Part shown: positions 1 through 64,000 of the stretch, one piece after another | Layout of the letters: each line of letters opens with the position of its first letter | How positions within the stretch are numbered: the first letter of the stretch is position 1 | Sequence record: NC_049438.1 | Reading direction: 5' to 3' (one strand) | Source of the DNA: Acinetobacter phage vB_ApiM_fHyAci03 | DNA: 64,000 nucleotides | Program-made: the position numbers and the translations under genes | The notes under the pieces: model-generated | Told to the model about the DNA's origin: nothing | What the model saw: only the letters and a program-made list of their open reading frames with translations | Databases searched by the model: none

Positions 1-134
1 ACGAGATGTTCGATAACAATGTACCATGATACTGGCGGAATAAAGATCGACGCAGCGGTCCACCAAAATCCTTTAGCTAAAACAATACCAGTGATGTACA
101 CTGCAAATGCAACAAGGCCAACTAATGCTCTCAT
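1..134 (-). CDS. partial small membrane protein (C-terminus beyond window start)
   Basis: ATG at 134..132 preceded by GAGGT SD; hydrophobic translation MRALVGLVAFAVYITGIVLAKGFWW...; open to position 1. Confidence 0.3.
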   Translation of the reverse strand, partial: MRALVGLVAFAVYITGIVLAKGFWWTAASIFIPPVSWYIVIEHL

Positions 135-141
135 AATTACC

Positions 142-1095
142 TCAGGCAGGTTTGTATGGTAAAATTTTACCAGATTGTAAAGCGAATTTAAATTTATCCA
201 CGTATGATGAATCATACATACGTACAACAATGTGATAGTTCTCCCAAGCAAATTCTCTGAACCATCCACTTGTGATAGAGGTGCAGACCTTTTCAAGGGC
301 TATCAAAAATGACTCTTTAGGGTCAACTTTAAAATTTGTTGGAATTTGTGAACGTTCTAATGCCAGGACGTAAGTTTCTTCGAGAACACCCAGCAATTGT
401 GTTGTCAAATCCAGTTTAAAGAATAAATCTCGAGAACAATTTACTTCAGCATCGCCATCCATGTAAAATGTATACGCAGGGCGTTCAAGGAGTTTTACTG
501 CTTCATGTATAGAATCATGATCATAGATGTAATCAAAATTTGATGTAAAGAATTCATCTTTACGAACATTAAGCATAGGGTGCCCATAATCATATGTCTC
601 TTTAGCACGTCGTTGTAACCATGCTGGATCATGAGGAATTGCACCAATTGCTGGACTTCGCAAATTCCGAATTGTGTTCATAGTCTTCAAGAAATGTGGT
701 GAATTCTTGAGAAAGCGATGAGACAATTTAAGTGAGTACAACATATTTATTGTTGCAATAGTACATGGAATTGAGCCGACGTTAACACTATCACGAATAG
801 TCCAAGAACTTTCTACCAGTTCATACGTGGTGCAATTTTTAGACATCGGATACGTGACTTCAAAGATTTGTCCGTTGATTCGATAGGCGCGAGTGTGAGT
901 ATTGAACTTCTTCGATTTTGCATCAAATATTAATTCGGACAACTCTGCATTGTGTTTAAGAGTTTCAATGACTTCATTTGCATGTTTTTCATCAATGCAA
1001 ATCATATCAATGTCTTTAGGTTTTAAGTTGTTAGGAATTTTCATGCGCTCTAAATGTTGAGCTAAAGCATACGAACCAATAATCAACGGTCTCAT
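142..1095 (-). CDS. Pol-beta-superfamily nucleotidyltransferase-like protein (317 aa)
   Basis: ORF track; N-terminal hG[GS]x(n)DhD motif (IIGSYALAQHL...KDIDMICID); occupies the position where T4 has primase 61 but lacks primase zinc finger. Confidence 0.5.
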   Translation of the reverse strand: MRPLIIGSYALAQHLERMKIPNNLKPKDIDMICIDEKHANEVIETLKHNAELSELIFDAKSKKFNTHTRAYRINGQIFEVTYPMSKNCTTYELVESSWTIRDSVNVGSIPCTIATINMLYSLKLSHRFLKNSPHFLKTMNTIRNLRSPAIGAIPHDPAWLQRRAKETYDYGHPMLNVRKDEFFTSNFDYIYDHDSIHEAVKLLERPAYTFYMDGDAEVNCSRDLFFKLDLTTQLLGVLEETYVLALERSQIPTNFKVDPKESFLIALEKVCTSITSGWFREFAWENYHIVVRMYDSSYVDKFKFALQSGKILPYKPA

Positions 1096-1326
1096 TTCAT
1101 ACCTCTACTATTTACAGCGTGTTTGATTTCTAATTGCATTTGATTAAAAATGAATGACAGCTGGATATCAGCTTTAGATGCATTAGGATCATCACGAACA
1201 GATTTGACAACCTGCTTGAGGGCTTTACGAGCCTTAATTATCAATTCAATATCTTTATCTTTCATAACAATTTACTCTTTAAGGTAATAGAGCTATTATA
1301 TCAAAACAAACAGCTCTATGTAAATA

Positions 1327-1647
1327 TCACGAATAATATTTTTTGCATGCAGTATAAATGCGATCAAGCCATTTCTCTTCAGTCATTTCGCCTTCATCGA
1401 ACATCGTCGGATCATAGCCATAATTGAGATATCGAACCCAAGCCATCATTGGGATTTGATTATCGATTACTTCGTAGATGTTACGACAATACTCGTCAAA
1501 ATAGTAATACAACTGTTTCGCTTCAAGCTGAAATGCTATGCTTTTGAAGTTGCCATTGTACTTTCGATAAAGCATTGTAAACACAGTGTTAGCGAATTCT
1601 GCACGTGGATCTGTAGGTTTGTCATAAAAATCATAATACATCAACAA
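1327..1647 (-). CDS. hypothetical protein (106 aa)
   Basis: ORF track, same-strand tandem array with neighbours. Confidence 0.5.
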   Translation of the reverse strand: MLMYYDFYDKPTDPRAEFANTVFTMLYRKYNGNFKSIAFQLEAKQLYYYFDEYCRNIYEVIDNQIPMMAWVRYLNYGYDPTMFDEGEMTEEKWLDRIYTACKKYYS

Positions 1648-1880
1648 GACTCCGAGCTATTATACCATGTGATTTCAGTTGTGCCATGACTTTGAGTGAT
1701 GTCAAAATTCATGAAGTGTAACTCATGTTCTTCGATAATTTCGCCTACATGTTCAGCTAGTGTACGAACAGTGCCAAGAATTTCTTTTACACGAATTTCT
1801 GCAGTGAGCCGAGCTAAACGTTTAGCCTCTTTTTCATCTTCACGTTGTTGCTTGACAACTAATGCGCCTTGTTTACTCAT
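1641..1880 (-). CDS. hypothetical protein (79 aa)
   Basis: ORF track, start/stop overlap with flanking ORFs (translational coupling). Confidence 0.45.
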   Translation of the reverse strand: MSKQGALVVKQQREDEKEAKRLARLTAEIRVKEILGTVRTLAEHVGEIIEEHELHFMNFDITQSHGTTEITWYNSSESC

Positions 1881-2132
1881 TTAACTCTCCGAATTCGACC
1901 AATTGCTGTTATGCCATACTTGTTCAATGACGCCATATCCATTGTTAGATGTAATAGAGAAATCTAAACGTTCTTCAATTGAAACTCGTTCGGCTTCATC
2001 TAATAAGTCTTGAATGCTGTTGACAAGTTCTTGTAAATATTGCTTACTTTTGCTCATAATGGCACCTTTAACATGTTTCCGATGATGGCGACCATGAAGA
2101 AGTCGAACCGTAATAGCGACCACCCATGCCAT
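1881..2132 (-). CDS. hypothetical protein (83 aa)
   Basis: ORF track; tandem small early-gene array. Confidence 0.45.
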   Translation of the reverse strand: MAWVVAITVRLLHGRHHRKHVKGAIMSKSKQYLQELVNSIQDLLDEAERVSIEERLDFSITSNNGYGVIEQVWHNSNWSNSES

Positions 2133-2259
2133 ATGCGGGTTGAATATAAAAATTTAACTCATGCTTGTCAGCAAAAGCCTCGGCTTCATGAATAGCAGCA
2201 TAGATTTTCTTACGCAATGCTTCCATATGTTCATCGATTTGGTCTTCAGACATTCCCAT
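2068..2259 (-). CDS. hypothetical protein (63 aa, start uncertain, overlaps next ORF)
   Basis: ORF track. Confidence 0.35.
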   Translation of the reverse strand: MGMSEDQIDEHMEALRKKIYAAIHEAEAFADKHELNFYIQPAYGMGGRYYGSTSSWSPSSETC

Positions 2260-2321
2260 GTGTTTATCCTTAAAAAGTAATAGGACTATTATAACATAGT
2301 CCTATGATGTTGTAAACCACT

Positions 2322-3818
2322 TTAGAAATTTAATTGTGCTGCAAGATCTTCAAGCTCAGATCGTGATGCTGCAGAAATTCGATGAACTTTTTCTAGTTCT
2401 TCACGATTAGACAATTTGATTGACTCTTCTGTGATAGGAATATTCTCCTTTGCATCAACACATGCTTTAATAATGATGTCATCAGTCATCATTTCGTCAG
2501 GAATAACTGGTGCACTCGGTCCATCTGCTTCATACCAGCGCTGATTACCTTTCTTAACACATAACGTGAATTTGTTATTGATTGACTTGTCGCCATAACG
2601 AGATTTAATTTGTTTCATTAGCTGAACACCTTGTGCTGCAAGCTCTTCAGTTTCAATTGCAGCTAAAATGAAGTCAGCGGTATGGCTTAAGCCTGCAGAT
2701 TCTGCAATATCGCTCATGGTAATATCAGAGTTATCCCAGCCGCCACGAGTTGTTTGAGCAGCAGTCCAAATTGGGACTCCTTCTTCAACCGCTAATGCAC
2801 GTAGTTCTTCAGCGATTGCTTTAACAAGTGTATATGAATTTTCGCTAAACACCTTAATTCGAGATGATGCACAAATACCCAAGTAATCGACAACAATAAC
2901 ATCTGGCTTAAATCCCTTCTTGAGTTTGAGTTCATTCAATAACGCTTTAAATGTTAATGCATGTGCACCGCCAATAGGATATTGTTTGATGTACAATTGT
3001 CCTAAAACATTTGCTCGTCTCCAACGTTCCATACGAGCTTTATATTCGGGGTAACTAACATGTCCATCATCTAAGTCATCCATTGAGATATCTAGCAAGT
3101 TTGCATCAATACGTTTTGCAACAACTTCTTCTGCCATCTCCATTGAGATATAAAGAACATTTTTACCGGATTGCAAATAGTCGGCAGTTAATGAACACAG
3201 CCCTAAAGATTTACCAACATTAACACCTGCTAAAATGATGTTAAGTGTTCCAATTTCTACACCGCCTTTAGTGATTTTTCCAAGTATAGAAAGTTTGAAT
3301 GGAATCTTACGTGCTTTGTTCTGATATGATAACCAACGAGATTCATAGTCATCCATCCAGTTATGCCCAATAGATGAATCAAAGCATACTGCTAATGCCT
3401 CTTTCATGATATCTGGGATTGCACCTACATCAGGCAATCGTTTATCTCGTTGGTTTATAGGTTTATCAGCATTGTTCTGAATTTGAACAATTTTTACAGT
3501 GGCATTATATATCGCACGTTTTTTGATAAACGCTTCTGTTTCTGGTACTAACCAATCAATAGATTCCTTTTCAGTTTTGAGATTGTTTAATAAAGTAGTT
3601 GTGCCGTTGAAGTCTACTTCGTTTAAACTTGAATTGTTGACAACTAAGTCTAATGCTACTTTTGATGGAACTCCATGGTATGCATCTACATGCTTCTTAA
3701 TAGAGTTATAGAGAATTCTTGCTGGACCTTTGTCAAAATATTCCTCTTTGAGATATGGCCATACTTTGCCAAAATACTCTTGATTCGAGATCAATTGTCC
3801 TAAAATAATATCAATCAT
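2322..3818 (-). CDS. 41: replicative DNA helicase gp41 (DnaB-like)
   Basis: 498 aa; Walker A GVNVGKS, RecA-like helicase motifs; synteny with T4 41. Confidence 0.9.
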   Translation of the reverse strand: MIDIILGQLISNQEYFGKVWPYLKEEYFDKGPARILYNSIKKHVDAYHGVPSKVALDLVVNNSSLNEVDFNGTTTLLNNLKTEKESIDWLVPETEAFIKKRAIYNATVKIVQIQNNADKPINQRDKRLPDVGAIPDIMKEALAVCFDSSIGHNWMDDYESRWLSYQNKARKIPFKLSILGKITKGGVEIGTLNIILAGVNVGKSLGLCSLTADYLQSGKNVLYISMEMAEEVVAKRIDANLLDISMDDLDDGHVSYPEYKARMERWRRANVLGQLYIKQYPIGGAHALTFKALLNELKLKKGFKPDVIVVDYLGICASSRIKVFSENSYTLVKAIAEELRALAVEEGVPIWTAAQTTRGGWDNSDITMSDIAESAGLSHTADFILAAIETEELAAQGVQLMKQIKSRYGDKSINNKFTLCVKKGNQRWYEADGPSAPVIPDEMMTDDIIIKACVDAKENIPITEESIKLSNREELEKVHRISAASRSELEDLAAQLNF

Positions 3819-3868
3819 GTGAACACCTTAATTAACTAAATCAATTATATCATCATCTCATAGAAGCA

Positions 3869-3886
3869 ATAGGCCCGAAGGCCTAT
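3869..3886 (-). terminator. rho-independent terminator, GGCC-UUCG-GGCC tetraloop hairpin
   Basis: AGGCC-CGAA-GGCCT (UUCG on transcribed strand) + U tract, directly after ORF 3888..4190 stop. Confidence 0.6.
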
Positions 3887-3887
3887 T

Positions 3888-4190
3888 TTAAAAACTGAAC
3901 GGTTTCTTACGTTTAGAGAAGTTCACAATCATTTCTTTTAGAATATATTCGATATGTGGAATCAACTCTGCCTTACGATCTTCACTTGGAGTACTGAAGC
4001 CATATGTTACTCCATTGCCGGAAATTTGGAATTCTGTAATGTAAACAATATGATCTGTACCATCTTCAAGCTTAATTAGGAGTTCATGTTTTACATCTTT
4101 CATTGCATCTTTAATAATACTTAAAGACTTTTCATATAAAGCGCCTGATGGGCCTTTATCATCTTCTTGAATTGCTTCAACTTGTTCCAT
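3888..4190 (-). CDS. hypothetical protein (100 aa)
   Basis: ORF track; followed by UUCG-tetraloop terminator. Confidence 0.5.
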   Translation of the reverse strand: MEQVEAIQEDDKGPSGALYEKSLSIIKDAMKDVKHELLIKLEDGTDHIVYITEFQISGNGVTYGFSTPSEDRKAELIPHIEYILKEMIVNFSKRKKPFSF

Positions 4191-4193
4191 ATG

Positions 4194-5312
4194 TTACTCC
4201 AATAATGCCTTTTCCCACATCGCGTACACACGAGATGGATTGTATTGTTCATATAATGCATTAGCACGTGCAACACGTTGTTCATATGTGTCTTCGAACT
4301 CATTTAATGCTTTAGAATATGCGGCAATAATGTCATTAGTTGTCATACCTTCTTCAATCCAAACAACTTTAGTTAATGGATCATGTTCAAGTGTTGCATG
4401 ACTATAACCACGTTTGATGAGTTGAAGTACAGGCACACCTTTCTCAATAGCTTCCAATGAACCATGTTCAATAGTGCCTGTGTCATGACAAGTGTTAACA
4501 AGGACTAGCGCTTCGGCTAATGTTGCCTGGATAGTTGCACGCGGAACATCAATATGTACAAAAGGCTCTTTGAGATATTTCTTAGGTGGTGCCCATTGAC
4601 TTGGCAGGAATGCAGCAATTTTATGGTGAGATTTACTCATTGCTTCTAAAGCTACATTTGTCTTTCTGAATTTCAAATCATAGCGCTGTGCTGAAACTAC
4701 AACACCATTAGAAGGCAGCACTTTAGGACGATTTTCGATTAATGTAGCCGGGAAGAAATTATCTGAGATGATGTCATGCTCTTGCCAATAATCGAAATCA
4801 ATTGCACCTTTAGCAACTTTGATATTCATTTTTGAATACACTTGAGCCGTAAGGTCTTTAAATGTTTGAGTTGGCACAAGATTCTTGCCGCCATTTTGGT
4901 GAATAAAAACAGCAGTACGCCAAATTGAAACAAGTGTTCGAATACTAGGATCGAGTGGCGTGGCTAAAAGGTTTCGAATTTTAGGTCCTAACCCGAGTTT
5001 GATCAAGCCATTGATAACACCTTTTGCACCTTCAACAGTAACAACTACATCATATTTTGAATAGTCCAATTGTGAAATTTTGTCAATGATTTTGTTGCCG
5101 TGTTTGATAGTGTACTTGTCCACAATTGGGTAGTCAATAGATATTGCATTGACTTTATATGGACCAAAGTTCTCATCGCCGAACGCCATGTAATCGATTT
5201 CATGGTGCTTACTCATTGTTTTGATGAAATTCAATTGAACTGATTCTAAGCCACCGGAAATATAATCAGCATTAAATGTAATAAATCGACATGGAATGTA
5301 TAAAATTTTCAT
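4194..5312 (-). CDS. GT-B fold glycosyltransferase (paralog 1), candidate DNA hydroxymethyl-base glycosyltransferase
   Basis: 372 aa; C-terminal GT4-like motif EHGSLEAIEKGVPVLQL; ~50% identical to adjacent ORF; sits where T4 has beta-gt. Confidence 0.7.
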   Translation of the reverse strand: MKILYIPCRFITFNADYISGGLESVQLNFIKTMSKHHEIDYMAFGDENFGPYKVNAISIDYPIVDKYTIKHGNKIIDKISQLDYSKYDVVVTVEGAKGVINGLIKLGLGPKIRNLLATPLDPSIRTLVSIWRTAVFIHQNGGKNLVPTQTFKDLTAQVYSKMNIKVAKGAIDFDYWQEHDIISDNFFPATLIENRPKVLPSNGVVVSAQRYDLKFRKTNVALEAMSKSHHKIAAFLPSQWAPPKKYLKEPFVHIDVPRATIQATLAEALVLVNTCHDTGTIEHGSLEAIEKGVPVLQLIKRGYSHATLEHDPLTKVVWIEEGMTTNDIIAAYSKALNEFEDTYEQRVARANALYEQYNPSRVYAMWEKALLE

Positions 5313-5341
5313 GTTTCATCTCAAAGAAAGTGTAGTATTAT

Positions 5342-5360
5342 GGAGCCCGAAGGCCCCAGT
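5342..5360 (-). terminator. UUCG-tetraloop hairpin after glycosyltransferase paralog 2
   Basis: GGAGCC-CGAA-GGCCCC between the two GT genes. Confidence 0.45.
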
Positions 5361-5367
5361 TTCAAAA

Positions 5368-6492
5368 TTATTTTAAAACATTTTCCCAGAGTTTGAAATA
5401 TGCTTCTTCGTTAAATTTGTTGTAAAGATATTCAGCCCGTGCAACACGTTGTTCATATGTATCTTCAAACTCATTTAATGCTTTAGCATACATCTCGATT
5501 AATTCTTGAGTACTTGCACCTTCTTCAAATTCAACTCGAACAGTATTAGGGTCGTACTCAAATGTAGCATGGTTGTATCCTTTTTGAATGAGTTGAAGTA
5601 CTGGCGTACCTTGAGAAATAGCTTCAAGCGATCCATTTTCTACTGTACCAGTGTTGTGGCACGTATTGACAAGAAGTTTGGCAGTTGAAATTTCTTTTTG
5701 TATGGTTTGTCGTTTAGCATCGATAATGACCCAGTGATCTTTCTCCAGCCATTTTTTGCCAGGTGCCCATTTCGACGGACAGAATGCGATCTTAGGCCCA
5801 TCAAATAAATCCATTGCACCGAATGCAACATTAGATTTTCTGAATGCATTGTCAAACCGTTGGGCTTGTACAATATGCCCTTCAGAATGAAGGACTTCAG
5901 GTTTATTTGCAATCAAAATCGGCGGATAAAATTCATCTGCAATAATATCATGATTTTGCCAATAATCAAAATCAATGACTTCTGCGGCAATACGTTCATT
6001 CATTTTAGAATAAACCTTTGCAGCTAAATCTTTGAACGTTTGAGTAGGAACGATATTCTTTCCGCCAAGTTTATGGACCATTACTGCATTGTTCCAGCAT
6101 TGTACGATACCACGAACTGATGGGTCAAGTGGAGTAGCAAGAATATTACGAACCTTTGAAATTTGTCCAAGTTCGGCTAATGTATTAAGAACCATTTTAC
6201 TGCCTTCAATGATCACAATAGCATCGTACCGATCCCAGTCTGTGATTTCTTGAAGTTTGTATTTGATTTTATACGCATGTGCGGTAGTGAACTTTGCGCC
6301 AATAGGTTTATCAATTGATAATTCGTTAACTTTAACACTGCCGAAGTTTTCGTCGCCAAATGAAACGTAATCGATATCATGCACTTTTGACAAGTTGACA
6401 ATAAAATTATACTGAACCGCTTCAAGGCCGCCAGCAACACGATCAATATCAAATGGCACTGAACGGCAAGGTAAGTATAAAATTTTCATATT
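5368..6492 (-). CDS. GT-B fold glycosyltransferase (paralog 2)
   Basis: Paralog of 4194..5312 (MKILYLPCR..., ENGSLEAISQGTPVLQL); likely start at second Met (6492) abutting upstream kinase gene. Confidence 0.7.
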   Translation of the reverse strand, partial: NMKILYLPCRSVPFDIDRVAGGLEAVQYNFIVNLSKVHDIDYVSFGDENFGSVKVNELSIDKPIGAKFTTAHAYKIKYKLQEITDWDRYDAIVIIEGSKMVLNTLAELGQISKVRNILATPLDPSVRGIVQCWNNAVMVHKLGGKNIVPTQTFKDLAAKVYSKMNERIAAEVIDFDYWQNHDIIADEFYPPILIANKPEVLHSEGHIVQAQRFDNAFRKSNVAFGAMDLFDGPKIAFCPSKWAPGKKWLEKDHWVIIDAKRQTIQKEISTAKLLVNTCHNTGTVENGSLEAISQGTPVLQLIQKGYNHATFEYDPNTVRVEFEEGASTQELIEMYAKALNEFEDTYEQRVARAEYLYNKFNEEAYFKLWENVLK

Positions 6493-7033
6493 ATGCTCCA
6501 ATAAAATTTTCAAGGTTTAAATCATAAACCACATCAGTAAATGATTTAGCTTCATTAATATTGTTGTGTACATCATGATCGAGGATTTTATATGGAGTTA
6601 TATTAAATTCATCATATACTTCATTAAACCGATCTACGATTGCATTGAATTGATCTTCACTTACTGTAATTAAATCATCAGTAAAGCTATCTACAAGTTT
6701 GTTTCGTGTTAGCCCAATAACCAAGACTTCATTGTTTTGAATGAAACGTCTGAAATCATCTTTGAAGATTTCAACTGGCTTTCCACGAAGAACACTTTCA
6801 TATACAATGTTACTTAAACCGCCTCGATCCAAAACATAGATTTTACTGTTATCGACATAATTTAACATCGTTTCAAAAATTGCGACTTCATTTCGAGTTA
6901 GACAAGTGAAACGTCCTTCACTTGTCTTTTTCGGAAATTCCATCAAGGTTACATCAAAATGACGAGTAAGATTGCTAATCAAAGTTGTCTTACCAGCATT
7001 ATCAGGCCCTTCTACAAGAATTATTTTTGCCAT
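6491..7033 (-). CDS. thymidylate-kinase-like nucleotide kinase (180 aa)
   Basis: P-loop GPDNAGKTT and TMPK DR-motif LDRGGLSNIVYE; distinct from gp1 dNMP kinase found at 46572. Confidence 0.6.
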   Translation of the reverse strand: MAKIILVEGPDNAGKTTLISNLTRHFDVTLMEFPKKTSEGRFTCLTRNEVAIFETMLNYVDNSKIYVLDRGGLSNIVYESVLRGKPVEIFKDDFRRFIQNNEVLVIGLTRNKLVDSFTDDLITVSEDQFNAIVDRFNEVYDEFNITPYKILDHDVHNNINEAKSFTDVVYDLNLENFIGA

Positions 7034-7965
7034 ACATCTTCACCAGGTTGAATAACTACTTCATCATATGATGGCATTATATACTCACTAATGATGTTAG
7101 CATCAAAATAAATCAATTCACCTAACCCAGGATGAAACACATTTTGTGGATTTTCGTTGTAGATAATTGTTGGACGCTGAGACAACGTAATGTAATACGC
7201 GATCTTTGACATTTTAACATCCATAATGGTTACATCTGGATATAGCTCAGCAATCTGATCTTTAAAATCAACATATGTGTCATTTGGATCTGTGATAATG
7301 AGCATATTACCAGTTTCTGCACAATCTTTTACAACATCCATGAATCTATAACATTTGTCAGAGAGTCTGAATGGAAAGAATACAATATTAGAACCCATGT
7401 GCTGAGTGTCATCGATATTTTTTATATATCGTGCAATGACATCAGGATTGACTACCTTTTGAGTCATCACAATTTTATCTGCATCAATTCCATGAGCAAT
7501 AAATTCTGCTCGTTGAGATTCATTCAATACAAATACTTTAATAGATTGCCGTGCAGTTTCAAGATCCGATTCCCACCATTTATCAATGTATGGACGATCT
7601 AATCCAGGAACTTTGGAAATATTTGCATTGAAAATAAATTCATGAACTCCATTATAACCAGTGACATCAGTTATTAATACGTCGATGTTGTTTATTCGCA
7701 TAATTTCATCAACATTAGATTCATTCCAATACCAGAACCATTGGCGAGTTTCTTCAGCATTAGTACCATAATGAAATTGTACAAAGTTGAAATCTGGAAA
7801 TAAGAATTCTAATTCAGATTTGTCTGAAATGTTGAATGGTACAGCAATCAAATCGCCTTTCTGTGCACGATGTAGATGCAACTGAAAGTTGCCGTCTTTG
7901 AGGACGGCATACTCACGAGTAGCATATGATCGCATTGAAAAAATTGGCACAATCATTCTGCTCAT
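7021..7965 (-). CDS. hypothetical protein (314 aa), possible glycosyltransferase-like
   Basis: ORF track; weak C-terminal GT-B-like pattern (HPGLGELIYFDANII); within modification island. Confidence 0.5.
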   Translation of the reverse strand: MSRMIVPIFSMRSYATREYAVLKDGNFQLHLHRAQKGDLIAVPFNISDKSELEFLFPDFNFVQFHYGTNAEETRQWFWYWNESNVDEIMRINNIDVLITDVTGYNGVHEFIFNANISKVPGLDRPYIDKWWESDLETARQSIKVFVLNESQRAEFIAHGIDADKIVMTQKVVNPDVIARYIKNIDDTQHMGSNIVFFPFRLSDKCYRFMDVVKDCAETGNMLIITDPNDTYVDFKDQIAELYPDVTIMDVKMSKIAYYITLSQRPTIIYNENPQNVFHPGLGELIYFDANIISEYIMPSYDEVVIQPGEDVWQK

Positions 7966-7968
7966 AGC

Positions 7969-8679
7969 TTATTCTTCCAAAAATGATTTAACATATTCAA
8001 TATCCCGTTCAAATACATGTGCAGATACAATTGAGTGTGCATAAGTGCCAAGTCCTACACCACATTCTTTAGCAACATGTTCCATGAATCGATGCATAAG
8101 ATAAAAATCTAATTGCATTACCACTGCACAGTTTTGACTACGCATATGAGTATGCATATAAAGTAGCCCTTCACGAATATAAAACGTAATAGAATCCGTG
8201 CATGGGTATTCTAAAGTTTCATCTGAATCTAAAAGAACTTGGTCTTGCTCCTGAAGAATTTGGAAAACTACTCGTCGTGAGTTTGGTTTTTCTTTAAGTT
8301 CTTTAATAAGAGCTGGCATTTGGGCTGCGATTCGTGGCCCGTAGAAGGTGTTGAAATTCGAAGGAAGAGTATCCGTCTTCGGCTTTGCAATGAACTTCGC
8401 GACATTTGGATACTCCTTAAACGCTTGTTCCGCATCTGTGCCACCTTGAATCATGAATTCCCAGAATTTTTCAGCATAACCATAATCAATACGATTGATA
8501 CGTTTGTCTTTAAATGTTGCACCTTGTTCAGGTAATCCGATTTCAATAAGAATTGAACCAATTTCATGACACTTACCGATACGAGAATCTGTGACGAATT
8601 CCGGTGCTTCAACAACAAAATTATTGATACGTTTGAATGCCTCTTCGAACGTGCTAGCTAAAATATATTTTGACATCAA
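7969..8679 (-). CDS. 42: deoxynucleotide hydroxymethylase, thymidylate-synthase family (gp42-like)
   Basis: 236 aa; TS-family motifs NSRRVVFQI and PCTDSITFY...MRSQN; synteny with T4 42. Confidence 0.65.
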   Translation of the reverse strand: MMSKYILASTFEEAFKRINNFVVEAPEFVTDSRIGKCHEIGSILIEIGLPEQGATFKDKRINRIDYGYAEKFWEFMIQGGTDAEQAFKEYPNVAKFIAKPKTDTLPSNFNTFYGPRIAAQMPALIKELKEKPNSRRVVFQILQEQDQVLLDSDETLEYPCTDSITFYIREGLLYMHTHMRSQNCAVVMQLDFYLMHRFMEHVAKECGVGLGTYAHSIVSAHVFERDIEYVKSFLEE

Positions 8680-9071
8680 ATCACCTTTGGGGTATATGGT
8701 TGTTTAGATAATAACTCATTTTTTAGAAAAGCATCTTTGAACTCACGTGGGTTCATTGCTTTGTCATCAATGATCCAGTCATAAACCGGCTTATGAGTTA
8801 TCAAGTGATGATATTTCAATCCGATTTTCTTAAGATTTTTTATTAAAGGTGGCAAGATAATCGAATCAATTAATTCTGGGCCTACTGACTTCATGCCTCT
8901 GGCTGTGAACAGTGTGATTGTATGCCCTTGATCATATAACGAATTAATAGTATCGACCATCTGTTGGTCTGGAACGAAATTCTCATAATCTCGATTATCA
9001 TTCCAGACAGTAATGGTGTTATCGATATCTATGCAAAAATGTTTTGCACCAGTCATTAAAGTTTCTCCCAA
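8676..9071 (-). CDS. HAD-superfamily sugar phosphatase (131 aa)
   Basis: DxDxT motif FCIDIDNTIT; small KdsC/GmhB-like HAD. Confidence 0.55.
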   Translation of the reverse strand: MGETLMTGAKHFCIDIDNTITVWNDNRDYENFVPDQQMVDTINSLYDQGHTITLFTARGMKSVGPELIDSIILPPLIKNLKKIGLKYHHLITHKPVYDWIIDDKAMNPREFKDAFLKNELLSKQPYTPKVI

Positions 9072-10717
9072 TGCATACCATCAACTAATTTATTTGGACG
9101 ATATTTTTCACCGGTTTCTAAATCAATTAAGAGCCATTTATCAGGATTTTTGGTTGTCAATGTAGCGCTGACTAATCCTGTGTCATACGCTACTGAACCA
9201 TCCTGAAGACGTCGTCCCATGTGACTAAGTGTTTTCGATAACAAATACATGCCATAGTAGTATGCACTTACAGCTTTAAGTGGATTGTTTTTGAAATATC
9301 CCGCAAGCGCGATCCAAATAACAGCAACCCATAAATGATGATACTCATTAAATGGTTCTGCATCAACATTTGTCAAGCCTAATGGCTCAATATTCACAAT
9401 AGCTGAATCGCCATCAATCGATAATCCACCCCACATAGGATCCGCATTAAATTTATCATAACCAGTTAATGCATAAAATACTTTAGCTTCATCATAAATT
9501 CGTGGACCATAAATTTTTGTTTTGCCAAAGTATCCACGTGGATCAATCAAACGAACTTTGCCTTTATCATCTAACATCAAGTTACTAAAGTTCGGGTCGC
9601 CATGAATAACATAGTAATCTTTGTCAGAGGCTTCATACATTAAATGAGCGTATGCTTGTTCAAGCATAGTTTCTAAACGTCCAATTTTATGATGATTCAC
9701 ATATTGAATATCGCCAAATGATTGTATTAGCCCTTTAATTTCATTACAACGAGCTAAAACTTTATCAACGACTTCATAACGATAGTCTTCAGCGATTTGT
9801 TCACGTGATGTGAATTCATTCATTTTAGGGAACTTAAGTGTTTCAAGAATTTCTGTGAGCATTTCTGGTTTATATGCCTCAAACATTGGAACACCTTTAA
9901 TTCGTTCCATTTTAAAAGACATATATTCACCAAAATCACGTCGATCAATGATTTTTGGCACCGCATCACTTTCTACACTATCGTACCATGCAAGCTCTTC
10001 ACGTTGAAGTTCTCGCCCCTTTTCATTCAATGCAGTTTTATACACAACATCATTTGCTATTGTAATTGAATTAAATTCTCGATTTAATTCACGGTGACGA
10101 TGTGCGTGTTGGAGTTTTGGCTTATCACCAAGATCAATAAGATTAATCAATTCTTCTTGATACATATTTTTTGCATCAAGCAATTCTACAAAATCACGCC
10201 CTTTGAAGAATTCGTTCGCTTCATCTTTATCATCAAAGTTACTAATAAAGAAATCTTTAAATTGATAGATGCCGACAACATTACCACCAGTACCACCAGT
10301 TTCAGTTAATGTTTTGCCATCAAAATTATATCGACATTCATCACCAAATGTATAAACCGAATTGCTATTCCATGAGAATGCATCAAATTGTGGAATGACA
10401 TCACACCAATTGAATACTACATTATGCAGATTGATCAAATGAGAAATTCGAGAAATTGCATAAGCCGAGCCATAAGCTTCATCAACAGTTTCAACAATTA
10501 TGTCTAACTTGAAAATCTTTGCATACTCACGTACTTGTTCTGCAAATTTGCTATGTACAACCACAATAATTTCATCTGCACCTAATTTTTTGTAGATGCC
10601 ATGCAAATGATGTAGAATTGTATGCTGTTTGTAGTTCACCAAAACTTTAGGAATATGATGTGTGATAGGATACAAACGAGTAGCTAAGCCTGCACCTAAA
10701 ATAACCGCTTTTTTCAT
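9056..10717 (-). CDS. bifunctional sugar-1-phosphate nucleotidyltransferase / APH-type sugar kinase (553 aa)
   Basis: N-term GlmU/RmlA-like motif AVILGAGLATRLYP; C-term APH/ChoK-like catalytic loop HGDPNFSNLMLDDKGKVRLID. Confidence 0.65.
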   Translation of the reverse strand: MKKAVILGAGLATRLYPITHHIPKVLVNYKQHTILHHLHGIYKKLGADEIIVVVHSKFAEQVREYAKIFKLDIIVETVDEAYGSAYAISRISHLINLHNVVFNWCDVIPQFDAFSWNSNSVYTFGDECRYNFDGKTLTETGGTGGNVVGIYQFKDFFISNFDDKDEANEFFKGRDFVELLDAKNMYQEELINLIDLGDKPKLQHAHRHRELNREFNSITIANDVVYKTALNEKGRELQREELAWYDSVESDAVPKIIDRRDFGEYMSFKMERIKGVPMFEAYKPEMLTEILETLKFPKMNEFTSREQIAEDYRYEVVDKVLARCNEIKGLIQSFGDIQYVNHHKIGRLETMLEQAYAHLMYEASDKDYYVIHGDPNFSNLMLDDKGKVRLIDPRGYFGKTKIYGPRIYDEAKVFYALTGYDKFNADPMWGGLSIDGDSAIVNIEPLGLTNVDAEPFNEYHHLWVAVIWIALAGYFKNNPLKAVSAYYYGMYLLSKTLSHMGRRLQDGSVAYDTGLVSATLTTKNPDKWLLIDLETGEKYRPNKLVDGMHWEKL

Positions 10718-10784
10718 AATTAAAAATCCTAAAAGAGTTGTGATACGACTTATAATATCACAACTCTCAATTAAAGTACAATGC

Positions 10785-11414
10785 TTATTTAGATTCTGCT
10801 CTGAGCATAGCTCCTAATGAGCCACCAGGATGGTAAGAATAAAAGTCTTCGCGGGTGAATTGTAAATAATCTGAAAGTGTTACGCCGATAGTGTCAAGTA
10901 GCGTTAATAGAACCGTGGTGCTGGTAGTTGGTGCCAATTGATTGACATCACACTCTACAATATTCGGTACACCGAATTCCATATCAAATGGTGCTTTTTG
11001 CTCATCGGTTAAATTAGTATTACAGTGTAATAAGATTTGAGTCACATTAGGGCGGATTGTGCGAAGATGTTTTGCCATGTATTGCATTTCATCTGTTTTG
11101 CCGGAACGTGATACATGAATAACTACATCGTCATGCCCAATAAAACCTGCATCACCATGAGAGTAATGACATGTATTTAAGTACATAGACGGGATGCCAA
11201 GGCTCGCAAATGATTCTGATGCTTTAGTAGCCAAGTTTGAGTTTTTGCCGACGCCAGTAATCATAATACGCTGTCGATAATTTGATGCTGCCACAGGCTT
11301 CAAAATTTCAAGTAACTTTTCATATTTCACTTGATTTTCTGCAATAAAATCGCCTAGTATTTTAAGCGCCTGTTGTTGAGCCGCTACTACATCTAATGCT
11401 AATTTGATACTCAT
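10785..11414 (-). CDS. SIS-domain sugar-phosphate isomerase, KdsD-like arabinose-5-phosphate isomerase (no CBS domains)
   Basis: 209 aa; GVGKNSNLATKASESFASLGIPS...HGDAG...DVVIHVSRSGKTDE matches KdsD-type SIS signature better than GmhA. Confidence 0.7.
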   Translation of the reverse strand: MSIKLALDVVAAQQQALKILGDFIAENQVKYEKLLEILKPVAASNYRQRIMITGVGKNSNLATKASESFASLGIPSMYLNTCHYSHGDAGFIGHDDVVIHVSRSGKTDEMQYMAKHLRTIRPNVTQILLHCNTNLTDEQKAPFDMEFGVPNIVECDVNQLAPTTSTTVLLTLLDTIGVTLSDYLQFTREDFYSYHPGGSLGAMLRAESK

Positions 11415-11449
11415 AATGTTTACCTCTAAATTATGGAACTATTATATCA

Positions 11450-11773
11450 TCAATCTTTCAAAATTGATCTGCTTATAGAAAAGTGAATTTTGGCTGGCTC
11501 ATAATGACGCCCTTGTTCAAATTCTTTAGTGAAACGAACCGAGAGTTGAGTTTTGTTCATTCGAACAAAATTTGTATCGATGTACTCAAACAACTCTTTT
11601 ATTGCACCTGCGCTTTTTTCGCCGTTGAAGTATACGTGAGTCCACATCTCATTATCAGGCGAGCTGATAATTCGATCTTTAAGAATGTGCTCGGCTTCAG
11701 TTACAATAGCCTCAGCTTCTGCATGGTTGATGAAACGTGGAGTCTCGCTCAATAATTTTTTAAAGTTAATCAT
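11450..11773 (-). CDS. hypothetical protein (107 aa)
   Basis: ORF track. Confidence 0.5.
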   Translation of the reverse strand: MINFKKLLSETPRFINHAEAEAIVTEAEHILKDRIISSPDNEMWTHVYFNGEKSAGAIKELFEYIDTNFVRMNKTQLSVRFTKEFEQGRHYEPAKIHFSISRSILKD

Positions 11774-12315
11774 TAGTATAAATTCTCTGAATATAATGTT
11801 CCGCCATTAGATTTGTCTCCGCCTACACGTCTAACAATTTGTTTTTGCTCGACTGCAATATGCCATGCTTCTTGGCGATCAACAAATCTAAAGTGATTTG
11901 TCACGAAGCCTTGAATTTGCTCTGGCATTTCATAAGTTCTATCGCCGAGACGATCAAGTATTTGCCATGCCAATTCGTCGAAGTGTCTGACACTTGGAAT
12001 AACAAGGTCACCAAATTTTGTTGCAGCACATACAATGCGTTCAGGCACATTTACTTCATTGCCATTAGGCAACTCATCAACATCATAATGCTCTAAACGT
12101 CTGCACTTCTCTTGCCATGCCAGATTAGCATGTGCTAAATGATTAATCTCAAACTCGTGAGCCTGTTTAAGTTTTGAAATTTCATCTTCTTTAGTAGGCA
12201 AAGAGTTGTCCACTAAATAGGTACTTTGACGTGCCATGTCCGGTTCCCAAGTATATTTACCTGCAGTGTTTAATTCTGAAAGATCTGTACCATTATCAAT
12301 CATATCATTCACCAA
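11773..12315 (-). CDS. hypothetical protein (180 aa)
   Basis: ORF track. Confidence 0.55.
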   Translation of the reverse strand: MVNDMIDNGTDLSELNTAGKYTWEPDMARQSTYLVDNSLPTKEDEISKLKQAHEFEINHLAHANLAWQEKCRRLEHYDVDELPNGNEVNVPERIVCAATKFGDLVIPSVRHFDELAWQILDRLGDRTYEMPEQIQGFVTNHFRFVDRQEAWHIAVEQKQIVRRVGGDKSNGGTLYSENLY

Positions 12316-12655
12316 TACATTGCTTTAAACGCTTTTGGTAGTTTGAAGACTTAAGATAACCAAATTCAATCAAGGTTTGCTCGATTGCCATTTGACGACA
12401 AGTGTGAATTACAAAAGTTGCTGCATCCATTTGTGGCTTATTACGAAGTTTCTCCAGTACAGGACGCTCACGTTCTACTGCATCATCAATATGTGTCTGA
12501 AGCATCCTGCGATGATTTTGCATATCTTCTTCTAAATCAATTCGACGTTGTTGATCAGCTAAACATCGTTTGTCCCATCCTTTGCACATTTGTATATCTT
12601 CAGCAAAAGATAAACTTGGAATAGCTAATGCTAGTGCAATCAATACAAATTTCAT
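12305..12655 (-). CDS. secreted/periplasmic hypothetical protein (116 aa)
   Basis: N-terminal signal peptide MKFVLIALALAIPSLSFA. Confidence 0.5.
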   Translation of the reverse strand: MKFVLIALALAIPSLSFAEDIQMCKGWDKRCLADQQRRIDLEEDMQNHRRMLQTHIDDAVERERPVLEKLRNKPQMDAATFVIHTCRQMAIEQTLIEFGYLKSSNYQKRLKQCIGE

Positions 12656-12948
12656 TACATTGCTCCCAATAAGCTTGCGATAATTGCAAGGTCACCGACA
12701 CCTGCTATAGCAACAATTAGTAATAAGACTAATGCAAATGCGATAGATTTTAAAGCATTCATCACACCGATCGATATTGCAGCTATGATAAATGCAATGA
12801 ATGTTGTTACGCCCATTGTAACGAAGCCAAGTAAGTTTAGAATAACCACAAGGACTGTAATCGCAGTAGAACTCTTATAGAATACTACCATTGCAATAGG
12901 AAATATTGACAAAAATAACGCTACGATACTTCCAAATAAGAGACTCAT
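12655..12948 (-). CDS. small polytopic membrane protein, Imm-like position
   Basis: 97 aa, almost entirely hydrophobic; located between 43 and 42 like T4 imm. Confidence 0.45.
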   Translation of the reverse strand: MSLLFGSIVALFLSIFPIAMVVFYKSSTAITVLVVILNLLGFVTMGVTTFIAFIIAAISIGVMNALKSIAFALVLLLIVAIAGVGDLAIIASLLGAM

Positions 12949-13256
12949 GAGGCGTCTCCTTTAAGTAAAATTAACTCGGTTGTAGTATAGTTAAGTTGAT
13001 CGATAGTGATACAAGTATCTTCCCAACGTTTAACAACATCTTGAACTTCAGCAATGACTTCGTAGTCAGATCCTGGATAGTTGTCCCAATCTTCTGCACG
13101 TCGAATCGGTTCATCACTAAATGCAGTAATAGTTCCATCTTTGTCGACTGCTACATGAGCAGCCCATTCTGGCAAGTATACTGTTACGGGACCAGATTTT
13201 TCAGAACCTGAGATTAGTGTAACATTTAACGCATGCGGATAGTAAGTAATTTTCAT
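12945..13256 (-). CDS. hypothetical protein (103 aa)
   Basis: ORF track, coupled to upstream ORF. Confidence 0.5.
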   Translation of the reverse strand: MKITYYPHALNVTLISGSEKSGPVTVYLPEWAAHVAVDKDGTITAFSDEPIRRAEDWDNYPGSDYEVIAEVQDVVKRWEDTCITIDQLNYTTTELILLKGDAS

Positions 13257-13344
13257 GACGATTTCCTCATTAGGAATAATTATTTGATAGAGTTATTATA
13301 CTAACAAAAATAGCGAAAGTAAAACAAAACTTTCGCTATTTTAA

Positions 13345-13647
13345 TCATTTGCCGTAACGATTTACGAAATGTTCTACCATGTTGTCTGCAATAGTCGCAG
13401 CTGATGAAGAAACTCCATCGCATCCACGAAGGACACCGCTATTTGGCAGATATGCCAATGCACAAGCCTTCCAGAATTCACGTTTCTCTAATTCTGTGAT
13501 TGCAGGAGTAGGTGTACTAAAAAGCTGGTATTCACGAGCTTCATCCACCGATACAGTAGTTCTACATTTAGTACAACGAACTTTAGGTGGACTACTTAGC
13601 AATACTGCGTCGAAATTAAATTCATGATTGCATAATAAACTGTTCAT
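13345..13647 (-). CDS. hypothetical Cys-rich protein (100 aa)
   Basis: ORF track; CxxC pairs (CTKCRT). Confidence 0.45.
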   Translation of the reverse strand: MNSLLCNHEFNFDAVLLSSPPKVRCTKCRTTVSVDEAREYQLFSTPTPAITELEKREFWKACALAYLPNSGVLRGCDGVSSSAATIADNMVEHFVNRYGK

Positions 13648-13680
13648 AACTTACCTCTAGAGGGCATAGAGCCCTCGTTT

Positions 13681-14853
13681 TTAAAAGTCAAATAAATCTT
13701 CTAATGAAGAACGTTTTTCTGCTTGCATACCTGCAGATTCACACATACCTTCCAAAGGTTTCTTATATGTTTTTGTAAACAATGACATAACGTCAATATG
13801 TTTTAAAACATCTTCACGAATTTCTTTTGGAAGTTCGTTACCTGATGGCCATGCAATAACTTTGTCGCCGAATGGATTTCCAGGTTTCAAAGGCAAGATC
13901 ATAACTTTATCACCTTCACTAATATCCGGTAAGTTATCGAATGCCTTAATTGCACGTCGATACGTCAAAACACCACGAATATGACTAGGACATTTCAATC
14001 CAGGGAAGCCATTATCATCATATTTTGCAATGTTATTTGCAGTTCTTACACCTGCAATAACTTTGTAATCAAGATTTCTAAATTCATTTTCAAATTTCTT
14101 GAAATAGTCTTGAAGTGGCTTTTCACCTTCTTGGAGCATAATACGAATACTTTCTAACAATGCATCTTTGACCGCTTTAGGTGTAGATGATTGTTGAGTT
14201 TCCATGCCCATGATTTTCAAGTATGGCTCTTTAAAACGAGTACCTTCCATGTCATACACATTTAATGCATAACGTTTCTTAGCTCGCCAGAATCCACCAA
14301 TACCGTTTGAACCGAGTGGTGGACATGCAATTGCTTCGCGATCCATGAACATTAATTGCTCATAGTTGTTAAGATATTCGCACAGTTCTTGGAAGCCTGC
14401 ATTAATAACTGGTTCGATTTTCTTTGAACCTACTGCATCTAAGAAGTCAACTAATTTTTCAGTTGATGCAAATTTTTCAATGCCAACTTTATCAATGAGT
14501 GGACTCAATTCAATATACAATGAATCTGTATCACCATAAATTACATACGGATGATTAGTTGTTCCACACATTTCATTAAGGTATGCATTAATTTTTCGTT
14601 CTGTCCATTGAAGGACCAATTGTCCGAAAATAGTAATCGCTTCTGCATTACGAAGATCGTAAAATCTAAAGTAGATATTGCCGAGTGCACCATATAATGA
14701 ATTAATCAATAATTTTCGATTAATTTGATTCGTATCACACAAAACAATATAGTTTTCACATTCATGCTCAAGTTCAAGCAATTCTTCTTGTGAAAGTGTT
14801 TTGAGATATTCGATTTCGGATTCAGTTAAGTCACGACTAAAATCTAATTTCAT
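13681..14853 (-). CDS. 43: DNA polymerase gp43 C-terminal subunit (43B: palm motifs B and C, thumb)
   Basis: 390 aa; KLLINSLYGALG (motif B), YGDTDS (motif C), colinear with T4 gp43 residues ~520-898; own GGAG SD + ATG. Confidence 0.9.
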   Translation of the reverse strand: MKLDFSRDLTESEIEYLKTLSQEELLELEHECENYIVLCDTNQINRKLLINSLYGALGNIYFRFYDLRNAEAITIFGQLVLQWTERKINAYLNEMCGTTNHPYVIYGDTDSLYIELSPLIDKVGIEKFASTEKLVDFLDAVGSKKIEPVINAGFQELCEYLNNYEQLMFMDREAIACPPLGSNGIGGFWRAKKRYALNVYDMEGTRFKEPYLKIMGMETQQSSTPKAVKDALLESIRIMLQEGEKPLQDYFKKFENEFRNLDYKVIAGVRTANNIAKYDDNGFPGLKCPSHIRGVLTYRRAIKAFDNLPDISEGDKVMILPLKPGNPFGDKVIAWPSGNELPKEIREDVLKHIDVMSLFTKTYKKPLEGMCESAGMQAEKRSSLEDLFDF

Positions 14854-14874
14854 ATAAACTCCAAATTGATGGGA

Positions 14875-15040
14875 TTATTCTATAACATCATAATCAACTG
14901 ACACTATAGCTTTAATTGTTAGTTCCTTTGAACAGGATTCGCAATTGACTTTGAATTCTTCATCGGCATGTCTCCAATGCTCAAAGTAATCGGACGTGTC
15001 AAGTTCAGAATTGCAGTGTGGGCAGTATATTTCAAACATT
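14875..15040 (-). CDS. small zinc-ribbon protein (55 aa), not in ORF track
   Basis: Hand translation MFEIYCPHCNSELDTSDYFEHWRHADEEFKVNCESCSKELTIKAIVSVDYDVIE; GAGG SD 8 nt upstream; two CxxC pairs. Confidence 0.4.
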
Positions 15041-15149
15041 TCTATGCCTCAAAAGGGATATGACAATTATATCATATCCCTTATCAAAAGCTTAACTATA
15101 ATTCAGATTGTATAATGTAATACGAATCACTTTAGGCGTACGTTTATAT

Positions 15150-15368
15150 TCAAAACATCGCATTGATAACTTCGGCGCCGGCAATTACAGGATTTTTAAA
15201 CATGATACAACCTGTAACAAATCCGGCTAAAAACAACACAGGAATACAGATTAATAGGGCTACAAAAACTCGATACCACAAGCTAACGTATTCACCAATT
15301 GATTCACAATTTTCATTTGCTACTTTAATTTGTTCGAAGATATTCATAGGCCTAACTCCCACAGGCAT
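15150..15368 (-). CDS. small membrane protein (72 aa)
   Basis: ORF track; hydrophobic core VFVALLICIPVLFLAGFVTGCIMF. Confidence 0.35.
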   Translation of the reverse strand: MPVGVRPMNIFEQIKVANENCESIGEYVSLWYRVFVALLICIPVLFLAGFVTGCIMFKNPVIAGAEVINAMF

Positions 15369-15661
15369 TGGTTTAATAACTGATTGATTGAACGTTCGTT
15401 ATGTATAGATTCATTAAGAAGCTGTGCTATAACACGATAATCTGTTTCACTATTGCATCGAGCGTTAAGAATTGTTTGTGCATTTGTGCGACACATATCA
15501 AACGTTTTGAAGAAACTGTCATAACGAGGCAAACGAATTGCATTTAACACATTAGGTTTCCAAACAACATTGAACTTGCCATTGACTTCATCAATAAAGA
15601 ACAACATAGTTTCAATAGATTGAGTATATGTGTACTCTTCGGGCGATGTATAAACTCTCAT
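15344..15661 (-). CDS. hypothetical protein (105 aa) inside gene-43 split
   Basis: ORF track; 4-nt overlap with upstream ORF. Confidence 0.5.
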   Translation of the reverse strand: MRVYTSPEEYTYTQSIETMLFFIDEVNGKFNVVWKPNVLNAIRLPRYDSFFKTFDMCRTNAQTILNARCNSETDYRVIAQLLNESIHNERSINQLLNQCLWELGL

Positions 15662-16002
15662 CGACTTACCTCTGCATCAAAATCTACAAATTTAGCTCTA
15701 CATTCATGATAGACACTATGCATTAAATCTAACACTCCATAATTGAATTGAGAATTTTCTGATTTCCCAAGCAGAGCTCGGGAGCGTGCCGCTATTTCTG
15801 AATTTATAAATTCTAGAACTTCTTTACCTTGTGGATATCGTAACATCTTAGGCACGAATTGTGCGTCAATAGTAATATTACATCTGCCTCTTAACACAGT
15901 AGCTATAAATGGATAATATTCTATCCAATGCTCGCCTGTCGAGCTTGATATTACTCTATTTTGTCCATACATAATAACCTCGTAATATATCAAATTAATC
16001 AA
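15658..16002 (-). CDS. hypothetical protein (114 aa; alternative start at 15972 with GAGG SD)
   Basis: ORF track; preceded by conserved promoter/leader repeat and GC hairpin. Confidence 0.5.
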   Translation of the reverse strand: MINLIYYEVIMYGQNRVISSSTGEHWIEYYPFIATVLRGRCNITIDAQFVPKMLRYPQGKEVLEFINSEIAARSRALLGKSENSQFNYGVLDLMHSVYHECRAKFVDFDAEVSR

Positions 16003-16016
16003 ATCATCTAATTTCG

Positions 16017-16119
16017 GCGCACAGCGCCGGCTGCGCAGCAGCTATTCTGTACCGAACGGCAGATATAATTAGAGCGGTGAACCGGTAGAACCATTATAAC
16101 ATCAAAATTTTGCAAAGCA
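16017..16119 (-). repeat. copy A of ~58-bp conserved promoter/leader block + GC-rich palindrome (GCGCACAGC-GCCG-GCTGCGCAGC)
   Basis: 16061-16118 is reverse-complement-identical to 47922-47979 apart from 1 nt; followed by TTCGGT and GCTGCGCAGC-type hairpin. Confidence 0.7.
16093..16119 (-). promoter_or_regulatory. middle-promoter-like element (TGCTTTG + TATAAT) upstream of ORF 15658..16002
   Basis: Minus-strand TGCTTTG (16113-16119) and TATAAT (16093-16098); identical to the 47921 copy over 53 nt. Confidence 0.45.
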
Positions 16120-16167
16120 CTCGTGTGCTTTACGAATATAGATCATTTTATGAACACTCAAACCAAA

Positions 16168-16395
16168 TCATAACAATTCTTGGATTCTTCTAGATTTATA
16201 CTGCATAAGTTCGGTACGTGTCATTCCTGAAGTGTCCTGTTCACACTGCGCGTTAACTGTTTTAATCATAATGAGGGTATTATGATTTATATTATCTATA
16301 GGAAGTTGTCGGCAGTGTGTGTCTGACATAACTATTCTGCATGGATATTGCTTTGCGATATCTCTAATACTTTCATAATATTGCTTAAGTGACAT
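16168..16395 (-). CDS. hypothetical protein (75 aa)
   Basis: ORF track. Confidence 0.45.
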   Translation of the reverse strand: MSLKQYYESIRDIAKQYPCRIVMSDTHCRQLPIDNINHNTLIMIKTVNAQCEQDTSGMTRTELMQYKSRRIQELL

Positions 16396-16466
16396 ATCAA
16401 ATCTCCATAGATTTTAGAATAATTATATCATAATCAAAAAGCAAAGTAAATATTTTAGACAAAAAT

Positions 16467-16488
16467 AAAGGACCCATTTGGGTCCTTT
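16467..16488 (-). terminator. rho-independent terminator (bidirectional)
   Basis: AAAGGACCC-ATTT-GGGTCCTTT perfect 9-bp stem. Confidence 0.6.
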
Positions 16489-16501
16489 AGATAAAATGAA
16501 A

Positions 16502-16858
16502 TTATACAACGCTATACATTGTAACCGCAATAGGTAGAATTTCATTTGTCAATGTATTAAGGCTACCTTCAGTGATAGGAGTTCCTTGGAAACGATGAAC
16601 GATACGTTCAATTTCAACAACTTTTCGTTTATTAGTTTCTCGATCACGTGGATCAATTACCAATTTGATATTATCATCTTTAAATTCCAGTGCAAGGATC
16701 CCGAGAGTAATTTTTGCATCTAACGAGCGTGTAGAACGAGTATCAATTACTGGAGCTGCTGTGTTAAATTGTAATTTAGATTGCTGGATCATAATATCTC
16801 TACGTACTTTGTAAGTTGATAGGATTATTATATCAATAACCCTATCACATGTAAACAA
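16502..16858 (-). CDS. hypothetical protein (118 aa, TTG start abutting 43A stop; real start possibly internal Met)
   Basis: ORF track only; no SD at TTG. Confidence 0.3.
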   Translation of the reverse strand: MFTCDRVIDIIILSTYKVRRDIMIQQSKLQFNTAAPVIDTRSTRSLDAKITLGILALEFKDDNIKLVIDPRDRETNKRKVVEIERIVHRFQGTPITEGSLNTLTNEILPIAVTMYSVV

Positions 16859-16859
16859 A

Positions 16860-18368
16860 TTATTTCATTAATTTTTTAATCACTTCGGCATTACGCTTTG
16901 CAGCCATCATTTTCTTCTTCCATTCTTTACGTTGGAAGAACACTTTAGTAATTTCTTGTGGAATGATACCTTGCTTTGTCTTCGAATACATCATACCGCT
17001 TGGCGAGCATGAGAATTCATTTGAAGGACTCGGTGCAATCTTATTAATGAAATCACTAAGTTTAGGCGGTGCAAATTGTCCTGCAATTGTTTCTGGGCTA
17101 ATGTTTACCTGGCGAATGATTGACGGATACAGAGATGTTACGTCAAACGACAAAACATATTTGTACGCACCAGGCACAGGGTTTTTAACATATGCGCCTT
17201 CATACGGTTGTCGAACATTTGGCTTAGCTTCCGGTAAAACTAAGTGCTCGGCTTTTAATGAGTTGAAGATAATTGCATCCCAAGTTTTCACAGGACTCAT
17301 TACTGTTGCAATATTCATTCGAGCGTAATAGCCCATTGAAATTGACAGGTTGATAAATCCTCGTTTTGCGTCAATTGCTTGTACACAGTACACATCGACA
17401 ATGTTATATGAAATATAACGCTGGTGGTTTGATTCACGTAATTTGTCGATTGGCCCATCATATTCTAATTTGTTGATGCCAGCTTCATATTCTGCAATAT
17501 AATCGAGTTTATATGATGGCTGTGAAGTAAACGCAAACTTTTTGTATAAATCCATGTAATCGAGAATCATGATTCCAGAAATATTGAAAATTTCTTTATC
17601 TCCATACATGTTTTGAATGACTTTTGACGTTACTTTACCAAAAGGACTTAAACGTTTCATGTTCGAGACGCCAAGAACGTTTTTGATACGATTTACAATA
17701 TATGGAATATCAAATCCTTCAACGTTCCAACCGGTGAAGATGACAGGAGTTTTTTCTTCCCATAAACGAATGTATTCTAACAGCATTTCCTTTTCTGTTT
17801 CGAATGGCATATACACAACTTTATCTAAAATATGTTGTGGAACTTCATCGCCGCCTTCATCAATTGATTTGCCTGCAAGAACCGGATCCCACTTTGAAAC
17901 ACGTCCACGTTGAGAGTTCAACAAGTCAAACACGTAGTATTTGTCATCAATAGAATCATAGTGTGTAATTGCATCAATTTCATATTTTGCAAAAGTCGGA
18001 TTCGGGAACTCTCCTGCTGTTACCTCGATGTCACAGTTTGCAACACGAATTGCATTTCTGTTATATGTGATGTCCTTTTTTCCATACACATCAGAAATAT
18101 ATGCAAGTTTGAAGTCATCCATACCTAAAATTTCTACAATTCCACGTGTCTTTTGCATCCAGTCTTTAGCCTCACGAATGGAGCTAAAACGTTTAGGAAT
18201 ACATGGCTTGCCATAAATGTCTTTATATTTTGATTCAACGCCTTCTTTGGCATGAATGAACAATGTAGGCTCATATGGAATTTCACGAACTTTTTCGACG
18301 CCATTTTCCACATAACGCTCTTGAATAAGGTCACCAGATTGTTCAACTACTAGATAGAAATTATCCAC
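16860..18368 (-). CDS. 43: DNA polymerase gp43 N-terminal subunit (43A: 3'-5' exonuclease domain and palm motif A)
   Basis: 502 aa; FDIEV exo I, DVTSLYPSII motif A; ends ...AEVIKKLMK* exactly where T4 gp43 continues; GTG start with AAGGAGA SD. Confidence 0.9.
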   Translation of the reverse strand: MDNFYLVVEQSGDLIQERYVENGVEKVREIPYEPTLFIHAKEGVESKYKDIYGKPCIPKRFSSIREAKDWMQKTRGIVEILGMDDFKLAYISDVYGKKDITYNRNAIRVANCDIEVTAGEFPNPTFAKYEIDAITHYDSIDDKYYVFDLLNSQRGRVSKWDPVLAGKSIDEGGDEVPQHILDKVVYMPFETEKEMLLEYIRLWEEKTPVIFTGWNVEGFDIPYIVNRIKNVLGVSNMKRLSPFGKVTSKVIQNMYGDKEIFNISGIMILDYMDLYKKFAFTSQPSYKLDYIAEYEAGINKLEYDGPIDKLRESNHQRYISYNIVDVYCVQAIDAKRGFINLSISMGYYARMNIATVMSPVKTWDAIIFNSLKAEHLVLPEAKPNVRQPYEGAYVKNPVPGAYKYVLSFDVTSLYPSIIRQVNISPETIAGQFAPPKLSDFINKIAPSPSNEFSCSPSGMMYSKTKQGIIPQEITKVFFQRKEWKKKMMAAKRNAEVIKKLMK

Positions 18369-18411
18369 GTTATCTCCTTGGTAGGGTATTTTGTATCATT
18401 ATAACACCACA

Positions 18412-18435
18412 AAAGAGGAAGCTAACTCCCTCTTT
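18412..18435 (-). terminator. hairpin upstream of gene 43 (terminator and/or operator)
   Basis: AAAGAGG-AAGCTAAC-TCCCTCTTT; overlaps putative -10 TATAAT (18399-18404, minus). Confidence 0.4.
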
Positions 18436-18446
18436 TATTTTAAAAA

Positions 18447-18680
18447 TTACTTAGATTCAACAACTGTAGTCTTTGTCATTTCTTCGCGAGGTATCCAAGT
18501 GTTCTTGTCGGTTTTGACATAACATCCGGTGATAAAACTATATTTGGTTTGACGACCTGTAATAGATTCATAACTGTTACATTTAACATAACCACTTACC
18601 GTATTGTATGTTAAGCCTACTACAACAATAACACAGACGATAATAACAGAGAATACGAGTTCAGTTAAATTATTACTCAT
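18447..18680 (-). CDS. small membrane protein (77 aa)
   Basis: ORF track; TM segment VFSVIIVCVIVVVGL. Confidence 0.4.
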   Translation of the reverse strand: MSNNLTELVFSVIIVCVIVVVGLTYNTVSGYVKCNSYESITGRQTKYSFITGCYVKTDKNTWIPREEMTKTTVVESK

Positions 18681-19063
18681 TATGCACCTACGACATATTT
18701 TGATTTAAGAGTCCACTCAGCTTTCTGTGCAGCTTTGATAACACGGAAATTGTTAGTAACTTCAATTTCAGGTGGGACATATTCAACCTCAATAAGCCCC
18801 CATGCTTCAAGTGTCTTAGCGATAGAAACGGTACGTTGAACATCTTCATCACTAATATTAACTACTTTACCGTCGAGGCGCATCATATCTTTAAAATGAA
18901 CGATGTACATTTGATCAGCGCCAGTTTGCGGAGACTGCTTCTTCAAAATATGGCAGGATTGATAAAGTACTTTATCTCGTTGGTTAGCGATACCCATACG
19001 AGTCAAAGTTTCTTTAACTTTAAGAAAATTTTCTGGGTGTACCAATTTAATAGGGATCATCAT
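18680..19063 (-). CDS. regA: translational repressor RegA
   Basis: 127 aa; FLKVKETLTRMGIANQRDKVLYQSCHIL matches T4 RegA closely. Confidence 0.85.
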   Translation of the reverse strand: MMIPIKLVHPENFLKVKETLTRMGIANQRDKVLYQSCHILKKQSPQTGADQMYIVHFKDMMRLDGKVVNISDEDVQRTVSIAKTLEAWGLIEVEYVPPEIEVTNNFRVIKAAQKAEWTLKSKYVVGA

Positions 19064-19629
19064 AGCTGCTTCAACTCTTTAATTTCTTTAGGATTTTTAG
19101 TGATAGATTTAAGGAATTCATCTGTTGCTAAAGCTTTAGCCTCTCTAAGAACTGTTTGCAATTTGCCTTTTCGTTCAAGTAATTGACGATAGTTGTAGGC
19201 AACCTGTGAATTCACTTTATAGTAAGCCATAAGAAGCTTGAGTATGTATTGATCTTTAATGCTTTCATCTAACTTTAGTGATTTAGAAAATCGTCGTCCA
19301 TACGGAATAAGGTTCATCAAATAATTATGATGCACTTGATCTGGCAATGAACTTAACATTAAATTAGCATTGTACACAGTAGTCAAGCAATCCATATGCT
19401 GGCTTAACATATTATCAATCATGAATTTTGAATAGTTTTCAAATTGACTGACATTCAATTCACCCTTTACAGAGTTGATGTTATTAAGAATCACAAAGAG
19501 TTCATTTTCAGGTTTCTCTTTATATTCTTCAATAAGTTTTTTAACCATGTCCCAGTCTTTATTAGCCCAGGCTGCCTGATGCGGATTTAGAACTTCCTCA
19601 TCATCGTCAAATAAACATATCATGCTCAT
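19060..19629 (-). CDS. 62: clamp-loader subunit gp62
   Basis: 189 aa; position between regA and 44; overlapping stop/start. Confidence 0.7.
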   Translation of the reverse strand: MSMICLFDDDEEVLNPHQAAWANKDWDMVKKLIEEYKEKPENELFVILNNINSVKGELNVSQFENYSKFMIDNMLSQHMDCLTTVYNANLMLSSLPDQVHHNYLMNLIPYGRRFSKSLKLDESIKDQYILKLLMAYYKVNSQVAYNYRQLLERKGKLQTVLREAKALATDEFLKSITKNPKEIKELKQL

Positions 19630-19690
19630 TTTAATTTACTCACTTAAATTTTAAGGCTATTATATCACATAATAGCCTAAATTGATAACC

Positions 19691-20671
19691 TTATTTTACC
19701 CATTTCATCTCTTTGAGGAGTTGAACGAATAAGTACATCAAATGAATTTCTGGATTTGCTGCAATCCCATGCATTTGATTGTTTTCACCTACAAGTTCAT
19801 ATAAACGAAGAACCGAAACACGATCTACGCGGGTGTATAACTCATCAATAAGTTTCTCAATGAATACTGCATAATCCGGTGCATATTTCTTTGCAAGCTT
19901 GCGAAGTTCTGCAAATTCACCTTTTTGTCCATTTGCTCCTAACGCAGTTATAACGTCATCAATCGAACTTCGAGATTCCATGACCATAGACAGAATGCCT
20001 TGATCAATAATACCATTTGTTGAATAGTGGTCTAAATCACTAATTGTTTTACGAAAATCTGGGAAGTTTTTCTTGACTAATGCTGCAATAACAGTCGGAG
20101 TTTCGACTTTAATGTTTTCATTTTTGCAGATTTCAATGCAACGAACTACCATTTGACGCATCATATTTGTTACGTCTTCACCTATCGGTGCACCGAACTT
20201 AATGACCTTTGCACGAGATTTTATTGGGCGAGAGATGCCATCGAGATTGTTTGCGGTAATAATCACAGAACAATTCTTTGCATAAGCTTCCATGAATGAA
20301 CGCAAGTATCGTTGTGCTTCAGCTAATTGAGGTCTATCAAACTCATCAAGAATAATGACCTTTGGCTTACCTTCAATTGATTTTGATGTTGCAAACCGAG
20401 TTAATTCATTTTTGACAAAGTCGATGCCAATACCTGAACCATTGACAAAAATATATTCTGCACCAATGTCATTACACAATGCCATAGCTACGGTAGTTTT
20501 ACCAGTCCCAGGAGAATTTGATTGAAGGACTAGATGTGGCAGTTTGCCTTTAGCCACTAATCCTTTGAAAATATCTTTATCTGCTTGAGGTAAAATACAT
20601 TCATCCAAAGTAGTTGGACGATATTTTAATTCAAACATATGTTCACGTTCATTAACTGATAAAGCTGTCAT
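19691..20671 (-). CDS. 44: clamp-loader ATPase gp44 (RFC-like AAA+)
   Basis: 326 aa; Walker A SPGTGKTT, DEFD Walker B; synteny. Confidence 0.9.
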   Translation of the reverse strand: MTALSVNEREHMFELKYRPTTLDECILPQADKDIFKGLVAKGKLPHLVLQSNSPGTGKTTVAMALCNDIGAEYIFVNGSGIGIDFVKNELTRFATSKSIEGKPKVIILDEFDRPQLAEAQRYLRSFMEAYAKNCSVIITANNLDGISRPIKSRAKVIKFGAPIGEDVTNMMRQMVVRCIEICKNENIKVETPTVIAALVKKNFPDFRKTISDLDHYSTNGIIDQGILSMVMESRSSIDDVITALGANGQKGEFAELRKLAKKYAPDYAVFIEKLIDELYTRVDRVSVLRLYELVGENNQMHGIAANPEIHLMYLFVQLLKEMKWVK

Positions 20672-20701
20672 AATATTTCTCTCTAATTCAATTCAAAGGA
20701 T

Positions 20702-20717
20702 TGGGCCCGAAGGCCCA
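20702..20717 (-). terminator. UUCG-tetraloop hairpin between genes 45 and 44
   Basis: TGGGCC-CGAA-GGCCCA perfect 6-bp stem. Confidence 0.55.
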
Positions 20718-20722
20718 TACAA

Positions 20723-21412
20723 TTAAAAGTTATGTGTAGACCCATCTTCTACTGAAAGTACATAACTTGATTGAGTGCCAGCAAATTTAACTGCAAACTT
20801 TTCACCAACAGCCCATAACTTAACTCTATAATCATCTGGCAATAATTTCATGTTTTGAATATGAAGAATGAATTTGAATTCTTTATCACCAGTATAATCT
20901 GCAACATCGAATGTTGATAATGGCTTTTCAAAATTAGGATCAATTTCTTTGTTGTATGTTTTGAATACAACTTTGCCATTTGCATTTTCGATTGTTAGAG
21001 TGGTTGCACCGAGTCCGTGAGAGATTTTCATCAATTGTTTGTAATCGTCACCGCTAAGATCAAATTCAACCGATGCTTCTGGGAATTTAATCGCTTTCTT
21101 TGGATAAACAATTGCTGATGGATCTGCTGCCGGCCATGTAATAACTGAACGTTTGCCTTTAATAAGAATTTCATCGCCGTTTGATGTGATTTCTGAATCT
21201 TCACCGGATAGAGATAAAATACCTAAGAATGCATTCAAATCATAAATTGCAACGTTAAATTCAATTTCTTCACCTGGAGGCAATGTAGTTTCACCATAAG
21301 TTGCACCGGATGCAGAACGGGTCATTACAAAATCGCCGGCTTGAAAGTAAATTCCTGAGTTAATTGTTGCAAAGTTTTTAAGGATTGACACAAACTGTTT
21401 AGAAAATTTCAT
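20723..21412 (-). CDS. 45: sliding clamp gp45
   Basis: 229 aa; strong colinearity with T4 gp45 (FATINSGI..., FWPAADPS..., LLWAKG...). Confidence 0.85.
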   Translation of the reverse strand: MKFSKQFVSILKNFATINSGIYFQAGDFVMTRSASGATYGETTLPPGEEIEFNVAIYDLNAFLGILSLSGEDSEITSNGDEILIKGKRSVITWPAADPSAIVYPKKAIKFPEASVEFDLSGDDYKQLMKISHGLGATTLTIENANGKVVFKTYNKEIDPNFEKPLSTFDVADYTGDKEFKFILHIQNMKLLPDDYRVKLWAVGEKFAVKFAGTQSSYVLSVEDGSTHNF

Positions 21413-21450
21413 AATTACCTCTTAATTGTCTTTAAAATTATATCACATCA

Positions 21451-21825
21451 TTATGCTTTAGCTTGTGCTTCACGTTGTGCAAAACGTTCAATAAAGATTT
21501 GAGCAGCTTGGATAAGTAATTCATCTGGGTCTTGGCAATATGCATCTTCAAGGCGTTTCACACCATCGATTCGAACTTCTTTAGCACCTTGTTCACCGGC
21601 ACGTTTATTTGCAGTGGCCATCATATTGACCCAGATTTCATTAACTTCTTTATCAAATGAAACATATAGCTGGCGTTTGACTTCGCCCGGGAAATGTGAG
21701 AACTTAGCTTTAACTTCGTCTGGCATCTGTAAAGACCATGCTTTACGAATACGATTATCGGCTGATTCACCACGAGAATGTTTAGGTTGCAAGTCATTAA
21801 CCGTAATTTCTTTAAAATTTAACAT
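21451..21825 (-). CDS. RpbA-like protein (124 aa)
   Basis: Position downstream of 46 and upstream of 45 as T4 rpbA; size similar. Confidence 0.4.
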   Translation of the reverse strand: MLNFKEITVNDLQPKHSRGESADNRIRKAWSLQMPDEVKAKFSHFPGEVKRQLYVSFDKEVNEIWVNMMATANKRAGEQGAKEVRIDGVKRLEDAYCQDPDELLIQAAQIFIERFAQREAQAKA

Positions 21826-21859
21826 AATGTATTACCTTGTATCATTTGATGAATGTATT

Positions 21860-22096
21860 TTAAATCAAATTATTGAAAGCACTGATAACTTGATTTTGTC
21901 TGTGTGGATCGTATGTATTTTCAATAACAGTCCACGCTGGGCTCCGATTGGACATGATTTTCATACGCGTAGTTTCATCAGGAAATGCCTGAACTAGTTG
22001 TGCTTCTGTGACAATTAGTTCAGCGCCTGTGTATAGATTAATCAATGTCCATGTAGGAATTTCAGGATATGTTATTATATCACTAAATGGTTCCAT
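21860..22096 (-). CDS. hypothetical protein (78 aa)
   Basis: ORF track. Confidence 0.45.
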   Translation of the reverse strand: MEPFSDIITYPEIPTWTLINLYTGAELIVTEAQLVQAFPDETTRMKIMSNRSPAWTVIENTYDPHRQNQVISAFNNLI

Positions 22097-22105
22097 TGTA
22101 CACCT

Positions 22106-22306
22106 TTAATTTACACAAATTACTCGTTGACCGCATTCATCGAATGCTTCTTCTATAGGATCCCACTTGCAAACTGATGGTCTGAAGTGGACTTCTTTAA
22201 CTACATTGCCTTCGTCATCCGATGCTGAAACTATTTTGCAATTCAATAATTCGGGGTCATTTTTAACAAGTCTATTTAGATGGTTCAAATATTGCTTAAG
22301 ATTCAT
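22106..22306 (-). CDS. hypothetical protein (66 aa)
   Basis: ORF track. Confidence 0.4.
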   Translation of the reverse strand: MNLKQYLNHLNRLVKNDPELLNCKIVSASDDEGNVVKEVHFRPSVCKWDPIEEAFDECGQRVICVN

Positions 22307-22500
22307 ATGCCTTTAATCTCTTCATACGGATTTTTGTCTTGTGGATGGCACTCAATAAAGAGTTCCCAGTGTTGTCTAACTTTATGCATCCACTTTTCAT
22401 AATCACCTAGATTGCGATCGTTAAAATCGTGTATGGCTCCATCTAGACAATATAACATATCTTCTAGAACTTCTTGGCATTCAGGTGTTAACTTTTTCAT
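22303..22500 (-). CDS. hypothetical protein (65 aa)
   Basis: ORF track; overlaps neighbours by 4 nt. Confidence 0.4.
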   Translation of the reverse strand: MKKLTPECQEVLEDMLYCLDGAIHDFNDRNLGDYEKWMHKVRQHWELFIECHPQDKNPYEEIKGI

Positions 22501-24182
22501 GATACCTCCATTACAGTAAAACGTCCAACTTTCTTCATTTGAAGATGTTGTCCATAATCTTGCGGGTTATGATCCCGATGGCTGATAATAAACACATTTG
22601 AATCAGGCATATTATTCAAGATAGTAGTGACAGATTTTGTGGCTGATGCATCGAAGGCGCCGTCAAAGATTTCATCTAAAAAGAGACATGAGATTTTGAT
22701 GCCAGATATTTTTTCGGCAATATCTCGCCATGTAAACATCAATGCCAGATCAATTCGTCCTTTTTCACCTTGCGAGAATGATGCGTATGAAAAATCTTCT
22801 CGACCGCGAGATTTAATAGTTTCAGAAAATTCTTCATTTAATGTGAACGAATAGTCTGCTTCCATCATCGCCAAATACGAATTGATTTGTTTGTTGAAAA
22901 TAGGGATGTATTTTTTGATGATGGACCCTTTAATGCCAGAATCTTTTAACATTTCGGTGATGACTGTTCGACGTTGCTTGTCAATGACAAGTGCACTTTT
23001 TCGTTGAATCACATCAGTCAATTCATCTTTGAGGCGTTGAACTTCAGATGTGTTGTCTACAAAATCCTTTTTGGCTTCTTCAAGCGCGGCATTGACCTTT
23101 TTAATACGTTCTATTTGTTGAAGCGCTAATTGGCGATTAGTTGCAATTTTATTTTCTAGGCCACGTATAACTTCTTTGGCATTCAAATATGCAGCCTTAC
23201 GATCATGTATCTCTTTGTGGATTTCCTTGAGGCGCTCAAGTTCTGCGCTGAGTGTGAGTTTAGAGTCTTCGATTTTTTCCACTAATGAGTTGTCTGAAAG
23301 CAATTGAAGGCATGTAGGACATGATCCACCGCCTTCATACAATTTCAATACACGTAAGGTCGAATTAAGTTCACTTTCAGCTTGAACGATAGCTCGATGA
23401 GAATTATGAGACTCTTCACTCGGATCATCGCCTAGTTCTATGGCTAAAATTTGCTCATTGTATGATTGATTTTGTGCTTTAATCTTGTCTACTTCGGCCA
23501 CGGCTTCATCTTTCATAGCTTCCAAACGAGTGATGTTATCGCCAGATAGTTTTTGCTGGCGCTCATTCGCTGTAATAAGAGTTTGAATTTGTGTTTGAAG
23601 ATGCGTAATTGTCAATTCGGTTTTCGATAATTCAGCATTAATGTTGCGAATTTCATCCTTATTGAGCTTGTCCATGTCAGCAAGAATTGACACTTCTAAT
23701 AGGTCTTCAACAAGTTTACGGCGAGCACCAGTAGATAGGCTCATAAATGGTGTGTAACCTGCAGTACCCAGAACTACAACCTGCTTGTATGAGTTATAGT
23801 TCATCCCAATCATTTCTTCAAATTCGCTTTGGAAATCTTTAGCGCTTGCTGCAACATCGAGCGGCTTGCCATCTTTATATACTTCGAAGATATTTGGCTT
23901 GATGCCGCGTTTGATGTAATACTCATGATTGTTGTACTCTAATAACAATTTAACCAATAGGCCCTTTTTGTTAGTTGAGTTAAGTAATTGTCCCTTTTTG
24001 ATGTCACGAAATGGTTTACCAAACAATGCAAATGTAATGGCCTCGAGAAGTGTAGACTTCCCTCCGCCATTTGGTCCTGTGATAAGAGTTTTATGAACCT
24101 TATCCAATTGAATGAATATTGAATTGTCACCGACCGACATGATATTACAATATTCAATTTCTTTAAGTTTAAACGTTTTCAT
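22497..24182 (-). CDS. 46: recombination endonuclease subunit gp46 (Rad50/SbcC-like ATPase)
   Basis: 561 aa; Walker A GPNGGGKST, long coiled coil, signature/D-loop LFLDEIFD. Confidence 0.9.
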   Translation of the reverse strand: MKTFKLKEIEYCNIMSVGDNSIFIQLDKVHKTLITGPNGGGKSTLLEAITFALFGKPFRDIKKGQLLNSTNKKGLLVKLLLEYNNHEYYIKRGIKPNIFEVYKDGKPLDVAASAKDFQSEFEEMIGMNYNSYKQVVVLGTAGYTPFMSLSTGARRKLVEDLLEVSILADMDKLNKDEIRNINAELSKTELTITHLQTQIQTLITANERQQKLSGDNITRLEAMKDEAVAEVDKIKAQNQSYNEQILAIELGDDPSEESHNSHRAIVQAESELNSTLRVLKLYEGGGSCPTCLQLLSDNSLVEKIEDSKLTLSAELERLKEIHKEIHDRKAAYLNAKEVIRGLENKIATNRQLALQQIERIKKVNAALEEAKKDFVDNTSEVQRLKDELTDVIQRKSALVIDKQRRTVITEMLKDSGIKGSIIKKYIPIFNKQINSYLAMMEADYSFTLNEEFSETIKSRGREDFSYASFSQGEKGRIDLALMFTWRDIAEKISGIKISCLFLDEIFDGAFDASATKSVTTILNNMPDSNVFIISHRDHNPQDYGQHLQMKKVGRFTVMEVS

Positions 24183-24796
24183 TTAAGACCCTTTGGTATA
24201 GCGTATGCACCTGAATGAATGTCTAAGTATATAGAACGTGTAGCGCTCCGTATTTCAGGTGACACTGAGCCTGAAATAGAGTCATAAATTGATGCATAGT
24301 AATGTTTTCTTGCTTTAATTATATCACGAATCTGATAAAGCGCGATAGGTTTATAGTCGGTGTTTTCTAATGATGTATTGACATAACGACAATCATTTAA
24401 AGTGGCAAAATGAACATGCCCATGGATATTAATCTTTCCACGTAGTTCTGTCGGATGTAGTGGTGCATGAGACAACCAAAACTCTTTGTACTTACGCAAT
24501 GCTGCTACTTCATCAAATGTTTCACAAAGTTGATGCATTGTCAAATTATCGGTGTCGTGATTTCCACAAATAAGAATCTTTTTGCCTGGCCATTTAGCGA
24601 TTTGACGTGCACGTTCCAATGAAAATACTGCATCGCCTGTAAAGTAACAGACATCTCGTTTTGTTACTGCGTTATAGTATTCACGCTCAACATGTTCAAA
24701 ATGGTCTTGTTCGTCACGAAATTGAGTGCGATATTTTGCGATAGCTTTATGTCCTGCATGCAAGTCGCCATAAAATAATACGTTAGCCATTACCAT
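24179..24796 (-). CDS. calcineurin-like metallophosphoesterase (205 aa)
   Basis: GDLHAGH, GDAV, GNHD motifs; inserted between 46 and 47. Confidence 0.6.
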   Translation of the reverse strand: MVMANVLFYGDLHAGHKAIAKYRTQFRDEQDHFEHVEREYYNAVTKRDVCYFTGDAVFSLERARQIAKWPGKKILICGNHDTDNLTMHQLCETFDEVAALRKYKEFWLSHAPLHPTELRGKINIHGHVHFATLNDCRYVNTSLENTDYKPIALYQIRDIIKARKHYYASIYDSISGSVSPEIRSATRSIYLDIHSGAYAIPKGLK

Positions 24797-25047
24797 TCTC
24801 CAGGTGGAAGTTCTTCACCGATATTTGCATCTATAACTGAATCGACTGCTGCCTCTACTTGATGAGGATATAAACGCATTGAACGCCCAGTCTCTTCGCA
24901 TGTAATTGTAAGTTGTCCGACTTTGCCTCCTTTACGAGTAACAAGATATTCAATCTTGAATCGAGCAGGATATTCGGATGCTAGATTAAACATAATGTGT
25001 TTTGTCTTTGGTTTCTCGTTGACCAATAGAACATTTTTCAATTTCAT
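24790..25047 (-). CDS. hypothetical protein (85 aa)
   Basis: ORF track. Confidence 0.45.
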   Translation of the reverse strand: MKLKNVLLVNEKPKTKHIMFNLASEYPARFKIEYLVTRKGGKVGQLTITCEETGRSMRLYPHQVEAAVDSVIDANIGEELPPGEW

Positions 25048-26054
25048 TTTGAAGCCTCCAAATATAACAATTTTGACATATCTTTGATTGCAGCTGCATC
25101 TTCGGATGTTAAGTCTTCAATCGATTCAACATATTCATCGATAAGTTCAGATAATGACTTTACTTCAGTTGTGTCTTCCTCTTCAATAACTGCACTTGTA
25201 TCTACTCGGTTGACCACTTTAAGTTCATGAACTACATTTTCTAATGCAGTTTCAAATGCAGCTAATTGTTTATCTACTTTAGTGACATACAATCTAACTG
25301 ATAGATTTTTATAGATTTCAGGATTTATTTGAGTAGGATAATCGATACGTCTGTGCCACATAGTATTGTTCTGAATGAATTTTGATTCTTCAGTATCTGA
25401 ATCAAATTCCCAGAATCCACGTGGATCATTTTCATCACCTGCTGTCAATGACCATGGTGTCCCGATATATGTTACATTTTTATTTTCAGAAATTGTATGG
25501 AAATGCCCAGACCAAACACGTTTATACGACTTCAAGAAATCAGGTTCTTCGCCATGAGATTCCATACCTTTGTAGAAATAGAACCCATTGAGTTCAAAAT
25601 GCCCCATGCAATATTTCGATTTAGATGCCTTAATAAATTTTAAAATTTCTTCTCGATTCTCTTCACAGATCCAAGGCACCATATCAATCTCTACGCCTAA
25701 ATCTATAGTTGTAGGAGAACTAATGACTGTGAAATTTTCAAATTGTGTCAATAATTCGTCACATGCATTAGGGAAGATAGTATTTTTAAATGTTGCATCA
25801 TGGTTGCCGACAATAACATAAACTTTAATGCCAGCATCAAGAATCTCTTGGCAAATTTTTCTGTTGAAATTCATTGTCTTATGTGTGATTGCCTTACGAA
25901 CATCAAACCAATCGCCAGCCTGCAACCAAGTTGTTATTCCTCTGGATTTAGAGTAATCAATGGCCTGTCTAATTCCTTGCAATTGGATGTTCTGGATCCA
26001 TGGATCATCTTGACGAACACCAATATGCAAGTCTCCTAATTTCAAAAATTTCAT
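25044..26054 (-). CDS. 47: recombination nuclease subunit gp47 (Mre11/SbcD-like)
   Basis: 336 aa; phosphoesterase motifs GDLHIG, GDWFD, GNHD, GHFH. Confidence 0.9.
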   Translation of the reverse strand: MKFLKLGDLHIGVRQDDPWIQNIQLQGIRQAIDYSKSRGITTWLQAGDWFDVRKAITHKTMNFNRKICQEILDAGIKVYVIVGNHDATFKNTIFPNACDELLTQFENFTVISSPTTIDLGVEIDMVPWICEENREEILKFIKASKSKYCMGHFELNGFYFYKGMESHGEEPDFLKSYKRVWSGHFHTISENKNVTYIGTPWSLTAGDENDPRGFWEFDSDTEESKFIQNNTMWHRRIDYPTQINPEIYKNLSVRLYVTKVDKQLAAFETALENVVHELKVVNRVDTSAVIEEEDTTEVKSLSELIDEYVESIEDLTSEDAAAIKDMSKLLYLEASK

Positions 26055-26115
26055 ATGAATACCTTATCTAATCTATGGATCTATTATATATCATATAGTA
26101 TGCATAGTAAACAAC

Positions 26116-26131
26116 AAAGGACCGAAGTCCC
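26116..26131 (-). terminator. UUCG-tetraloop terminator upstream of gene 47
   Basis: GGAC-CGAA-GTCC; minus strand reads AAGGGAC-UUCG-GUCCUUUGUUGUUU. Confidence 0.5.
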
Positions 26132-26136
26132 TTAAA

Positions 26137-26499
26137 TTATTTTTGTTCTAGTTTAGCGGCTTTGTGAGCTATATCCAACATCGCTTCGCGAGAAGAGTTC
26201 CACATTGCACGAATTAATTCATCATTATATGGCTGACGATAGAACTTACGAAGTTTTTTAATTGCATAAGAATATCCAGTGAAATTATTTGTAATTAGAC
26301 ATTCACCTGCATGTTTTTTGAGGCGTTCTAATTCCTTTTTGTTACGTTTAATTAATTTCTGCGCTCGTTTTTGCGCTTGAGCTTCAATGCGTCTCTGAAT
26401 TTTCTCTGCATCATATTCATCTATAACTGAGTCTAAGAATTCGTCATCACGTTCAACAGTTTCAGATTCGATAAATAACTGTTCGATATTAGCTTCCAT
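26137..26499 (-). CDS. hypothetical protein (120 aa)
   Basis: ORF track; UUCG terminator downstream. Confidence 0.5.
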   Translation of the reverse strand: MEANIEQLFIESETVERDDEFLDSVIDEYDAEKIQRRIEAQAQKRAQKLIKRNKKELERLKKHAGECLITNNFTGYSYAIKKLRKFYRQPYNDELIRAMWNSSREAMLDIAHKAAKLEQK

Positions 26500-26503
26500 A
26501 GCT

Positions 26504-26725
26504 TTATCCTTGATTGAGTGTTAAGTAAAGACCGGAATCTTGTACATCAAATAAGTATTCAGATTCCGGGTCGATTTCAAATAATTCAGATTCAGAGCTG
26601 AAAAAATCTTTCTCTTCATTCAATAAGTGTGTTAAATCAAGTATTCTCTCCATACAAAAAGTCCAGTGCATCATTGTCTTCGACCTTTGGCTTTTCTTTT
26701 GGCTGTGCCTTTGTCGAAGCTTCAT
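26504..26725 (-). CDS. hypothetical small protein (start uncertain; overlaps gp55 3' end)
   Basis: ORF track only. Confidence 0.3.
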
Positions 26726-27179
26726 ATTGTGTCATCTTATCGTAAATGTCCTGAATAAAGCCTTCATCTGCAATAGATGCCATTTCAGGATCACGAGAAT
26801 CATACACGTTGTTAATAAAGTAGCTGTATTTTACCGCAGTTTGCTTGCGTTCTTTTTTGATACGCTGAATAAACGCGTTGAAACAAGCCATAGTGATATA
26901 TGCATGAGGATTATCATATTTTGTCTCATCAAAATTGATGAGTCCTTTAATTGCAGCCTCTACACCATCACCAATCATTTCTTCTTTCCATGCTGGCGTG
27001 TAACCAGAGAAATTGAAACGTTTTGATAGTCCACGTGAAATTAGCAGAATAGCACGCCCAATAGTGTCATTTTGCTTTACTATTTTACCTGCAGCTCTAC
27101 ATTCTTCTTTCCATGAACATATTGCTTCATATAATTCTTTGTTATTCACATAATTGTGCTTAACTTGTTCATTACCCAT
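26637..27179 (-). CDS. 55: late-transcription sigma factor gp55
   Basis: Very strong colinearity with T4 gp55 (NYVNNKEL..., [48 protein letters not shown]); start placed at Met with GAGG SD (ORF track start 27251 is upstream). Confidence 0.85.
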
Positions 27180-27250
27180 AAAAACCTCGTACATCTTAAT
27201 AGATGAAGCATAATAATATTTATTCATTATAACACATTTTTCATACAGCA

Positions 27251-27270
27251 AAGGGACCTTGTGGTCCCTT
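27251..27270 (-). terminator. hairpin between glutaredoxin-like gene and gene 55
   Basis: AAGGGACC-TTGT-GGTCCCTT. Confidence 0.5.
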
Positions 27271-27553
27271 AAAATGTATCATAACCTAATTGCAGAAGAT
27301 AGTTCTTAAGCTCTTTGATTTTAACACGTGTCCCATCTATGAAAATATATGGCATGAATAATTTTGACACTGCGATCTTTGTCTTTAACTCCGCATACAA
27401 TTCATCATCGATCTTTGGAATACCATCTACAAGTTTTACAATACGCTTGAATGTATAAGGCAAACCTGCCTCATTAAAGGTTTTCTTTGCACTTTCACAG
27501 CCTGCACATCGAAACGTTTCTTCTTCAATACCGTAAATTTCAATATTCATCAC
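27269..27553 (-). CDS. glutaredoxin/thioredoxin-like protein (94 aa)
   Basis: CAGCES CxxC motif in glutaredoxin-like context. Confidence 0.55.
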
Positions 27554-27794
27554 GATTAAATCCGCTATAATAAATGAAGTTGTAGATTTCTACTAAATCA
27601 AATCCGCTTATATTGAGCTCACATAACGCTACTTCAATATCTCTCATTGATATATCACGATCTGTTGGCATATCGACGCAATGTTTATAACCATTGCTCC
27701 ATGTTTCAAAGTGTACTAAATCTTCTTGCGCAATAATATACAATCTATCGCCTGTATCGCCTTCATAATTGATTGAGACTGATGTAACTTTCAT
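27540..27794 (-). CDS. hypothetical protein (84 aa)
   Basis: ORF track. Confidence 0.45.
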   Translation of the reverse strand: MKVTSVSINYEGDTGDRLYIIAQEDLVHFETWSNGYKHCVDMPTDRDISMRDIEVALCELNISGFDLVEIYNFIYYSGFNRDEY

Positions 27795-28273
27795 TGCTTA
27801 TCCTTTAAGAATAGTCTGAGAGCCTTTTTAAACAAGGGTACTCGTTTTGCCTTAGTGCATTTTGCCGGGAATTCTAAACCTATTGATGCTGCAAGATTAT
27901 CCATGCCATCAAGATCAAGTTTAGAAAAGTACTTTGTTAAATCATTGATATAAGCAGGGTGAGTGTTGTGCTCGGATAAATCTTTTTTGTAATATTCAGA
28001 CAACGTCATAAAATATTCAGAGATGTCAACACCTTTGGATTTCAATCCTGAAGTATCAAATTTATGTTTGAGTTGTCCTTCTAATGCATTACAATAATTG
28101 CATAAGAGAGCACGTACTTTGCCTGCATTTGGACCATGTAATGTATGGTCATGGTCTAGATGATTAGATTTTATATCTGGAGAAAGAGCTCTTCGGCATA
28201 ATGGGCATATTCCATTTTGTGCATGATACAATCTAATCTTTTCTTCTTCAAATTTTTTGCCGATTAATAACAT
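27791..28273 (-). CDS. 49: endonuclease VII (Holliday junction resolvase) gp49
   Basis: 160 aa; MLLIGKKFEEEK..AQNGICPLC..NHLDHDHTLHGPNAGKVRALLCNYCNALEGQLKHKF nearly colinear with T4 EndoVII. Confidence 0.85.
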   Translation of the reverse strand: MLLIGKKFEEEKIRLYHAQNGICPLCRRALSPDIKSNHLDHDHTLHGPNAGKVRALLCNYCNALEGQLKHKFDTSGLKSKGVDISEYFMTLSEYYKKDLSEHNTHPAYINDLTKYFSKLDLDGMDNLAASIGLEFPAKCTKAKRVPLFKKALRLFLKDKQ

Positions 28274-28305
28274 ACTATCACCTCAGTAGATGATAGTATT
28301 TATTG

Positions 28306-28581
28306 TCAGCCGATCACACGATATGAATCATCGGCGTCTAAGATACACCAATAATCCTTTAGTTCTTCAACAGTCGAAATGTCAATAATTTCACCTGTTT
28401 CGGTATTTTTTAGCTTATCGATTCCCCAGATGTCATCGATTAAAATTGTGACACTTTCAACCGTATAGGGAATTCCCGGCTTTAATTCCGGGAAATATTG
28501 TGCAATAAAAACATTATCGTCGAAATATTTTTTGTTGATAATGACAGTATTGCCTATACTAGGCTTCACTCGAATCGGCAT
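28306..28581 (-). CDS. hypothetical protein (91 aa)
   Basis: ORF track. Confidence 0.45.
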   Translation of the reverse strand: MPIRVKPSIGNTVIINKKYFDDNVFIAQYFPELKPGIPYTVESVTILIDDIWGIDKLKNTETGEIIDISTVEELKDYWCILDADDSYRVIG

Positions 28582-28858
28582 TTAGCACCTCATATTCTTG
28601 TGGATTAGATGTAGTAATGAATGCCCACCATTTTGCCTTTGGCTGTTCATTTTCTGGAAGTCGATGAACTTCGTGGACATTAAACTTTTCTGATGTTTCG
28701 ACACAAATCATCTCAACAACGCCAGATATTTCTCCAAGATTTCTGATGCAAGTAGCTCTATATGATTTACCCAGAGATAGCTCTGGGTAATGTATTAAGA
28801 AATCATCAGATGTATTGAAGAAATGGTCTGTCAATTTAAAAACCATTCCAGTTTGCAT
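28559..28858 (-). CDS. hypothetical protein (99 aa)
   Basis: ORF track. Confidence 0.45.
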   Translation of the reverse strand: MQTGMVFKLTDHFFNTSDDFLIHYPELSLGKSYRATCIRNLGEISGVVEMICVETSEKFNVHEVHRLPENEQPKAKWWAFITTSNPQEYEVLNADSSEA

Positions 28859-28859
28859 A

Positions 28860-29186
28860 TTACACCTTTACAAAGAAATGTGAAGTGAAGTTAGTGAAGA
28901 ATGCCCAGAAGTCTTCATCCAATGGATTAATTTCAAATACTACGCCAGTAGATAAAGCTTTGAGAGCGACACATCCTTTAGTCATATCTAAAAGTTCAGT
29001 GAATTCATCTTCTGCAGGAGTTTCACGAACTTTTTCAATAACAAAAATACTATGTTTACCCAATTCTGGAGTTTTCTTAATTAAAGGCTTGATGTGGCGA
29101 AGACCTTCAGGAGTGAATGAAATTTTATCGCCTTCAACAAAATCAACAGGGTTCAAATATGTAGTATTCATTTCAATTTCCTTCAA
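28860..29186 (-). CDS. hypothetical protein (108 aa)
   Basis: ORF track. Confidence 0.45.
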   Translation of the reverse strand: MKEIEMNTTYLNPVDFVEGDKISFTPEGLRHIKPLIKKTPELGKHSIFVIEKVRETPAEDEFTELLDMTKGCVALKALSTGVVFEINPLDEDFWAFFTNFTSHFFVKV

Positions 29187-29213
29187 TTAATAACAACTTA
29201 GGTATTTTAAACC

Positions 29214-29492
29214 TTATTTCGATAAAGCAATGTCTTGGCGAAGCTCATGGAACCCACCAATAAGTGTTTCACCTTTAAAAATAACAGGTAATGAGATTCC
29301 AGCAGGAGAGGTTTTACCAAGTTTTGCTAACAAGCTATGAAATTCTGGAGTCCATATCGGTCCATTTTCATTTACACCTGATGCAATACTAATAAATTTG
29401 AACTCTTTGCCTTTTGCCGTACATAAACGTTTTGCACTATCGCAATTGATACATTTTTGGACTTCAGGCAAATAACCATAAATAGTGTACAT
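29214..29492 (-). CDS. nrdC: NrdC-like thioredoxin/glutaredoxin
   Basis: 92 aa; YGY...KCINCDSAKRL matches T4 NrdC N-terminus and CxxC. Confidence 0.7.
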   Translation of the reverse strand: MYTIYGYLPEVQKCINCDSAKRLCTAKGKEFKFISIASGVNENGPIWTPEFHSLLAKLGKTSPAGISLPVIFKGETLIGGFHELRQDIALSK

Positions 29493-29580
29493 TTTGTTTC
29501 CTCTGTTAAATACGATAATTAATCTATCGTATTTATTTTATGAGGCTATTATATACAATAACCTCATATGTGTAAATACT

Positions 29581-30588
29581 TTATTTTGAAAGAATTTTAA
29601 TTGTTTCTTCGAGTGCAGAAACTTTTCGTGCAAATTCTACCTTTGCATCACGAAGTGTTTGAATTCGTGAAAGTAGTTCAGCGATAGTATCATCAGTCTC
29701 GCTATCCTGTTTTTTCAGTGCATCTATATTAGCCTGAACTAGTTCTATTGCAACAGATGTGCCAAGCTTTTCTCCTGGATTTGACACCATGAACAGTGGT
29801 GACTTGCTCATTACTGTAACTTGTGGTGCCTGTTCACGTAGCGTGACTTTTAATGAATATGCATTAACACCTTGTTCAATTTTTAAATTAGTGCACTGCG
29901 ATAATAACTTGTACATCTTTTCCGCAATCGCAAGGGCATTTGAACGTGCAGTCGGATGATCAAATGTAGGATGGAATCGAATAGTGCACGTAGAATTATT
30001 TACACCTGAATCTACACTAATTATGGTATGCTCAAGCTTAACACCCGGAATTGTAGCACCATTCTGAGTTCGATGCCCAATGTTTGCCAGATTTTGAATA
30101 CTTCGATTATTAGTTCGTTCTAAACGTAGCATACCAGAAATAATTGATGCCAACTGATCGTCAACAAATTTACTTAATGAAAATGAAGTTCGATTTGCAG
30201 CCTTCACATTAGAATTATAATCTGTTATGTAAAATTCTTCGCCTGTGCCTTTAACACTACAAAAATTTCGTATGCGATGGGTAATTAATATACGTGTGGC
30301 CCAGTTGGTTTTGATTAATTTTGCAATTAAATTTGGTGCTTGAGAAGCACTTAATGCAGAGTAATGTGTAAGAATTCGTCTAAGAATCTTTTCGATTTCA
30401 TCAGATGGTGCGCTGTCAAAAACACGACTCAATTCAAAGTGGATATTTCGTTGTACAGTGTTTGCTATAACATGTGGCAAACCTTCATTTGATAAGATTT
30501 TATGACGACATGCATTAGCATTGATTGTGTCTTCAAATTGACGGTGAACGATGTCACTAATAATAGATTTAAATGTAGATTTATTCAT
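29581..30588 (-). CDS. hypothetical protein (335 aa), C-terminal coiled coil
   Basis: ORF track. Confidence 0.55.
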   Translation of the reverse strand: MNKSTFKSIISDIVHRQFEDTINANACRHKILSNEGLPHVIANTVQRNIHFELSRVFDSAPSDEIEKILRRILTHYSALSASQAPNLIAKLIKTNWATRILITHRIRNFCSVKGTGEEFYITDYNSNVKAANRTSFSLSKFVDDQLASIISGMLRLERTNNRSIQNLANIGHRTQNGATIPGVKLEHTIISVDSGVNNSTCTIRFHPTFDHPTARSNALAIAEKMYKLLSQCTNLKIEQGVNAYSLKVTLREQAPQVTVMSKSPLFMVSNPGEKLGTSVAIELVQANIDALKKQDSETDDTIAELLSRIQTLRDAKVEFARKVSALEETIKILSK

Positions 30589-30652
30589 GCCATATAACCT
30601 TTAGGATATTATGAGACTATTATAACAATACTCTCATAATATGTAAACACCT

Positions 30653-31237
30653 TTAAATTAAATTTACAGCCTTTGCAATTGCATATGAAATTCGTGGCAT
30701 AGCAATACCTGTTCCAAAGTATACAACCTTGCCTTCATGTGTTCGCTTGCCATAGGACCCAAGTTCGACGCCTTTATATTCAATATCTAAACCCTGCGGC
30801 GTATCAACGACAATTGCGTCCTTTAATCCTTCCTGTCGAAAGAATGCCAGAGCATCTGTCACAACAGATCGTTCAAATGACACTAACTCGAGTTTAAGGA
30901 AGATTTCTAAGTGTGAATCGTCAATTACTCTTTCATTTCGTTGACAAGGCGTAAGCATCATAAACTTGCCTTCAGACGGGACAGGTACACCGGCTTGAGC
31001 ATATTTAGTCATCATATCATAAAATGACTGTTCTGCACTTCCAACGTAAAAATTGTCCTCATCATGCGCCATAGGTACAGCACCTTCAGGTATAGTTTTG
31101 TTTATCGCTGGCATTCCAACACACTGCGCAGCTGAAATAGGCTTATAGCCTAGCTTTTTATAAAACTCTATAGCGCGTAATAACTGTGGTAGATTAATTT
31201 CAAATCTTGGGTCAATTGTTAGATGTCGTTCAAACAT
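30653..31237 (-). CDS. hypothetical protein (194 aa)
   Basis: ORF track. Confidence 0.5.
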   Translation of the reverse strand: MFERHLTIDPRFEINLPQLLRAIEFYKKLGYKPISAAQCVGMPAINKTIPEGAVPMAHDEDNFYVGSAEQSFYDMMTKYAQAGVPVPSEGKFMMLTPCQRNERVIDDSHLEIFLKLELVSFERSVVTDALAFFRQEGLKDAIVVDTPQGLDIEYKGVELGSYGKRTHEGKVVYFGTGIAMPRISYAIAKAVNLI

Positions 31238-31842
31238 TCAAGTGCCTCTGCAATTTTGTCAGTATTTCCTAATTTGGTGAGACGTTCAGTTCGTGTGAAT
31301 TTCACAAGTGTGCCCTTTGTTGCCACCCAATGATATGAATCATTACGGTGAAATAACTGGCCGGGCTTCTTGTGCATTTTCGTTTGTGGTACATAGATTT
31401 CACCACGAATGACTTCGCCTACTGTAGTGAATCCTTTAATATCACTTTCGGATACCATAGGCAAGCTGGTAGAGTTTTCAGTGAAAATAATGTAGTAAGT
31501 GTTGTAGTCGACCCAAATCTTTACTTGGCCAATGCCATCAACAAAACTTGTTGCATTTTCGAGTAAATATTTCTTCCACCCAGCGGTTGAGCCAAATGAT
31601 GGTCTACCATTAGCTTCAAATGCGCCTTTAGTAGTTTCAGACATTATGTCTAAATCTTTTAATGAGACACCTAACTGATTTGCCTGATGTTTTAATGCAC
31701 CATACAAATCTGATAACTCAACTTGTGCCATTATACGATTGTCTGAAGCAAGAGCATCAATAAATTCTTGAGCCTCTTCAATAAGTTTGTATGCACTTGA
31801 GTGCACACTTTTCTTTATGTCTGCTACATGATACCCAGCCAT
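31219..31842 (-). CDS. MazG-like nucleotide pyrophosphohydrolase domain protein (possible dCTPase-type)
   Basis: N-terminal EEAQEFIDAL...ELSDLYGAL pattern typical of MazG/dCTPase all-alpha NTP-PPase; extra C-terminal domain. Confidence 0.4.
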   Translation of the reverse strand: MAGYHVADIKKSVHSSAYKLIEEAQEFIDALASDNRIMAQVELSDLYGALKHQANQLGVSLKDLDIMSETTKGAFEANGRPSFGSTAGWKKYLLENATSFVDGIGQVKIWVDYNTYYIIFTENSTSLPMVSESDIKGFTTVGEVIRGEIYVPQTKMHKKPGQLFHRNDSYHWVATKGTLVKFTRTERLTKLGNTDKIAEALECLNDI

Positions 31843-32540
31843 TATTTATTCTCCCAGACTATTTTGCCGCCATATTGTGCAAATTGACTACGATATTCAT
31901 ACCCATTGTCTTCCCATTCGTGTTTTTCAGGATTCCACATTTTGAATGGCTTTTGCGTAGTATCATATACCGCAACCTGATCTTTAGATGAATCTTCTTC
32001 ATCCATAAAATGCACGGCTACTGTTGCACGTTCAAGCTGTTTTTTAATTTTTTGATTTTCCCAATAGCCTGGATTGCTATAGAGTGTTTCTTCTGAAGTT
32101 ATTGGGCGCATTGTAATGCTATCAATAGTGTGGATGCCAAATTCACCGAATGGCAGATTATCATCAAGTGCCTCTTTAACCCGAAGAATAGCTTCATATG
32201 CCTTTTCATCACCGTGTTTTTCAATAAACTCGTGACCATTAGGATCGATGCCAAACAATGTAATGAAGACCCACGTAGATGTTTCTATGGCCGCACTAAC
32301 ATCATCAAATTCACTTCGCGACCATGTGTGAGTAGTTTTTCGTGGCAAATGTAATGAACTTGCTAACGCGTTGATCAATTCCATAAAATTGACTGCACGA
32401 CTACCTTTGAATACTTCATTAGGTTCAAAGATCCGATTTGGGAATTCAGGATTAATTCGATGCTCAATATTAATCATATCAGCGTCGTTTTCATCGCCTT
32501 CAATTTTAAGAATATGTGTAGGTGCTGCAATATTTGCCAT
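31842..32540 (-). CDS. hypothetical protein (232 aa)
   Basis: ORF track. Confidence 0.55.
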   Translation of the reverse strand: MANIAAPTHILKIEGDENDADMINIEHRINPEFPNRIFEPNEVFKGSRAVNFMELINALASSLHLPRKTTHTWSRSEFDDVSAAIETSTWVFITLFGIDPNGHEFIEKHGDEKAYEAILRVKEALDDNLPFGEFGIHTIDSITMRPITSEETLYSNPGYWENQKIKKQLERATVAVHFMDEEDSSKDQVAVYDTTQKPFKMWNPEKHEWEDNGYEYRSQFAQYGGKIVWENK

Positions 32541-32570
32541 GTCGATTCTCCAAAGGAATATGTGTTTTAA

Positions 32571-32888
32571 TTATACTATATTATCAGGTGTTTGTAAACT
32601 AAAATGTTTAATAAAACCTCGAATTGTATCTCGCATTGCATTTTCACGTTCGCGATTTGAGGCACAAACTTTCAAGTACGCATGGTTCATACTAATAACT
32701 TGTGCAGCATCTTCTACCGTGTCATATACACCTAACACTGCAGACTTCCAATATTTTGATTGGCGAGATCCGATTTGAACGTCAATTGAATCATCGGCTT
32801 CATCTACCACTTTGTATGCCTTGTCTAGCATAAAATTAGGACTAGAATTATAGGCAATTATAACATATTTTCCGACTAAGCTAGACAT
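32571..32888 (-). CDS. hypothetical protein (105 aa)
   Basis: ORF track. Confidence 0.45.
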   Translation of the reverse strand: MSSLVGKYVIIAYNSSPNFMLDKAYKVVDEADDSIDVQIGSRQSKYWKSAVLGVYDTVEDAAQVISMNHAYLKVCASNRERENAMRDTIRGFIKHFSLQTPDNIV

Positions 32889-33175
32889 TTTGATTTCTCC
32901 GTACGATATTTTGCAATTTCTTCCGCAACAGCTAAGGCTACATCAGAACGCATAGGTCTAACCTCAAGATACGTCGAATATGAGCCTATAACTATTTCAT
33001 ATTCAAGAAGAACTTCACCGTTTAAAATATAACGAGTTATATTTGGCTTGTTAATTTGTTGCTGAGAATGTACTTCAACATTACAAGGGTATCCTTCAGT
33101 GTTCAAAATGAATTTAATTATTGCATTAGACACACAAAGCTCTTGTTCACATATACGCTCAAAGATGCTTAGCAT
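32876..33175 (-). CDS. hypothetical protein (99 aa)
   Basis: ORF track. Confidence 0.45.
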   Translation of the reverse strand: MLSIFERICEQELCVSNAIIKFILNTEGYPCNVEVHSQQQINKPNITRYILNGEVLLEYEIVIGSYSTYLEVRPMRSDVALAVAEEIAKYRTEKSKCLA

Positions 33176-33968
33176 TATACACCTCTTTGTTCCAAATTAC
33201 ACCATCACGAAGTACATGATTTGGCAGCATATAGTCAGAGAACCACCAGTCATTATCATACATCGCTTCAATATAGTTATCAATACACTCCTTGTACATC
33301 CAGGATTTCTTATACTCTTTTATCGACAACAGTTTGCGTCGAATTTTAGAGATTTCGCAATGGTGCTTTGCCATTTTGTTGATAATTCGTACAACATGAT
33401 TTCTTGCTACATGGTAACCATGATTGTGTGCAAAGGTATGAATAGGGTCGTACCAATGCACCTTATTTCTTACGTCAGGGTGAGCGATTTTAGGATCATA
33501 CCACTTGTATTGGTTACTCTCTTTATTGAATTTTTCGAGTTTATGCTGGTTAACATGTTTTAAATCTACGTAGTGCGAACATCCCATCTCATAATCGAAA
33601 TGGTAATCAAATTCGACAGGCTCAAGTTCAAAGAACGTGTCATCATTGAAAAATACATCAGATGTGCAGGCATCATAATTAGACTCATCCCATGATGCAT
33701 TAAAAACTGAATAGTCAATAATACTTGGTGCAGAGACTTCTTCAAAATGAAACCATGATCCATGATCAGATACTGCCTTAATCATAGACTTATCAAGCTT
33801 TAAATTATTCTGTTTTGCAAAATCTATGATTTCATCATAGTCTAGCCCGAATGCAGATCCACAACGCAAATTTAACGTATCACATAATGTTTGTGCTTCG
33901 AAATCAGATTTAACAATTGTTACTAAGTCTTTGTGCTGTTCATAATCTTTTAAAAATACAACAAACAT
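33159..33968 (-). CDS. hypothetical His-rich protein (269 aa)
   Basis: ORF track. Confidence 0.55.
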   Translation of the reverse strand: MFVVFLKDYEQHKDLVTIVKSDFEAQTLCDTLNLRCGSAFGLDYDEIIDFAKQNNLKLDKSMIKAVSDHGSWFHFEEVSAPSIIDYSVFNASWDESNYDACTSDVFFNDDTFFELEPVEFDYHFDYEMGCSHYVDLKHVNQHKLEKFNKESNQYKWYDPKIAHPDVRNKVHWYDPIHTFAHNHGYHVARNHVVRIINKMAKHHCEISKIRRKLLSIKEYKKSWMYKECIDNYIEAMYDNDWWFSDYMLPNHVLRDGVIWNKEVYNAKHL

Positions 33969-33994
33969 CTTAAACCTCCATGGTATAGAGCCTA

Positions 33995-34420
33995 TTATAC
34001 AAAATGATAGTATGCTTGTAAACAGTTATGTATGTCAATTTGTCCAGAAGTCAATTTCATGACATGACGCACCCATTCATTTTGTGTGTAACGCCCAGGG
34101 TAGTCATTCCATTGTGTACAATATTCGATTATCTGATCTGCATGAATTCCACATGTCTGATATCCTATATCGCTTTCAATTGTTGCAATTGCAGTTTCTA
34201 ACGGCAAATGTTTAACTTTATTATATGTTGGAAATGAAATCATACCCCATTTATACATTTCTGATACTGATTTTGGTGTTGTACGAATTCTGCTATCTAC
34301 GCCTTTCATATTTTTACTCACTAGATTAGGCTCATTAGAGCCTAAGTTAAACATTAAGGAATTAACGAAGTTGTGTAACTTCAGCAATTTCTTTCCAGTT
34401 TTGTTCATCAGTTTTAACAA
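33995..34420 (-). CDS. hypothetical protein (141 aa; start may be downstream, overlaps ATPase gene 3' end)
   Basis: ORF track. Confidence 0.4.
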   Translation of the reverse strand: MLKLMNKTGKKLLKLHNFVNSLMFNLGSNEPNLVSKNMKGVDSRIRTTPKSVSEMYKWGMISFPTYNKVKHLPLETAIATIESDIGYQTCGIHADQIIEYCTQWNDYPGRYTQNEWVRHVMKLTSGQIDIHNCLQAYYHFV

Positions 34421-35369
34421 AACTTGCTAAATATAATGCTGTACGTAATGATACATTACGAAGTCTTGAAATGTTATCCTTCATCCATTCTAAAATTTGT
34501 TTAGTTTCAGATTCAAGCAATCCAGCTTTGAACATCATATCAGTGTTTAAAATAACATCTTCAACACGGACCATGATTTCTTCGTTGGTGTGAACTCCAA
34601 GATCTAAGTAAACTGAACGAGATACTAAAGCATCAAGATGTGGTGCTAATTTTGATCCACGATCAATTTCACGATCGATATCAGTGTTAGTAATGAAAAC
34701 GATTGTACCTTCAAATTCAAATTCTTGTGGAATTTCTTTTTCTTCAAGATAAGATGATGCAGTCGTCCAACAAACTTTACGAGTTTCGGAAGTATCTAAT
34801 GCAGCTTTCAAAAGGTTAAGAGAATCTTCGGATGAGAAAACATCTACATCGTCTAAAACTAATACACTGTTTGGTCCCGAGCATTCATACAGTTTACAGA
34901 ACATACCAATTGGAGACATTTTACCGTTTACGATTGTATACTCGATTTTACCTTCAGCGTCAGCTTTTTCTAAGTCACGATTTAACGTGTATGTCTTGCC
35001 AATGCCTGGTGCACCTGAGATAATGAGTGAACGAATAGATTTATTAATTAACCCTTTAGTCATAATATCCATAACTGAAAAGCGTTTATTAATTCGTGCT
35101 TTCATTTCTTCAACTGATTCAGCAACATATTGAGCAGCAAGTGGAGATTCAACTTTCATTGTTTTTGGAAGTTGTCCTTCGATTGAGTAATCACCGTGAT
35201 AAACCCAAATTCCACGTTGTTTACCATTAAAATTAATAATGACTTTACCATCGCCAAATTGACTGTCATAATCATTTAGTTCTGCAGGGAACCAAGTATT
35301 GATTAATTCGAACGTACCATGAAATTCATTTCCACGATAAATTCCTTTGTTGATAGTAACTGTAGCCAT
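34362..35369 (-). CDS. AAA+ family ATPase with ~110-aa N-terminal domain
   Basis: Walker A ISGAPGIGKTYT, Walker B VLVLDDVD; no T4 counterpart at this locus. Confidence 0.6.
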   Translation of the reverse strand: MATVTINKGIYRGNEFHGTFELINTWFPAELNDYDSQFGDGKVIINFNGKQRGIWVYHGDYSIEGQLPKTMKVESPLAAQYVAESVEEMKARINKRFSVMDIMTKGLINKSIRSLIISGAPGIGKTYTLNRDLEKADAEGKIEYTIVNGKMSPIGMFCKLYECSGPNSVLVLDDVDVFSSEDSLNLLKAALDTSETRKVCWTTASSYLEEKEIPQEFEFEGTIVFITNTDIDREIDRGSKLAPHLDALVSRSVYLDLGVHTNEEIMVRVEDVILNTDMMFKAGLLESETKQILEWMKDNISRLRNVSLRTALYLASFVKTDEQNWKEIAEVTQLR

Positions 35370-35469
35370 AATATTTTACTCAATGAAGTATTTGATTTGA
35401 TATGTCTATTATACCATAAAGTGTAATAGGCGTAAACATTTATTGAAAAATATTTACGCCTATTTGTTG

Positions 35470-35751
35470 TTATTTTGCAAATAGCGCGATGAGAGCTAGG
35501 CCTAGAACTATCCATCCGAGCAACTCGATGATTGAACTAAGGCGATAGACTGACACATTTTGAGTGTCTTCTCTAGGCCAAGTTGCTTGCAATGCAAAGT
35601 TATTTTCACCACGTAATGTACTCAAAGAGAATTCATGGTCTCCGCTTTTGAGCCATAGTGTATCAACTGAACGAACTTTACGAATAGCGACAATTTTTGC
35701 AAATCGCATTAATGGCACTATTAAAACAGTTTCACCGACTTTATATTTCAT
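35470..35751 (-). CDS. hypothetical protein (93 aa)
   Basis: ORF track. Confidence 0.4.
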   Translation of the reverse strand: MKYKVGETVLIVPLMRFAKIVAIRKVRSVDTLWLKSGDHEFSLSTLRGENNFALQATWPREDTQNVSVYRLSSIIELLGWIVLGLALIALFAK

Positions 35752-35755
35752 ATTA

Positions 35756-35962
35756 TTACTCCAATGGATATAATTTCAATAAGAAGTCACGAAGTAAAAT
35801 TTGTTCACGAACAGTCAAAACTAAGCCTTCATATTCGTCTACACAATCAATGTACAAATCCTTGTTAGGAAGAACTTCTACAATTGTGTCACAAAATTCA
35901 CCTGTTTCTTTTTCTTCAGGCGTTTGTTCGATGATCCAACGGTTCTCGGCGATTTGTTTCAT
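35756..35962 (-). CDS. hypothetical acidic protein (68 aa)
   Basis: ORF track. Confidence 0.4.
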   Translation of the reverse strand: MKQIAENRWIIEQTPEEKETGEFCDTIVEVLPNKDLYIDCVDEYEGLVLTVREQILLRDFLLKLYPLE

Positions 35963-36534
35963 AGTTTCAATCCCATTTTAACTTGATCTTTGTACACATC
36001 AAAAATAAATTTATCCCAAAACTCTTTGTCGACACTAGATCGCATGCCATTCTTGGCAGCTTCGGCTGATAATTTATCAACATCACTGATAAGGTCTTCA
36101 AGAATTGTGGAAACCTCTTTAAACTCAAGTTTGCCTAATTTAATATCCATTAGCAATTCACGATCTTTTAATGGGTATTTAAGGTCACCAGTCTTATAGA
36201 TCTCTTGTAATTGTAATCCACCTCGAATCGCATGATGCATTGCTTTCCAGTCGATGCCGTTATTTAATTCAGCCTGACGTGCACGTTCACCATACTTATC
36301 CCACTCGGTAGCAATTTTCCGCTTGAGTTCTGACATTTTAATAGTGAGTTGGTGCTTTACACCCATGACATTGTAGAATGTTGATCCAGTTTTAGGATCT
36401 GTTTCAATTTTGCAATATTCATTGATAGGTAATGCATCCACAAAATCTGCAACACGATAATCTCTAGTTCTAGAAATATATCGATCTGGGTAGAACGTCA
36501 CATCAGTAATATCAATGTTATGCTGAGTAGGCAA
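35959..36534 (-). CDS. hypothetical protein (191 aa)
   Basis: ORF track. Confidence 0.5.
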   Translation of the reverse strand: MPTQHNIDITDVTFYPDRYISRTRDYRVADFVDALPINEYCKIETDPKTGSTFYNVMGVKHQLTIKMSELKRKIATEWDKYGERARQAELNNGIDWKAMHHAIRGGLQLQEIYKTGDLKYPLKDRELLMDIKLGKLEFKEVSTILEDLISDVDKLSAEAAKNGMRSSVDKEFWDKFIFDVYKDQVKMGLKL

Positions 36535-36555
36535 GTCTTTAATAGCATCATGAAC

Positions 36556-36999
36556 TTAGCGAAGTGCCGCCATTCGAGTACCTTTGATGCCATATTTTGC
36601 CGCTTGCTTTTTGACATAGCCTAAATATGCTTTCATGTCGGTAGTATAGAACATTGAACGATTCGCAACAATAAAGTCCCATGGCTCTATGAAATCGTAA
36701 TCGACAATAAACTCTGGTGGTGTATGGAGCATGTCTAATGCAATAGTTTCACCTTTAATTGCAAGTTCAATGAAATATTTCAATGAGTACATTTCCACAT
36801 CAACATCGTCTGCAGTATTTTTGGTGTGGCTGTTGTTTGTGTTCTTATTATAGTGAGACAATGCGTTGCCCATAATGATACTTTTTGCATCAGGGATAAA
36901 GATGCCTTTGATGTCTAAATCGCTTGTTGGCGTAGATGTACCATACAACTTAGATCCAAACACACATTGCATAACTAAACGTTCTTTCATAATATTCAT
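36556..36999 (-). CDS. minimal nucleotidyltransferase (MNT, Pol-beta superfamily) protein (147 aa)
   Basis: FGSKLYGTSTPTSDLDIKG fits hG[GS]x9-13DhD NTase signature. Confidence 0.5.
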   Translation of the reverse strand: MNIMKERLVMQCVFGSKLYGTSTPTSDLDIKGIFIPDAKSIIMGNALSHYNKNTNNSHTKNTADDVDVEMYSLKYFIELAIKGETIALDMLHTPPEFIVDYDFIEPWDFIVANRSMFYTTDMKAYLGYVKKQAAKYGIKGTRMAALR

Positions 37000-37065
37000 C
37001 TCATTGATCAGATAGTGGTATTATAATATCATAATTCATTAAAGTAAACAATTAAATGCACAAAA

Positions 37066-37090
37066 GGAGAACAATGTCCTCCTTTTATTT
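37066..37090 (-). terminator. rho-independent terminator
   Basis: AAAGGAG-aacaatgt-CTCCTTTTATTTT. Confidence 0.5.
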
Positions 37091-37359
37091 TAGATTGATT
37101 CACGTAAATCAGCCATCCAGGCTCCACCGTCATATTCAAGTTCGAATGGCAATGGTGCACTAAAATCCAATTCATTTGTGAAAGTTTTGACAGAAACTTC
37201 AACTGTAGTGCTATCAGGCCAAATGAATTTTGCAACAGGTACTTTGAAAAATGTCTGTGTTTTTATTTCAGCTTTAAACTGAACTCGTTCACCATTTACC
37301 CAATAGTACTTTGTGTGTTTAAGAAGGTTTGAGTTTGACATGTTAGTCCTTAAAGTCAA
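37090..37359 (-). CDS. hypothetical protein (89 aa)
   Basis: ORF track; terminator downstream. Confidence 0.45.
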   Translation of the reverse strand: MTLRTNMSNSNLLKHTKYYWVNGERVQFKAEIKTQTFFKVPVAKFIWPDSTTVEVSVKTFTNELDFSAPLPFELEYDGGAWMADLRESI

Positions 37360-37804
37360 GTTGTTGACATATTTTTGAATGTTTCGCCTTGAGGTAATTG
37401 AATATCAATGAAGACGATTTATATTCATCAGAAGAACGCTTACGAAGCATGTTATTGATATATGATGCGCCTTCAGCCACGCCAAAGACTCCACCGAGCG
37501 CTATAGCAAATATACCAGCAATAGTCATTGCACCTAAAGGAATTGCTACAATATTTACCCAAATGATATTTGTGTACCACTCAGGTCCTGCAATAACAGC
37601 TAAATGAGTTATTGGCTCAGACAAAATGAATACTGATAGGCCAACCAGTCTGCATACAGCAACTATAAACAATGACACTATGCTGAATAATGATAATTTT
37701 ATCAAAAGCGTTCTAACATATCCGCAAAGATTGTCTGGAACACGCCCGTTTGAACTAGACCAGCGCAAGAATCGATAATGCCATGATGATTTGTTAATTT
37801 CCAT
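37343..37804 (-). CDS. membrane protein (153 aa, multiple TM helices)
   Basis: ORF track; hydrophobic segments. Confidence 0.45.
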   Translation of the reverse strand: MEINKSSWHYRFLRWSSSNGRVPDNLCGYVRTLLIKLSLFSIVSLFIVAVCRLVGLSVFILSEPITHLAVIAGPEWYTNIIWVNIVAIPLGAMTIAGIFAIALGGVFGVAEGASYINNMLRKRSSDEYKSSSLIFNYLKAKHSKICQQLDFKD

Positions 37805-37809
37805 AATAA

Positions 37810-38076
37810 TTACCTCAATTGTGAATCTTTATTACCACGACGATTGTAGTAAGATTGATGATTTGTGTCATGTGATGATTGGCATGTTACACAAAATTGT
37901 ACACCTTTAACAAACAAACGGCGCTTTTCTGGAATCTCGTCTCCGCAATCGTCGCAAAACTTGTTTGATTCTCGTTTTGCTTGAAGTTCAAGTTCCAATC
38001 TAGCCCAGTCAACTGCATCGTCAATTGTTGCTTTATTAGTTTCAAAAACCGGATCGTTAGGACCCCAGCCGTTCAT
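37810..38076 (-). CDS. TraR/DksA-family C4 zinc-finger protein (88 aa)
   Basis: CDDCGDEIPEKRR...CVTC spacing typical of TraR/DksA zinc finger. Confidence 0.5.
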   Translation of the reverse strand: MNGWGPNDPVFETNKATIDDAVDWARLELELQAKRESNKFCDDCGDEIPEKRRLFVKGVQFCVTCQSSHDTNHQSYYNRRGNKDSQLR

Positions 38077-38137
38077 TTTAATTTACTCATATTGGTTGAT
38101 ACAGTGCAATTATATACACTGTATCATGTTATGTAAA

Positions 38138-38416
38138 CTACTTTTTAGCTTTAATTTCAATATTTTTCTCCTTTGCGTATTGTCGCCCGATTACATAGCC
38201 AACATGTGTGCAATCTCTTGAGCATTCAGATTTATTCCATCTGTCTTGTATAAACGTGTAAAAACGTTCGGACTCTTGCTTAGAAGGCGTTTTGAATTGA
38301 GAGTAAACTATCAATGCTCCTTCAACAAATTTATCAAAATCTTTATCTTCTTCAGCGGCAAGACACTGTTGGATACTGCATCCAACTAGCATAGCAAAGA
38401 GTAAAACTGTCTTCAT
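38138..38416 (-). CDS. rI: lysis-inhibition antiholin RI
   Basis: 92 aa; signal/SAR N-terminus; DKDFDKFVEG...SERFYTFIQDRWNKSECSRDC...YAKEKNIEIK colinear with T4 RI. Confidence 0.7.
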   Translation of the reverse strand: MKTVLLFAMLVGCSIQQCLAAEEDKDFDKFVEGALIVYSQFKTPSKQESERFYTFIQDRWNKSECSRDCTHVGYVIGRQYAKEKNIEIKAKK

Positions 38417-38712
38417 TGATACTCTCCTCTATGAGGATTTAGCTGTAGACATGTTTCCATGAATCTACTATCAAAATTATCATTGATCCAGCCTAGTTTT
38501 GTTACATTATTGTTATTCACGGTTGACACATATTCATCTCTAATTTCTTTAAGGATTGCACGATTTGGACAAACTGACGATTTGTATACACGATATGAAA
38601 ACGCCAATGAGTCCACTTCATGCTCATACTTTTTAATTTTTATTGCAGGAATGTAATAAATTCCTGCCCCTAATAAAATTAGAGATGATGCTATTAACAC
38701 CATCTTTTTCAT
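38413..38712 (-). CDS. membrane-anchored hypothetical protein (99 aa)
   Basis: N-terminal TM MKKMVLIASSLILLGAGIYYI. Confidence 0.45.
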   Translation of the reverse strand: MKKMVLIASSLILLGAGIYYIPAIKIKKYEHEVDSLAFSYRVYKSSVCPNRAILKEIRDEYVSTVNNNNVTKLGWINDNFDSRFMETCLQLNPHRGEYQ

Positions 38713-39137
38713 TATTCTGTCTCTGGTAAGGCGCCGCCATTTTCAAATTTGTATGTAACATAATCATTAGATGTGTTCCAAACTCTGAAAAATATAGGGC
38801 GTTTGCAATCTAAAAATATATTATCTAGTTGGTCTTTAGAAGAAATATCAACTAGAGCGGGACCTGCAATTGCACCAAGTGTATTAATTCCACAAGTTCT
38901 CATATTGAACATACCATATGGGATAGTAGTTCTAATTCCATTTGATCCTATGAATGAGATACCAAATGAATCGGTTTCTTTATCATAGCTAATCTCAGCG
39001 AAAGGAGGCAAAAGCGGAGTTCTGGACTGGTCAATCCGTGTACCGTATATTGTAAAGATTGATGGTGTCAATTGTTCCCAAGCTGCTGCAAAGGGACTTA
39101 CTAAAAGTAGGCTTAACAACGCAGCTTTTAGTTTCAT
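38712..39137 (-). CDS. secreted hypothetical protein (141 aa)
   Basis: signal peptide MKLKAALLSLLLVSPFAAA. Confidence 0.45.
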   Translation of the reverse strand: MKLKAALLSLLLVSPFAAAWEQLTPSIFTIYGTRIDQSRTPLLPPFAEISYDKETDSFGISFIGSNGIRTTIPYGMFNMRTCGINTLGAIAGPALVDISSKDQLDNIFLDCKRPIFFRVWNTSNDYVTYKFENGGALPETE

Positions 39138-39463
39138 CTATCTAATAGTCCTGTTATATATTTTAGCATTAATTGATTTTTGTAATTTTCGCACATGACT
39201 TTATCTTCAGCATGTTCACATAATGAATCAAGAGATCTAGATTTTCTATTAATTAATGTACCAATAGATGCTCGTCGATCCCGTTCATTTAATCCCATAA
39301 AATACATGCCATCGAGTTGCATTGAAACTATGTCAATACATTCTGCATTAGATGAACATACTAAGCTTGCTGCCTTTGACGTGCGTCTGTCTTCTACTGA
39401 AGCGTTTGTCAAAATAGGTGCAACTAGTGCACCTGTAATAACAATGAGTTTTAATAACTTCAT
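39134..39463 (-). CDS. secreted hypothetical protein (109 aa)
   Basis: signal peptide MKLLKLIVITGALVAPILTNA. Confidence 0.45.
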   Translation of the reverse strand: MKLLKLIVITGALVAPILTNASVEDRRTSKAASLVCSSNAECIDIVSMQLDGMYFMGLNERDRRASIGTLINRKSRSLDSLCEHAEDKVMCENYKNQLMLKYITGLLDR

Positions 39464-39984
39464 TATTCAACCTTTAGAACATTGTTATCCTTAAGATAAT
39501 TTGCTTTCTTAAGTACATTCCGAGAATATAATGCTCCTCTTTGATGTTTCCAACCCGCATTATATGATGCTAATGCTCGATTGATATCCCCGTTATGTAC
39601 CTTTAGCCAAGATTGCATCTCGACTCTAGCCCAGTGGGCTGAAACATTAGGATTTTGAAGCTCCTTTGTAATTTGAGCTCGACTTTTTTGTATGCCATTT
39701 TGGGCCATACGTGATTTTACAGTCGTGACCAAATTTTGATATTGGCCAGCTGCATGTTTGCCTGTTCCGCAGTTGATTCCTGCACTAGTCTCTTGCCAAA
39801 TGATGGCAGCCATAATGTATCCAAAATCAACTCGTGAACCGTTAAACTTTAGTGGTTGAGAGCGGCCGTATTTATAGGCCTTTTGCATGTTTTTGATTTG
39901 AACTTCGCTAAAGTTGTATTTGGCGAAGATCGTGGGCGATACCATTAACGTGATTGAAAGTAATAATAACTTTAAGTATTTCAT
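39463..39984 (-). CDS. SLT-domain lytic transglycosylase with N-terminal signal peptide (endolysin candidate at T4 e position)
   Basis: 173 aa; WQETSAG...AAGQYQ...ASYNAGW lytic transglycosylase motifs; signal peptide. Confidence 0.6.
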   Translation of the reverse strand: MKYLKLLLLSITLMVSPTIFAKYNFSEVQIKNMQKAYKYGRSQPLKFNGSRVDFGYIMAAIIWQETSAGINCGTGKHAAGQYQNLVTTVKSRMAQNGIQKSRAQITKELQNPNVSAHWARVEMQSWLKVHNGDINRALASYNAGWKHQRGALYSRNVLKKANYLKDNNVLKVE

Positions 39985-40102
39985 AGGGGTCTCCTGCTGA
40001 TTTCAGCTTCGTTTCATTTACGCTACGCGCATCCTTCTAATTAGTTGATAAAAATATTTATACCATGATCAACTTTTGACTATTATAACATACAATACAC
40101 AA

Positions 40103-40125
40103 AAAGGACATCAAAAATGTCCTTT
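40103..40125 (-). terminator. bidirectional rho-independent terminator after GIY-YIG gene
   Basis: AAAGGACAT-CAAAA-ATGTCCTTT perfect 9-bp stem flanked by A and T runs. Confidence 0.65.
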
Positions 40126-40227
40126 ATTTTTTGCCCTTTTCTTGCCTTCCATCATCCTAGAATACCAAAACTTATAGAACTCTGGGTCCTTGAGTTTCTC
40201 TTGAAAGACTTTAGATGCTTTGCGATT

Positions 40228-40548
40228 TCATTCTAAAATAAACTCTTTGCTGTTAGTAGCATTGACATAATCAAATCCGCCATGGCCTCCGAGTTTAATA
40301 TTGTACGACTTTTTGTTTAATACCAAATCGGCATTGACTAACTCCTTTTCATGCTCATACATTTCTTCTTGTGAATCGTGAAATTTAAGAATTTGTTTTT
40401 CAAATTTATCTGCACCGTACTTCTTTATGGCATGTTTAAGAGCCGTACCAGAGCCCATATAGCCATCATTTAAATTAGATGTCTTGTGGGCTCCGATATA
40501 AAAATGACCATTAACTTTGTTAGTGATCTTGTATGTGTAATAATACAT
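40228..40548 (-). CDS. stand-alone GIY-YIG nuclease domain protein (106 aa, possibly truncated Seg-like homing endonuclease)
   Basis: YTYKITNKVNGHFYIGAH...YMGSG...N GIY-YIG core; no DNA-binding C-terminal extension. Confidence 0.55.
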   Translation of the reverse strand: MYYYTYKITNKVNGHFYIGAHKTSNLNDGYMGSGTALKHAIKKYGADKFEKQILKFHDSQEEMYEHEKELVNADLVLNKKSYNIKLGGHGGFDYVNATNSKEFILE

Positions 40549-40602
40549 CTTTCCACTTTACAAAATACCACGATAGTAATATTTAATAAAGTAGGAATAT
40601 TG

Positions 40603-40863
40603 TTAGTCACCGTATGTGCCATATTTCAAATACGCTTCATGATTTGCATCGCCTTGATCTCGAATTGCTATAGACAATTGTTCAGCAATGTAATCTTCAT
40701 CTGCCTCGTTTTCTGCTTGACAAGTGATCCAATAATCACTAACACATCCGAGCTCGGTGCCAAGTTCTTTAAGCACTTCAATGACTTCATTTGGATCATT
40801 GTACTCAATCAAATAATTATAATGATCTGTAGATTCAGTTACTAAATGGACGGATACAAACAT
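40603..40863 (-). CDS. hypothetical acidic protein (86 aa)
   Basis: ORF track. Confidence 0.45.
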   Translation of the reverse strand: MFVSVHLVTESTDHYNYLIEYNDPNEVIEVLKELGTELGCVSDYWITCQAENEADEDYIAEQLSIAIRDQGDANHEAYLKYGTYGD

Positions 40864-40866
40864 ACT

Positions 40867-41397
40867 TTACTCCAATGTGATAGATTTAACAGATAGAACG
40901 CGATAATGGCAAATGTCAAAGAAGAACATACCTTGAAACGAACTAACATTTTTATGTAGGTTCAGGATACCATACTGAACTTTCATGTCACGTGTATTCA
41001 GAACTTTTGCGAGATATTGACCATCAGGCAGGTTTAACGCCTTTCTAGACATAAGAGTCTCACATTCAAACACTTTGTCAATTTGCGGTTCAGGAATTTC
41101 AAAATCAATATCAAATGACATTTTTACAGACTTCATGTTCCACCGATAAATGGCTTCATCTGTGACCGCATTAACAAATGCAGGATCAAACAAATTTTTA
41201 TCAATAATTTTGATTGGCACTTCTGAATCATCTTCTAATATTGCGGTGAATTCAATAAGGCTCTTACCTGAGTGTTTGTTATACAATTCAGATATTGTGT
41301 ATGAATCAGAAGGAGCGAATTCTTGTGTTATTTTAGCCATAACAATATGCTCCCGAATAAAAATAATAACGTGCCAAGAATCAATTGTTGCTTGCAC
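40867..41397 (-). CDS. hypothetical protein (176 aa)
   Basis: ORF track. Confidence 0.5.
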   Translation of the reverse strand: MQATIDSWHVIIFIREHIVMAKITQEFAPSDSYTISELYNKHSGKSLIEFTAILEDDSEVPIKIIDKNLFDPAFVNAVTDEAIYRWNMKSVKMSFDIDFEIPEPQIDKVFECETLMSRKALNLPDGQYLAKVLNTRDMKVQYGILNLHKNVSSFQGMFFFDICHYRVLSVKSITLE

Positions 41398-41516
41398 AGG
41401 TTCAAATCTTTTCCACGAGTAACAAATACGCCGTGGACAATAAGGATTATTCCAATGTACATACCTAAAATATATGTGAAAGCATCTATTGACATATTAC
41501 ATACCTTTGAGTGCAC
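41328..41516 (-). CDS. small membrane protein (62 aa, overlaps both neighbours)
   Basis: ORF track; hydrophobic. Confidence 0.3.
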   Translation of the reverse strand: MHSKVCNMSIDAFTYILGMYIGIILIVHGVFVTRGKDLNLCKQQLILGTLLFLFGSILLWLK

Positions 41517-42129
41517 AGAACTCTACAGCTTCTACAAATTCTTTATCATCTTTAATTGACATATTATTTGCAGCGCATACTGGCAATAATTCTTTGAATC
41601 GTGGATCATTACGATACTCAGTACCTTCATAGTTTTCTACTATTTTAGGGTAAACTGTGTTAAATCGATCTTCTGAATTAAAGTTTGCCTCTTCTTCTGC
41701 TGATAACTCTAGGCCTTGTCCGGGCTCGTCAGCACGTGGAATTTTATGTCGCTGTGCTTCTGGTATAACTGAATAGTTTCTTAAAGAATTAGTTGCACAT
41801 TCTCTGACATTTGCCTGGTATTCGGATAGAACAGTCGAGCCATAGTCAGTTGATGTGTCAATATTCGACAGCATACTGTCATAATTCTTACCGCAATAGT
41901 AGATAGCTTTAAATCCATTTGTGCCATAACGTTCAGCTAAGTCATATTCCCAGTCGAATTCTAAATCGAATCCTTGGATATTGCCATCGACTTTAGACAA
42001 GTCAACGTATGCTTTATTTGTTTGATGTGTAGGAAGTGGCACTGTACCAACATCTGATTCTTTAGATAAACTAGGCTCTGAACATCCTACTAATCCGATA
42101 ATTGATGCTACAATGAATAACTTTTTCAT
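41497..42129 (-). CDS. lipoprotein (210 aa)
   Basis: lipobox LVGCSEP after signal peptide. Confidence 0.55.
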   Translation of the reverse strand: MKKLFIVASIIGLVGCSEPSLSKESDVGTVPLPTHQTNKAYVDLSKVDGNIQGFDLEFDWEYDLAERYGTNGFKAIYYCGKNYDSMLSNIDTSTDYGSTVLSEYQANVRECATNSLRNYSVIPEAQRHKIPRADEPGQGLELSAEEEANFNSEDRFNTVYPKIVENYEGTEYRNDPRFKELLPVCAANNMSIKDDKEFVEAVEFCALKGM

Positions 42130-42204
42130 GGTTATCTCTTTTGTGTATTTGATAGTTTAATTATACCAAACTTAATTGTAGATGTAAATAGTTTTGACAA
42201 AAAA

Positions 42205-42228
42205 ATAGGACTCAATTGAGTCCTATTT
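42205..42228 (-). terminator. rho-independent terminator downstream of tRNA-Trp
   Basis: AATAGGACTC-AATT-GAGTCCTATTTT perfect 10-bp stem. Confidence 0.65.
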
Positions 42229-42279
42229 TGCCTGATGGTAAGTTCATCAGGTCTTACAAGCCCTTAAAGGAACTTAATC

Positions 42280-42354
42280 TGGCAGGCCGTCTTCGATTTG
42301 AACGAAGATTAACGGAGTTGGAGTCCGTCGTGGTACCAATTACACTAACGACCT
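42280..42354 (-). tRNA. tRNA-Trp (anticodon CCA)
   Basis: Hand fold: acceptor AGGTCGT/ACGGCCT (one GU), anticodon arm ACGGA-CTCCAAC-TCCGT, T arm CTTCG-TTCAAAT-CGAAG, discriminator G, CCA encoded; 75 nt. Confidence 0.7.
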
Positions 42355-42443
42355 GTGGCGGAAAGCAATGTAGTCGAAACATAACCGAATTAACGGTCCA
42401 CTCGCTTAGCAGGCGGTGCCAATCACCTTATTGGTTTACTTTC

Positions 42444-42719
42444 CTACATTAAACATAATGATGTGACAAGCCATTGATTTTGGCGTCGCATATTATCAGT
42501 GAGGCGGCGAGAACGTTCTTCATCTTCTTTGCGACGTTTTTCCCGCTCAGCCTCTTGTCTTGCAATTCTTTTACGTGTCTCTTCTTCAATTGATCGTTCA
42601 CTATGGCCGCTATATCGTGGAAATCCAGTGCTATACGAAGGTGAATCAAAACCTGTTCCATTACGCATTGCCATTTCATTCATGCGTCTTGAGAAATCAA
42701 CATATTGAGAAACGCTCAT
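42444..42719 (-). CDS. small highly basic Arg/Glu-rich protein (91 aa)
   Basis: ORF track; GGAGG SD 5 nt upstream of ATG; embedded in tRNA cluster. Confidence 0.5.
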   Translation of the reverse strand: MSVSQYVDFSRRMNEMAMRNGTGFDSPSYSTGFPRYSGHSERSIEEETRKRIARQEAEREKRRKEDEERSRRLTDNMRRQNQWLVTSLCLM

Positions 42720-42821
42720 ATTTCCTCCAAGGAATATGGTGGAGTGTGATGGAATTGCACCATCCTAATCCTGCTCTTCAGGCAAGCGCTAATCTATCTC
42801 AGCTAACACTCCAAAAGTAAA

Positions 42822-42898
42822 TGGTCTCCGTAAAATGATTTGAACATTTGACCCTTCGCTCCCAAAGCGAATGCTCTACCAGGCTGAGCTATACGGAG
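42822..42898 (-). tRNA. tRNA-Pro (anticodon UGG)
   Basis: Hand fold: CTCCGTA/TACGGAG acceptor, TAGCTCAGCCTGGTAGAGC D arm, anticodon loop TTTGGGA, T loop TTCAAAT, CCA encoded. Confidence 0.8.
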
Positions 42899-42903
42899 TT
42901 AAA

Positions 42904-42994
42904 TGGCGGAAGGTGAGAGGATCGAACTCTCAAGGCTTTTACACTCGACTGTTTTCAAGACAGTTCCCATCGCCGGCCGTTGGGTTGACCTTCC
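42904..42994 (-). tRNA. tRNA-Ser (anticodon UGA), type II
   Basis: Hand fold: GGAAGGT/ACCTTCC acceptor, anticodon arm ACTGT-CTTGAAA-ACAGT, long variable arm, T loop TTCGATC, CCA encoded; 91 nt. Confidence 0.75.
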
Positions 42995-43183
42995 AGTATT
43001 TCAACGTCGCACTTAAGGTAGCGTATCACCCTTTTAAACATTGACGACCTAAGAACGTTTACACCGACAAGGCGACTTAGGGCCCTTTACGTCAATTTGG
43101 CTCCCCATCTGGGTAACGATCCCAGCTAACCACGGATTAACAGTCCGGCCCATGCACCATGCTCGGGTTCTGAGGAATAAAGT

Positions 43184-43268
43184 TGGAACCGCAAGGAGGA
43201 ATCGAACCTCTCACTTCCTTCCCACTTTTTAAGTATCTGCTTAGAAGGCAGATGTGGGGACATGCGGC
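43184..43268 (-). tRNA. aberrant tRNA-like element with UCU (Arg) anticodon hairpin, no recognisable D arm
   Basis: Intact T arm (GGTTCGATTCC), acceptor 3' strand + CCA, anticodon stem-loop TCTGC-CTTCTAA-GCAGA, but only ~10 nt between acceptor and anticodon stem; 85 nt. Confidence 0.35.
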
Positions 43269-43282
43269 TTAAATTCTTAAAG

Positions 43283-43353
43283 TTCTGGCACGAGGAATCG
43301 AACCTCGGTGACTGGAGTACAAAACCAGCATAATACCACTATATGATGCCAGA
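43283..43353 (-). tRNA. tRNA-Thr (anticodon UGU), CCA not encoded
   Basis: Hand fold: perfect 7-bp acceptor TCTGGCA/TGCCAGA, anticodon loop TTTGTAC, T arm CGAGG-TTCGATT-CCTCG. Confidence 0.7.
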
Positions 43354-43666
43354 ACTTTAAAAACTTGATAATGTTATTTATATAACCATAAAGGCACCGT
43401 CATGACCACTCATCAAGAACACAGTGAGTTAAAACTTTTTGTGATGAGATTAATAAGGTTTGATCGAAAACATTTGAACTCTGCTAAATAAAAACTTTGA
43501 TCTTTAAGATTTTAGCTTTGAACTTTAGCCTTGGGATAATGTACAGGATTCGCGCTCGGAAACCTATATCATTATCAAAGTTCTATAACCTTAGAAGTTA
43601 GCCGGATTTAGGAATACCGGCTCGAACCCTCTACAGTTTTTGATCATGACGATTAAAATTTACCTA

Positions 43667-44233
43667 TCAGTCGATAACGATTGTAGGATTTGTTTCAGTT
43701 AAAATTGCATCGAATTCAAGATCGAAGAAATCAATTGTAGATTTGAGCTCATCAATTTGTTCTTGAATTTCCATAATTGTAGGTTTTTCTCGTTTTTCCA
43801 TTAATTGCTTGAGCTCATCATCATGTGCGGCTTTAGACAATTTAACTTCATAATCACGTTCGATGTTAGCAAATGTAGCACGAGCACTAGCTAGCTCTTT
43901 AACTAAACGTGTATACAAAGCTTTAAGTCGAGGTAAAATATGTGTACGATACGTTAATGCATCGTTGATAGACATTTGTTCTTTGCCTACGGTTACCATC
44001 GTTTCAAAATTTGCTTTATTGACCTTTTTGCGAAGATCGAATTCTGCATCAAGTTTGTCTTTAATCGATTGAATGTTTTTGCGAGATTTGTCAACAAATT
44101 CAGCAGTTTTGATTCCAGTGCTAATCTCTACACCATTACGGAATACACCACAGAATGTCATTTCACGAAGATTTTCGTCGAAAGACACTTTGTTGCGTTT
44201 AAGTGTTACTAATGCACGAGCGATGGTAGTCAT
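43667..44233 (-). CDS. hypothetical coiled-coil protein (188 aa)
   Basis: ORF track; between tRNA sub-clusters. Confidence 0.55.
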   Translation of the reverse strand: MTTIARALVTLKRNKVSFDENLREMTFCGVFRNGVEISTGIKTAEFVDKSRKNIQSIKDKLDAEFDLRKKVNKANFETMVTVGKEQMSINDALTYRTHILPRLKALYTRLVKELASARATFANIERDYEVKLSKAAHDDELKQLMEKREKPTIMEIQEQIDELKSTIDFFDLEFDAILTETNPTIVID

Positions 44234-44309
44234 TCAAATTTCCTCTAATCAAAATAATCTTTAATTTATGTAGTTAATTATATAACATAAATCATTAAAA
44301 AGCTTTGCT

Positions 44310-44546
44310 TTACGAATAAGTTTGTGTTGGTTCATAAAATAAACGTTCTTTCAACATTCTATCGAGCTTTGCAATTGCGGCAGATCGATTAAGGTACTGT
44401 GAACGTTTATTTGCACTTTCAGCAATTAAACCAGTCGGTAAATGAGTAACACGTACTGCATTAAAGGGGCGATTGACCCATCGACGTGCACCACTTGTTC
44501 TATACTCATCAATTCTCAATTCACTGGGTTTGAATGAATAATCCAT
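44310..44546 (-). CDS. release-factor catalytic-domain (RF/ArfB-like) mini-protein lacking GGQ
   Basis: 78 aa; SGARRWVNRPFNAVRVTHLPTGLIAESANKRSQYLNRSAAIAKL aligns to class-I RF GGQ domain ([35 protein letters not shown]) with GGQ replaced by RRW. Confidence 0.55.
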   Translation of the reverse strand: MDYSFKPSELRIDEYRTSGARRWVNRPFNAVRVTHLPTGLIAESANKRSQYLNRSAAIAKLDRMLKERLFYEPTQTYS

Positions 44547-44559
44547 ATCAATATTCTCA

Positions 44560-44802
44560 TTACTTCAATTTAATTTTGGCTTCAAATACGTAGCGATAAT
44601 TGTTATCACATAATATTTCAGCTCGTTCATATGTTGTGGCCATTCGCAATACTGCTCCAGTATATGAAACGATTGCAAAAACACAATCAGTTGAATCCGG
44701 TGATGCGATATCACCAACTTTAAAACGAAGTTTTCTATAAGTATATTTATCATCATACTTACATAAGAATTTGGCTAAACTTAACGAGAATGTGAATCTC
44801 AT
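44560..44802 (-). CDS. hypothetical protein (80 aa)
   Basis: ORF track. Confidence 0.4.
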   Translation of the reverse strand: MRFTFSLSLAKFLCKYDDKYTYRKLRFKVGDIASPDSTDCVFAIVSYTGAVLRMATTYERAEILCDNNYRYVFEAKIKLK

Positions 44803-44907
44803 AACTTTACCGTCTTCGTTAAAAATTCCATAGATGCTTCGTTGAGAAGTTTTATCTATGCAGTTTCGACAGATCTAATGTTTCATATTTATCCTCATTA
44901 AATTAAA

Positions 44908-44985
44908 TGGTACATGACCTCGGACTCGAACCGAGAGGCTCTTGTTTCTAAGACAAGAAGGTATACCAATTCCCGTCAGTCATGC
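44908..44985 (-). tRNA. tRNA with anticodon UAG (Leu codon CUA) but type-I (short variable arm) architecture; identity uncertain
   Basis: Hand fold: acceptor GCATGAC/GTCATGT (one GU), anticodon arm CTTGT-CTTAGAA-ACAAG, T arm CTCGG-TTCGAGT-CCGAG, CCA encoded; irregular D arm. Confidence 0.5.
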
Positions 44986-45064
44986 ATGGTGGATACTGGG
45001 AGTGCTCGCACCTCCAATCAACTACGTTGTCCGCTGCTTTACTATTTAAGCTAACAGTACCCAA

Positions 45065-45140
45065 TGGAGACGTCGACTGGACTTGAACCAGCATCGTCAC
45101 GGATTTGCAATCCGTCGTATAACCATTCTACCACAACGTC
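45065..45140 (-). tRNA. tRNA-Cys (anticodon GCA)
   Basis: Hand fold: acceptor GACGTTG/CGACGTC (one GU), anticodon arm ACGGA-TTGCAAA-TCCGT, T loop TTCAAGT, discriminator T, CCA encoded; 76 nt. Confidence 0.65.
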
Positions 45141-45147
45141 TTAAACT

Positions 45148-45222
45148 TGGTGGGCCCAGGGAATTTCGAAATCCCAACCTTCAGATTATGAGTCTGCTGC
45201 TCTACCATTGAGCTACACGAGT
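45148..45222 (-). tRNA. tRNA-Ile/Met-like (anticodon CAU) with non-pairing acceptor stem; possible pseudo-tRNA
   Basis: Canonical D arm TAGCTCAATGGTAGAGC, anticodon loop CTCATAA, T arm GGGAT-TTCGAAA-TTCCC, 3' TGGGCCC-A-CCA; but 5' strand ACTCGTG cannot pair with 3' TGGGCCC. Confidence 0.45.
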
Positions 45223-45306
45223 ATAAAAGTAACTTTTTAATATCAGCATCTATTAATTGATATTAAAAAGTTACCTCAATTAAGAGGTAACCCGAGGTAA
45301 TTCAAA

Positions 45307-45582
45307 TTATTGAACCAAACCTAATTGAGCAGCTTCTTCATAATCCGATTGTTCGATAGCATCTAAGATCGTATCAAATGATTCATCAACAATAGTTTGA
45401 ATGACTTGTCCATTTCGAGCTTCAAATGTTACAGCTACTAAGCCGTTTTCATATTGTAAGAGGCCAATGATTTTAGCAGCATCAAGAACAAAACGGCTAA
45501 CATTTGTGTTTTGTTCAACAGCGCGAGATACAGTAAGAGCAATGCGAGTAGCCATGATGTTTTCCTTTAAGGTTGAGTACAA
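45307..45582 (-). CDS. hypothetical protein (91 aa; internal-protein position)
   Basis: ORF track. Confidence 0.45.
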   Translation of the reverse strand: MYSTLKENIMATRIALTVSRAVEQNTNVSRFVLDAAKIIGLLQYENGLVAVTFEARNGQVIQTIVDESFDTILDAIEQSDYEEAAQLGLVQ

Positions 45583-45588
45583 AAATAT

Positions 45589-45804
45589 TTATTCAGCAGT
45601 TTTTGAACGTTTTTCAATAATTGCTGAGATTAATGCAAAAATCATTGAGATTGAAATAAATTTTAAAGATGTTAATCCTAAAGCTTTAATTTCAGCATTA
45701 GTCATGAATATACCGAATACTGCAGTAGTCAATGCAATTACCATGCCAACGAAAAAGATCCAATAGGCAGAAGTTTCAAAAAATTCAATAACTTTAGCAT
45801 TCAT
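45589..45804 (-). CDS. small membrane protein (71 aa)
   Basis: ORF track; two hydrophobic helices. Confidence 0.4.
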   Translation of the reverse strand: MNAKVIEFFETSAYWIFFVGMVIALTTAVFGIFMTNAEIKALGLTSLKFISISMIFALISAIIEKRSKTAE

Positions 45805-45890
45805 GATAATTTACTCAATGATTTATTTGATAAAACTATAATAACACAATTAATTTGCAATGTAAACTGCTTTATGAAATAATTTTCAAA

Positions 45891-46346
45891 TTATGCAGTC
45901 CACTCTAAATCAAGATCTTGTACATATTCACTTGCAGCAATAATCGGGTTGCTAATGAAATCTGCCTTTGGTAACTCACGTTGTCCAATATCATATGATA
46001 ATGTAACATGTGGTTGATAGTCAGGAAAATCATAAGTTGCACCTAATGCCATTGCATATTTAAAGCGCTCATGAAGATAATCTGAATCAATGAGTATAAC
46101 AAGAGCTCGTTCACCTGTTTTAGTGTCAAAAACCTTTAACTTACCGGTGACACCAATTTGTTCGCCTATCAACTGTGGCTGATAAGGAATTTTCACCCGA
46201 GAATATGCAATTGTGCAATGCAATTTGTCTCGCGGGACAGGCTTGTAGAGATCCAATGATTTTTGGATCTCTTGTAACAAGTCTAATGTTTCATCAGCGA
46301 AATTGATTGCGGCATAAGTACCTTTGCCAACTTCACTTAGTTTCAT
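45891..46346 (-). CDS. 57B: gp57B-like protein (151 aa)
   Basis: Size and position upstream of 57A/1 as in T4. Confidence 0.5.
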   Translation of the reverse strand: MKLSEVGKGTYAAINFADETLDLLQEIQKSLDLYKPVPRDKLHCTIAYSRVKIPYQPQLIGEQIGVTGKLKVFDTKTGERALVILIDSDYLHERFKYAMALGATYDFPDYQPHVTLSYDIGQRELPKADFISNPIIAASEYVQDLDLEWTA

Positions 46347-46585
46347 TATTCAGCCTCTGGTTCAGCTTTGGCTTCTTCATCACCAACAGCAAGACCAGCT
46401 ACAGCTTGAACGATTGTATCTAATTCAAGGTTGCCGGTTTCATCCGGTTGCAAACCTAAAATTTGTGCAATAGATTGAAGTGTTTGAGATAATTGTTGAT
46501 TGTGCTGATGAAGCGCCTGATTAGCTTCGATAGCATCTAACAATTTTGCTTTAGTTTCAAGTAATGTTTGGTTAACGTCTGTCAT
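46346..46585 (-). CDS. 57A: tail-fibre assembly chaperone gp57A
   Basis: 79 aa, Gln/Leu-rich coiled coil, acidic C-terminus; same size and position as T4 gp57A. Confidence 0.6.
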   Translation of the reverse strand: MTDVNQTLLETKAKLLDAIEANQALHQHNQQLSQTLQSIAQILGLQPDETGNLELDTIVQAVAGLAVGDEEAKAEPEAE

Positions 46586-47309
46586 TTTGTAATACCTCTG
46601 TGTGAAATAAATTCGAAATTTTCTGTTTAAATTCCTCTAATGTTCCATCATTATGGATGACTGGATCACCTGGTTGCCGTTGAAGTCCTGCTTCAGTAAT
46701 GTGATTGTCTGCATTAGTGTTAGTATTTATACTATCACGCTCTACAAAAATTAATCGTGCGTTGATGAAACGCATAAAATCAATTTCATGTTGTTGACGA
46801 ATGTCTGTGACAATAAAAATCTTCGCGCCATTTGCAAATTCGGTGATGTACTGATTCATCATTAAACGAAGCCAGAAATATTTGTCATAGTGTTCACAAA
46901 CAAGATCTGTGCCTAAAATTTGCATAAGTCTGCGAACTGTCCACGGCTCTATATTTCTATTGATGCTATTAAAAACACTCAAATAACTTTCGAAACCAGA
47001 GGTCAAGTTTTCACGAAGACCGTATTGCTCAATGAGAATTTTAATACATTTTCGAAGCCAATCATTTACATCAGAATTTGACAAAATCAACGGGGATTCT
47101 CTATCGTATGGAGAGTCGCCATTAAAATCAGCAAATGATAAGCTTAACCCAGACTTTGTTGAAAGATTCAATTCAGAATAGGTTTCAAATAATACCTTTT
47201 TGATGGGCAGAGCAAGTGCATATTTGACCGCACCTAGCTCTTCTACCATGTAATCAGCCATAGTGTCTTTGCCACTACGTTTCTTACCTACAATAGAAAC
47301 AATTGTCAT
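46572..47309 (-). CDS. 1: deoxynucleoside monophosphate kinase gp1
   Basis: 245 aa; VGKKRSGKDTMADY P-loop, RRLMQILGTDL, HITEAGL motifs colinear with T4 gp1. Confidence 0.85.
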   Translation of the reverse strand: MTIVSIVGKKRSGKDTMADYMVEELGAVKYALALPIKKVLFETYSELNLSTKSGLSLSFADFNGDSPYDRESPLILSNSDVNDWLRKCIKILIEQYGLRENLTSGFESYLSVFNSINRNIEPWTVRRLMQILGTDLVCEHYDKYFWLRLMMNQYITEFANGAKIFIVTDIRQQHEIDFMRFINARLIFVERDSINTNTNADNHITEAGLQRQPGDPVIHNDGTLEEFKQKISNLFHTEVLQNDRR

Positions 47310-47875
47310 AAGATTTCTCGTTTGCCGTTCATTAACATATCCGAAATACTTTTCCGTGTTTCTATTATAACACCATTTTTTTCTACAGTGAAGTAGCTAT
47401 ATTGAAAGGTTACGTTAGCAAAAATAGCCGGGTCTGATTCTTCTGTGTAATTGAATTCAAGGTCACCAATAACTTGTGGCCACGCGTCATGATAGTGAAT
47501 TGACATAAGTGGTGTCGTTTTATCATTAGATAATATGTGCAGTGTTATAAATTCTGGCAAGACACCAGGATTAGCACCATTATTGTCATGAGTTAGATAG
47601 TTATTGATTGATAGCATCCATGTATAAATGTCTGTCCATGCATCTAGATTTTCATCGATTAGCACGCGGCATACCAATGGCTCAAATTCAAATGTTGAAC
47701 CTGGGCGGTTAGCACGCCCGAGGCCTTTATTGCCTAGTGCCATATTGACTGTTGGTATACTGATACCTGGGATTAATGCAGATTGGACATTGAGTTTGAA
47801 AGCATCGGTGATTTTAGCATCAGGGATGTCCAATACAAAGTTAGTTATGTTAGTTTGGTTAAATTGTAGTGTCAT
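47306..47875 (-). CDS. 3: tail completion / sheath stabiliser gp3
   Basis: 189 aa; synteny 4-2-3-1 as in T4. Confidence 0.6.
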   Translation of the reverse strand: MTLQFNQTNITNFVLDIPDAKITDAFKLNVQSALIPGISIPTVNMALGNKGLGRANRPGSTFEFEPLVCRVLIDENLDAWTDIYTWMLSINNYLTHDNNGANPGVLPEFITLHILSNDKTTPLMSIHYHDAWPQVIGDLEFNYTEESDPAIFANVTFQYSYFTVEKNGVIIETRKSISDMLMNGKREIL

Positions 47876-47920
47876 AATGTGCCTTGTTTAAAATTTGATC
47901 ACTTAGCTTGTTAAGCCCTG

Positions 47921-47947
47921 TGCTTTACAAAATTTTGATGTTATAAT
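47921..47947 (+). promoter_or_regulatory. middle-promoter-like element (MotA-box-like TGCTTTA + TATAAT) in gp3-gp2 intergenic region
   Basis: TGCTTTA at 47921-47927, 14-nt spacer, TATAAT at 47942-47947; part of duplicated 58-bp block. Confidence 0.45.
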
Positions 47948-47953
47948 GGTTCT

Positions 47954-48092
47954 ACCGGTTCACCGCTCTAATTATATCTATTCGGTCGGAGAAGATAGAG
48001 TTTCAGATGATATAGATGTATCTGATATATCTGCATTGAAAATATAGAATATTGTGCTGCGCACAATGATGCGCAGCATCTAATTTATTTCT
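47954..48092 (+). ncRNA. candidate ~135-nt small RNA (promoter to bidirectional terminator) between gp3 and gp2
   Basis: Promoter-like -10 at 47942, no ORF >8 codons, strong terminator hairpin + ATCTAATTTATTTCTT at 48056-48093. Confidence 0.3.
48056..48077 (-). terminator. terminator hairpin immediately after gp2 stop (also 3' end of candidate + strand sRNA)
   Basis: GCTGCGCA-CAATGA-TGCGCAGC perfect 8-bp stem. Confidence 0.6.
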
Positions 48093-48924
48093 TCCATACT
48101 TTTGAGGCTGCAAAACGTTTACCTTGTGATACAAATTGTTGAAGTGGCATTAACACGACATTACCCCAATCAGCAGGTTTAATTTCAACGAATCTGCCTT
48201 TTACATGAGCAGGCAAATATGCTTTAATCATTACATCAGCGCCATTGAAGCCTTTAACTTTTGACCAATCAATTTTAAGCACAGTATTATTTGTGATAGT
48301 TTTTGTAGATGAATAACTTTTTAATAACTCTTCTAAAAATTGTTGTCGTGCTTTAGGTGGAATATAATGCAAGTTAAGGCCATGAAATAAAGTTGTGCCT
48401 GCAACTTTGGAACGGGACGTTCCTAAAAATATGATAAGTGGATATTTATCCCAAAATGGTAACTTATCTTTATGTTTAGCATCATATATGAAAGCATAAA
48501 GTTTACCCGGCTGTGGCTTGACCACAGAGTGTCCTCGGACACCTTTAGCAAGAGTTTCTTTAAACCATTTCTCAGATTTATTGTTTACTGCTGCACCTTC
48601 ATTACGAATTTTTTCTCGCATCGATTGTCTAAAGCTATTAATCAAAATTGCTTCACGTTCTTTAGGTGTCAACTTATTTTTAGGTTTGTTCTTAGCCACT
48701 TCAGCTGCATAAGCGAGCTTGATTTTATCTCTATAACGTGTCATGCTTCTAGTAAAAGTCGCATATGGGATTCCACGTTCTTCGGCAAATGCTTTACCTT
48801 GTACGCCTTTAGCTTTGGCCTTGTACCAATCAACACCAATATTAACCCATGCTAGTTCTTGGCGTGTGATTTTAGGCTGAAGATTTTTTGGCACTTCGGC
48901 TTCATCTAATTGAAAAATACTCAT
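48085..48924 (-). CDS. 2: DNA end-protector protein gp2
   Basis: 279 aa vs T4 274 aa; synteny; basic protein. Confidence 0.7.
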
Positions 48925-48932
48925 AATAACTC

Positions 48933-49388
48933 CTAAATTTTCATCCCAAGTTTCCTGAGTCCTTCTTCCGTCAGTACTCTGAATTTTACATTTCGTTTTT
49001 CAGCTAGCGCTTGTGCTGCTTTCCACTTATCTAAGTTCACTTGCCATGTGTAGCATTCATTTTCATATCTACGTTTTGCACCGGCGGTCAATTTTGCAGG
49101 AGGCTTTGGAGGCATAGTTTCTTTCTTTGGCTTAATTTCAATGAAGAATTCTTGCCCTTCATGTGTTTTGAACCAAATGTCCATAAAGTAACGACGTTTA
49201 CGTCCATCTGCATGAGAAAAATATTGGATGACCACCTCTTCACTTGACCAGTACTTTACACGAGGATCAGTATCTAACCAGTTGAAGTACCACTTCTCCC
49301 ATGACGACCTATATGTTACTTTGTCAACATGCCCTTTGTACTTTGACTTATTTTTGACGATGTACTTACCGCTGTATGCCACATTCAT
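48933..49388 (-). CDS. 4: head completion protein gp4
   Basis: 151 aa vs T4 150 aa; synteny; late promoter TATAAATA upstream on minus strand. Confidence 0.7.
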
Positions 49389-49397
49389 ACCTCCATT

Positions 49398-49405
49398 TAT
49401 AAATA
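49398..49405 (+). promoter_or_regulatory. T4-type late promoter TATAAATA (for 53-5-6... baseplate operon)
   Basis: Exact TATAAATA ~35 nt upstream of gp53 GTG. Confidence 0.6.
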
Positions 49406-49420
49406 CTTTTATTAAAATTT

Positions 49421-49428
49421 TATTTATA
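49421..49428 (-). promoter_or_regulatory. T4-type late promoter TATAAATA (for gene 4, minus strand)
   Basis: Exact TATAAATA on minus strand ~30 nt upstream of gp4 ATG (49388). Confidence 0.6.
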
Positions 49429-49441
49429 AATGGAGATCGTT

Positions 49442-50035
49442 GTGATTAATTCTTACTTTGATCCAGTTCCTTATGCTGCAAAAACAGTTAACATCAATGC
49501 TCCAGAAAGATTGATGACTAACATATTCAAAAATTATACTGCGTTTTTTAAAAATGTTGCATCAAAATACAATCTTATAACATATTATATCCAAGGTGCA
49601 CCAAGACCTGAAGCATTGTCATATGAGCTCTATAACAACACACAATTTTATTGGGCTCTAACAATGGCAAATGATTGCTATGATCCTTATCATGATTGGA
49701 TCAAATCACAAGAAGCATGTTATGAATCAGTTGCACAAATATACGATCGACCTGAAGAAGTAATAGTTTACCATATTGATGCCAGAGGCGAACGATATTA
49801 CAATCTTATTCAATACGATGACGAGCCTGGCGTTTGGTACGACAAGGGCGATAAAAACAGAAAATATCCGCAATTTAAAGGTGCTTTAGCAGCGGTCAAT
49901 GCATATGAAGATGCATTAATGGAAAATGAAAAGAAGCGTGAAATTAAAATTATTTCACCTACTGATATTGACAACTTTGTTGCAGATTTGATTAAAGAAA
50001 TGGAGAAGAGCTTAAATGAGACTACAATCAGATGA
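49442..50035 (+). CDS. 53: baseplate wedge protein gp53
   Basis: Colinear with T4 gp53 (FDP..YAAKTVN.NAP, YYI.G.PRPE, YWDKGDK.RKYPQ..GALAAV); GTG start at 49442 with GGAG SD preferred over ATG 49430. Confidence 0.8.
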   Translation: MINSYFDPVPYAAKTVNINAPERLMTNIFKNYTAFFKNVASKYNLITYYIQGAPRPEALSYELYNNTQFYWALTMANDCYDPYHDWIKSQEACYESVAQIYDRPEEVIVYHIDARGERYYNLIQYDDEPGVWYDKGDKNRKYPQFKGALAAVNAYEDALMENEKKREIKIISPTDIDNFVADLIKEMEKSLNETTIR

Positions 50036-51800
50036 TGTTAAATGGTGGGTAGGAGTCGTTGAAGATCGTCTTGACCCATTGCAACAAGGACGTGTCAGAG
50101 TACGTGTTGTAGGCGTTCATCCATTTTCAAGGATTCAAGGCGAGTTTTCAGGGTTGCCGGTCGAAGATTTACCTTGGATGAGTGTACTTTTGCCTGTAAC
50201 TACTCCAGCAGTAGCAGGTGTATCTGGTGCGGTCACTGGACTCTTGCCTGGTTCTGGAGTATTTGGTATTTGGCTTGACAAATATAAAACAAACGGGCTT
50301 GTTCTAGGTTCATATTCAGGTAATCAAGTTAATATTCCAAATTCTGAAGAGGGATTCAGTGATCCATCAGGTCAATACCCTGATTATGCTGGGCCTGATA
50401 GTTCTGCGCTTAATGCCGGTGGTGCCTATGGGGATGCTGCAGGCGCCAATGCTAGTCAAAATGCCAACTCATCTACAGGTTTATGGCCTGGAGGAGCAGA
50501 TATTTCTGGGCCAGACGATTCGCCAAATTTTACTATCGAGAAAATGCTTAGAGGCGATGAAGGTGTTAAGAATACCGTGTATTGGGATCATTTAGGCTAC
50601 CCTACTGTAGGAATTGGTCACTTGATTTTATATCGTAAAACACGTGATATGGGGCTTATCCTTAAAAAGTTATCTAGTGACCTTGGACACTCGGTTGGTG
50701 CCACTATTTCACAAGCCGATATCTCTAAATTGTTTGTTTCTGATTTAGGCAAAACACAAGCTGAAATCAAAAAGAATCGTATTACAGGTCCAGTCTATGC
50801 TAAATGCAACCGTTCTAGACAAATGGCACTAGAAAATATGGCCTTCCAAATGGGAACTGGTGGTCTGGCCAAGTTTAAAAAGTCTTTAGCATTAATGGCA
50901 GAAGAAAAATGGGATGAGGCTGCAAAACAGCTTAAAAATTCTTTATGGGCTAGACAAACTCCGGGTAGAGCTAATCGTGTTTGTATGGTGATTAAGAACG
51001 GTAATCTAGGAGCTTATGGTGTTATACCTAGAAAACCACAACCGAATAGTAAATCTTTATCTGTTGTTCAGCCACTAAGCATGGGTTTTATGGATAACAA
51101 TTTTGACCCATATGACAAGTCAGATACAGAAATTTATCCTAATTATGACACTACTGAGACTAAGGATGGCATTGATGAAGATCTTAGTGTACCGTATGTT
51201 AGAGAACCGTCAGCCACATTATTTGTAGAGCCAAATAGCTCATATCAAGGAAATTATCCTTATGTGCAGGCTCTAACTACTGAAGGCGGTCATTCACAAG
51301 AATTTGACAACACTCCTGGACAAGAGCGTTATCGTATTCGTCATCCATCAGGCTCCTATGTCGAGGTGGCTCCAGATGGAAGAAAGACTGACAAATGCAC
51401 TGGTGATTTGTACCATTTAACTGATGGAGACAGAAATGAATTAACTTCTGGCGAACGCAGAGTTAATGTCGGCGGCAACGAGACATATATTAATTTTGCT
51501 GATGTGGTACGCCAAATTGAAGGATCAAACAGCACTAAAATCGCAGCTGATAATACTATCGAAGTAGCAGGCAATGAGACAAGAAAAATAACTGGCGATG
51601 GCACTATAGAAGTTTCTGGCAATTTAAAAATCATAGTTGCAGCAGATGCTTCTATTGAAGTTGGCGGCAATGCAAATCTTAAAGTGTCAGGGAATCTAAC
51701 TTCTAATATTAGTGGAAATTATAATATGACTGTCGGTGGCACATATACTATCAATTCAGGTACAGTTAATTGGAATGCACCACGTTACAATATGGTATAA
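50016..51800 (+). CDS. 5: baseplate hub / tail-associated lysozyme gp5
   Basis: 594 aa; N-term WWVGVVEDRLDPLQQGRVRVRV, central T4-lysozyme-like domain (YWDHLGYPTVGIGHL), C-terminal beta-helix repeats. Confidence 0.9.
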   Translation: MRLQSDDVKWWVGVVEDRLDPLQQGRVRVRVVGVHPFSRIQGEFSGLPVEDLPWMSVLLPVTTPAVAGVSGAVTGLLPGSGVFGIWLDKYKTNGLVLGSYSGNQVNIPNSEEGFSDPSGQYPDYAGPDSSALNAGGAYGDAAGANASQNANSSTGLWPGGADISGPDDSPNFTIEKMLRGDEGVKNTVYWDHLGYPTVGIGHLILYRKTRDMGLILKKLSSDLGHSVGATISQADISKLFVSDLGKTQAEIKKNRITGPVYAKCNRSRQMALENMAFQMGTGGLAKFKKSLALMAEEKWDEAAKQLKNSLWARQTPGRANRVCMVIKNGNLGAYGVIPRKPQPNSKSLSVVQPLSMGFMDNNFDPYDKSDTEIYPNYDTTETKDGIDEDLSVPYVREPSATLFVEPNSSYQGNYPYVQALTTEGGHSQEFDNTPGQERYRIRHPSGSYVEVAPDGRKTDKCTGDLYHLTDGDRNELTSGERRVNVGGNETYINFADVVRQIEGSNSTKIAADNTIEVAGNETRKITGDGTIEVSGNLKIIVAADASIEVGGNANLKVSGNLTSNISGNYNMTVGGTYTINSGTVNWNAPRYNMV

Positions 51801-51803
51801 CTT

Positions 51804-52262
51804 ATGGCAAAGATAGTTCCAGCAAGTACTAAATTATCTACAATTATGGAAGGTGATAACGTTAGTTTCACCTTCTCAGCCGAATTGGCTGCAACAGAAA
51901 AATTGGTTAGTTTAAAAATTATACAACACGACTTCCCGTCGTATATTTCTATTAATGGCGCAACATTTTCAGGAAGATTTACAAATTTATTCAAACTTCC
52001 GCTGAATTCATTAAAATATCGTAAAGGTCTAGAATATGGACAAGCAACAACTTTCGCTGAGTTACCGCCTAAAGGAACTGCTGACATATATTCGTTTACC
52101 GCTCCTAATGTTATGTTGAAAGATTTTAATTTAACAGTTCAATTAACATACACTGAAGAGGCAAACCCTACAACTGAATTAAATATAACTAATAGTTATA
52201 TTCAGCCCGTACAAGGAAATTGGGACACATTTAAACATCAATTTTTAGACTATGTGAGATAA
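51804..52262 (+). CDS. gp5.1-like protein (152 aa)
   Basis: Position between 5 and 5.4. Confidence 0.5.
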   Translation: MAKIVPASTKLSTIMEGDNVSFTFSAELAATEKLVSLKIIQHDFPSYISINGATFSGRFTNLFKLPLNSLKYRKGLEYGQATTFAELPPKGTADIYSFTAPNVMLKDFNLTVQLTYTEEANPTTELNITNSYIQPVQGNWDTFKHQFLDYVR

Positions 52263-52263
52263 T

Positions 52264-52539
52264 ATGGCATCTTTATCATTTGACAAGGCCATGACTACTG
52301 GTCACGGGCCATATCCACCTACACAAATAAATTCATCACAATCTAAATTCTTTGTAGAAAATAAAGCTGCATTAGTAACAGGCGATCTTGCCAATAATCA
52401 TGGGCATAGTCCTGTTGGTGCATGTATAGCATCTTCAACAAAATTTTTCATTGGTGGTAAGGCTGCAGTTCAGATAGGTGATCCACTTACAGATGGGGAT
52501 ACCGTTGCACAAGGCAGTTCAAAATTTTTCATAAATTAA
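52264..52539 (+). CDS. 5.4: PAAR-repeat spike tip protein gp5.4
   Basis: 91 aa; PAAR-like repeats (VTGDLANNHGHSPV...). Confidence 0.7.
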   Translation: MASLSFDKAMTTGHGPYPPTQINSSQSKFFVENKAALVTGDLANNHGHSPVGACIASSTKFFIGGKAAVQIGDPLTDGDTVAQGSSKFFIN

Positions 52540-52548
52540 GAGGCATCT

Positions 52549-54498
52549 ATGGCAGATTTACCAAATTATACTCATGGGCAACTTCAACGAACAGTTAATG
52601 CTATTCCAGATGTTTTTGTTGGTGCCACATTCCAAGAAATAAAAAATTCTTTAATTAACTGGCTCGCTGGTCAAAAAGAATTCAAAGACTATGATTTTAG
52701 CGGGTCACGCATTAATGTATTATTAGATTTATTAGCATACAATACATTGTATATTCAACAATTCTCTAATACTGCAATATATGAATCATTTTTAAGAACC
52801 GCTAATTTAAGAAGTTCTATTGTTCAAGCCGCCCAAGATAATTCATACTTACCTAGTGGCATGACCGCTGCTGAAAATACCATTCAGCTACGTGTTTCTA
52901 ACCCGACTAAACCAAATAAAATTACAATTCCACGCGGAACAAAATTTCTTGCTTATGCACGCGAAACTTCGGCTGATCCATACCCATTTGTTGTTACAGA
53001 AGATGTAGTAGCAGTTAAGGATTATCAAAATGAGTATTGGCCTATTGTTCGATTAGCACAAGGGCGAATTGTTAGAACTGAATTATTATTTAACAGAAAT
53101 GAACCGATTATCATACGAGACGAATTCATTGATCGCAATCATATTCAAGTCTTTGTAGATGGAGCAAGATGGACTAACTGGACTCATAAATCTATGGTCA
53201 ATGCTGGTTCAACATCTACGATTTATTATGTTCGTGAGACAATCGATGGCTTCACTGAAATTTATTTTGGTGAAGGTGAATTATCAGTTTCAACAACCAA
53301 TGGTGCTTTAGAAGCAAATTATATCGGTGGGCTTAAGCCTACACAAAATGCATCAATTGCCATTGAATACATTCGTACTGATGGTGCAAAAGCAAATGGT
53401 GCAAAAGACTTCACATACGCCGATACTTTGCAATATATCACAATTGATGAAGTGATTGAAAACTTCAATAACGACCCAGATTATGTAGGTGCTGATGGCG
53501 GCGGTGATCCTGAAGATAAAGAGCGTATTCGTGAGATGGCCGCGGTTAAGCGTGAAGCTCAAATGCGATGTGTTACTGCATCAGATTATGACTCATTTGT
53601 GTCTGAAAGATTTGGTTCTATTGTTCAAGCTGTTCAAACATTTACTGATTCAGATAAACCCGGCTATGCCTTTATTGCAATTAAACCAAAATCTGGATTG
53701 TACTTGACAGCTGTTCAACGCGAAGATATCCAAACTTATTTGAAAGAATATAATTTAGCGCCTATTACGCCTTCAGTCATTTCACCTAACTACTTGTTTA
53801 TAAAGCACAATATTCGTGTTACATATGCCATTAACAAGTTGCAAGAATCTGAGCAATGGCTTGAATCACAAATTCTTGATCAAATCGATAGATACTATAT
53901 CGAAGACGTCGAATTGTTTAACAAATCCTTTGCTAAATCTAAAATGTTAACCTTTATCGACAATGCCGATCATTCTATTGTGGGTTCATCAGCTTCAATT
54001 CAACTGGTTCGTGAAATTCAAAACTTTTATGTTACACCAGAATCTGGGATTAAATACTATAACACTGTTAAACCTAGATCAATTGAATCTAATGAATTCC
54101 CATTTCTCCCTGGAAATGATTCAGATGCATATAATGTTAAAATTGTTTCTACTGATGCAGATGCAAATAATAAAGGCAGTATTTTAGTAGGCCCGTTTGT
54201 GCCTGGTGATATTCCTTCTCATATTGCGCCGTATACTAATGACGATTTTACACGTGAAGTTATCGGAGCACAACGAGTTTATTACAAAATAGGTGAAGCC
54301 AATTACACAACAGATTATGTGTATTGGAATATGGGAGCGTTAGATGTAACATCTGATAAGTTTGAGGTACAACAAATTGAACTTTATTCAGATCCAACTA
54401 CGGATAATATTTTCACACGTGATGGATCATTGATTGTATTTGAAAATGACTTACGCCCACAATACACAAAAATTACATTAGAGGCAATCACACAATGA
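52549..54498 (+). CDS. 6: baseplate wedge protein gp6
   Basis: 649 aa vs T4 660; synteny. Confidence 0.85.
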   Translation: MADLPNYTHGQLQRTVNAIPDVFVGATFQEIKNSLINWLAGQKEFKDYDFSGSRINVLLDLLAYNTLYIQQFSNTAIYESFLRTANLRSSIVQAAQDNSYLPSGMTAAENTIQLRVSNPTKPNKITIPRGTKFLAYARETSADPYPFVVTEDVVAVKDYQNEYWPIVRLAQGRIVRTELLFNRNEPIIIRDEFIDRNHIQVFVDGARWTNWTHKSMVNAGSTSTIYYVRETIDGFTEIYFGEGELSVSTTNGALEANYIGGLKPTQNASIAIEYIRTDGAKANGAKDFTYADTLQYITIDEVIENFNNDPDYVGADGGGDPEDKERIREMAAVKREAQMRCVTASDYDSFVSERFGSIVQAVQTFTDSDKPGYAFIAIKPKSGLYLTAVQREDIQTYLKEYNLAPITPSVISPNYLFIKHNIRVTYAINKLQESEQWLESQILDQIDRYYIEDVELFNKSFAKSKMLTFIDNADHSIVGSSASIQLVREIQNFYVTPESGIKYYNTVKPRSIESNEFPFLPGNDSDAYNVKIVSTDADANNKGSILVGPFVPGDIPSHIAPYTNDDFTREVIGAQRVYYKIGEANYTTDYVYWNMGALDVTSDKFEVQQIELYSDPTTDNIFTRDGSLIVFENDLRPQYTKITLEAITQ

Positions 54499-57400
54499 CA
54501 GTAAAAGCGCCTATTATTACAAGTTTAACCATAGCTAAGCTTTCTGCTAATGCTGTACAATTGACTTGGGACGATGTAGGTGAGAACTTTTATTACTTAG
54601 TAGAGCTAGCTGAAATTAGAGAGGATGATCAACCACGTTGGACTCCTCTCGGCTACACTGCAGACAATAGATGGTTCTCATCAGAATTAACAGCTTCATC
54701 ATTTTATAAAATTCGTGTTGCAGTAGCATCAGAAGGCTTCGAGCAATCTGATTGGGTAGAAACTGAACAATTCCAGACATTTGAGCAAAACGCGTATACG
54801 TTTGAATTGATGAATGAGTTAACACTCAACAAAAAATTCATTGATGAAAAATTCATCAAAGGCAACAACTCATATGTTAATTTTAGCACAGACGTTATTC
54901 ATGCTGCGTTGACTAATGAAACATTTACATATTCTGATGCATACACTGACATCTCACAGATTCGCCCTTTCATTATAAAGGAAAATGAATACCATGAGAT
55001 TCAAGGCGACATAACTTCAATTTGTCGTGACTTGGATCGTATGTACTTGATGGAAGATGAAGGTGTATTATACTTATTCGAACGGTGGCAAAATCTTGTT
55101 AAGGTTTCAAATGATAAAGGGCAAAACTGGCAAGCCGTAGGCTTGATGAATGACCGTGTAGGTTGGCCTTTGTCTAAAACCGTTTTCTATCAAAATTCAA
55201 CAACTAACTTTGTGTTAGGATGGGATTACCTATTCTACGGCAGAAAATCTACTGATACACGTTGGTCATCCGACACGGTTAGATTTTCCAATGATGACAT
55301 CACCTTTGCTAAAATTGGTGACACACTTAACTTAGGATTTGATGTCAATATTTTTGGTAATTATGCAATGCTTCCTGGGGATGTGGCTAAAATTGCTGAA
55401 GCCATTACATGCAATGAAGATTATATCTACATTGTCGCTCGTGATAAAGTTAGATTCATTAAAGCAAAAAATCCACCAGTTGATAATACTCCTGGGTCTC
55501 CTACTGAAGGTCAAAAAATATTTGAAACTGCGTTCCATAACATTACTGGCAATAACAAAGCAGTTACATGGAAAATGGACTCAGTTGGAGGACAAGTATT
55601 TGCTTTAGTCATTGGGGAAGTGGCTAATTACGGTGATGATCCACGCAAGGTGCCTATTCTCGATTCAGAGTCTAAAGGAGTCTGGATGCTTAAAGACCAT
55701 GATGCTGGTACATGGGTGCGTGTATTTGGTAACACAGAAGAAGAGCGTCGCCGCATTGAAGTTGGCTATACAAACATGTCATGTGATGAAAAGGAAATAT
55801 TCATTTCATCTAGCAACTATAAAGTCATTGAATCTGACATTGTGGATGACCCAGACACAGTTGCTAAATATCCAGATCAAGTTAATGCTGCCGTAAAAAA
55901 TCTTTATGAACCACAATGGATTCATGATAAACATTTAATGATGATGACATTTAGGGCTAATGGTGAAGACGGCTGGGACAAATGGGCTCCTGGACGCATG
56001 CGTTATTATGCTGAGCCATATTTTAGCAAATGTACTAATTCTGGCACAAGATGTTGGGTAAACAACTCTAACAAAGTTGTGATGGTTTATTCTGATGTAC
56101 AGCATGAGTACGCTATTGATCCATATCCTGTTACATCGCCTAGTAGATATATGGAAGAAGTTTGGAATACTGGTGATTGTACAGTGATTTTCCCTAATAT
56201 TGAATTTAACAACTTCACTCAGTACTCTAATGGGATAATTTTCTTCAAACAGTCAGGCGAGTTGATTGGATACTTTGAATTTAACTATCGTGTTAAAGAT
56301 AACGTTCGTGTAGTATGGAAGCCATCAAATACTTTCCTTAAAGCATTTATGCAGAACCAGACTAGAGAAGATCCATGGACTCCTGATGATGGAGGCGGCT
56401 ACAATAACCCTGACTTAAGGCCATTCTTAACTAGAATGATTCCAGATAGCTATTTGTTAGAGAATTCAACATTTGAAAAGTTCTGCGAATATTACATTCA
56501 ATATATTTCAGATGGTTATGGAACACCTTATAATAATTTGGTTAACCTAATTCGCGACAAATATCCTAAAGAGAAACATTCGTGGGAGTACATGTGGTCA
56601 GAAATTTATAAACGTAACATTTATTTGAATAGAGATAAGCGCGATCTTGTAGCTAGATTCTTTGAGACACGCAAAAATGATTTCTACTCTACTAAAGGTA
56701 TCGAGGCGTCATATAAATTCTTATTCAAAGTGCTCTATAATGAGGACGTTGAGATCGATATTGAATCACTCAATGGACTTGAATATGACATCATTGTGGA
56801 ATCAGACAACATCACTGAAGATTTAGCTGGTAGAACAGTTTACACTGCAACTGGGCGTTCAAACGTTACGTATATTGAGCGTCATTATACTAAAGGTAAA
56901 CTCCAGTGGAAATTGACAATCCATAATTTGCTTGGACGGTTTATTGCCGGACAAGAGATCAAATCGGAACGAACTAATTTTGAAGGCATGATTGTACAAG
57001 GTGTACGTGGCAAAGACATGACATCTAACACTATTGAATATATCAATAGAGGACGTGCATATTATGTTATGAAAATTAAATCCGCATTGCCATCGTCTCG
57101 ATATCGTGATGACGTGTTACGATTTGTCCATCCGGTGGGTTTTGGCTTCATTGGTATTACATTGATCACAATGTTTATTAATTCAGGATTAAGTATGAAA
57201 CATACTGAAACGATAATAAATAGATTAAAAGTGTATAGATGGGATTCTGGTATTCCAACAATGTGGCCAGACAGAATTGCTAAATTAGGGCCTAATGGCA
57301 AGATTGATAGAGACCCTGTTACAGGTGAACCTATCTATTTAGATCATCCTAATAAAGGCAAAGAATATGAATTGTCCGATGCAGAAAAAACACAATATCT

Positions 57401-57587
57401 TAAAGATAATCCGGGTACATTCTATGGATTTAATGCATTAGAATTGCGTCGTCCTATGAGTCCACTATTTGATCAATCTGCAGTAACATTCGCTAGATTC
57501 AGGAATCTTGTAGATGAGCGCCTTAAAGACGATATTGGAAATCCTCGAGATCCATCGAACCCAACACAGGTACAAATAAATGAATGA
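54495..57587 (+). CDS. 7: baseplate wedge protein gp7
   Basis: 1030 aa vs T4 1032; synteny. Confidence 0.85.
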   Translation: MTVKAPIITSLTIAKLSANAVQLTWDDVGENFYYLVELAEIREDDQPRWTPLGYTADNRWFSSELTASSFYKIRVAVASEGFEQSDWVETEQFQTFEQNAYTFELMNELTLNKKFIDEKFIKGNNSYVNFSTDVIHAALTNETFTYSDAYTDISQIRPFIIKENEYHEIQGDITSICRDLDRMYLMEDEGVLYLFERWQNLVKVSNDKGQNWQAVGLMNDRVGWPLSKTVFYQNSTTNFVLGWDYLFYGRKSTDTRWSSDTVRFSNDDITFAKIGDTLNLGFDVNIFGNYAMLPGDVAKIAEAITCNEDYIYIVARDKVRFIKAKNPPVDNTPGSPTEGQKIFETAFHNITGNNKAVTWKMDSVGGQVFALVIGEVANYGDDPRKVPILDSESKGVWMLKDHDAGTWVRVFGNTEEERRRIEVGYTNMSCDEKEIFISSSNYKVIESDIVDDPDTVAKYPDQVNAAVKNLYEPQWIHDKHLMMMTFRANGEDGWDKWAPGRMRYYAEPYFSKCTNSGTRCWVNNSNKVVMVYSDVQHEYAIDPYPVTSPSRYMEEVWNTGDCTVIFPNIEFNNFTQYSNGIIFFKQSGELIGYFEFNYRVKDNVRVVWKPSNTFLKAFMQNQTREDPWTPDDGGGYNNPDLRPFLTRMIPDSYLLENSTFEKFCEYYIQYISDGYGTPYNNLVNLIRDKYPKEKHSWEYMWSEIYKRNIYLNRDKRDLVARFFETRKNDFYSTKGIEASYKFLFKVLYNEDVEIDIESLNGLEYDIIVESDNITEDLAGRTVYTATGRSNVTYIERHYTKGKLQWKLTIHNLLGRFIAGQEIKSERTNFEGMIVQGVRGKDMTSNTIEYINRGRAYYVMKIKSALPSSRYRDDVLRFVHPVGFGFIGITLITMFINSGLSMKHTETIINRLKVYRWDSGIPTMWPDRIAKLGPNGKIDRDPVTGEPIYLDHPNKGKEYELSDAEKTQYLKDNPGTFYGFNALELRRPMSPLFDQSAVTFARFRNLVDERLKDDIGNPRDPSNPTQVQINE

Positions 57588-58584
57588 TAGTTCAATGGTA
57601 TATCGTGCGATAATCACATCAAAATTTCGCACTGAAAAAATGCTAAATTTTTATAAGTCTATTGGAGACGGCCCAAATGATAACACTATCTACTTGACAT
57701 TCGGGCGAGATACTCCATGGTCGCCATCAGAAAATGAACCCGGCTTCGCGCCACCGTATCCTGTAGATAATCCTGCAGGCGTTACTGATGTATGGACAAA
57801 TATTCTCGGTGCGGTAAAGGTACAACAATCATATCTTGATGCAGTTGTACCTCGTAAAGATTGGGGTGACAGACGTTACCCTAACCCTTTAACATTTCAC
57901 ATCGGCGATATTGTTGTAACAAATACTATGCCAAACAACAGAGCACCATCTGCCGAAGGTTGGATGGTCTACAAAGTAGTCGATGTGCCTGAAGATGGTA
58001 CATGTTCTATTAGCTCGATAACTGAGAAAATGGAATGTTTAAAACTTGGTGGCAAATGGACGCCTGGTGTTGAAAGTTTCTTCCCACCTACAGGCCGTGG
58101 AGATACTGAAGGCATGGTAGATACTGGCGATGGATACAAATGGGAATATTTGTACGAAATTCCACCTGATGTGTCTATCAATAGATGTACGAATGAATAT
58201 ATTGTTGTGCCATGGCCAGATGAAATTGCAGCAGACCCTAAACGCTGGGGATACCAAAATAATTTGACTTGGCAACAAGATGATTACGGGCTGCTTTTTA
58301 GAATTAAAGCTGTTATTATGAGATTTAAAGCATATCTTGATTCGGTCTACTTCCCTGAAGCATCCGTTCTTGGTAACAAAGGGTTCAGACAAATCTCAAT
58401 GATTATGAATCCATTAGAAGCTAAATCTGATCCAACACAACCTAACAAGAAAGCCATTGCAAATTATTATGGCAAAAATGGGTTAAATAGGCACTCTGGT
58501 GAAATGGTCTATATCGAAAATCGACAGCCGATTATTAGAGCACTCGATCAGACGGAGGAAGTTTCCATATTTTTCGAATTCTAA
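57580..58584 (+). CDS. 8: baseplate wedge protein gp8
   Basis: 334 aa, identical length to T4 gp8; synteny. Confidence 0.8.
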   Translation: MNDSSMVYRAIITSKFRTEKMLNFYKSIGDGPNDNTIYLTFGRDTPWSPSENEPGFAPPYPVDNPAGVTDVWTNILGAVKVQQSYLDAVVPRKDWGDRRYPNPLTFHIGDIVVTNTMPNNRAPSAEGWMVYKVVDVPEDGTCSISSITEKMECLKLGGKWTPGVESFFPPTGRGDTEGMVDTGDGYKWEYLYEIPPDVSINRCTNEYIVVPWPDEIAADPKRWGYQNNLTWQQDDYGLLFRIKAVIMRFKAYLDSVYFPEASVLGNKGFRQISMIMNPLEAKSDPTQPNKKAIANYYGKNGLNRHSGEMVYIENRQPIIRALDQTEEVSIFFEF

Positions 58585-58589
58585 CAACA

Positions 58590-58605
58590 GGGACCTTTAG
58601 GTCCC
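58590..58605 (+). terminator. hairpin after gp8 stop, before gene 9 late promoter
   Basis: GGGACC-TTTA-GGTCCC perfect 6-bp stem. Confidence 0.5.
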
Positions 58606-58612
58606 AATGTTG

Positions 58613-58620
58613 TATAAATA
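58613..58620 (+). promoter_or_regulatory. T4-type late promoter TATAAATA for gene 9
   Basis: Exact TATAAATA 24 nt upstream of gp9 ATG, after gp8 terminator hairpin. Confidence 0.6.
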
Positions 58621-58643
58621 TTAAAATTATAAGAGGATTACGT

Positions 58644-59510
58644 ATGTTCATACAACAACCAAAGATGGAAATCGATGTCGGCGAAATTGGCAATGCATCT
58701 ACTGGTGATATTCTTTTTGATGGCGGTGAGAAAATCAATAGCAATTTCACTGCAATTTATAATCAGTTTGGTGATCAACGGATGTATAATGCTAATACTC
58801 AAGTAGGCAACCAAACGATACATGCTACTGGCTATTATCAAAAAGTTTCAGGCATAGACCTCCGTTCAGCAGTAACTTTAGGTTCCATGTGGGATATTGA
58901 TACTAATCCTACAGGTGGAGCTAACCCAATTTTGCCTAAAGGCAAACCCGGCGAATGCGTAAAATTCATCAACTCGAATGGTAGTTGCTCAGTCAATCAG
59001 CCTATTGATATTCAAGTTATTGATGGTTCGTTTGTAGGCATTCAAGGTGGATTGAAAATTACTCAGCCGTATTGCATGGTCGATTGTTGGTGTATAGCAG
59101 TTAATAACAATATTGCTATTTGGAACTATTCTATTAAATCAATGTTTGGTTCATTCGAGACTCCAGTAGAAGTCACAAAATCTGTACCTGCAAACACGCC
59201 TACGGAGATTCCTATTGCGCACTTTAGTGAATATAACTCATTGAAACTACTTATTACCGCTCAAACTCAAAATGGTGAGATTTCTCGCCAATCAGAAGTA
59301 AATATCCTAATTGACAGATATTTAAAAAATGTCCATCACACAGAGTTTGGTGTTATCCGAATCGGTAACAAATCTGAAGAAGATGAGATTGTAGATATTA
59401 AATACAATATATCTAGTGCTGGTGTACTAACATGCACAGTATCTACAAAGATTAATAATATGAGAGTTGCAATCAAAAGTATAGCTACACAAAGACTTGG
59501 ATCAGCATAA
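58644..59510 (+). CDS. 9: baseplate protein gp9 (long tail fibre socket)
   Basis: 288 aa as T4 gp9; own late promoter. Confidence 0.8.
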   Translation: MFIQQPKMEIDVGEIGNASTGDILFDGGEKINSNFTAIYNQFGDQRMYNANTQVGNQTIHATGYYQKVSGIDLRSAVTLGSMWDIDTNPTGGANPILPKGKPGECVKFINSNGSCSVNQPIDIQVIDGSFVGIQGGLKITQPYCMVDCWCIAVNNNIAIWNYSIKSMFGSFETPVEVTKSVPANTPTEIPIAHFSEYNSLKLLITAQTQNGEISRQSEVNILIDRYLKNVHHTEFGVIRIGNKSEEDEIVDIKYNISSAGVLTCTVSTKINNMRVAIKSIATQRLGSA

Positions 59511-61327
59511 TGAAAGAATTAGTAAATATTGGACAAATGGTTGATGATGGCACAGGAGATTATCTTCGTGAAGGTGGCATCAAGATCAATAACAACTTTA
59601 CCGAGACCTATGATGAATTAGGCGATGGGAAGAATTTGCATCCTGCTGGTGCTTGGCAGACTATTGAAGCACATAAACTCACAAATGGCACACTGAATGC
59701 TGTATTCGGGAAGTCATATGCAGTTGATACGGGAACATCTAAAGCAACAATAAAATTACCTAAAGGCACTCCAGCCGATTACAATAAAGTTATTAGAATT
59801 CGAGATACATTTTCTACCTGGCAGGCCAATGCAGTTACAATTGAGCCTGCTAGTGGAGACACATTAAAAGGTGGTGGAACACGTGTCTTTAGTACAAACC
59901 TTACTGACTTAGAATTAGTTTATTGTCGTCCTAATCGCTGGGAATATCTACCAAACAAATTACTTAATAAAATTTCAAATGGCGATATTGCTACAGTAAT
60001 GAAAAAGGAATATTTGTGTACTGAAGGGCAAACAGATTTTCTTAATATTTTTGACAATAATGACTATAACTTAGTCAACACACATGTCTATTTACGTGGC
60101 AACTTGCTTTATTACGGCAAAGATTTTTCTGATGATTCCGATTATGGTAGCCCTGGAGCAACGGCTGGCGAACTAGTTCCATTAGATGGCAAAAGTATCA
60201 GATTACGTACACCTGCTCAAAAAGGCGATTCATTAATGGTAGTAACTTACCTAGATGGCATCGCACAATTCAGATCAACGTATAACCGTTTGGATTGTAC
60301 TATTCTTGATGCTAAATTAACCAATGAAGTTACCGCACCAGGTGCACGTTTAGTTGCAGATCTTGAAACATTGGATTCAATAACTGTTGAACAGCTCGGA
60401 TACGTCTTCAATAGCAATAGTGGTTTAATTAATACCAATACACTGGAAGTGTATGTCAATGGTGTTATTTTGAATATGGCAGGGCGTGCAGGCTTACCGA
60501 TGATGTATTGTGAAGGCGCTGATGCCAATAATTTGACTGATTGTCAATTAATGGGTGGTAATTGGGTTACTTCACACAATGACTACACAATTACTACAAA
60601 TGATAACGGAGCGGTAACAAGCATAGAATTTGGGCGAAAATTTGAACATGGTGACATCGTAACTATTAAATGGTTCAACAATGACATTGGCACAACAATG
60701 GAAATTGATGAAATCACAGATGTAACAGATGACATGTATATCCAACGTGGTCCTGAATACAATATTTCAGGTGCAGTTCGTGTAACAGATTATACAAACC
60801 CAGTTTTACCGAATGTAGAACCAGAAGCTCAGAAATTTGTACGTGTACAAGTGCCGGGCGACATGTTTGATTTGCTATATCCCGTTGGCACCATCTATGA
60901 AAATGCTATCAACAAATCTAATCCTGTAACATATATGGGCTTTGGTGTTTGGACAAGATGGGGCGAAAAACGAGTACTTGTTGGCTGGACTGAAGACAAC
61001 CAAGATACACAGTTTGGTTTAAATAATAATGACCTTGACATTAATGGGCAGCCAACACATACTGCAGGTGGTACAGGCGGAAATCGAACAATTACTATTA
61101 CAAATGATAATATGCCGTCAACAGTTACTGATAAAGAGGTTCTTGTTGCTGATGTAGATGGGCCTGTTGTAATTGGCGGATGTCAATTTGATCCTGATGA
61201 TTCCGGGCCGGCATATTATAAATATCGCCAAGAAAAAGTTACAACTAATGTTACTCATATTCCACCTAAACCTATTGAAACACTAGATCCATACATCACA
61301 GTGTATCGTTGGATGAGGATTGCATAA
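59510..61327 (+). CDS. 10: baseplate wedge protein gp10
   Basis: 605 aa vs T4 602. Confidence 0.8.
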   Translation: MKELVNIGQMVDDGTGDYLREGGIKINNNFTETYDELGDGKNLHPAGAWQTIEAHKLTNGTLNAVFGKSYAVDTGTSKATIKLPKGTPADYNKVIRIRDTFSTWQANAVTIEPASGDTLKGGGTRVFSTNLTDLELVYCRPNRWEYLPNKLLNKISNGDIATVMKKEYLCTEGQTDFLNIFDNNDYNLVNTHVYLRGNLLYYGKDFSDDSDYGSPGATAGELVPLDGKSIRLRTPAQKGDSLMVVTYLDGIAQFRSTYNRLDCTILDAKLTNEVTAPGARLVADLETLDSITVEQLGYVFNSNSGLINTNTLEVYVNGVILNMAGRAGLPMMYCEGADANNLTDCQLMGGNWVTSHNDYTITTNDNGAVTSIEFGRKFEHGDIVTIKWFNNDIGTTMEIDEITDVTDDMYIQRGPEYNISGAVRVTDYTNPVLPNVEPEAQKFVRVQVPGDMFDLLYPVGTIYENAINKSNPVTYMGFGVWTRWGEKRVLVGWTEDNQDTQFGLNNNDLDINGQPTHTAGGTGGNRTITITNDNMPSTVTDKEVLVADVDGPVVIGGCQFDPDDSGPAYYKYRQEKVTTNVTHIPPKPIETLDPYITVYRWMRIA

Positions 61328-61986
61328 TGGTAAGTAAAAATTTATCTCTAACATATAACACATCTAGAGATGCTACTCAGCATGAATTTGATGTTCAGAA
61401 AGGTAGTATTATTGTTGGTAACACTCAGCCTTATGGGTCTCCGACAATTAGAAGCACCGCTAAAGGCGTAAAATATCCAAATGTACAAGCGGCCATTGAT
61501 GACATGGCTGCAATGTATGAGTTGCCGCTTAACACAGTTATCGCCAATGATGATGGTATAGAACCAGGCGGCAAACCGCAACAAGATGAATTCAAATTTT
61601 CTGGTATTGTAGCGTATCCTGGAAAAACAAAGGACCAACCAATCCAGTTTAATTTCTTAGGCTTTGTTGTTACAGCATTAGTTGGGGAGACAGGTGAAAT
61701 GGTTGCAGCTAAAGTTTTACGAGAGTTGCAAATTGCAATGAATAACAATTTTGTAATTAATCGTGTCAACTTTGGTGCATCAAATGATATTTTGCAAATA
61801 GTATATAATGACTGTCAACCTCACAACATCGGTGAATTTGTAGAATGTGGTATTAGAATATCGCAAACTATTACCTCTCCAGCACGTCCAGGATATGGAG
61901 TCTGGAGTCGTTTAGGTACGCAAACTATTGCTTTAGATAATGCCGGCGGTAACACAGTTCTTTATTATTTTAAGAGAGTAAGCTAA
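61309..61986 (+). CDS. 11: baseplate wedge protein gp11 (short tail fibre attachment)
   Basis: 225 aa vs T4 219. Confidence 0.8.
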   Translation: MDEDCIMVSKNLSLTYNTSRDATQHEFDVQKGSIIVGNTQPYGSPTIRSTAKGVKYPNVQAAIDDMAAMYELPLNTVIANDDGIEPGGKPQQDEFKFSGIVAYPGKTKDQPIQFNFLGFVVTALVGETGEMVAAKVLRELQIAMNNNFVINRVNFGASNDILQIVYNDCQPHNIGEFVECGIRISQTITSPARPGYGVWSRLGTQTIALDNAGGNTVLYYFKRVS

Positions 61987-63512
61987 TGGAGACACCACTT
62001 AATAATACATACAAACACATTGCAGATGCAGCACAATATATCTCATTCAATCCAACAGATACAAGTTTTCCTGCAACTGTAGTAGATGTTCAAGCTGCAT
62101 TGGCTCTTACTTCTCCTACTACATACGCCACTGCCACTACCGCAGGTGTCGTCAAAATTGCTACCAAAGATGAAGTTTTAGCAGGGGTTGATAACACAAA
62201 AATGGTGACACCATTCACTCTAAATGAGAGAATGAAATATCCTGATGCCACTACAACAGTTAAAGGGCTTGTAACTTTAGCTACTAATGCAGAGGCTCAA
62301 GCCGGAGCCATAACTTCAAATAAAGCTATCAATCCAGCAAGTTTGAAATACACACTTGATTGGTGGTGGGACAATAAATTAGCATCTGAATCTGCACAAG
62401 GTGTTATTAAATTATCTACACAACAAGCTGCACAAGCCGGAGTAGATGATTCTACCGCAATGACACCATTAAAGGTCAAACAAGCCATTGCAGCTGCCAC
62501 AGCACAAATTCCGCAACCTGTACAAGCTACTGAGACTGCACCGGGTATAGTTCAACTTGCAACAATTGGACAAGCACAACAAGGCACTTTAAGAGATGGA
62601 TATGCAATCTCGCCATATACTCTTCAACGTATTACAGGAAGTCTTACAACACGAGGATTAGTCCAAGCTGCAACTTTAGCACAAGCTAACACAGGGGCGG
62701 ATGACACCTTATACATTTCTGCTAAAGGATTCAAAACATATAATGCTACCACTACAAATTATGGTACAGTTAAATTAACCGATACACCTGGGACCACCGG
62801 TGCTGGTGTCGTGTTAAGTTCTAATGCTAAAGTATTAAGCACTGTATCTACCGGTACACAAACTGTCACAGGCATTGTTAATTTTACTGAAACACTTCAA
62901 CTTCAAGGACAACCAGTAGCCAATCAAAAATTTGTTAAAGATTCTATTCCGATTGGCGTCATGATGGAATGGTTCGGTGATTCAGCGCCTCCTGGAGGTA
63001 TGTGGGCGTTATGCGACGGTGGAGCCGAATCAAAGGCTGCACGCCCAGAGCTTTTTGCGGTTATTGGCTATAAATTCGGCGGTTCTGGTGATACATTCTA
63101 TCGCCCAGATATGAGAGGTCTTTATGCTCGTGGTGCTGGGCGTGGTAAAGACATCATTGCAAACACCGGATATGATGAGTTCAATAAACCTCTATTAGGT
63201 AATGGTGTAGATGGCGGTGTTGTTGGACAAGTTCAAAAGCAACAAATTCGTGAACATAAACACATTGTTTCTTGGGGCGAAAATCGTAGAGAGACGCCTA
63301 ACTTCCCATTTGGTGGCACACAGTTAAGTAAATATTGGGGGACCGCTGGTAAGGAAGATCATGATAATGGTTGGATGTTCTCTAACGATGGAACAGAATT
63401 TGAACCTGCATCAGTGCGGACCGAATATTCTACTGTCAACCCTAAAGAGTTAATTGGAACAGAGACACGCCCATGGAGCATGTCAGTAAACTATATTATT
63501 AAGGTGGCTTAA
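61986..63512 (+). CDS. 12: short tail fibre gp12
   Basis: 508 aa; Ala/Thr-rich repetitive shaft then C-terminal receptor-binding domain with HxH-type metal-site region. Confidence 0.8.
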   Translation: METPLNNTYKHIADAAQYISFNPTDTSFPATVVDVQAALALTSPTTYATATTAGVVKIATKDEVLAGVDNTKMVTPFTLNERMKYPDATTTVKGLVTLATNAEAQAGAITSNKAINPASLKYTLDWWWDNKLASESAQGVIKLSTQQAAQAGVDDSTAMTPLKVKQAIAAATAQIPQPVQATETAPGIVQLATIGQAQQGTLRDGYAISPYTLQRITGSLTTRGLVQAATLAQANTGADDTLYISAKGFKTYNATTTNYGTVKLTDTPGTTGAGVVLSSNAKVLSTVSTGTQTVTGIVNFTETLQLQGQPVANQKFVKDSIPIGVMMEWFGDSAPPGGMWALCDGGAESKAARPELFAVIGYKFGGSGDTFYRPDMRGLYARGAGRGKDIIANTGYDEFNKPLLGNGVDGGVVGQVQKQQIREHKHIVSWGENRRETPNFPFGGTQLSKYWGTAGKEDHDNGWMFSNDGTEFEPASVRTEYSTVNPKELIGTETRPWSMSVNYIIKVA

Positions 63513-64000
63513 TGACTACAAAACTTAAACTTCCATATGTTGATGGAATTCCAGAAGACGGGCAACGCCGTCTTTCTTGGATCAGAGATGGCGAACTCCT
63601 TGAAGGTGCCAAAAGTAGATACGGGAGTGAAGGCAACCTGAATCTTATGCAAAAACAACTCCAAGAAAATATTGTTGTTATTGCAAATGAAATTGATAAC
63701 GCTAATGTGTCTAATGCTATTATTGAAGATGAATTAGAAAAAATCAAAGAAATTTTAGCAGATGTAGGCAATACTTCGCTCATCGAACAGGTTAACGAAA
63801 ATAAAAATAACATTGATGATTTAAAGGATTCTTTAGACGAGTATTCTAAAGGTGTAGAACAATCTGTTACTGATCTCAAATCTTTAGTGGGATCACCTAT
63901 TCAATTTGTAGATGGAAATCTAACGGCATTTGAAAACTTGCACTTTATCAAATCAGTAATAGGTAATGAAAAAGATTTTGATGTTAATGGTGATTCAGCG
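63512..64000 (+). CDS. wac: fibritin (whisker) Wac, N-terminal part (continues past window end)
   Basis: ATG overlapping gp12 stop; LPYVDG.P.DGQRR.SWI..GE.L.GA.SRYGSEG matches T4 Wac N-terminus; open to window end. Confidence 0.75.
   Translation, partial: MTTKLKLPYVDGIPEDGQRRLSWIRDGELLEGAKSRYGSEGNLNLMQKQLQENIVVIANEIDNANVSNAIIEDELEKIKEILADVGNTSLIEQVNENKNNIDDLKDSLDEYSKGVEQSVTDLKSLVGSPIQFVDGNLTAFENLHFIKSVIGNEKDFDVNGDSA

Follow-up and report, generated by a model that had tools for sequence, protein, structure and literature searches.

Sequence evidence for an arabinosyl-5-hydroxycytosine DNA modification cluster in a Lazarusvirus

A cluster of eight genes in a T4-like Acinetobacter baumannii phage (Lazarusvirus) most probably encodes an arabinosyl-5-hydroxycytosine DNA hypermodification system, gene-for-gene orthologous to gp76-83 of phage DLP3. 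Judging from sequence comparison we put the probability of this reading at roughly 93%. The cluster is already known, belonging to the published system for tri-arabinosylated 5-hydroxycytosine in T4-like Acinetobacter phages (PMC13326640). Within the window, that is the whole 64,000-nt stretch of DNA analysed, the cluster shares 98.9% DNA identity with phage Lazarus and 97.2% with DLP3 over all 7221 nt. Seven of the eight proteins share 98.3-99.7% identity with DLP3 gp76-80, gp82 and gp83, and the phosphatase shares 84% with gp81. In the virion DNA of DLP3 it is 5-hydroxycytosine, and not hydroxymethylcytosine, that bears the chain beta-Araf-(1-5)-beta-Araf-(1-3)-alpha-Araf (PMC13326640; Lee et al., NAR 2026). 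Its MS/MS base fragment is found at m/z 128.05, not 142.06, the sugar was identified as D-arabinofuranose via GC-MS and NMR, and an NMR structure of tri-Araf-5-hydroxy-dC was obtained (PMC13326640). Direct attachment of arabinose to C5 was independently confirmed in a Mosigvirus (PMC13390438). According to the literature, such bulky modification shields phage DNA against restriction enzymes and CRISPR-Cas.

We saw no sequence evidence in the cluster that contradicts arabinosylation of 5-hydroxycytosine. The original prediction of a self-contained path from ribulose-5-phosphate through activated arabinose to modified cytosine in DNA is supported by homology to the DLP3 cluster; its sugar pathway stands, while its modified base (hydroxymethylcytosine, hmC) and its count of two sugars do not.

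Gene content and genomic setting

An ORF check together with profile searches placed eight genes of the predicted domain families at 4194-11414, all on the minus strand (Table 1). Their spacing of -16 to +67 nt fits co-transcription of the eight genes. For the phosphatase we preferred the ATG at 9056 over the TTG at 9071 of the program ORF and for paralog A the ATG at 6489 over the TTG at 6513, both in agreement with annotated orthologs; for the thymidylate-synthase homolog (listed ORF 7969-8679) the ATG at 8676 was preferred. The cluster has a GC content of 36.1% against 36.6% for the window, so that nothing in its base composition suggests recent insertion as an island. Its placement between an imm-like gene and helicase 41 needs correction, since no T4 Imm homolog was detectable upstream by tblastn or PHROGs and gp40 intervenes before 41. 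T4 itself has more in this slot than the 42 and beta-gt allowed for, with 42, beta-gt, segA, uvsX and 40 lying between imm and 41. A gp1-type dNMP kinase is encoded separately in the window, and the TMPK-like kinase is indeed additional to it.

Table 1. Features of the modification cluster and the gp1-type kinase gene; functions are predicted from homology
Feature	Length (aa)	Position	Strand	Ortholog or match
KpsF/KdsD-type SIS isomerase	209	10785..11414	-	DLP3 gp83
Fused nucleotidyltransferase-kinase	553	9056..10717	-	DLP3 gp82, RB69 gp53+52, HY126 AfhE
Small HAD phosphatase	126	8676..9056	-	DLP3 gp81, RB69 gp51, HY126 AfhF
Thymidylate-synthase-superfamily 5-hydroxy-dCMP synthase (predicted)	235	7969..8676	-	DLP3 gp80, RB69 gp48
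GT-B glycosyltransferase, predicted first	314	7021..7965	-	DLP3 gp79, RB69 gp46:47
TMPK-like P-loop nucleotide kinase	180	6491..7033	-	DLP3 gp78, RB69 gp45
GT-B arabinofuranosyltransferase paralog A	373	5368..6489	-	DLP3 gp77
GT-B arabinofuranosyltransferase paralog B		4194..5312	-	DLP3 gp76
gp1-type dNMP kinase, outside cluster		46599..47309	-	tblastn with Lazarus gp1, 98.3% identity, 238 aa

Predicted route to UDP-arabinofuranose

The SIS isomerase would open the sugar branch by converting ribulose-5-phosphate to arabinose-5-phosphate, as its homology suggests. It matches the NCBIfam models kpsF (TIGR00393, E=1.9e-27) and KdsD (E=5e-25), PHROG 5670 'arabinose 5-phosphate isomerase' (E=7e-99) and PDB 5uqi (E=5e-24) as well as 3etn and 2xhz, and the NCBIfam model search gave no GmhA match. 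Motifs GVGK, HGD and HPGG are found at residues 54, 86 and 195, and identity is 99.5% to DLP3 gp83 and 58% to RB69 gp55. Only the SIS domain is present: of the 328 positions in the KdsD model the protein covers 46-202, and it therefore lacks the CBS pair, in keeping with the KdsD-type isomerase without CBS domains first proposed.

The 553-aa protein consists of an N-terminal sugar-1-phosphate nucleotidyltransferase (about residues 1-200) and a C-terminal APH/ChoK-type kinase (about 205-553), and the predicted fusion is borne out by domains and motifs of both parts. Pfam NTP_transferase matches residues 3-99 (E=6e-9) and APH weakly residues 344-392 (E=0.0075), with GAGLATRL at residue 8, HGDPNFSN at 372 and IDPRG at 391; PHROG 4098 matches over the full length (E=3.5e-255). 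The protein is 98.7% identical to DLP3 gp82, 64% to RB69 gp53 and 52% to RB69 gp52. This architecture had been singled out for characterisation, yet it is not new, occurring in at least 245 phage protein clusters, and distant homologs of its C-terminal half are likewise about 550 aa long with PF00483 and PF01636.

The small HAD phosphatase, also anticipated, matches PDB 9iqw (E=4.5e-48) and the NCBIfam model TIGR01689, capsule biosynthesis phosphatase (E=6e-11), and its catalytic motifs are intact (DIDNT at residue 10, TAR at 51, DD at 97). The aligned part of 9iqw is identical to RB69 gp51 at 119/119 positions and to the window phosphatase at 76/119 (64%). Its divergence from DLP3 gp81 includes a 200-nt stretch of the gene that is 72% identical to DLP3 and 99% to Lazarus, to which the DNA of the gene is 99% identical; we do not expect a functional difference.

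In the account given by PMC13326640, citing He et al. (Nat Chem Biol 2026), HY126 AfhE has arabinose-5-phosphate 1-kinase and UDP-arabinofuranose pyrophosphorylase activities and AfhF is an arabinofuranose-1,5-bisphosphate 5-phosphatase; the reported route to UDP-arabinofuranose runs through isomerase, 1-kinase, 5-phosphatase and uridylyltransferase, of which the final three are activities of these HY126 enzymes. This reported order runs against the original placing of the phosphatase before the kinase. In the window, the 553-aa protein would accordingly phosphorylate C1 of arabinose-5-phosphate with its C-terminal kinase domain, the phosphatase would then strip the 5-phosphate, and the N-terminal domain of the fused protein would yield UDP-arabinofuranose.

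Base hydroxylation and the arabinose chain

The thymidylate-synthase homolog is best viewed as a putative flavin/O2-dependent 5-hydroxy-dCMP synthase and not as the gp42-like hydroxymethylase proposed earlier, because its identity to DLP3 gp80 reaches 98.3% and it bears the D169N signature. In E. coli numbering D169 is replaced by N, N177 by D and L143 by E and C146 is retained, whereas T4 gp42 keeps D at position 169 in the same alignment. The protein is 69.7% identical to RB69 gp48 and 21.5% to T4 gp42, and it matches PDB 9iqu, 9iqc and 9ir2 (E=4e-111), the first of which is identical to RB69 gp48 at 228/231 positions. DLP3 gp80 and RB69 gp48 both yielded 5-hydroxy-dC in vivo, 18O2 incorporation was demonstrated with RB69 gp48, and nine of nine tested variants gave 5-hydroxy-dC (PMC13326640). 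The window enzyme would thus hydroxylate dCMP at C5 with flavin and O2, a reaction shown for DLP3 gp80 and RB69 gp48.

Conversion of 5-hydroxy-dCMP to the triphosphate would proceed via the gp1-type dNMP kinase and perhaps the TMPK-like kinase, with host NDP kinase, and the phage polymerase would then insert 5-hydroxy-dCTP instead of dC. RB69 gp159, a gp1-type kinase, phosphorylates 5-hydroxy-dCMP to the diphosphate (PMC13326640). The TMPK-like kinase itself matches Pfam AAA_28 (E=4e-6) and PHROG 761 'thymidylate kinase' (E=1.7e-31), its Thymidylate_kin match being limited to the P-loop; it has GPDNAGKT at residue 9 and DRG at 69, is 98.3% identical to DLP3 gp78 and 46% to RB69 gp45, and its gene start overlaps the end of the 314-aa transferase gene by 13 nt. 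No close solved structure was found in the structure database search, nor a reported function, and we infer a putative 5-hydroxy-dCMP or 5-hydroxy-dCDP kinase.

The 314-aa protein, first taken as unknown and without a Pfam match, has a GT-B fold and orthologs in DLP3 and RB69. It is predicted to be the first (alpha) arabinofuranosyltransferase and would place alpha-Araf on the 5-hydroxyl of 5-hydroxycytosine. The cluster therefore holds three GT-B enzymes and not two, which points to a tri-arabinosylated product, as in DLP3, in place of the di-glycosylation that had been deduced from two transferases. The pair of paralogs was rightly recognized, although they are 57% and not about 50% identical. 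Paralog A keeps all family-invariant residues and is 98.7% identical to DLP3 gp77 and 42% to both RB69 gp3 and the solved HY126 glycosyltransferase 9iqz, which the profile of the paralog family matches at E=6.9e-117. In DLP3, gp76 and gp77 acting together in vitro with UDP-Araf brought DNA to the tri-arabinosyl form by addition of the third arabinose, while gp79, gp76 alone and gp77 alone were inactive on 5-hydroxycytosine DNA (PMC13326640). We propose that paralog A adds the second sugar, beta-Araf(1-3), and is required with paralog B for the third, beta-Araf(1-5), which paralog B would add; the assignment of enzymes to sugars is partly inferential. The pair is not a novelty, as the Acj61 record already labels it a gene copy and its DLP3 counterparts have been assayed.

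Alternative readings and related systems

It is very improbable that the cluster instead makes hydroxymethyl-dCMP and that two transferases put two pentoses on hmC. Such a model draws on the thymidylate-synthase family, on the dCMP-specifying Asp at N177 and an acidic residue at L143 as in T4 gp42, on several GenBank records labelling the gene dCMP hydroxymethylase, and on the initial report of arabinosyl-hmC in RB69 (PMC6024577). That assignment was however termed erroneous in PMC13390438, the Asn at position 169 is the signature predicting 5-hydroxy-dCMP synthases (PMC13326640), the closest tested homologs made 5-hydroxy-dC, and the DLP3 base fragment and the number of transferases disagree with it. 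The thought that the cluster makes another activated sugar, such as heptose or a capsule precursor, for the host surface or another non-DNA target has close to negligible probability. The order of isomerase, kinase, phosphatase and nucleotidyltransferase does resemble ADP-heptose synthesis, and PHROG 1238 ('phosphoheptose isomerase') and TIGR01689 bear suggestive labels. Against this, the SIS protein falls in with the arabinose-5-phosphate isomerases KpsF, KdsD and GutQ and hits no GmhA model, the phosphatase resembles a solved Mosigvirus protein, 9iqw, whose homolog AfhF reportedly acts on arabinose-1,5-bisphosphate, the genes occupy the T4 gene 42 slot translationally packed with the base-modifying enzyme, and the sugar on DLP3 DNA is D-arabinofuranose.

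We also hold it highly unlikely that, within the same pathway, the TMPK-like kinase is a relic, either redundant or without function, and the paralogs are redundant copies without separate steps. RB69 gp159 phosphorylates 5-hydroxy-dCMP and RB69 attains a di-arabinosyl form with one copy of the paralog family, but the kinase retains its P-loop and DRG, and 65 of its positions do not vary among Lazarusvirus, Lasallevirus and Mosigvirus. The paralogs each share 85-86% identity with their own Acj61 ortholog and 54-57% with the other paralog (for paralog A, 85% to p077 and 55% to p076), which argues that the duplication is old and that selection has maintained both copies. Two copies occur in Acinetobacter phages, a group including tri-arabinosylated DLP3, and both were required in vitro.

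The arabinosyl-5-hydroxycytosine reading fits best with DLP3 (PQ034586), whose eight genes have identical order and orientation with gp40 and gp41 flanking, the phosphatase being the one less conserved protein. Maestro, one of the phages with arabinosylated 5-hydroxycytosine (PMC13326640), has the same cluster, which aligns to 98% of the region with 77% DNA identity. It likewise has two copies of the paralogous transferase, in a separate lineage of Acinetobacter T4-like phages. Arabinosyl-hydroxy-cytosine phages are reportedly also treated by Mahler et al. in Cell Host Microbe in 2025. RB69 and HY126 (PDB 9iqu, 9iqc, 9ir2, 9iqw, 9iqz, 9ir0) have these families in common with the window, in RB69 as gp45-55 plus gp3. 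Identities to RB69 are 70% for the 5-hydroxy-dCMP synthase, 46% for the TMPK-like kinase, 46-48% for the first transferase, 63% for the phosphatase, 52-64% for the fused enzyme and 58% for the isomerase, and 40-42% for the second transferase family of RB69/HY126. RB69 differs in having a single second-transferase copy, at a distant locus beside rIIA, with a chain that ends at two arabinoses; it has in addition gp49 and gp50, both absent from the window, and uvsX separates its cluster from gene 40, unlike in the window. In the Rhizobium phage RL38JI, gp214-216 are an adjacent nucleotide kinase, first glycosyltransferase and D169N 5-hydroxy-dCMP synthase as in the window, but this phage of another family adds hexoses, galactose and then glucose, and is without arabinose-activation genes (PMC13326640).

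T4 (gp42, alpha-gt, beta-gt) uses the same slot, from the DNA polymerase gene to genes 40/41, and the same logic, in which dCMP modified by a thymidylate-synthase-family enzyme passes through kinases and polymerase to GT-B glycosylation with a UDP-sugar. Its C5 chemistry is folate-dependent hydroxymethylation as opposed to the predicted flavin/O2 hydroxylation, its sugar comes from host UDP-glucose and not from phage enzymes making arabinofuranose, and no beta-gt homolog is present in the 64,000-nt window. The bacterial ADP-heptose pathway (GmhA, HldE, GmhB) resembles the sugar branch in its SIS isomerase, anomeric phosphorylation to a bisphosphate, HAD phosphatase and nucleotidyl transfer, and in the fusion of kinase and nucleotidyltransferase in HldE. 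HldE joins a PfkB kinase to a cytidylyltransferase-type domain where the 553-aa protein joins an APH/ChoK-type kinase to a GlmU/RmlA-type transferase, and the window branch would act on a pentose with an isomerase of KpsF/KdsD and not GmhA type.

The modified base

The eight minus-strand genes at 4194-11414 most likely follow the published mechanism of arabinosyl-5-hydroxycytosine synthesis. Every testable feature that defines the clusters of the phages DLP3, RB69 and HY126 was found in them, and those that define the T4 hydroxymethylcytosine system were not. For orthologs of these genes, hydroxylation of dCMP, phosphorylation of the product by a gp1-type kinase and addition of the third arabinose on DNA have been demonstrated (Lee et al., Nucleic Acids Res 2026, PMC13326640). 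The cluster is thus already known and, having been published in 2025-2026 for near-identical phages, gains from the window only one further member. An NDP-arabinose route feeding DNA glycosylation had been recognised correctly in the original prediction, which had however taken the thymidylate-synthase (TS) homolog for a gp42-like hydroxymethylase.

This last assignment does not hold. A phmmer search of the TS homolog against the PDB returned 9iqu, 9iqc and 9ir2 (E=4e-111), and the aligned part of 9iqu is identical to RB69 gp48 at 228 of 231 positions. Aligned with E. coli ThyA, T4 gp42 and RB69 gp48, the protein carries Cys146, Glu143, Asp177 and Asn169 (ThyA numbering; motifs RSQN...QLD and LEYPC). 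It therefore has the signature of a 5-hydroxy-dCMP synthase, that is Asn at D169, Asp at N177 and the catalytic Cys. A gp42-type dCMP hydroxymethylase would retain Asp at D169, as both T4 gp42 and ThyA do in the same alignment, whereas the window protein has Asn there and is only 21.5% identical to T4 gp42 as against 69.7% to RB69 gp48. No second TS homolog was found within the 64-kb window, nor did the window hold homologs of the T4 alpha- or beta-glucosyltransferases. Asn at ThyA D169 has been proposed as diagnostic, and all nine of nine diverse D169N homologs made 5-hydroxy-dC (PMC13326640); the signature thus separates 5-hydroxy from 5-hydroxymethyl systems.

The chemistry of the orthologs agrees with this reading. 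Both DLP3 gp80 and RB69 gp48, the respective TS homologs, made 5-hydroxy-dC in E. coli DNA; the oxygen source was identified as 18O2 with RB69 gp48, and the purified TS homologs bear a flavin, FMN or a related one in RB69 gp48 (PMC13326640). In LC-MS/MS of DLP3 nucleosides an ion of m/z 640.22 loses deoxyribose and three pentoses to leave a base of m/z 128.05, which is that of 5-hydroxycytosine, hydroxymethylcytosine being expected at 142.06 (PMC13326640). NMR and GC-MS gave the structure beta-D-Araf-(1-5)-beta-D-Araf-(1-3)-alpha-D-Araf, ether-bonded to C5 of 5-hydroxy-2'-deoxycytidine (PMC13326640), so that the published product has three sugars where two had been predicted. Arabinofuranosyl-5-hydroxy-dC has in this way been shown in the virion DNA of DLP3 (PMC13326640), whose cluster is 97.2% identical to ours over all 7221 nt. 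The direct C5 linkage was also confirmed, independently, in a Mosigvirus, and the earlier assignment of arabinosyl-hmC to RB69 was called erroneous (PMC13390438).

A TS-fold enzyme switched to flavin/O2 hydroxylation is biologically notable, as is a phage-encoded path to UDP-arabinofuranose. With up to three sugars on every cytosine, restriction enzymes and CRISPR are blocked, which is relevant to phage therapy of carbapenem-resistant A. baumannii.

Gene layout, surroundings and relatives

The eight ORFs lie, all in one direction, exactly at the limits originally predicted. Intergenic spacing ranges from -16 to +67 nt, and the genes for the TS homolog, the 314-aa protein and the TMPK-like kinase are closely spaced (+3 and -13 nt). 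The three favoured ATG starts were chosen from annotated orthologs together with start-codon inspection.

Positions of the cluster genes, in transcription order, and of other features of the window
Feature	Coordinates	Strand	Remarks
SIS protein, 209 aa	10785-11414	-	first
Fused NTP_transferase/APH-type protein, 553 aa	9056-10717	-	second
Small HAD protein	8676-9071	-	third; ATG at 9056 favoured, giving 126 aa
TS family protein	7969-8679	-	fourth; ATG at 8676 favoured, giving 235 aa
314-aa protein	7021-7965	-	fifth
P-loop protein (TMPK-like), 180 aa	6491-7033	-	sixth
Paralog A (DLP3 gp77 ortholog)	5368-6513	-	seventh; ATG at 6489 favoured, giving 373 aa
Paralog B (DLP3 gp76 ortholog)	4194-5312	-	eighth
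gp40 head-vertex chaperone	3888-4190		downstream of cluster
gp41 helicase	2322-3818		downstream of cluster
gp1-type dNMP kinase	46599-47309		outside cluster
Hydrophobic 97-aa ORF	12655-12948	-	PHROG 30393
DNA polymerase part 43B, 390 aa	13681-14853	-
DNA polymerase part 43A, 502 aa	16860-18368	-
Six tRNA genes	42280-45140	-	Trp, Pro, Ser, Thr(tgt), Leu, Cys

We rejected a recently acquired island, because the GC content of the cluster (36.1%) is close to that of the window (36.6%) and the equivalent slot is filled across the Straboviridae. Scans of 3700-12400 for sigma-70 promoters and intrinsic terminators gave counts at chance level (44 against 38.8 expected, and 4 against 5.0), and we therefore drew no operon boundaries from them. 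By tblastn, T4 Imm, Imm.1, beta-gt and UvsX and RB69 gp49 and gp50 had no match within the 64-kb window. The cluster had been described as bordered by an imm-like gene, for which the Imm search gives no support; the six small ORFs at 11450-13647 yielded only PHROGs of unknown function. One of the ORFs in the table, very hydrophobic and assigned to a PHROG of unknown function, is probably the gene that was meant, and it has no detectable similarity to T4 Imm. Nor is it accurate that T4 has only 42 and beta-gt between imm and 41, as it has 42, beta-gt, segA, uvsX and 40. In T4 and RB69 uvsX separates gene 40 from the base-modification genes, whereas in the window (3888-11414) the cluster directly adjoins gene 40.

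By megablast the window belongs to Lazarusvirus, a genus of the Twarogvirinae (Straboviridae) whose members are T4-like and infect Acinetobacter baumannii. Across the cluster, DNA identity is 98.9% to Lazarus, 98.8% to KARL-1 and 77% to Maestro. Seven of the proteins are 98.3-99.7% identical to their DLP3 counterparts (PQ034586; gp76, gp77, gp78, gp79, gp80, gp82 and gp83), and the phosphatase, at 84% to gp81, is the sole outlier among the eight. Within its gene, the 200 nt at 8794-8994 are 72% identical to DLP3 and 99% to Lazarus, nearly all other 200-nt stretches of the cluster being 95-100% identical to both; this is a small mosaic patch and the source of the 84%.

Elsewhere in the window, the DNA polymerase gene is in two parts separated by about 2 kb of small ORFs, and the annotations of Lazarus and Acj61 show the same split. 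A plus-strand HNH endonuclease gene that adjoins 43B in Lazarus, between 43B and 43A, is missing from the window, and 14762-15044 is without a Lazarus match. Also missing, at about 48934-48937, is the homing-endonuclease gene that Lazarus carries between gp2 and gp4 (33629-34279 of its genome). The region 29615-33975 has 83.6% identity or no megablast match to Lazarus, against 96-99% for the remainder of the window; its Lazarus counterpart holds hypothetical, tRNA-synthetase-like and MazG-like pyrophosphohydrolase genes. The Lazarus record lists eight tRNAs in the region corresponding to our six (Trp, Phe, Pro, Ser, Leu, Cys, Ile and one labelled 'Pyl'), and the two tRNA sets therefore differ.

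Several public records (NC_049493, NC_049441, OL770262 and others) carry misleading labels for the genes of this cluster. Arabinosyltransferases appear as 'DNA alpha-glucosyltransferase', the HAD phosphatase as 'phosphoheptose isomerase' and the 5-hydroxy-dCMP synthase as 'dCMP hydroxymethylase' or 'thymidylate synthase'. Correction of such annotations is the remaining value of the cluster.

Arabinose transfer

The 314-aa protein, originally listed as unknown, is a third transferase that had been overlooked. It belongs to PHROG 3891, a family with members in 347 of the phage collection's records, where the TS homolog and the kinase are its usual neighbours. It had no Pfam match; an AlphaFold2 model built with 36 homologs reached a mean pLDDT of 94.4. 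A GT-B transferase is encoded beside the synthase, as for the first arabinosyltransferase of the known clusters, and this enzyme would be the one that adds the first, alpha-linked sugar. Paralogs A and B represent the chain-extending GT-B family and are homologs of both RB69 gp3 and the HY126 glycosyltransferase. Their family profile matched 9iqz (98% identical to RB69 gp3) with E=6.9e-117, and both keep all family-invariant residues. The predicted pair is real, its identity being 57% rather than about 50%. In A. johnsonii phage Acj61 each paralog has its own ortholog, with which it shares 85-86% identity, as against 54-57% with the other paralog; the duplication is thus old, and neither copy has since been lost. 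The novelty claimed for the pair was overrated, as the Acj61 record already carries the note 'putative copy of Acj61p076'.

With UDP-arabinofuranose, DLP3 gp76 and gp77 together brought RB69 DNA from its mono- and di-arabinosylated state to tri-arabinosylation, and neither gp76 nor gp77 alone did so (PMC13326640). Each paralog may accordingly be assigned to one linkage only provisionally. In the phage collection the second transferase family occurs at 264 places in 210 records. Two copies are found in 54 of these, at most one of which is not named Acinetobacter (labelled Tegunavirus sp.), and one copy in the other 156, named Escherichia, Shigella, Enterobacteria, Mosigvirus or 'phage'. This distribution fits groups of mono-, di- and tri-arabinosylating phages; Bas46 and Bas47 have two arabinoses each (PMC12923530). 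Copy number of the family may predict the arabinose count, the chemistry behind this being one phage of each kind, RB69 (one copy, two arabinoses) and DLP3 (two copies, three).

The TMPK-like kinase has P-loop and DRG motifs and 65 positions invariant across three genera, and is 46% identical to RB69 gp45. We found no close solved structure for it and no reported function in the literature. As predicted, it is additional to the gp1-type dNMP kinase, and any part it might play in the pathway is conjectural. One idea is that the TS homolog, the 314-aa transferase and this kinase act together on free nucleotides, the first arabinose being placed before replication on 5-hydroxy-dCMP or the corresponding diphosphate, and the glycosylated or hydroxylated nucleotide being handled by the kinase. 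It is suggested by the close packing of the three genes, which are adjacent in an unrelated phage family too, and by the finding that no single transferase was active on DNA containing 5-hydroxycytosine (PMC13326640). The authors of that study state that their experiments cannot tell a first arabinosylation on the mononucleotide from one on DNA (PMC13326640). We consider such joint action on free nucleotides improbable.

Sugar activation and comparison with known pathways

The best NCBIfam models for the isomerase were KpsF, KdsD and GutQ (TIGR00393, E=1.9e-27; KdsD, E=5e-25), its PDB matches were 5uqi, 3etn and 2xhz, and the HPGG motif is present, all as for a KpsF/KdsD-type arabinose-5-P isomerase. 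The KdsD model was covered in its SIS part only and the enzyme is therefore without the CBS pair, which bears out the original description. A heptose product, made through a GmhA-type sedoheptulose-7-P isomerase, was weighed and rejected, since no GmhA model was among the NCBIfam matches.

The 553-aa protein joins an NTP_transferase domain (residues 3-99) to an APH-type kinase domain with weak matches (Pfam, NCBIfam), an AfhE-like arrangement; it has the motifs GAGLATRL, HGDPNFSN and IDPRG and matches PHROG 4098 over its full length. A search with its C-terminal 354 aa returned at least 245 protein clusters, nearly all of them made up of proteins some 550 aa long. The distant homologs, among them Shewanella phage Thanatos TH1_060, Serratia phage 92A1 and a few bacterial MAG proteins, have both PF00483 and PF01636. 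The fusion is therefore widespread rather than new, and its novelty had been overrated. The small HAD phosphatase, a homolog of AfhF and RB69 gp51 (63% identical to the latter), matched 9iqw with E=4.5e-48, the aligned part of which is identical to RB69 gp51 at 119 of 119 positions and to the window protein at 76 of 119; the HAD motifs DIDNT (DxDxT), TAR and DD are present.

In HY126, AfhE is described as a bifunctional enzyme, both arabinose-5-P kinase and UDP-arabinose pyrophosphorylase, and AfhF as a Mg-dependent phosphatase converting arabinofuranose-1,5-bisphosphate to arabinofuranose-1-P (He et al., Nat Chem Biol 2026, via PMC13326640). For the findings of He et al. 2026 and of Mahler et al. 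2025 (Cell Host Microbe) we follow the accounts in PMC13326640, PMC13390438, PMC13216743 and PMC12923530. On this second-hand account of the orthologs, a predicted isomerase reaction would be followed by kinase, phosphatase and uridylyltransferase in that order, the reverse of the phosphatase-then-kinase sequence first proposed. The sugar route shares a common logic with ADP-heptose synthesis by GmhA, HldE and GmhB, and differs from it in its enzyme families and in its KpsF/KdsD-type isomerase.

Follow-up and report, generated by a model that had tools for sequence, protein, structure and literature searches.

The gene-43 arrangement found in the window, that is the whole stretch of 64,000 nucleotides of Acinetobacter phage vB_ApiM_fHyAci03 (NC_049438.1) analysed here, is with a probability of roughly 90% that of a split, bicistronic T4-family replicative PolB (gp43A plus gp43B) from a Lazarusvirus with Acinetobacter baumannii as its host. 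Both open reading frames were located where the initial annotation had placed them (43A at 16860-18368, 43B at 13681-14853), on the minus strand, as are all further features described below, and with the Lazarusvirus records KARL-1, Konradin and AB-Navy97 the window shares 98-99% identity. The novelty that the initial annotation implied for the split gene has to be withdrawn: the split gene 43 with its insert is already published and annotated, since Lazarusvirus GenBank records label the genes 'split DNA polymerase', gp43A/gp43B, the ZZ1 genome paper describes gene 43 as split (PMC4177764) and phage 133 provides a further earlier precedent (PMC3061061). Petrov and colleagues, as cited in PMC3061061, describe bicistronic gp43 in phages 133, 44RR, 31, 25 and 65 and, for Acinetobacter phage 133, a multi-kilobase, ORF-bearing insert of ~3 kb. 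Added here are an old insert core (i1, i4, i5), the apparent make-up of the insert from promoter plus stem-loop cassettes, an endonuclease-free allele as opposed to siblings with MobE, a promoter-leader repeat copy inside the insert, and metagenomic 43B-like proteins.

Gene 43A (502 aa) encodes the N-terminal domain, the 3'-5' exonuclease, palm motif A and the first finger helix. It starts with GTG, preceded by AAGGAG, and ends at the fingertip with ...AEVIKKLMK followed by TAA (16860-16862). Exo I (CDIEV) lies at 18021-18035, Exo II at 17709-17729, Exo III at 17391-17408 and motif A (DVTSLYPS) at 17121-17144. Residues 1-501 align with residues 1-500 of the 898-aa PDB chain 9e5y_A (E 1e-214), which, given its length, we take to be T4 gp43, and residues 1-500 align with residues 1-502 of the 903-aa RB69-type PDB chains. 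Gene 43B (390 aa) supplies the second finger helix with motif B (KLLINSLYG, 14689-14715), palm motif C (YGDTDS, 14521-14538), the thumb and the C-terminal clamp-binding tail (SLEDLFDF, 13684-13707). Its ATG (14851-14853) has a GGAG Shine-Dalgarno sequence (14859-14862) 5 nt upstream. Residues 3-390 align with 516-903 of the RB69-type chains and residues 17-388 with 527-897 of 9e5y/9ea3. The PDB alignments together with the motif and Shine-Dalgarno positions bear out what had been read from the letters, namely exonuclease domain and motif A in the first cistron up to AEVIKKLMK-TAA, and motifs B and C through the C-terminus in a second one with its own GGAG-ATG.

Joined end to end, 43A and 43B are colinear with the gp43 proteins of T4, T6 and RB69. 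Aligned with T6 gp43 across 887 positions, they show 62% identity and only one gap, of 9 residues, at the junction; between them the two proteins retain every catalytic motif of the exonuclease and the polymerase intact. The junction corresponds to T6 residues ~501-510, the same alignment column as in phage 133 and in Aeromonas phage 50AhydR13PP. Here the break sits at the fingertip, after motif A and before motif B, in the loop that joins the two long finger helices. The initial annotation had put the split into a loop that is contiguous in T4 gp43, and the alignment of 43A plus 43B agrees with this, nothing being missing or duplicated. Other known phage gene-43 splits are likewise placed in the fingertip (PMC3061061). 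The position of the 43A stop and the GGAG before the 43B ATG are kept in each of the ten split phages that were compared, while the flanking DNA has otherwise diverged; to judge from this conserved stop and GGAG-ATG, independent translation of 43A and 43B is under selection.

Between the two cistrons lies an insert of 2006 bp (14854-16859) with six same-strand ORFs, putative promoters of its own and a strong predicted terminator. Five or six small ORFs, a promoter-like element and a terminator had been noted earlier; six ORFs, a promoter-like site and a terminator stand, and three ORF lengths had to be corrected because of start-codon choice, from 118 to 96 aa (ATG 16792), from 114 to 104 aa (ATG 15972) and from 72 to 65 aa (ATG 15347), the starts being set by the KARL-1 annotation and by Shine-Dalgarno positions. 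The first ORF, i1 (16502-16792, 96 aa), directly follows 43A in each Acinetobacter T4-like phage examined, weakly detectable in 133. It is a single-copy gene confined to these phages, has 25 invariant residues, and its predicted structure is a confident alpha+beta model with a weak RWD-like resemblance only. Two ORFans follow, i2 (16168-16395, 75 aa), present only in Lazarusvirus and Hadassahvirus, and i3 (15658-15972, 104 aa), weakly conserved in Hadassahvirus. The proteins encoded by i4 (15344-15661, 105 aa, phrog_26620) and i5 (15150-15347, 65 aa, a single-pass membrane protein, phrog_24434) are conserved in Hadassahvirus, AB1I1M-1, Acj61, Acj9 and ZZ1, i5 each time directly after i4; the i4-i5 order is kept in six lineages, and the pair was not detected in Ac42 and 133. 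Adjoining 43B is i6 (14875-15039, 54 aa), a zinc-ribbon protein (CxxC...CxxC, phrog_6504) with orthologues that occupy the same place in AB1I1M-1 and Acj61. An old core of the insert, made up of i1, i4 and i5, is conserved among the Acinetobacter T4-like genera sampled, if not in every lineage.

Several candidate promoters are combined with stem-loops. A promoter-like TTTACA-17-TATAAT (11/12 matches) begins directly past the 43A stop, its -10 hexamer enclosed in a 14-bp hairpin (16818-16855). After i1, a predicted intrinsic terminator with a 10-bp stem and a T-run (16466-16489) would part the 43A-i1 unit from everything downstream, and a promoter-like TTTACT-17-TATAAT (16422-16450) precedes i2. 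A hairpin of 13 bp in the MFE fold encloses the TATAAT upstream of the zinc-ribbon ORF (15053-15082); the putative promoter at this site, the last candidate before 43B, has non-canonical spacing. The same type of cassette, a terminator hairpin with TGTTATAAT, occurs upstream of 43A (18398-18436). Fold z-scores for the cassettes at 16818-16855, 16422-16489 and 15053-15082 range from -3.8 to -4.7; promoters and terminators were called by consensus matching, and the promoter scan returned 30 sites, compared with an expectation of 23.6 from shuffled sequence. Because a strong terminator appears to follow i1, 43B is probably transcribed from promoters within the insert and not from that of 43A, a transcription-unit structure read from sequence features. 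In their geometry these cassettes match the ORFan-bearing PeSL (promoter-early stem-loop) cassettes described from hyperplastic regions in RB49 and phi1 (PMC2839356): sigma-70-type promoters with stable stem-loops overlapping or preceding the -10 box appear to stand ahead of the insert ORFs, and ORFan content varies among close relatives. However, PeSL cassettes of RB49 and phi1 avoid core genes, whereas those of fHyAci03 sit inside an essential gene, and the stems found here are not of the G-run/C-run type of RB49.

A dispersed promoter-leader repeat, present in about five copies genome-wide, contributes one copy to the insert (16061-16120, upstream of i3), with a MotA-box-like TGCTTTG, a TATAAT and the leader GGTTCTACCGGTTCACCGCTCTAATTATATCT. 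In the repeat a MotA-box-like TGCTTTA precedes TATAAT by ~14 nt; both MotA and AsiA are encoded by KARL-1. This repeat and i1 raise the question whether the insert is a functional replication-linked module instead of passive or neutral cargo, either through i1 (or i4/i5) as an accessory factor of a two-subunit polymerase or through the repeat copy as an R-loop type origin like T4 oriF/oriG. We consider this improbable, though it is the alternative that fares best. Apart from the constant place of i1 directly after 43A, its single copy, its 25 invariant residues and its restricted distribution, it is favoured by two KARL-1 copies of the repeat, one between gene 34 and rnh and the other just past gene 25, which are syntenic with T4 oriG and oriF, respectively, each of which comprises a middle promoter and an unwinding element; this synteny argument is based on two loci. 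On the other hand, the insert copy is followed by a G+C-rich hairpin and not by an A+T-rich stretch, no conserved RNA structure was found in the repeat's leader, and i1 is absent from the Aeromonas split polymerases, so that a split enzyme needs no i1 in general. Should the repeat prove to be an origin-type promoter, or i1 a partner reserved for the two-chain polymerase, there would be a reason for keeping the split, which would then be more than just tolerated.

The preferred reading, a bicistronic gene 43 with an ORF-bearing insert, is supported by its distribution. Since 36 near-identical records as well as more distant genera show the arrangement, it is not a feature of chance or assembly. 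The junction is identical in all nine Acinetobacter T4-like lineages examined, which belong to several genera and are represented by the window, AM101, PhT2, AB1I1M-1, Acj61, Acj9, ZZ1, Ac42 and 133, with inserts of 1916 to 3987 bp, and is found in more than 60 independent records. As in 133, Acj9, Acj61, Ac42, ZZ1, KARL-1, Konradin, AM101 and PhT2, 43A ends in ...KKLxK-stop and 43B begins with MxLDFxRD.... The Acinetobacter relatives share the regA-62-44-45 flank upstream, an i1 homologue as the first insert ORF and a multi-kilobase, ORF-bearing insert, of which only the middle and the 43B-proximal end vary: fHyAci03 has six ORFs in 2006 bp, phage 133 eight in 2917 bp, including the tk.4 phosphatase, and Acj61 ten in 3987 bp. 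ORF content differs between genera while the flanks are kept. It is very unlikely, given this distribution, that the split arose recently in this lineage by endonuclease- or recombination-driven events, that it reflects an assembly or frameshift artefact, or that the gene is decaying. Homing endonucleases do occupy the gap elsewhere, MobE in sibling phages and HNH in Aeromonas phage 50AhydR13PP, and the first ZZ1 assembly included split genes that proved spurious and were subsequently corrected; yet the paper on the PCR-corrected ZZ1 genome still calls gene 43 split (PMC4177764). Decay is further opposed by the retention of all catalytic motifs in both halves and their similarity to T6 gp43, and no other DNA polymerase is listed in the KARL-1 annotation.

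The 43B-proximal end of the insert is polymorphic. In 16 sibling records a MobE-type homing endonuclease (phrog_655, E 4e-29) lies immediately upstream of 43B in place of the zinc-ribbon ORF. The swapped tract has exact replacement boundaries (14683-15043) and comprises the zinc-ribbon ORF and 43B codons 1 to ~57. In these siblings 43B shows 19 amino-acid changes in residues 2-37 and silent changes through the motif-B codons, followed by more than 99% identity, and the 16 records with the full-length variant tract are the same 16 that carry MobE. fHyAci03 has the endonuclease-free allele, with the zinc-ribbon ORF and a 'K-L-D-F-S...' N-terminus of 43B, and its 43B sequence is therefore presumed to be a cleavable recipient for MobE; this end of the insert would serve as a landing site for the free-standing enzyme through homing. 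The earlier statement that no HNH or GIY-YIG gene is seen in the insert holds for the fHyAci03 allele and fails for the 16 siblings. Searches of the six insert ORFs against Pfam, PHROGs and PADLOC returned neither a homing endonuclease nor a Hint domain, and with the Rfam search they confirm that the fHyAci03 insert contains no recognisable endonuclease gene, intron or intein. A gap held by a homing endonuclease of the mobE/nrdA type was rejected for the window, with 0/6 ORFs matching an endonuclease family.

Removal of the insert at the RNA or protein level, by a group I intron, a split intein or translational bypass, so that one full-length polymerase is made, has next to no probability in our estimate: some annotators do fuse both ORFs to one CDS (Maestro, flag j2), and group I introns are known from 43B of Aeromonas phage 25 and gene 43 of phage JSE (PMC2993671), but Rfam gave no intron match at E<=1 over 12500-19500, the insert holds six ORFs with apparent promoters and a terminator of their own, the 43A stop and 43B GGAG-ATG are conserved, and Pfam finds PolB domains only, without Hint or intein residues, in halves that abut at the fingertip with no extra residues at either end. 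An intron-interrupted gene of the phage 25 or JSE type was rejected on the Rfam result and the content of the insert, an intein or split intein on the Pfam result and the unextended ends. The joined length of 892 aa, compared with 898 aa for T6 gp43, leaves no room for intein-sized extra sequence. To our knowledge, a ribosomal hop of 2 kb has no precedent.

We propose that an ancient event severed gene 43 in the loop between the two long finger helices; from then on 43A closed with a stop codon, and 43B was translated from a Shine-Dalgarno sequence and an ATG of its own. The two chains would assemble non-covalently into one enzyme, each giving one finger helix and part of the palm, with motif A on 43A and motifs B and C on 43B. 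The gap has turned into a small hyperplastic region with an anciently retained core (i1 ... i4-i5), lineage-specific ORFans and several candidate promoter plus stem-loop/terminator cassettes. Assembly and activity of the heterodimer are inferred by homology to experiments on Aeromonas phages, which are distant relatives, and in which 43A and 43B are described as co-purifying and active as polymerase (PMC2988022). The splits of Aeromonas phages 44RR, 31, 25 and 65 (Petrov, Ratnayaka and Karam 2010, J Mol Biol, as cited in PMC2988022, PMC2993671 and PMC3061061) and of 50AhydR13PP fall into the same aligned fingertip column, and Aeromonas 43B, like that of fHyAci03, has its own start, with a similar N-terminal motif (L-x-F-x-RD-F...YL-x-TLS-x-EEL). 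In contrast to the 2006 bp and six ORFs of fHyAci03, the Aeromonas gap measures 2 bp to less than 1 kb and is empty or holds one homing endonuclease; the Aeromonas split-gp43 phages have none of the ORFs found in the Acinetobacter inserts.

Among other systems, Aeh1 nrdA, split by mobE, and T4 gene 39/60, split by mobA, known as 'genes in pieces' (PMC2988022), likewise encode an essential enzyme as two reassembling polypeptides, with a Mob-type free-standing endonuclease tied to the gap that has its counterpart here in the sibling genomes. In these two cases, however, the insert consists of nothing but the endonuclease, which probably caused the split, whereas the Acinetobacter split predates the MobE polymorphism and its insert consists mostly of non-endonuclease ORFs. 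An engineered Pfu PolB was broken between the same two finger helices, and its two chains retain full activity (PMC3061061); that split is laboratory-made and uses termination and reinitiation in a single transcript. In Methanothermobacter the naturally split PolB is divided in the palm, with genes 85 kb apart, unlike the fingertip split of fHyAci03. Stand-alone 43B-like proteins are common in metagenomes.

The DNA polymerase gp43 of phage vB_ApiM_fHyAci03 is specified by two genes on the minus strand, found exactly where the initial annotation had placed them: 43A (16860-18368, 502 aa), which encodes the N-terminal half and starts with GTG preceded by AAGGAG, and 43B (13681-14853, 390 aa), which encodes the C-terminal half and possesses its own GGAG-ATG. 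According to Pfam, 43A consists of DNA_pol_B_exo1 and the beginning of DNA_pol_B, the profile match ending at position 144, and 43B takes up DNA_pol_B at profile position 145. When aligned to solved structures, residues 1-501 of 43A correspond to residues 1-500 of the 898-aa chain 9e5y, which by its length we take to be T4 gp43, and residues 1-500 of 43A and 3-390 of 43B correspond to residues 1-502 and 516-903, respectively, of 903-aa RB69-type chains. In a four-way alignment 43A ends and 43B begins in neighbouring columns, identity to T6 gp43 amounts to 62% over 887 positions and the sole gap comprises 9 residues facing T6 residues ~501-510. Exo motifs I-III and motif A reside on 43A, and 43B carries motifs B and C plus the C-terminal tail. 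Judged from the structural and T6 alignments and from motif placement, the split is colinear and clean and lies at the fingertip loop that joins both finger helices. The structural interpretation put forward in the initial annotation, a colinear split in a loop that is contiguous in T4 gp43, is thus supported. Neither i1, the first ORF past 43A, nor any other ORF of the insert between the half-genes (14854-16859) is a plausible source of a 'missing' fingertip, as the loop falls short by just ~9-13 residues compared with T6 and RB69.

Splicing, protein splicing or ribosomal bypass could in principle yield one polymerase from this arrangement, and some GenBank records indeed present 43A and 43B as one joined CDS, as though spliced (in phage Maestro at 2225-6682 of segment L004), an annotation without sequence support. 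A search of 12500-19500 against Rfam at E<=1 detected no intron and returned only two sub-threshold sRNA matches, Atu_C9 and Atu_C8, that we regard as chance, while Pfam, PHROGs and PADLOC revealed neither an endonuclease nor a Hint domain in the six insert ORFs, so that the initial annotation was right in seeing no intron, intein or homing endonuclease in the insert of this genome. With the Pfam boundaries, the T6 alignment, the motifs and the stop codon and Shine-Dalgarno data also speaking against them, routes to a single chain are ruled out within the limits of sequence evidence. The junction and all catalytic motifs are conserved across genera, which rules out an artefact, a recent event or a decaying gene, as does the lack of another annotated polymerase in the relative KARL-1. 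gp43 should be annotated as two genes, neither as a joined CDS nor as a pseudogene. A correct polymerase annotation is of practical use, these phages being candidate therapeutic agents against A. baumannii.

The identical junction (43A ending in KKLxK-stop, 43B starting with MxLDFxRD) is present in the window, AM101, PhT2, AB1I1M-1, Acj61, Acj9, ZZ1, Ac42 and 133, and insert length ranges from 1916 to 3987 bp across the Acinetobacter phages sharing it. GGAG precedes the 43B ATG in all nine Acinetobacter genomes and in Aeromonas phage 50AhydR13PP, despite diverged surrounding DNA. The latter is split at the same alignment column and its gap contains one HNH endonuclease gene. In a tblastn survey with 180 residues spanning the junction, 1822 of 1990 phage records reached at least 80% query coverage in one place; the at most 168 records below this cut-off include Acinetobacter and Aeromonas phages. 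When 43B was searched against 1.84 billion cluster representatives (50% identity), ~22-24 of the best 150 matches (P0013-P0158) were complete proteins of 360-391 aa, 14 of which were retrieved and inspected. These 43B-like proteins have a Met start a few residues before motif B and an 'L-S/T-x-x-E-L' N-terminus as in 43B. By this measure stand-alone 43B-type subunits are far more widespread than the 'handful of phages' mentioned in the initial annotation, and fingertip-split PolB appears to be common in uncultured T4-like phages. Together these phages form a well-populated natural series for studying the working of a two-chain family B polymerase with its break at the fingertip.

The split as such is on record in both literature and annotation. 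From end to end the region shares 98-99% identity with the Lazarusvirus A. baumannii phages AB-Navy97, KARL-1, Konradin, Stupor and others; GenBank records of Lazarusvirus relatives label both genes 'split DNA polymerase', and that of AM101 names gp43A and gp43B outright. Publications on split gp43 in T4-like phages of Acinetobacter and Aeromonas go back to 2006-2010; our observation carries little weight as a discovery. The ZZ1 genome paper reports a split gene 43 (PMC4177764), and the products of Aeromonas 43A and 43B are reported to co-purify and to show polymerase activity (PMC2988022). The content of Petrov et al. 2010 (PMID 19896487) is given here as relayed by PMC2988022, PMC2993671 and PMC3061061; in the passages of PMC3061061 that cite it, the bicistronic gp43 sub-family consists of phages 133, 44RR, 31, 25 and 65, with gaps 'from 2 bp (Aeromonas phage) to 3 kb (Acinetobacter phage)'. 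For phage 133 we confirmed directly that 2917 bp with eight ORFs separate 43A from 43B. What is added here, namely the conserved insert core, the promoter cassettes, the MobE-linked allele swap, the dispersed promoter-leader repeat and the abundance of 43B-like proteins in metagenomes, is incremental and partly inferential.

The insert spans 2006 bp and holds six ORFs on the same strand as the cistrons, where the initial annotation had counted five or six. With the start codons of the KARL-1 annotation, these are i1 (16502-16792, 96 aa), i2 (16168-16395, 75 aa), i3 (15658-15972, 104 aa), i4 (15344-15661, 105 aa), i5 (15150-15347, 65 aa, a membrane protein) and i6 (14875-15039, 54 aa, a zinc ribbon). 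In every Acinetobacter phage examined the first ORF past 43A is an i1 homologue; the match in phage 133 is weak (BLASTP E 2e-6) and is supported by structure search. i1 is restricted to these phages: of its 66 records only one, labelled Tegunavirus sp., does not bear the label Acinetobacter, and 5.8 billion proteins yielded 8 clusters. The order of i4 and i5 is kept in six lineages, a zinc-ribbon ORF adjoins 43B in three, and i2 and i3 are confined to Lazarusvirus and Hadassahvirus. The comparison with other split-gp43 phages proposed in the initial annotation yields a common junction, and none of i1-i6 occurs in the Aeromonas gap. i1, i4, i5 and i6 match PHROGs families of unknown function; in Pfam, PHROGs and PADLOC the only other matches are generic zinc ribbons for i6, and none of the six ORFs has a defence-related match. 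A word-indexed search found a single cluster of i4 homologues, too shallow for a model. The phages also provide a natural series for how an essential gene hosts a plastic ORFan region.

The internal promoter-like element and terminator noted in the initial annotation were recovered as consensus matches on the minus strand. Directly past the 43A stop lies TTTACA-17-TATAAT (11/12 matches), its -10 box enclosed in a 14-bp hairpin; behind i1 come a canonical intrinsic terminator (16466-16489, by consensus and fold) and then TTTACT-17-TATAAT; and a hairpin before i6 (13 bp in the MFE fold) encloses another TATAAT. Each insert hairpin folds better than 200 of 200 shuffles, and a similar cassette is located upstream of 43A. 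The cassettes have the same geometry as the promoter-early stem-loop (PeSL) cassettes in the hyperplastic regions of RB49 and phi1 (PMC2839356). Given the terminator after i1, 43B would most likely be transcribed from promoters inside the insert, which are recognized as consensus matches.

At the 43B end the insert is polymorphic. Of the near-identical records, 20 align to the insert from end to end; in the other 16 its first 190 bp are missing and an opposite-strand gene for a 374-aa protein takes their place. This protein, annotated as MobE or HNH endonuclease, has a NUMOD3 motif and matches the PHROG family of homing endonucleases (E 4e-29). The replacement starts at 15043, precisely where the zinc-ribbon ORF has its ribosome-binding site, and extends into 43B, the swapped tract (14683-15043, minus strand; compared with 4000-5460 in AM101 segment L002) comprising the zinc-ribbon ORF, or MobE in its place, and the 43B 5' end. 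Between the alleles 19 positions differ within 43B residues 2-37, the next ~20 codons, motif B included, show silent differences only, and past codon ~57 the genomes are >99% identical. The records with the full-length variant 5' tract are exactly the 16 that carry MobE; Konradin lacks MobE and the record Konradin-v2 has it. In sequence terms this linkage is the expected signature of a free-standing endonuclease moving with a co-converted, cleavage-resistant target stretch. The window therefore carries the endonuclease-free allele, which is presumably sensitive to MobE cleavage. The presence of MobE in some and its absence from other ~98%-identical genomes, 16 against 20 records, offers a natural series for its spread with a co-converted target.

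Upstream of i3, 16061-16120(-) is 98% identical to 47920-47979(+). Each Lazarusvirus or Hadassahvirus genome has 5-6 copies of this repeat of 50-120 nt, almost always within intergenic stretches that lack annotation; in KARL-1 (L014-L017) copies lie at 33.3, 65.7, 104.7 and 136.7 kb as well as at the record ends, the sites being the gp43 insert, the record ends, the intervals between genes 2 and 3 and between gene 34 and rnh, and the position just after gene 25. Its core consists of TGCTTTA, 14 nt, TATAAT and an invariant 32-nt leader, GGTTCTACCGGTTCACCGCTCTAATTATATCT, followed in most copies by (T/C)AGATG repeats. We take TGCTTTA to match the T4 MotA-box consensus, the spacing being one base from the usual 13; MotA and AsiA are encoded in KARL-1. 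In T4, a MotA-dependent promoter is combined with an unwinding element in oriG (gene 34) as well as in oriF (uvsY, beside gene 25) (PMC3016281), and the KARL-1 copies near gene 34/rnh and gene 25 are syntenic with oriG and oriF. That the repeat is an origin-type element is nevertheless a low-probability lead, since what follows the insert copy is a G+C-rich hairpin instead of an A+T-rich stretch, and five copies show no conserved RNA structure. RNAalifold gave -4.6 kcal/mol with essentially no covariation for these copies and a single fold of the unit at 47.9 kb a z-score of -1.5; a conserved structured RNA is therefore unsupported. That unit, 47920-48085(+), lies antisense between gp3-like (47306-47875) and gp2-like (48085-48924) genes, with a hairpin, GCTGCGCA-caatga-TGCGCAGC, ~100 nt past the leader. 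The unit has the appearance of a small non-coding RNA (~130 nt), but its fold z-score is just -1.5.

Five tRNA genes are clustered at 42283-45216(-) (Rfam RF00005, 39-65 bits). Downstream of 43B (below ~12300; L002 1-809, AM101 orf076-077), the AM101 annotation lists a D-arabinose-5-phosphate isomerase and a nucleoside-diphosphate-sugar pyrophosphorylase. For the sibling phage DLP3 (97.7% identity), DNA with arabinosylated 5-hydroxycytosine has been reported, that gene cluster being mapped between DNA polymerase and rIIA (10.1101/2025.06.16.659550, 2025 bioRxiv preprint). We therefore infer that the split polymerase of DLP3 incorporates a non-canonical dCTP analogue. RB69 does so with an unsplit enzyme. 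Outside the window, further genes of KARL-1 are in pieces (L014, 6921-9781 and 40953-44672): a homing endonuclease interrupts the topoisomerase subunit gene, and for nrdA the annotation gives two 'large subunit' ORFs on either side of a 900-bp ORF.

Follow-up and report, generated by a model that had tools for sequence, protein, structure and literature searches.

In the phage DNA analysed here, a stretch of 64 kb that is referred to below as the window, the gene for the DNA polymerase (gene 43) is split, and within the insert that separates its two parts there is a promoter-like sequence that occurs a second time, in inverted orientation, elsewhere in the window. This arrangement raises the question of whether the duplicated sequence is a mobile cassette that brought the insert into gene 43, a promoter and leader for the gene that follows it, or an element with a function of its own.

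Two copies of a promoter-led element in the window

When the window was searched for repeats, positions 16061-16120 of the minus strand (in copy A) and 47920-47979 of the plus strand (in copy B) were found to form the arms of an inverted repeat of 60 nt, in which 59 of the 60 positions are complementary. The initial annotation had recorded this repeat as 57/58 (16061-16118 and 47922-47979); it is real and extends over the longer region given here. The repeat is far above chance expectation and beyond every other repeat in the window, the runner-up inverted repeats being 25-35 nt in length with a match of 71-84%. A search of the window with a profile of the family that is described below also identified two sites only, viz. 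copy A and copy B (E 2e-23 and 2e-25, respectively). The sole mismatch in the core lies in the -30 box, which reads TGCTTTG in copy A and TGCTTTA in copy B. The anatomy that had been proposed for the cassette (a MotA-box-like sequence, a 14-nt spacer, TATAAT, TTCGGT and a GC-rich palindrome) was likewise recovered in full, as both copies contain TGCTTT(A/G), the 14-nt spacer CAAAATTTTGATGT, TATAAT (16098-16093, minus strand, in copy A; 47942-47947, plus strand, in copy B), GGTTCTACCGGTTCACCGCTCTAATTATATCT, TTCGGT and GC-rich hairpins, the latter with the sequences GCTGCGCAGC in copy A and GCTGCGCA...TGCGCAGC in copy B. Outside the 60-nt core the two copies diverge.

Copy A as a whole extends over positions 15982-16150 of the minus strand (profile match 16140-16029, E 2.4e-23) in the insert between 43A and 43B, where it is located between insert ORFs 2 and 3. 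It begins with an upstream A/T box, TAAAATGATC (16141-16150), which resembles the spacer sequence AAAATTTTGATG about 50 bp downstream; the related sequence AAATTTTGAT occurs 11 times genome-wide as against 1.9 times expected, and 6 of the 11 occurrences are within the five elements of the family. This is followed by the palindrome TAAAGCAC-ACGA-GTGCTTTG (16113-16132; from the sequence and the alignment of copies), the 3' arm of which is the MotA-box-like TGCTTTG (16119-16113). In copy A, the palindrome TAAAGCAC-N4-GTGCTTTG thus overlaps with the -30 box; a degenerate form is present in copy B. The palindrome has no U-tract and was not called by a terminator scan. Further downstream are an extended -10 sequence, TGTTATAAT (16093-16101), and the 32-nt block GGTTCTACCGGTTCACCGCTCTAATTATATCT (16061-16092), which was delimited by the repeat search and alignment and is the predicted initial transcribed region, with +1 at about 16086. 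This block is identical in four of the five copies of phage AB-Navy97 and differs by one base in the remaining copy. The sequence GCCGTTCGGTACAGAATAGC (16041-16060), consisting of TTCGGT and a purine block (GAATAG), is then succeeded by two neighbouring GC hairpins, GCTGC-TGC-GCAGC and CGGCGC-TGT-GCGCCG (16015-16042; predicted by folding, without a U-tract), by an AT-rich stretch with TTAGATGATTTGATTAATTTGATATATTAC (15982-16014; sequence and AT profile) and finally by an ORF of 104 aa on the same strand (15658-15972), to which no function was assigned and which is preceded by the Shine-Dalgarno (SD) sequence GAGG (15981-15978). The cassette had been said to lie directly before the SD and ATG of an ORF at 15658-16002. 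The SD and ATG are indeed present, but the start codon is most likely the ATG at 15972 and not the TTG at 16002.

Copy B (47890-48095, plus strand; profile match 47898-48008, E 2.2e-25) takes up the greater part of the 209 nt that separate gene 3 (47306-47875) from gene 2 (48085-48924), and these two genes are on the minus strand. Copy B is therefore antisense to both of its neighbours, and no ORF is present downstream of it. Its MotA-box-like TGCTTTA (47921-47927) is 14 nt 5' of the -10 sequence, and the extended -10 TGTTATAAT (47939-47947), the same 32-nt invariant block as that of copy A (47948-47979, from the repeat search, with +1 at about 47954) and ATTCGGTCGGAGAAGATAGAGTT, again TTCGGT plus the purine block (47980-48002), follow in the same order. 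They lead into an AT-rich stretch with repeats of GATGATATAGATGTATCTGATATATCTG (48003-48053; sequence and AT profile) and a terminator consisting of a 10-bp GC hairpin and a T-rich tail (48054-48079), which was identified by folding and by the terminator scan. The predicted transcript of copy B is about 140 nt in length and would end at the terminator at 48054-48079, which is probably bidirectional and also terminates gene 2. In the relative Maestro, the homing endonuclease gene that adjoins copy B was considered as a gene driven by the element and was rejected, as it is on the opposite strand and co-oriented with gene 2.

A family of five loci in Acinetobacter T4-like phages

When 50,697 phage records were searched with copy B (blastn), matches were observed only in Acinetobacter T4-like phages, where 56 records contain 260 matching places, or about five per genome; five places per genome were found across approximately 50 records of Lazarusvirus and Hadassahvirus. 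The window itself is 98-99% identical to T4-like phages of Acinetobacter baumannii from the genus Lazarusvirus. The complete genome of AB-Navy97 contains the core at exactly five places. These are located beside an srd-like gene at 16.1 kb (plus strand; an orphan, antisense copy that ends at a bidirectional terminator), in the gp43 insert at 46.9 kb (minus strand; equivalent to copy A), in the gap between genes 3 and 2 at 80.2 kb (plus strand; equivalent to copy B), just downstream of gene 25 and before a uvsY.-2-like ORF at 118.5 kb (minus strand), and in the gap between rnh and gene 34 at 149.6 kb (minus strand). Three of the five loci (3/2, 25/uvsY.-2 and rnh/34) are between core genes. AbTZA1, a member of Hadassahvirus, has the identical five loci and orientations, and the same is true of the more distant AB1I1M-1, in which the rnh/34 locus carries a tandem pair; AB-Navy97, AbTZA1 and AB1I1M-1 each have an orthologue of copy A in the gp43 insert. 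In phage ZZ1 recognisable homologues were found at four of the five loci, and a profile search detected no copy in its gp43 insert and none elsewhere between 10 and 76 kb. Judged by these sequence comparisons, copies A and B belong to a fixed family of composite elements that occupies five loci in the Acinetobacter T4-like phages. The genome-wide search for further copies, which the initial annotation had suggested as a check, hence yields five loci per genome and not tens, and the repeat is not a generic promoter.

The members of the family have a common anatomy of about 200 bp. An A/T-rich upstream region, a MotA-like -30 box and an extended -10 are followed by a nearly identical transcript start of about 45 nt, by a purine block, GA(A)TAG(A/G)G, at approximately +35 to +50, and by an AT-rich stretch with repeats of the GATGTAT type. 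In some copies mini-ORFs (MYLIY...) start within the GATGTAT motif; they were rejected as genes, since they are not kept across the copies and have no Shine-Dalgarno sequence. The sequence TGnTATAAT is present in every copy from all four lineages, and a GGA-containing purine block has also been kept in all of them.

Within one genome, all loci have the same or almost the same sequence from the -10 to about +45, and this region differs between lineages. The block reads GGTTCTACCGGTTCACCGCTCTAATTATATCT in Lazarusvirus and Hadassahvirus and GGTTCTACCCCCTACCCTTCCAATATTATATTT in AB1I1M-1, and two of the ZZ1 copies, which are not homogenised, resemble the C-rich block GGTTCTACCCCCTACCCTTCCAATATTATATTT of AB1I1M-1. 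As the C-rich form is common to AB1I1M-1 and the outgroup ZZ1, the ancestor of Lazarusvirus and Hadassahvirus appears to have replaced the block at all five loci. This pattern indicates that the family is undergoing concerted evolution. The downstream modules are mosaic between copies, and recombination or gene conversion among the copies is evident from their alignment.

No matches to the 21-mer core were found in 185,579 bacterial and archaeal genomes, and it is therefore not host-derived. A scan of IMG/VR for the exact core detected only two known Acinetobacter phage genomes, apart from chance 16-mer matches, and a search of metagenomes with a promoter-proximal 19-mer led to eight unrelated bacterial contigs and to no further lineages. 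Neither a description of the repeat nor a transcriptome of these phages came to light in our searches of the literature.

The split gp43 locus and the source of copy A

The N-terminal part of the split DNA polymerase, gp43A, is encoded at 16860-18368 and the C-terminal part, gp43B, at 13681-14853, both on the minus strand. The 43A gene terminates with a stop codon, and 43B has an SD (GGAG) and an ATG of its own. The 2-kb insert between them contains six small ORFs and has its own sigma-70-like promoters and a terminator; searches of these six ORFs against Pfam and PHROGs revealed no function, no endonuclease and no recognisable mobility gene. No intron RNA family was detected in the window with Rfam, and the annotation of the gp43 gap as an intron is wrong. 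In the Aeromonas phages 25 and 44RR, gene 43 is also split into 43A and 43B, by an intercistronic untranslated sequence or a seg endonuclease (PMC2988022). The present locus is similar in that a B-family polymerase is encoded by two cistrons and the insert has its own expression signals, whereas it differs from the Aeromonas loci in that the insert consists of six small ORFs together with one member of a genome-wide repeat family.

Phage ZZ1 bears on how copy A came to be in this position. By gp43 identity it is the outgroup (79-80%, versus 84-90% among the other lineages), and its gp43 is split like that of the window, with an insert of six ORFs in which no copy of the element is present. As gene 43 is split in ZZ1 although its insert lacks the element, the split is older than, or independent of, copy A and was not created by the cassette. 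The suggestion that the insert had arrived or spread as a promoter-led mobile cassette is contradicted by this ORF-filled, element-free insert, and free mobility of the cassette is at variance with the presence of the same five loci in the same orientations in three lineages. The further suggestion, that recombination between the two copies in the window had shaped the locus, was correct in so far as recombination or gene conversion has taken place among copies, but copy B was not the partner. The closest paralogue of copy A is the copy beside srd, outside the window, with which it shares its GC-hairpin module (137 nt, 95%, against AB-Navy97 16083-16217). Since this downstream module is common to both copies in all three lineages, they are duplicates of each other; the alignments point to copy A having been duplicated from the srd-locus copy, or vice versa, and not from copy B.

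Promoter type and predicted transcripts

At four of the five loci, including both copies in the window, TGCTTT(A/G) is located 14 nt upstream of TATAAT; the fifth locus has no MotA box and carries a sigma-70-like TTTACA-N17-TATAAT. In T4, the spacing between the MotA box and the -10 sequence is 11-13 nt, in comparison to the 14 nt observed here. Genes for MotA and AsiA are annotated in relatives of this phage. An assignment of the element as a generic middle promoter was rejected, as pairs of a T4-type MotA box and -10 sequence are rare in AB-Navy97, where only a handful are present. Downstream of the promoter, from +50 to +110, the five AB-Navy97 copies have an AT content of 72-80% in 40-nt intervals, a moderate increase over the genome mean of 63%. 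In copy A and in the srd copy, GC hairpins precede this AT-rich stretch.

The predicted transcript enters a downstream gene at three of the five loci, including that of copy A, and it stops at a terminator at the other two. The latter are the srd locus and the gene 3/gene 2 locus (copy B), which are conserved, antisense to their neighbours, without an ORF and provided with a terminator. Because two such orphan loci have been conserved, the product of the element would be the RNA, or transcription itself. For the same reason a role as mRNA leader for the downstream ORF, which the location of copy A had suggested, is not supported as the primary function, and the leader role for ORF 15658-15972 is presumably incidental. 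No RNA structure was found: Rfam 15, applied to the whole window at the gathering threshold, reported only tRNAs, RNAalifold predicted 0 pairs for 11 distinct copies from three lineages, and single-sequence folding of both predicted transcripts gave z-scores of -1.0 and -1.6, which are not significant. On account of these three results, a structured RNA is disfavoured.

Comparison with the replication origins of T4

Transcript-primed phage origins are classically exemplified by bacteriophage T4, and the reading that we favour, at a rough probability of 45% and by analogy to T4, is that the family may represent transcript-primed replication origins of the oriF/oriG type. We infer transcription from the site, R-loop formation and a function as primer or origin, in the following manner. 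Early or middle transcription from the promoter of the element would give rise to an RNA, which would stay hybridised to its template in or beside the AT-rich region, and the hybridised RNA would then be processed to prime leading-strand synthesis.

The distribution of the loci is consistent with this reading. The gaps between neighbouring loci are 30.8-38.3 kb on the circular map (within 30-39 kb), and the probability that the minimum gap between five random points would be so large is 2.5e-5, 1.9e-4 and 5.5e-5 in three genomes, values that depend on one another owing to the synteny of these genomes. The absence of the gp43 copy leaves a gap of 62 kb at this place in ZZ1; where the copy is present, in the other three lineages, it is within about 2 kb of the midpoint of the interval, which there measures 64-68 kb.

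T4 has five active origins, and the minimal oriF (ori-uvsY) and oriG (ori-34) consist of a MotA-dependent middle promoter and a downstream AT-rich unwinding element, at which a persistent R-loop transcript primes DNA synthesis (Kreuzer and Brister, 2010, PMC3016281). The family is similar to this system in several respects. There are likewise five sites per genome, spread around the map; in T4 and in the family alike, three sites are at switches of the transcribed strand and two are inside the early region; and, as in oriF and oriG, a MotA-type box and a sigma-70 -10 sequence are followed by an AT-rich region, all within about 100-200 bp. The primers of oriE and oriG are antisense to late genes, as are some members of the family. 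In the T4 record, oriA is annotated at 16.8 kb, oriE at 79.4 kb, oriF at 115.3 kb (minus strand; gene 25/uvsY, with the uvsY transcript as the primer) and oriG at 152.9 kb (minus strand; antisense within gene 34, near the rnh/gene 34 junction), while oriC is near rI.-1 (PMC3016281). The member of the family downstream of gene 25, which is outside the window, is at the exact site of oriF and in the same orientation; the rnh/34 member is about 2 kb from the site equivalent to oriG, also in the same orientation; and copy B is about 3 kb from that equivalent to oriE, in the opposite orientation. Copy A has no origin counterpart in T4. Exact synteny is thus seen at one locus only, the others being 2-12 kb off and two of them oppositely oriented to the nearest origin.

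With nhmmer, the family profile weakly matched oriF and oriG over the promoter part only (E 0.3-0.5), and there was no match at the oriA or oriE regions. In both oriF and oriG, (A/G)A(A)TAGAG is present 32-36 nt after the -10 sequence and resembles the purine block of the family (32-46 nt after it), a likeness that was noted post hoc and is a lead only, the background density of the motif being about 1 per 5 kb. The family also differs from the T4 origins in its 14-nt spacing between box and -10, and in having one member with a TTTACA-N17 -35 sequence in place of the MotA box. Pyrimidines predominate in roughly the first 30 nt of the predicted RNA, and pyrimidine-rich RNA forms the less stable kind of RNA-DNA hybrid. 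A further difference is that the five elements share 32-45 nearly invariant nucleotides and evolve in concert, whereas the T4 origins have no common sequence motif (PMC3016281). Hence the R-loop mechanism does not explain the identity over about 45 nt, which suggests that a sequence-specific factor is involved or that gene conversion alone is at work. One could envisage the elements as sequence-defined replicators, i.e., five origin cassettes about 33 kb apart on the permuted genome, in which the block would be read by a co-evolving factor or processing step, the gp43 insert would have been kept because it contains the origin that bisects the largest gap, and the family would constitute the first consensus origin in the T4 group; we regard this extended proposal as possible but doubtful.

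Alternative explanations

Sequence-specific recognition is also central to the view that the elements act in regulation, as promoter/leader units or as small RNAs, with the 45-nt block serving as an operator or as an RNA that is read as primary sequence. A phage or host factor would then read the block and place five units under one control; alternatively, the RNA from the two orphan loci, about 140-170 nt in length, would act in trans or sequester a protein. In either case the even spacing would be incidental. The identity of the block within a genome and its replacement at all loci between lineages fit a co-evolving, sequence-specific partner, the two orphan loci with their promoter and terminator are small-RNA-like, and the GGA-containing purine block has been maintained in every lineage. 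However, we consider this view unlikely, as there is no conserved fold, no significant folding z-score and no Rfam family, a blastn search found no antisense target in the phage genome, the core is absent from the 185,579 bacterial genomes, and neither the even spacing (P ~1e-4 to 1e-5) nor the coincidence with the oriF site is accounted for. Quite unlikely, in our assessment, is a relationship to the PeSL and PmSL cassettes, in which a promoter and stem-loop are alike through homologous recombination only, serve to shuffle ORFs and have no role beyond transcription; copy A would have reached the gp43 insert by such exchange. Like the family, these cassettes are composite promoter and stem-loop sequences that are repeated in the genome and tied to recombination, and they have been reported where g43 is split. 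Phage nt-1 has PmSLs with a Mot box, and PeSL-like sequences have been found between g43A and g43B of Aeromonas phages (PMC4122927, PMC2839356). The TGCTT Mot box of the PmSLs, the upstream palindrome overlapping the -30 box, the mosaic downstream modules, the indels and homing endonuclease that adjoin copy B in some relatives and the lack of copy A in the ZZ1 insert all accord with such cassettes. However, a genome contains about 50 PeSLs, which are located in hyperplastic regions next to ORFans, vary between close relatives and have a loose consensus (Arbiol et al., 2010, PMC2839356; Comeau et al., 2014, PMC4122927), whereas the family has five fixed, evenly spaced loci, whose positions in the core genome are shared by three to four lineages, and its conserved part, the nearly invariant 32-45-nt block, is downstream of the -10 sequence, in the transcript. 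These differences in number, consensus and location led us to reject the element as a PeSL in the published sense. The true PeSL-like early promoters of the window are different as well, with TTTACA-N17-TATAAT and a variable inverted repeat around the -10 sequence, and recombination alone would not have kept the orphan antisense loci.

That a mobile promoter-led unit split gene 43, or that recombination between copies A and B shaped the gp43 locus, is very improbable. The duplication is real, and an HNH or mobile endonuclease is present in the insert of some relatives. However, the outgroup ZZ1, with the same split and no element, largely refutes this possibility; the insert in the window has neither an endonuclease nor a recognisable mobility gene, and the sequence partner of copy A is the srd-locus copy. 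Moreover, 31.8 kb separate copy A from copy B, which is in inverted orientation, and core genes would have been inverted by an exchange between the two; the 50 relatives show no inversion of this kind.

Implications

If the elements are origins, as in the reading preferred here, five near-identical, evenly spaced sites would offer a consensus that can be mutated and a handle on the factor by which an origin is recognised. If they are not, the family would still be unusual in that a small, fixed set of non-coding elements evolves in concert in a lytic phage. Phages of this kind are used therapeutically against Acinetobacter baumannii, which makes the control of their replication of practical interest. 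The family also accounts for genome assemblies that break or start at this sequence.

Structure and predicted transcription of the split gp43 locus

In the AB-Navy97 record (OL770261), gp43 is annotated as a single CDS "interrupted by intron" (44496-49183; counterpart in the window, 13681-18368). This annotation was ruled out, as a stop codon closes 43A, 43B is provided with a separate SD and start codon (ATG), six ORFs, promoters and a terminator occupy the 2 kb between them, and no match to an intron RNA family was found in this gap. Judged from these sequence features, gp43 is a split gene and contains no intron. The strong intrinsic terminator predicted within the insert (16466-16489, minus strand; TAAAGGACCC-AAAT-GGGTCCTTTA followed by a T-run) would make co-transcription of 43A and 43B impossible without read-through, and expression of 43B would therefore rely upon insert-internal promoters, possibly including that of copy A, the element located in this insert.

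The sigma-70-like early promoters of the window (TTTACA-N17-TATAAT) have a -10 hexamer that is flanked by inverted repeats of 6-9 bp, matching in this respect the published architecture of the PeSLs (promoter plus stem-loop cassettes of T4-type phages). Such promoters are present at 16827-16855, 2293, 29553, 30624 and 38114, all on the minus strand, and also at 10751. The letters of the repeats vary from one promoter to another (e.g., TGATAGG...CCTATCA vs. GATACAGTG...CACTGTATC), a pattern reminiscent of covariation that maintains a hairpin at the DNA or RNA level.

Element copies in related phages and at assembly ends

In the intergenic region between rnh and gene 34 of AB1I1M-1, the element is duplicated in tandem with a 91-bp period (168417 and 168508 (= 71), minus strand), giving this genome six copies at five loci. 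Public assemblies begin or break within element sequence: the AB1I1M-1 record (OQ627712) starts inside this tandem pair (positions 1-94), position 1 of AbTZA1 (MK278860) is the gp43-insert copy, and many of the fragmented AB1I1*/AB2I* contigs (PP7989xx/PP7990xx) terminate no more than 50-700 bp away from an element copy. The same explanation may apply to the first assembly of ZZ1, which was described as having "114 bp inverted terminal repeats" (PMC4177764).

In some relatives, homing endonuclease genes adjoin members of the element family. A mobC-like gene is located between gene 2 and the terminator of copy B, the element of the gene 3/gene 2 gap, in Maestro (80410-81078), Morttis and AC4, and the gp43 insert of AM101, Lazarus, Abraxas and others carries an HNH or mobile endonuclease at its 43B-proximal end. 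Opposite to copy B, on the other strand, the records of some relatives list a "hypothetical protein" of 43-48 aa (window 48003-48134, minus strand; AB-Navy97 80269-80415); this reading frame lies entirely inside the element, and its annotation is probably spurious.

Other features of the window

A 95-nt direct repeat of 79% identity (4263-4357 and 5434-5528) has its arms inside two neighbouring minus-strand genes of ~370 aa (AB-Navy97 070 and 071), as would be expected if one of these genes arose from the other by tandem duplication. On the minus strand, the region 42283-45216 contains at least five clustered tRNA genes with small ORFs in between.
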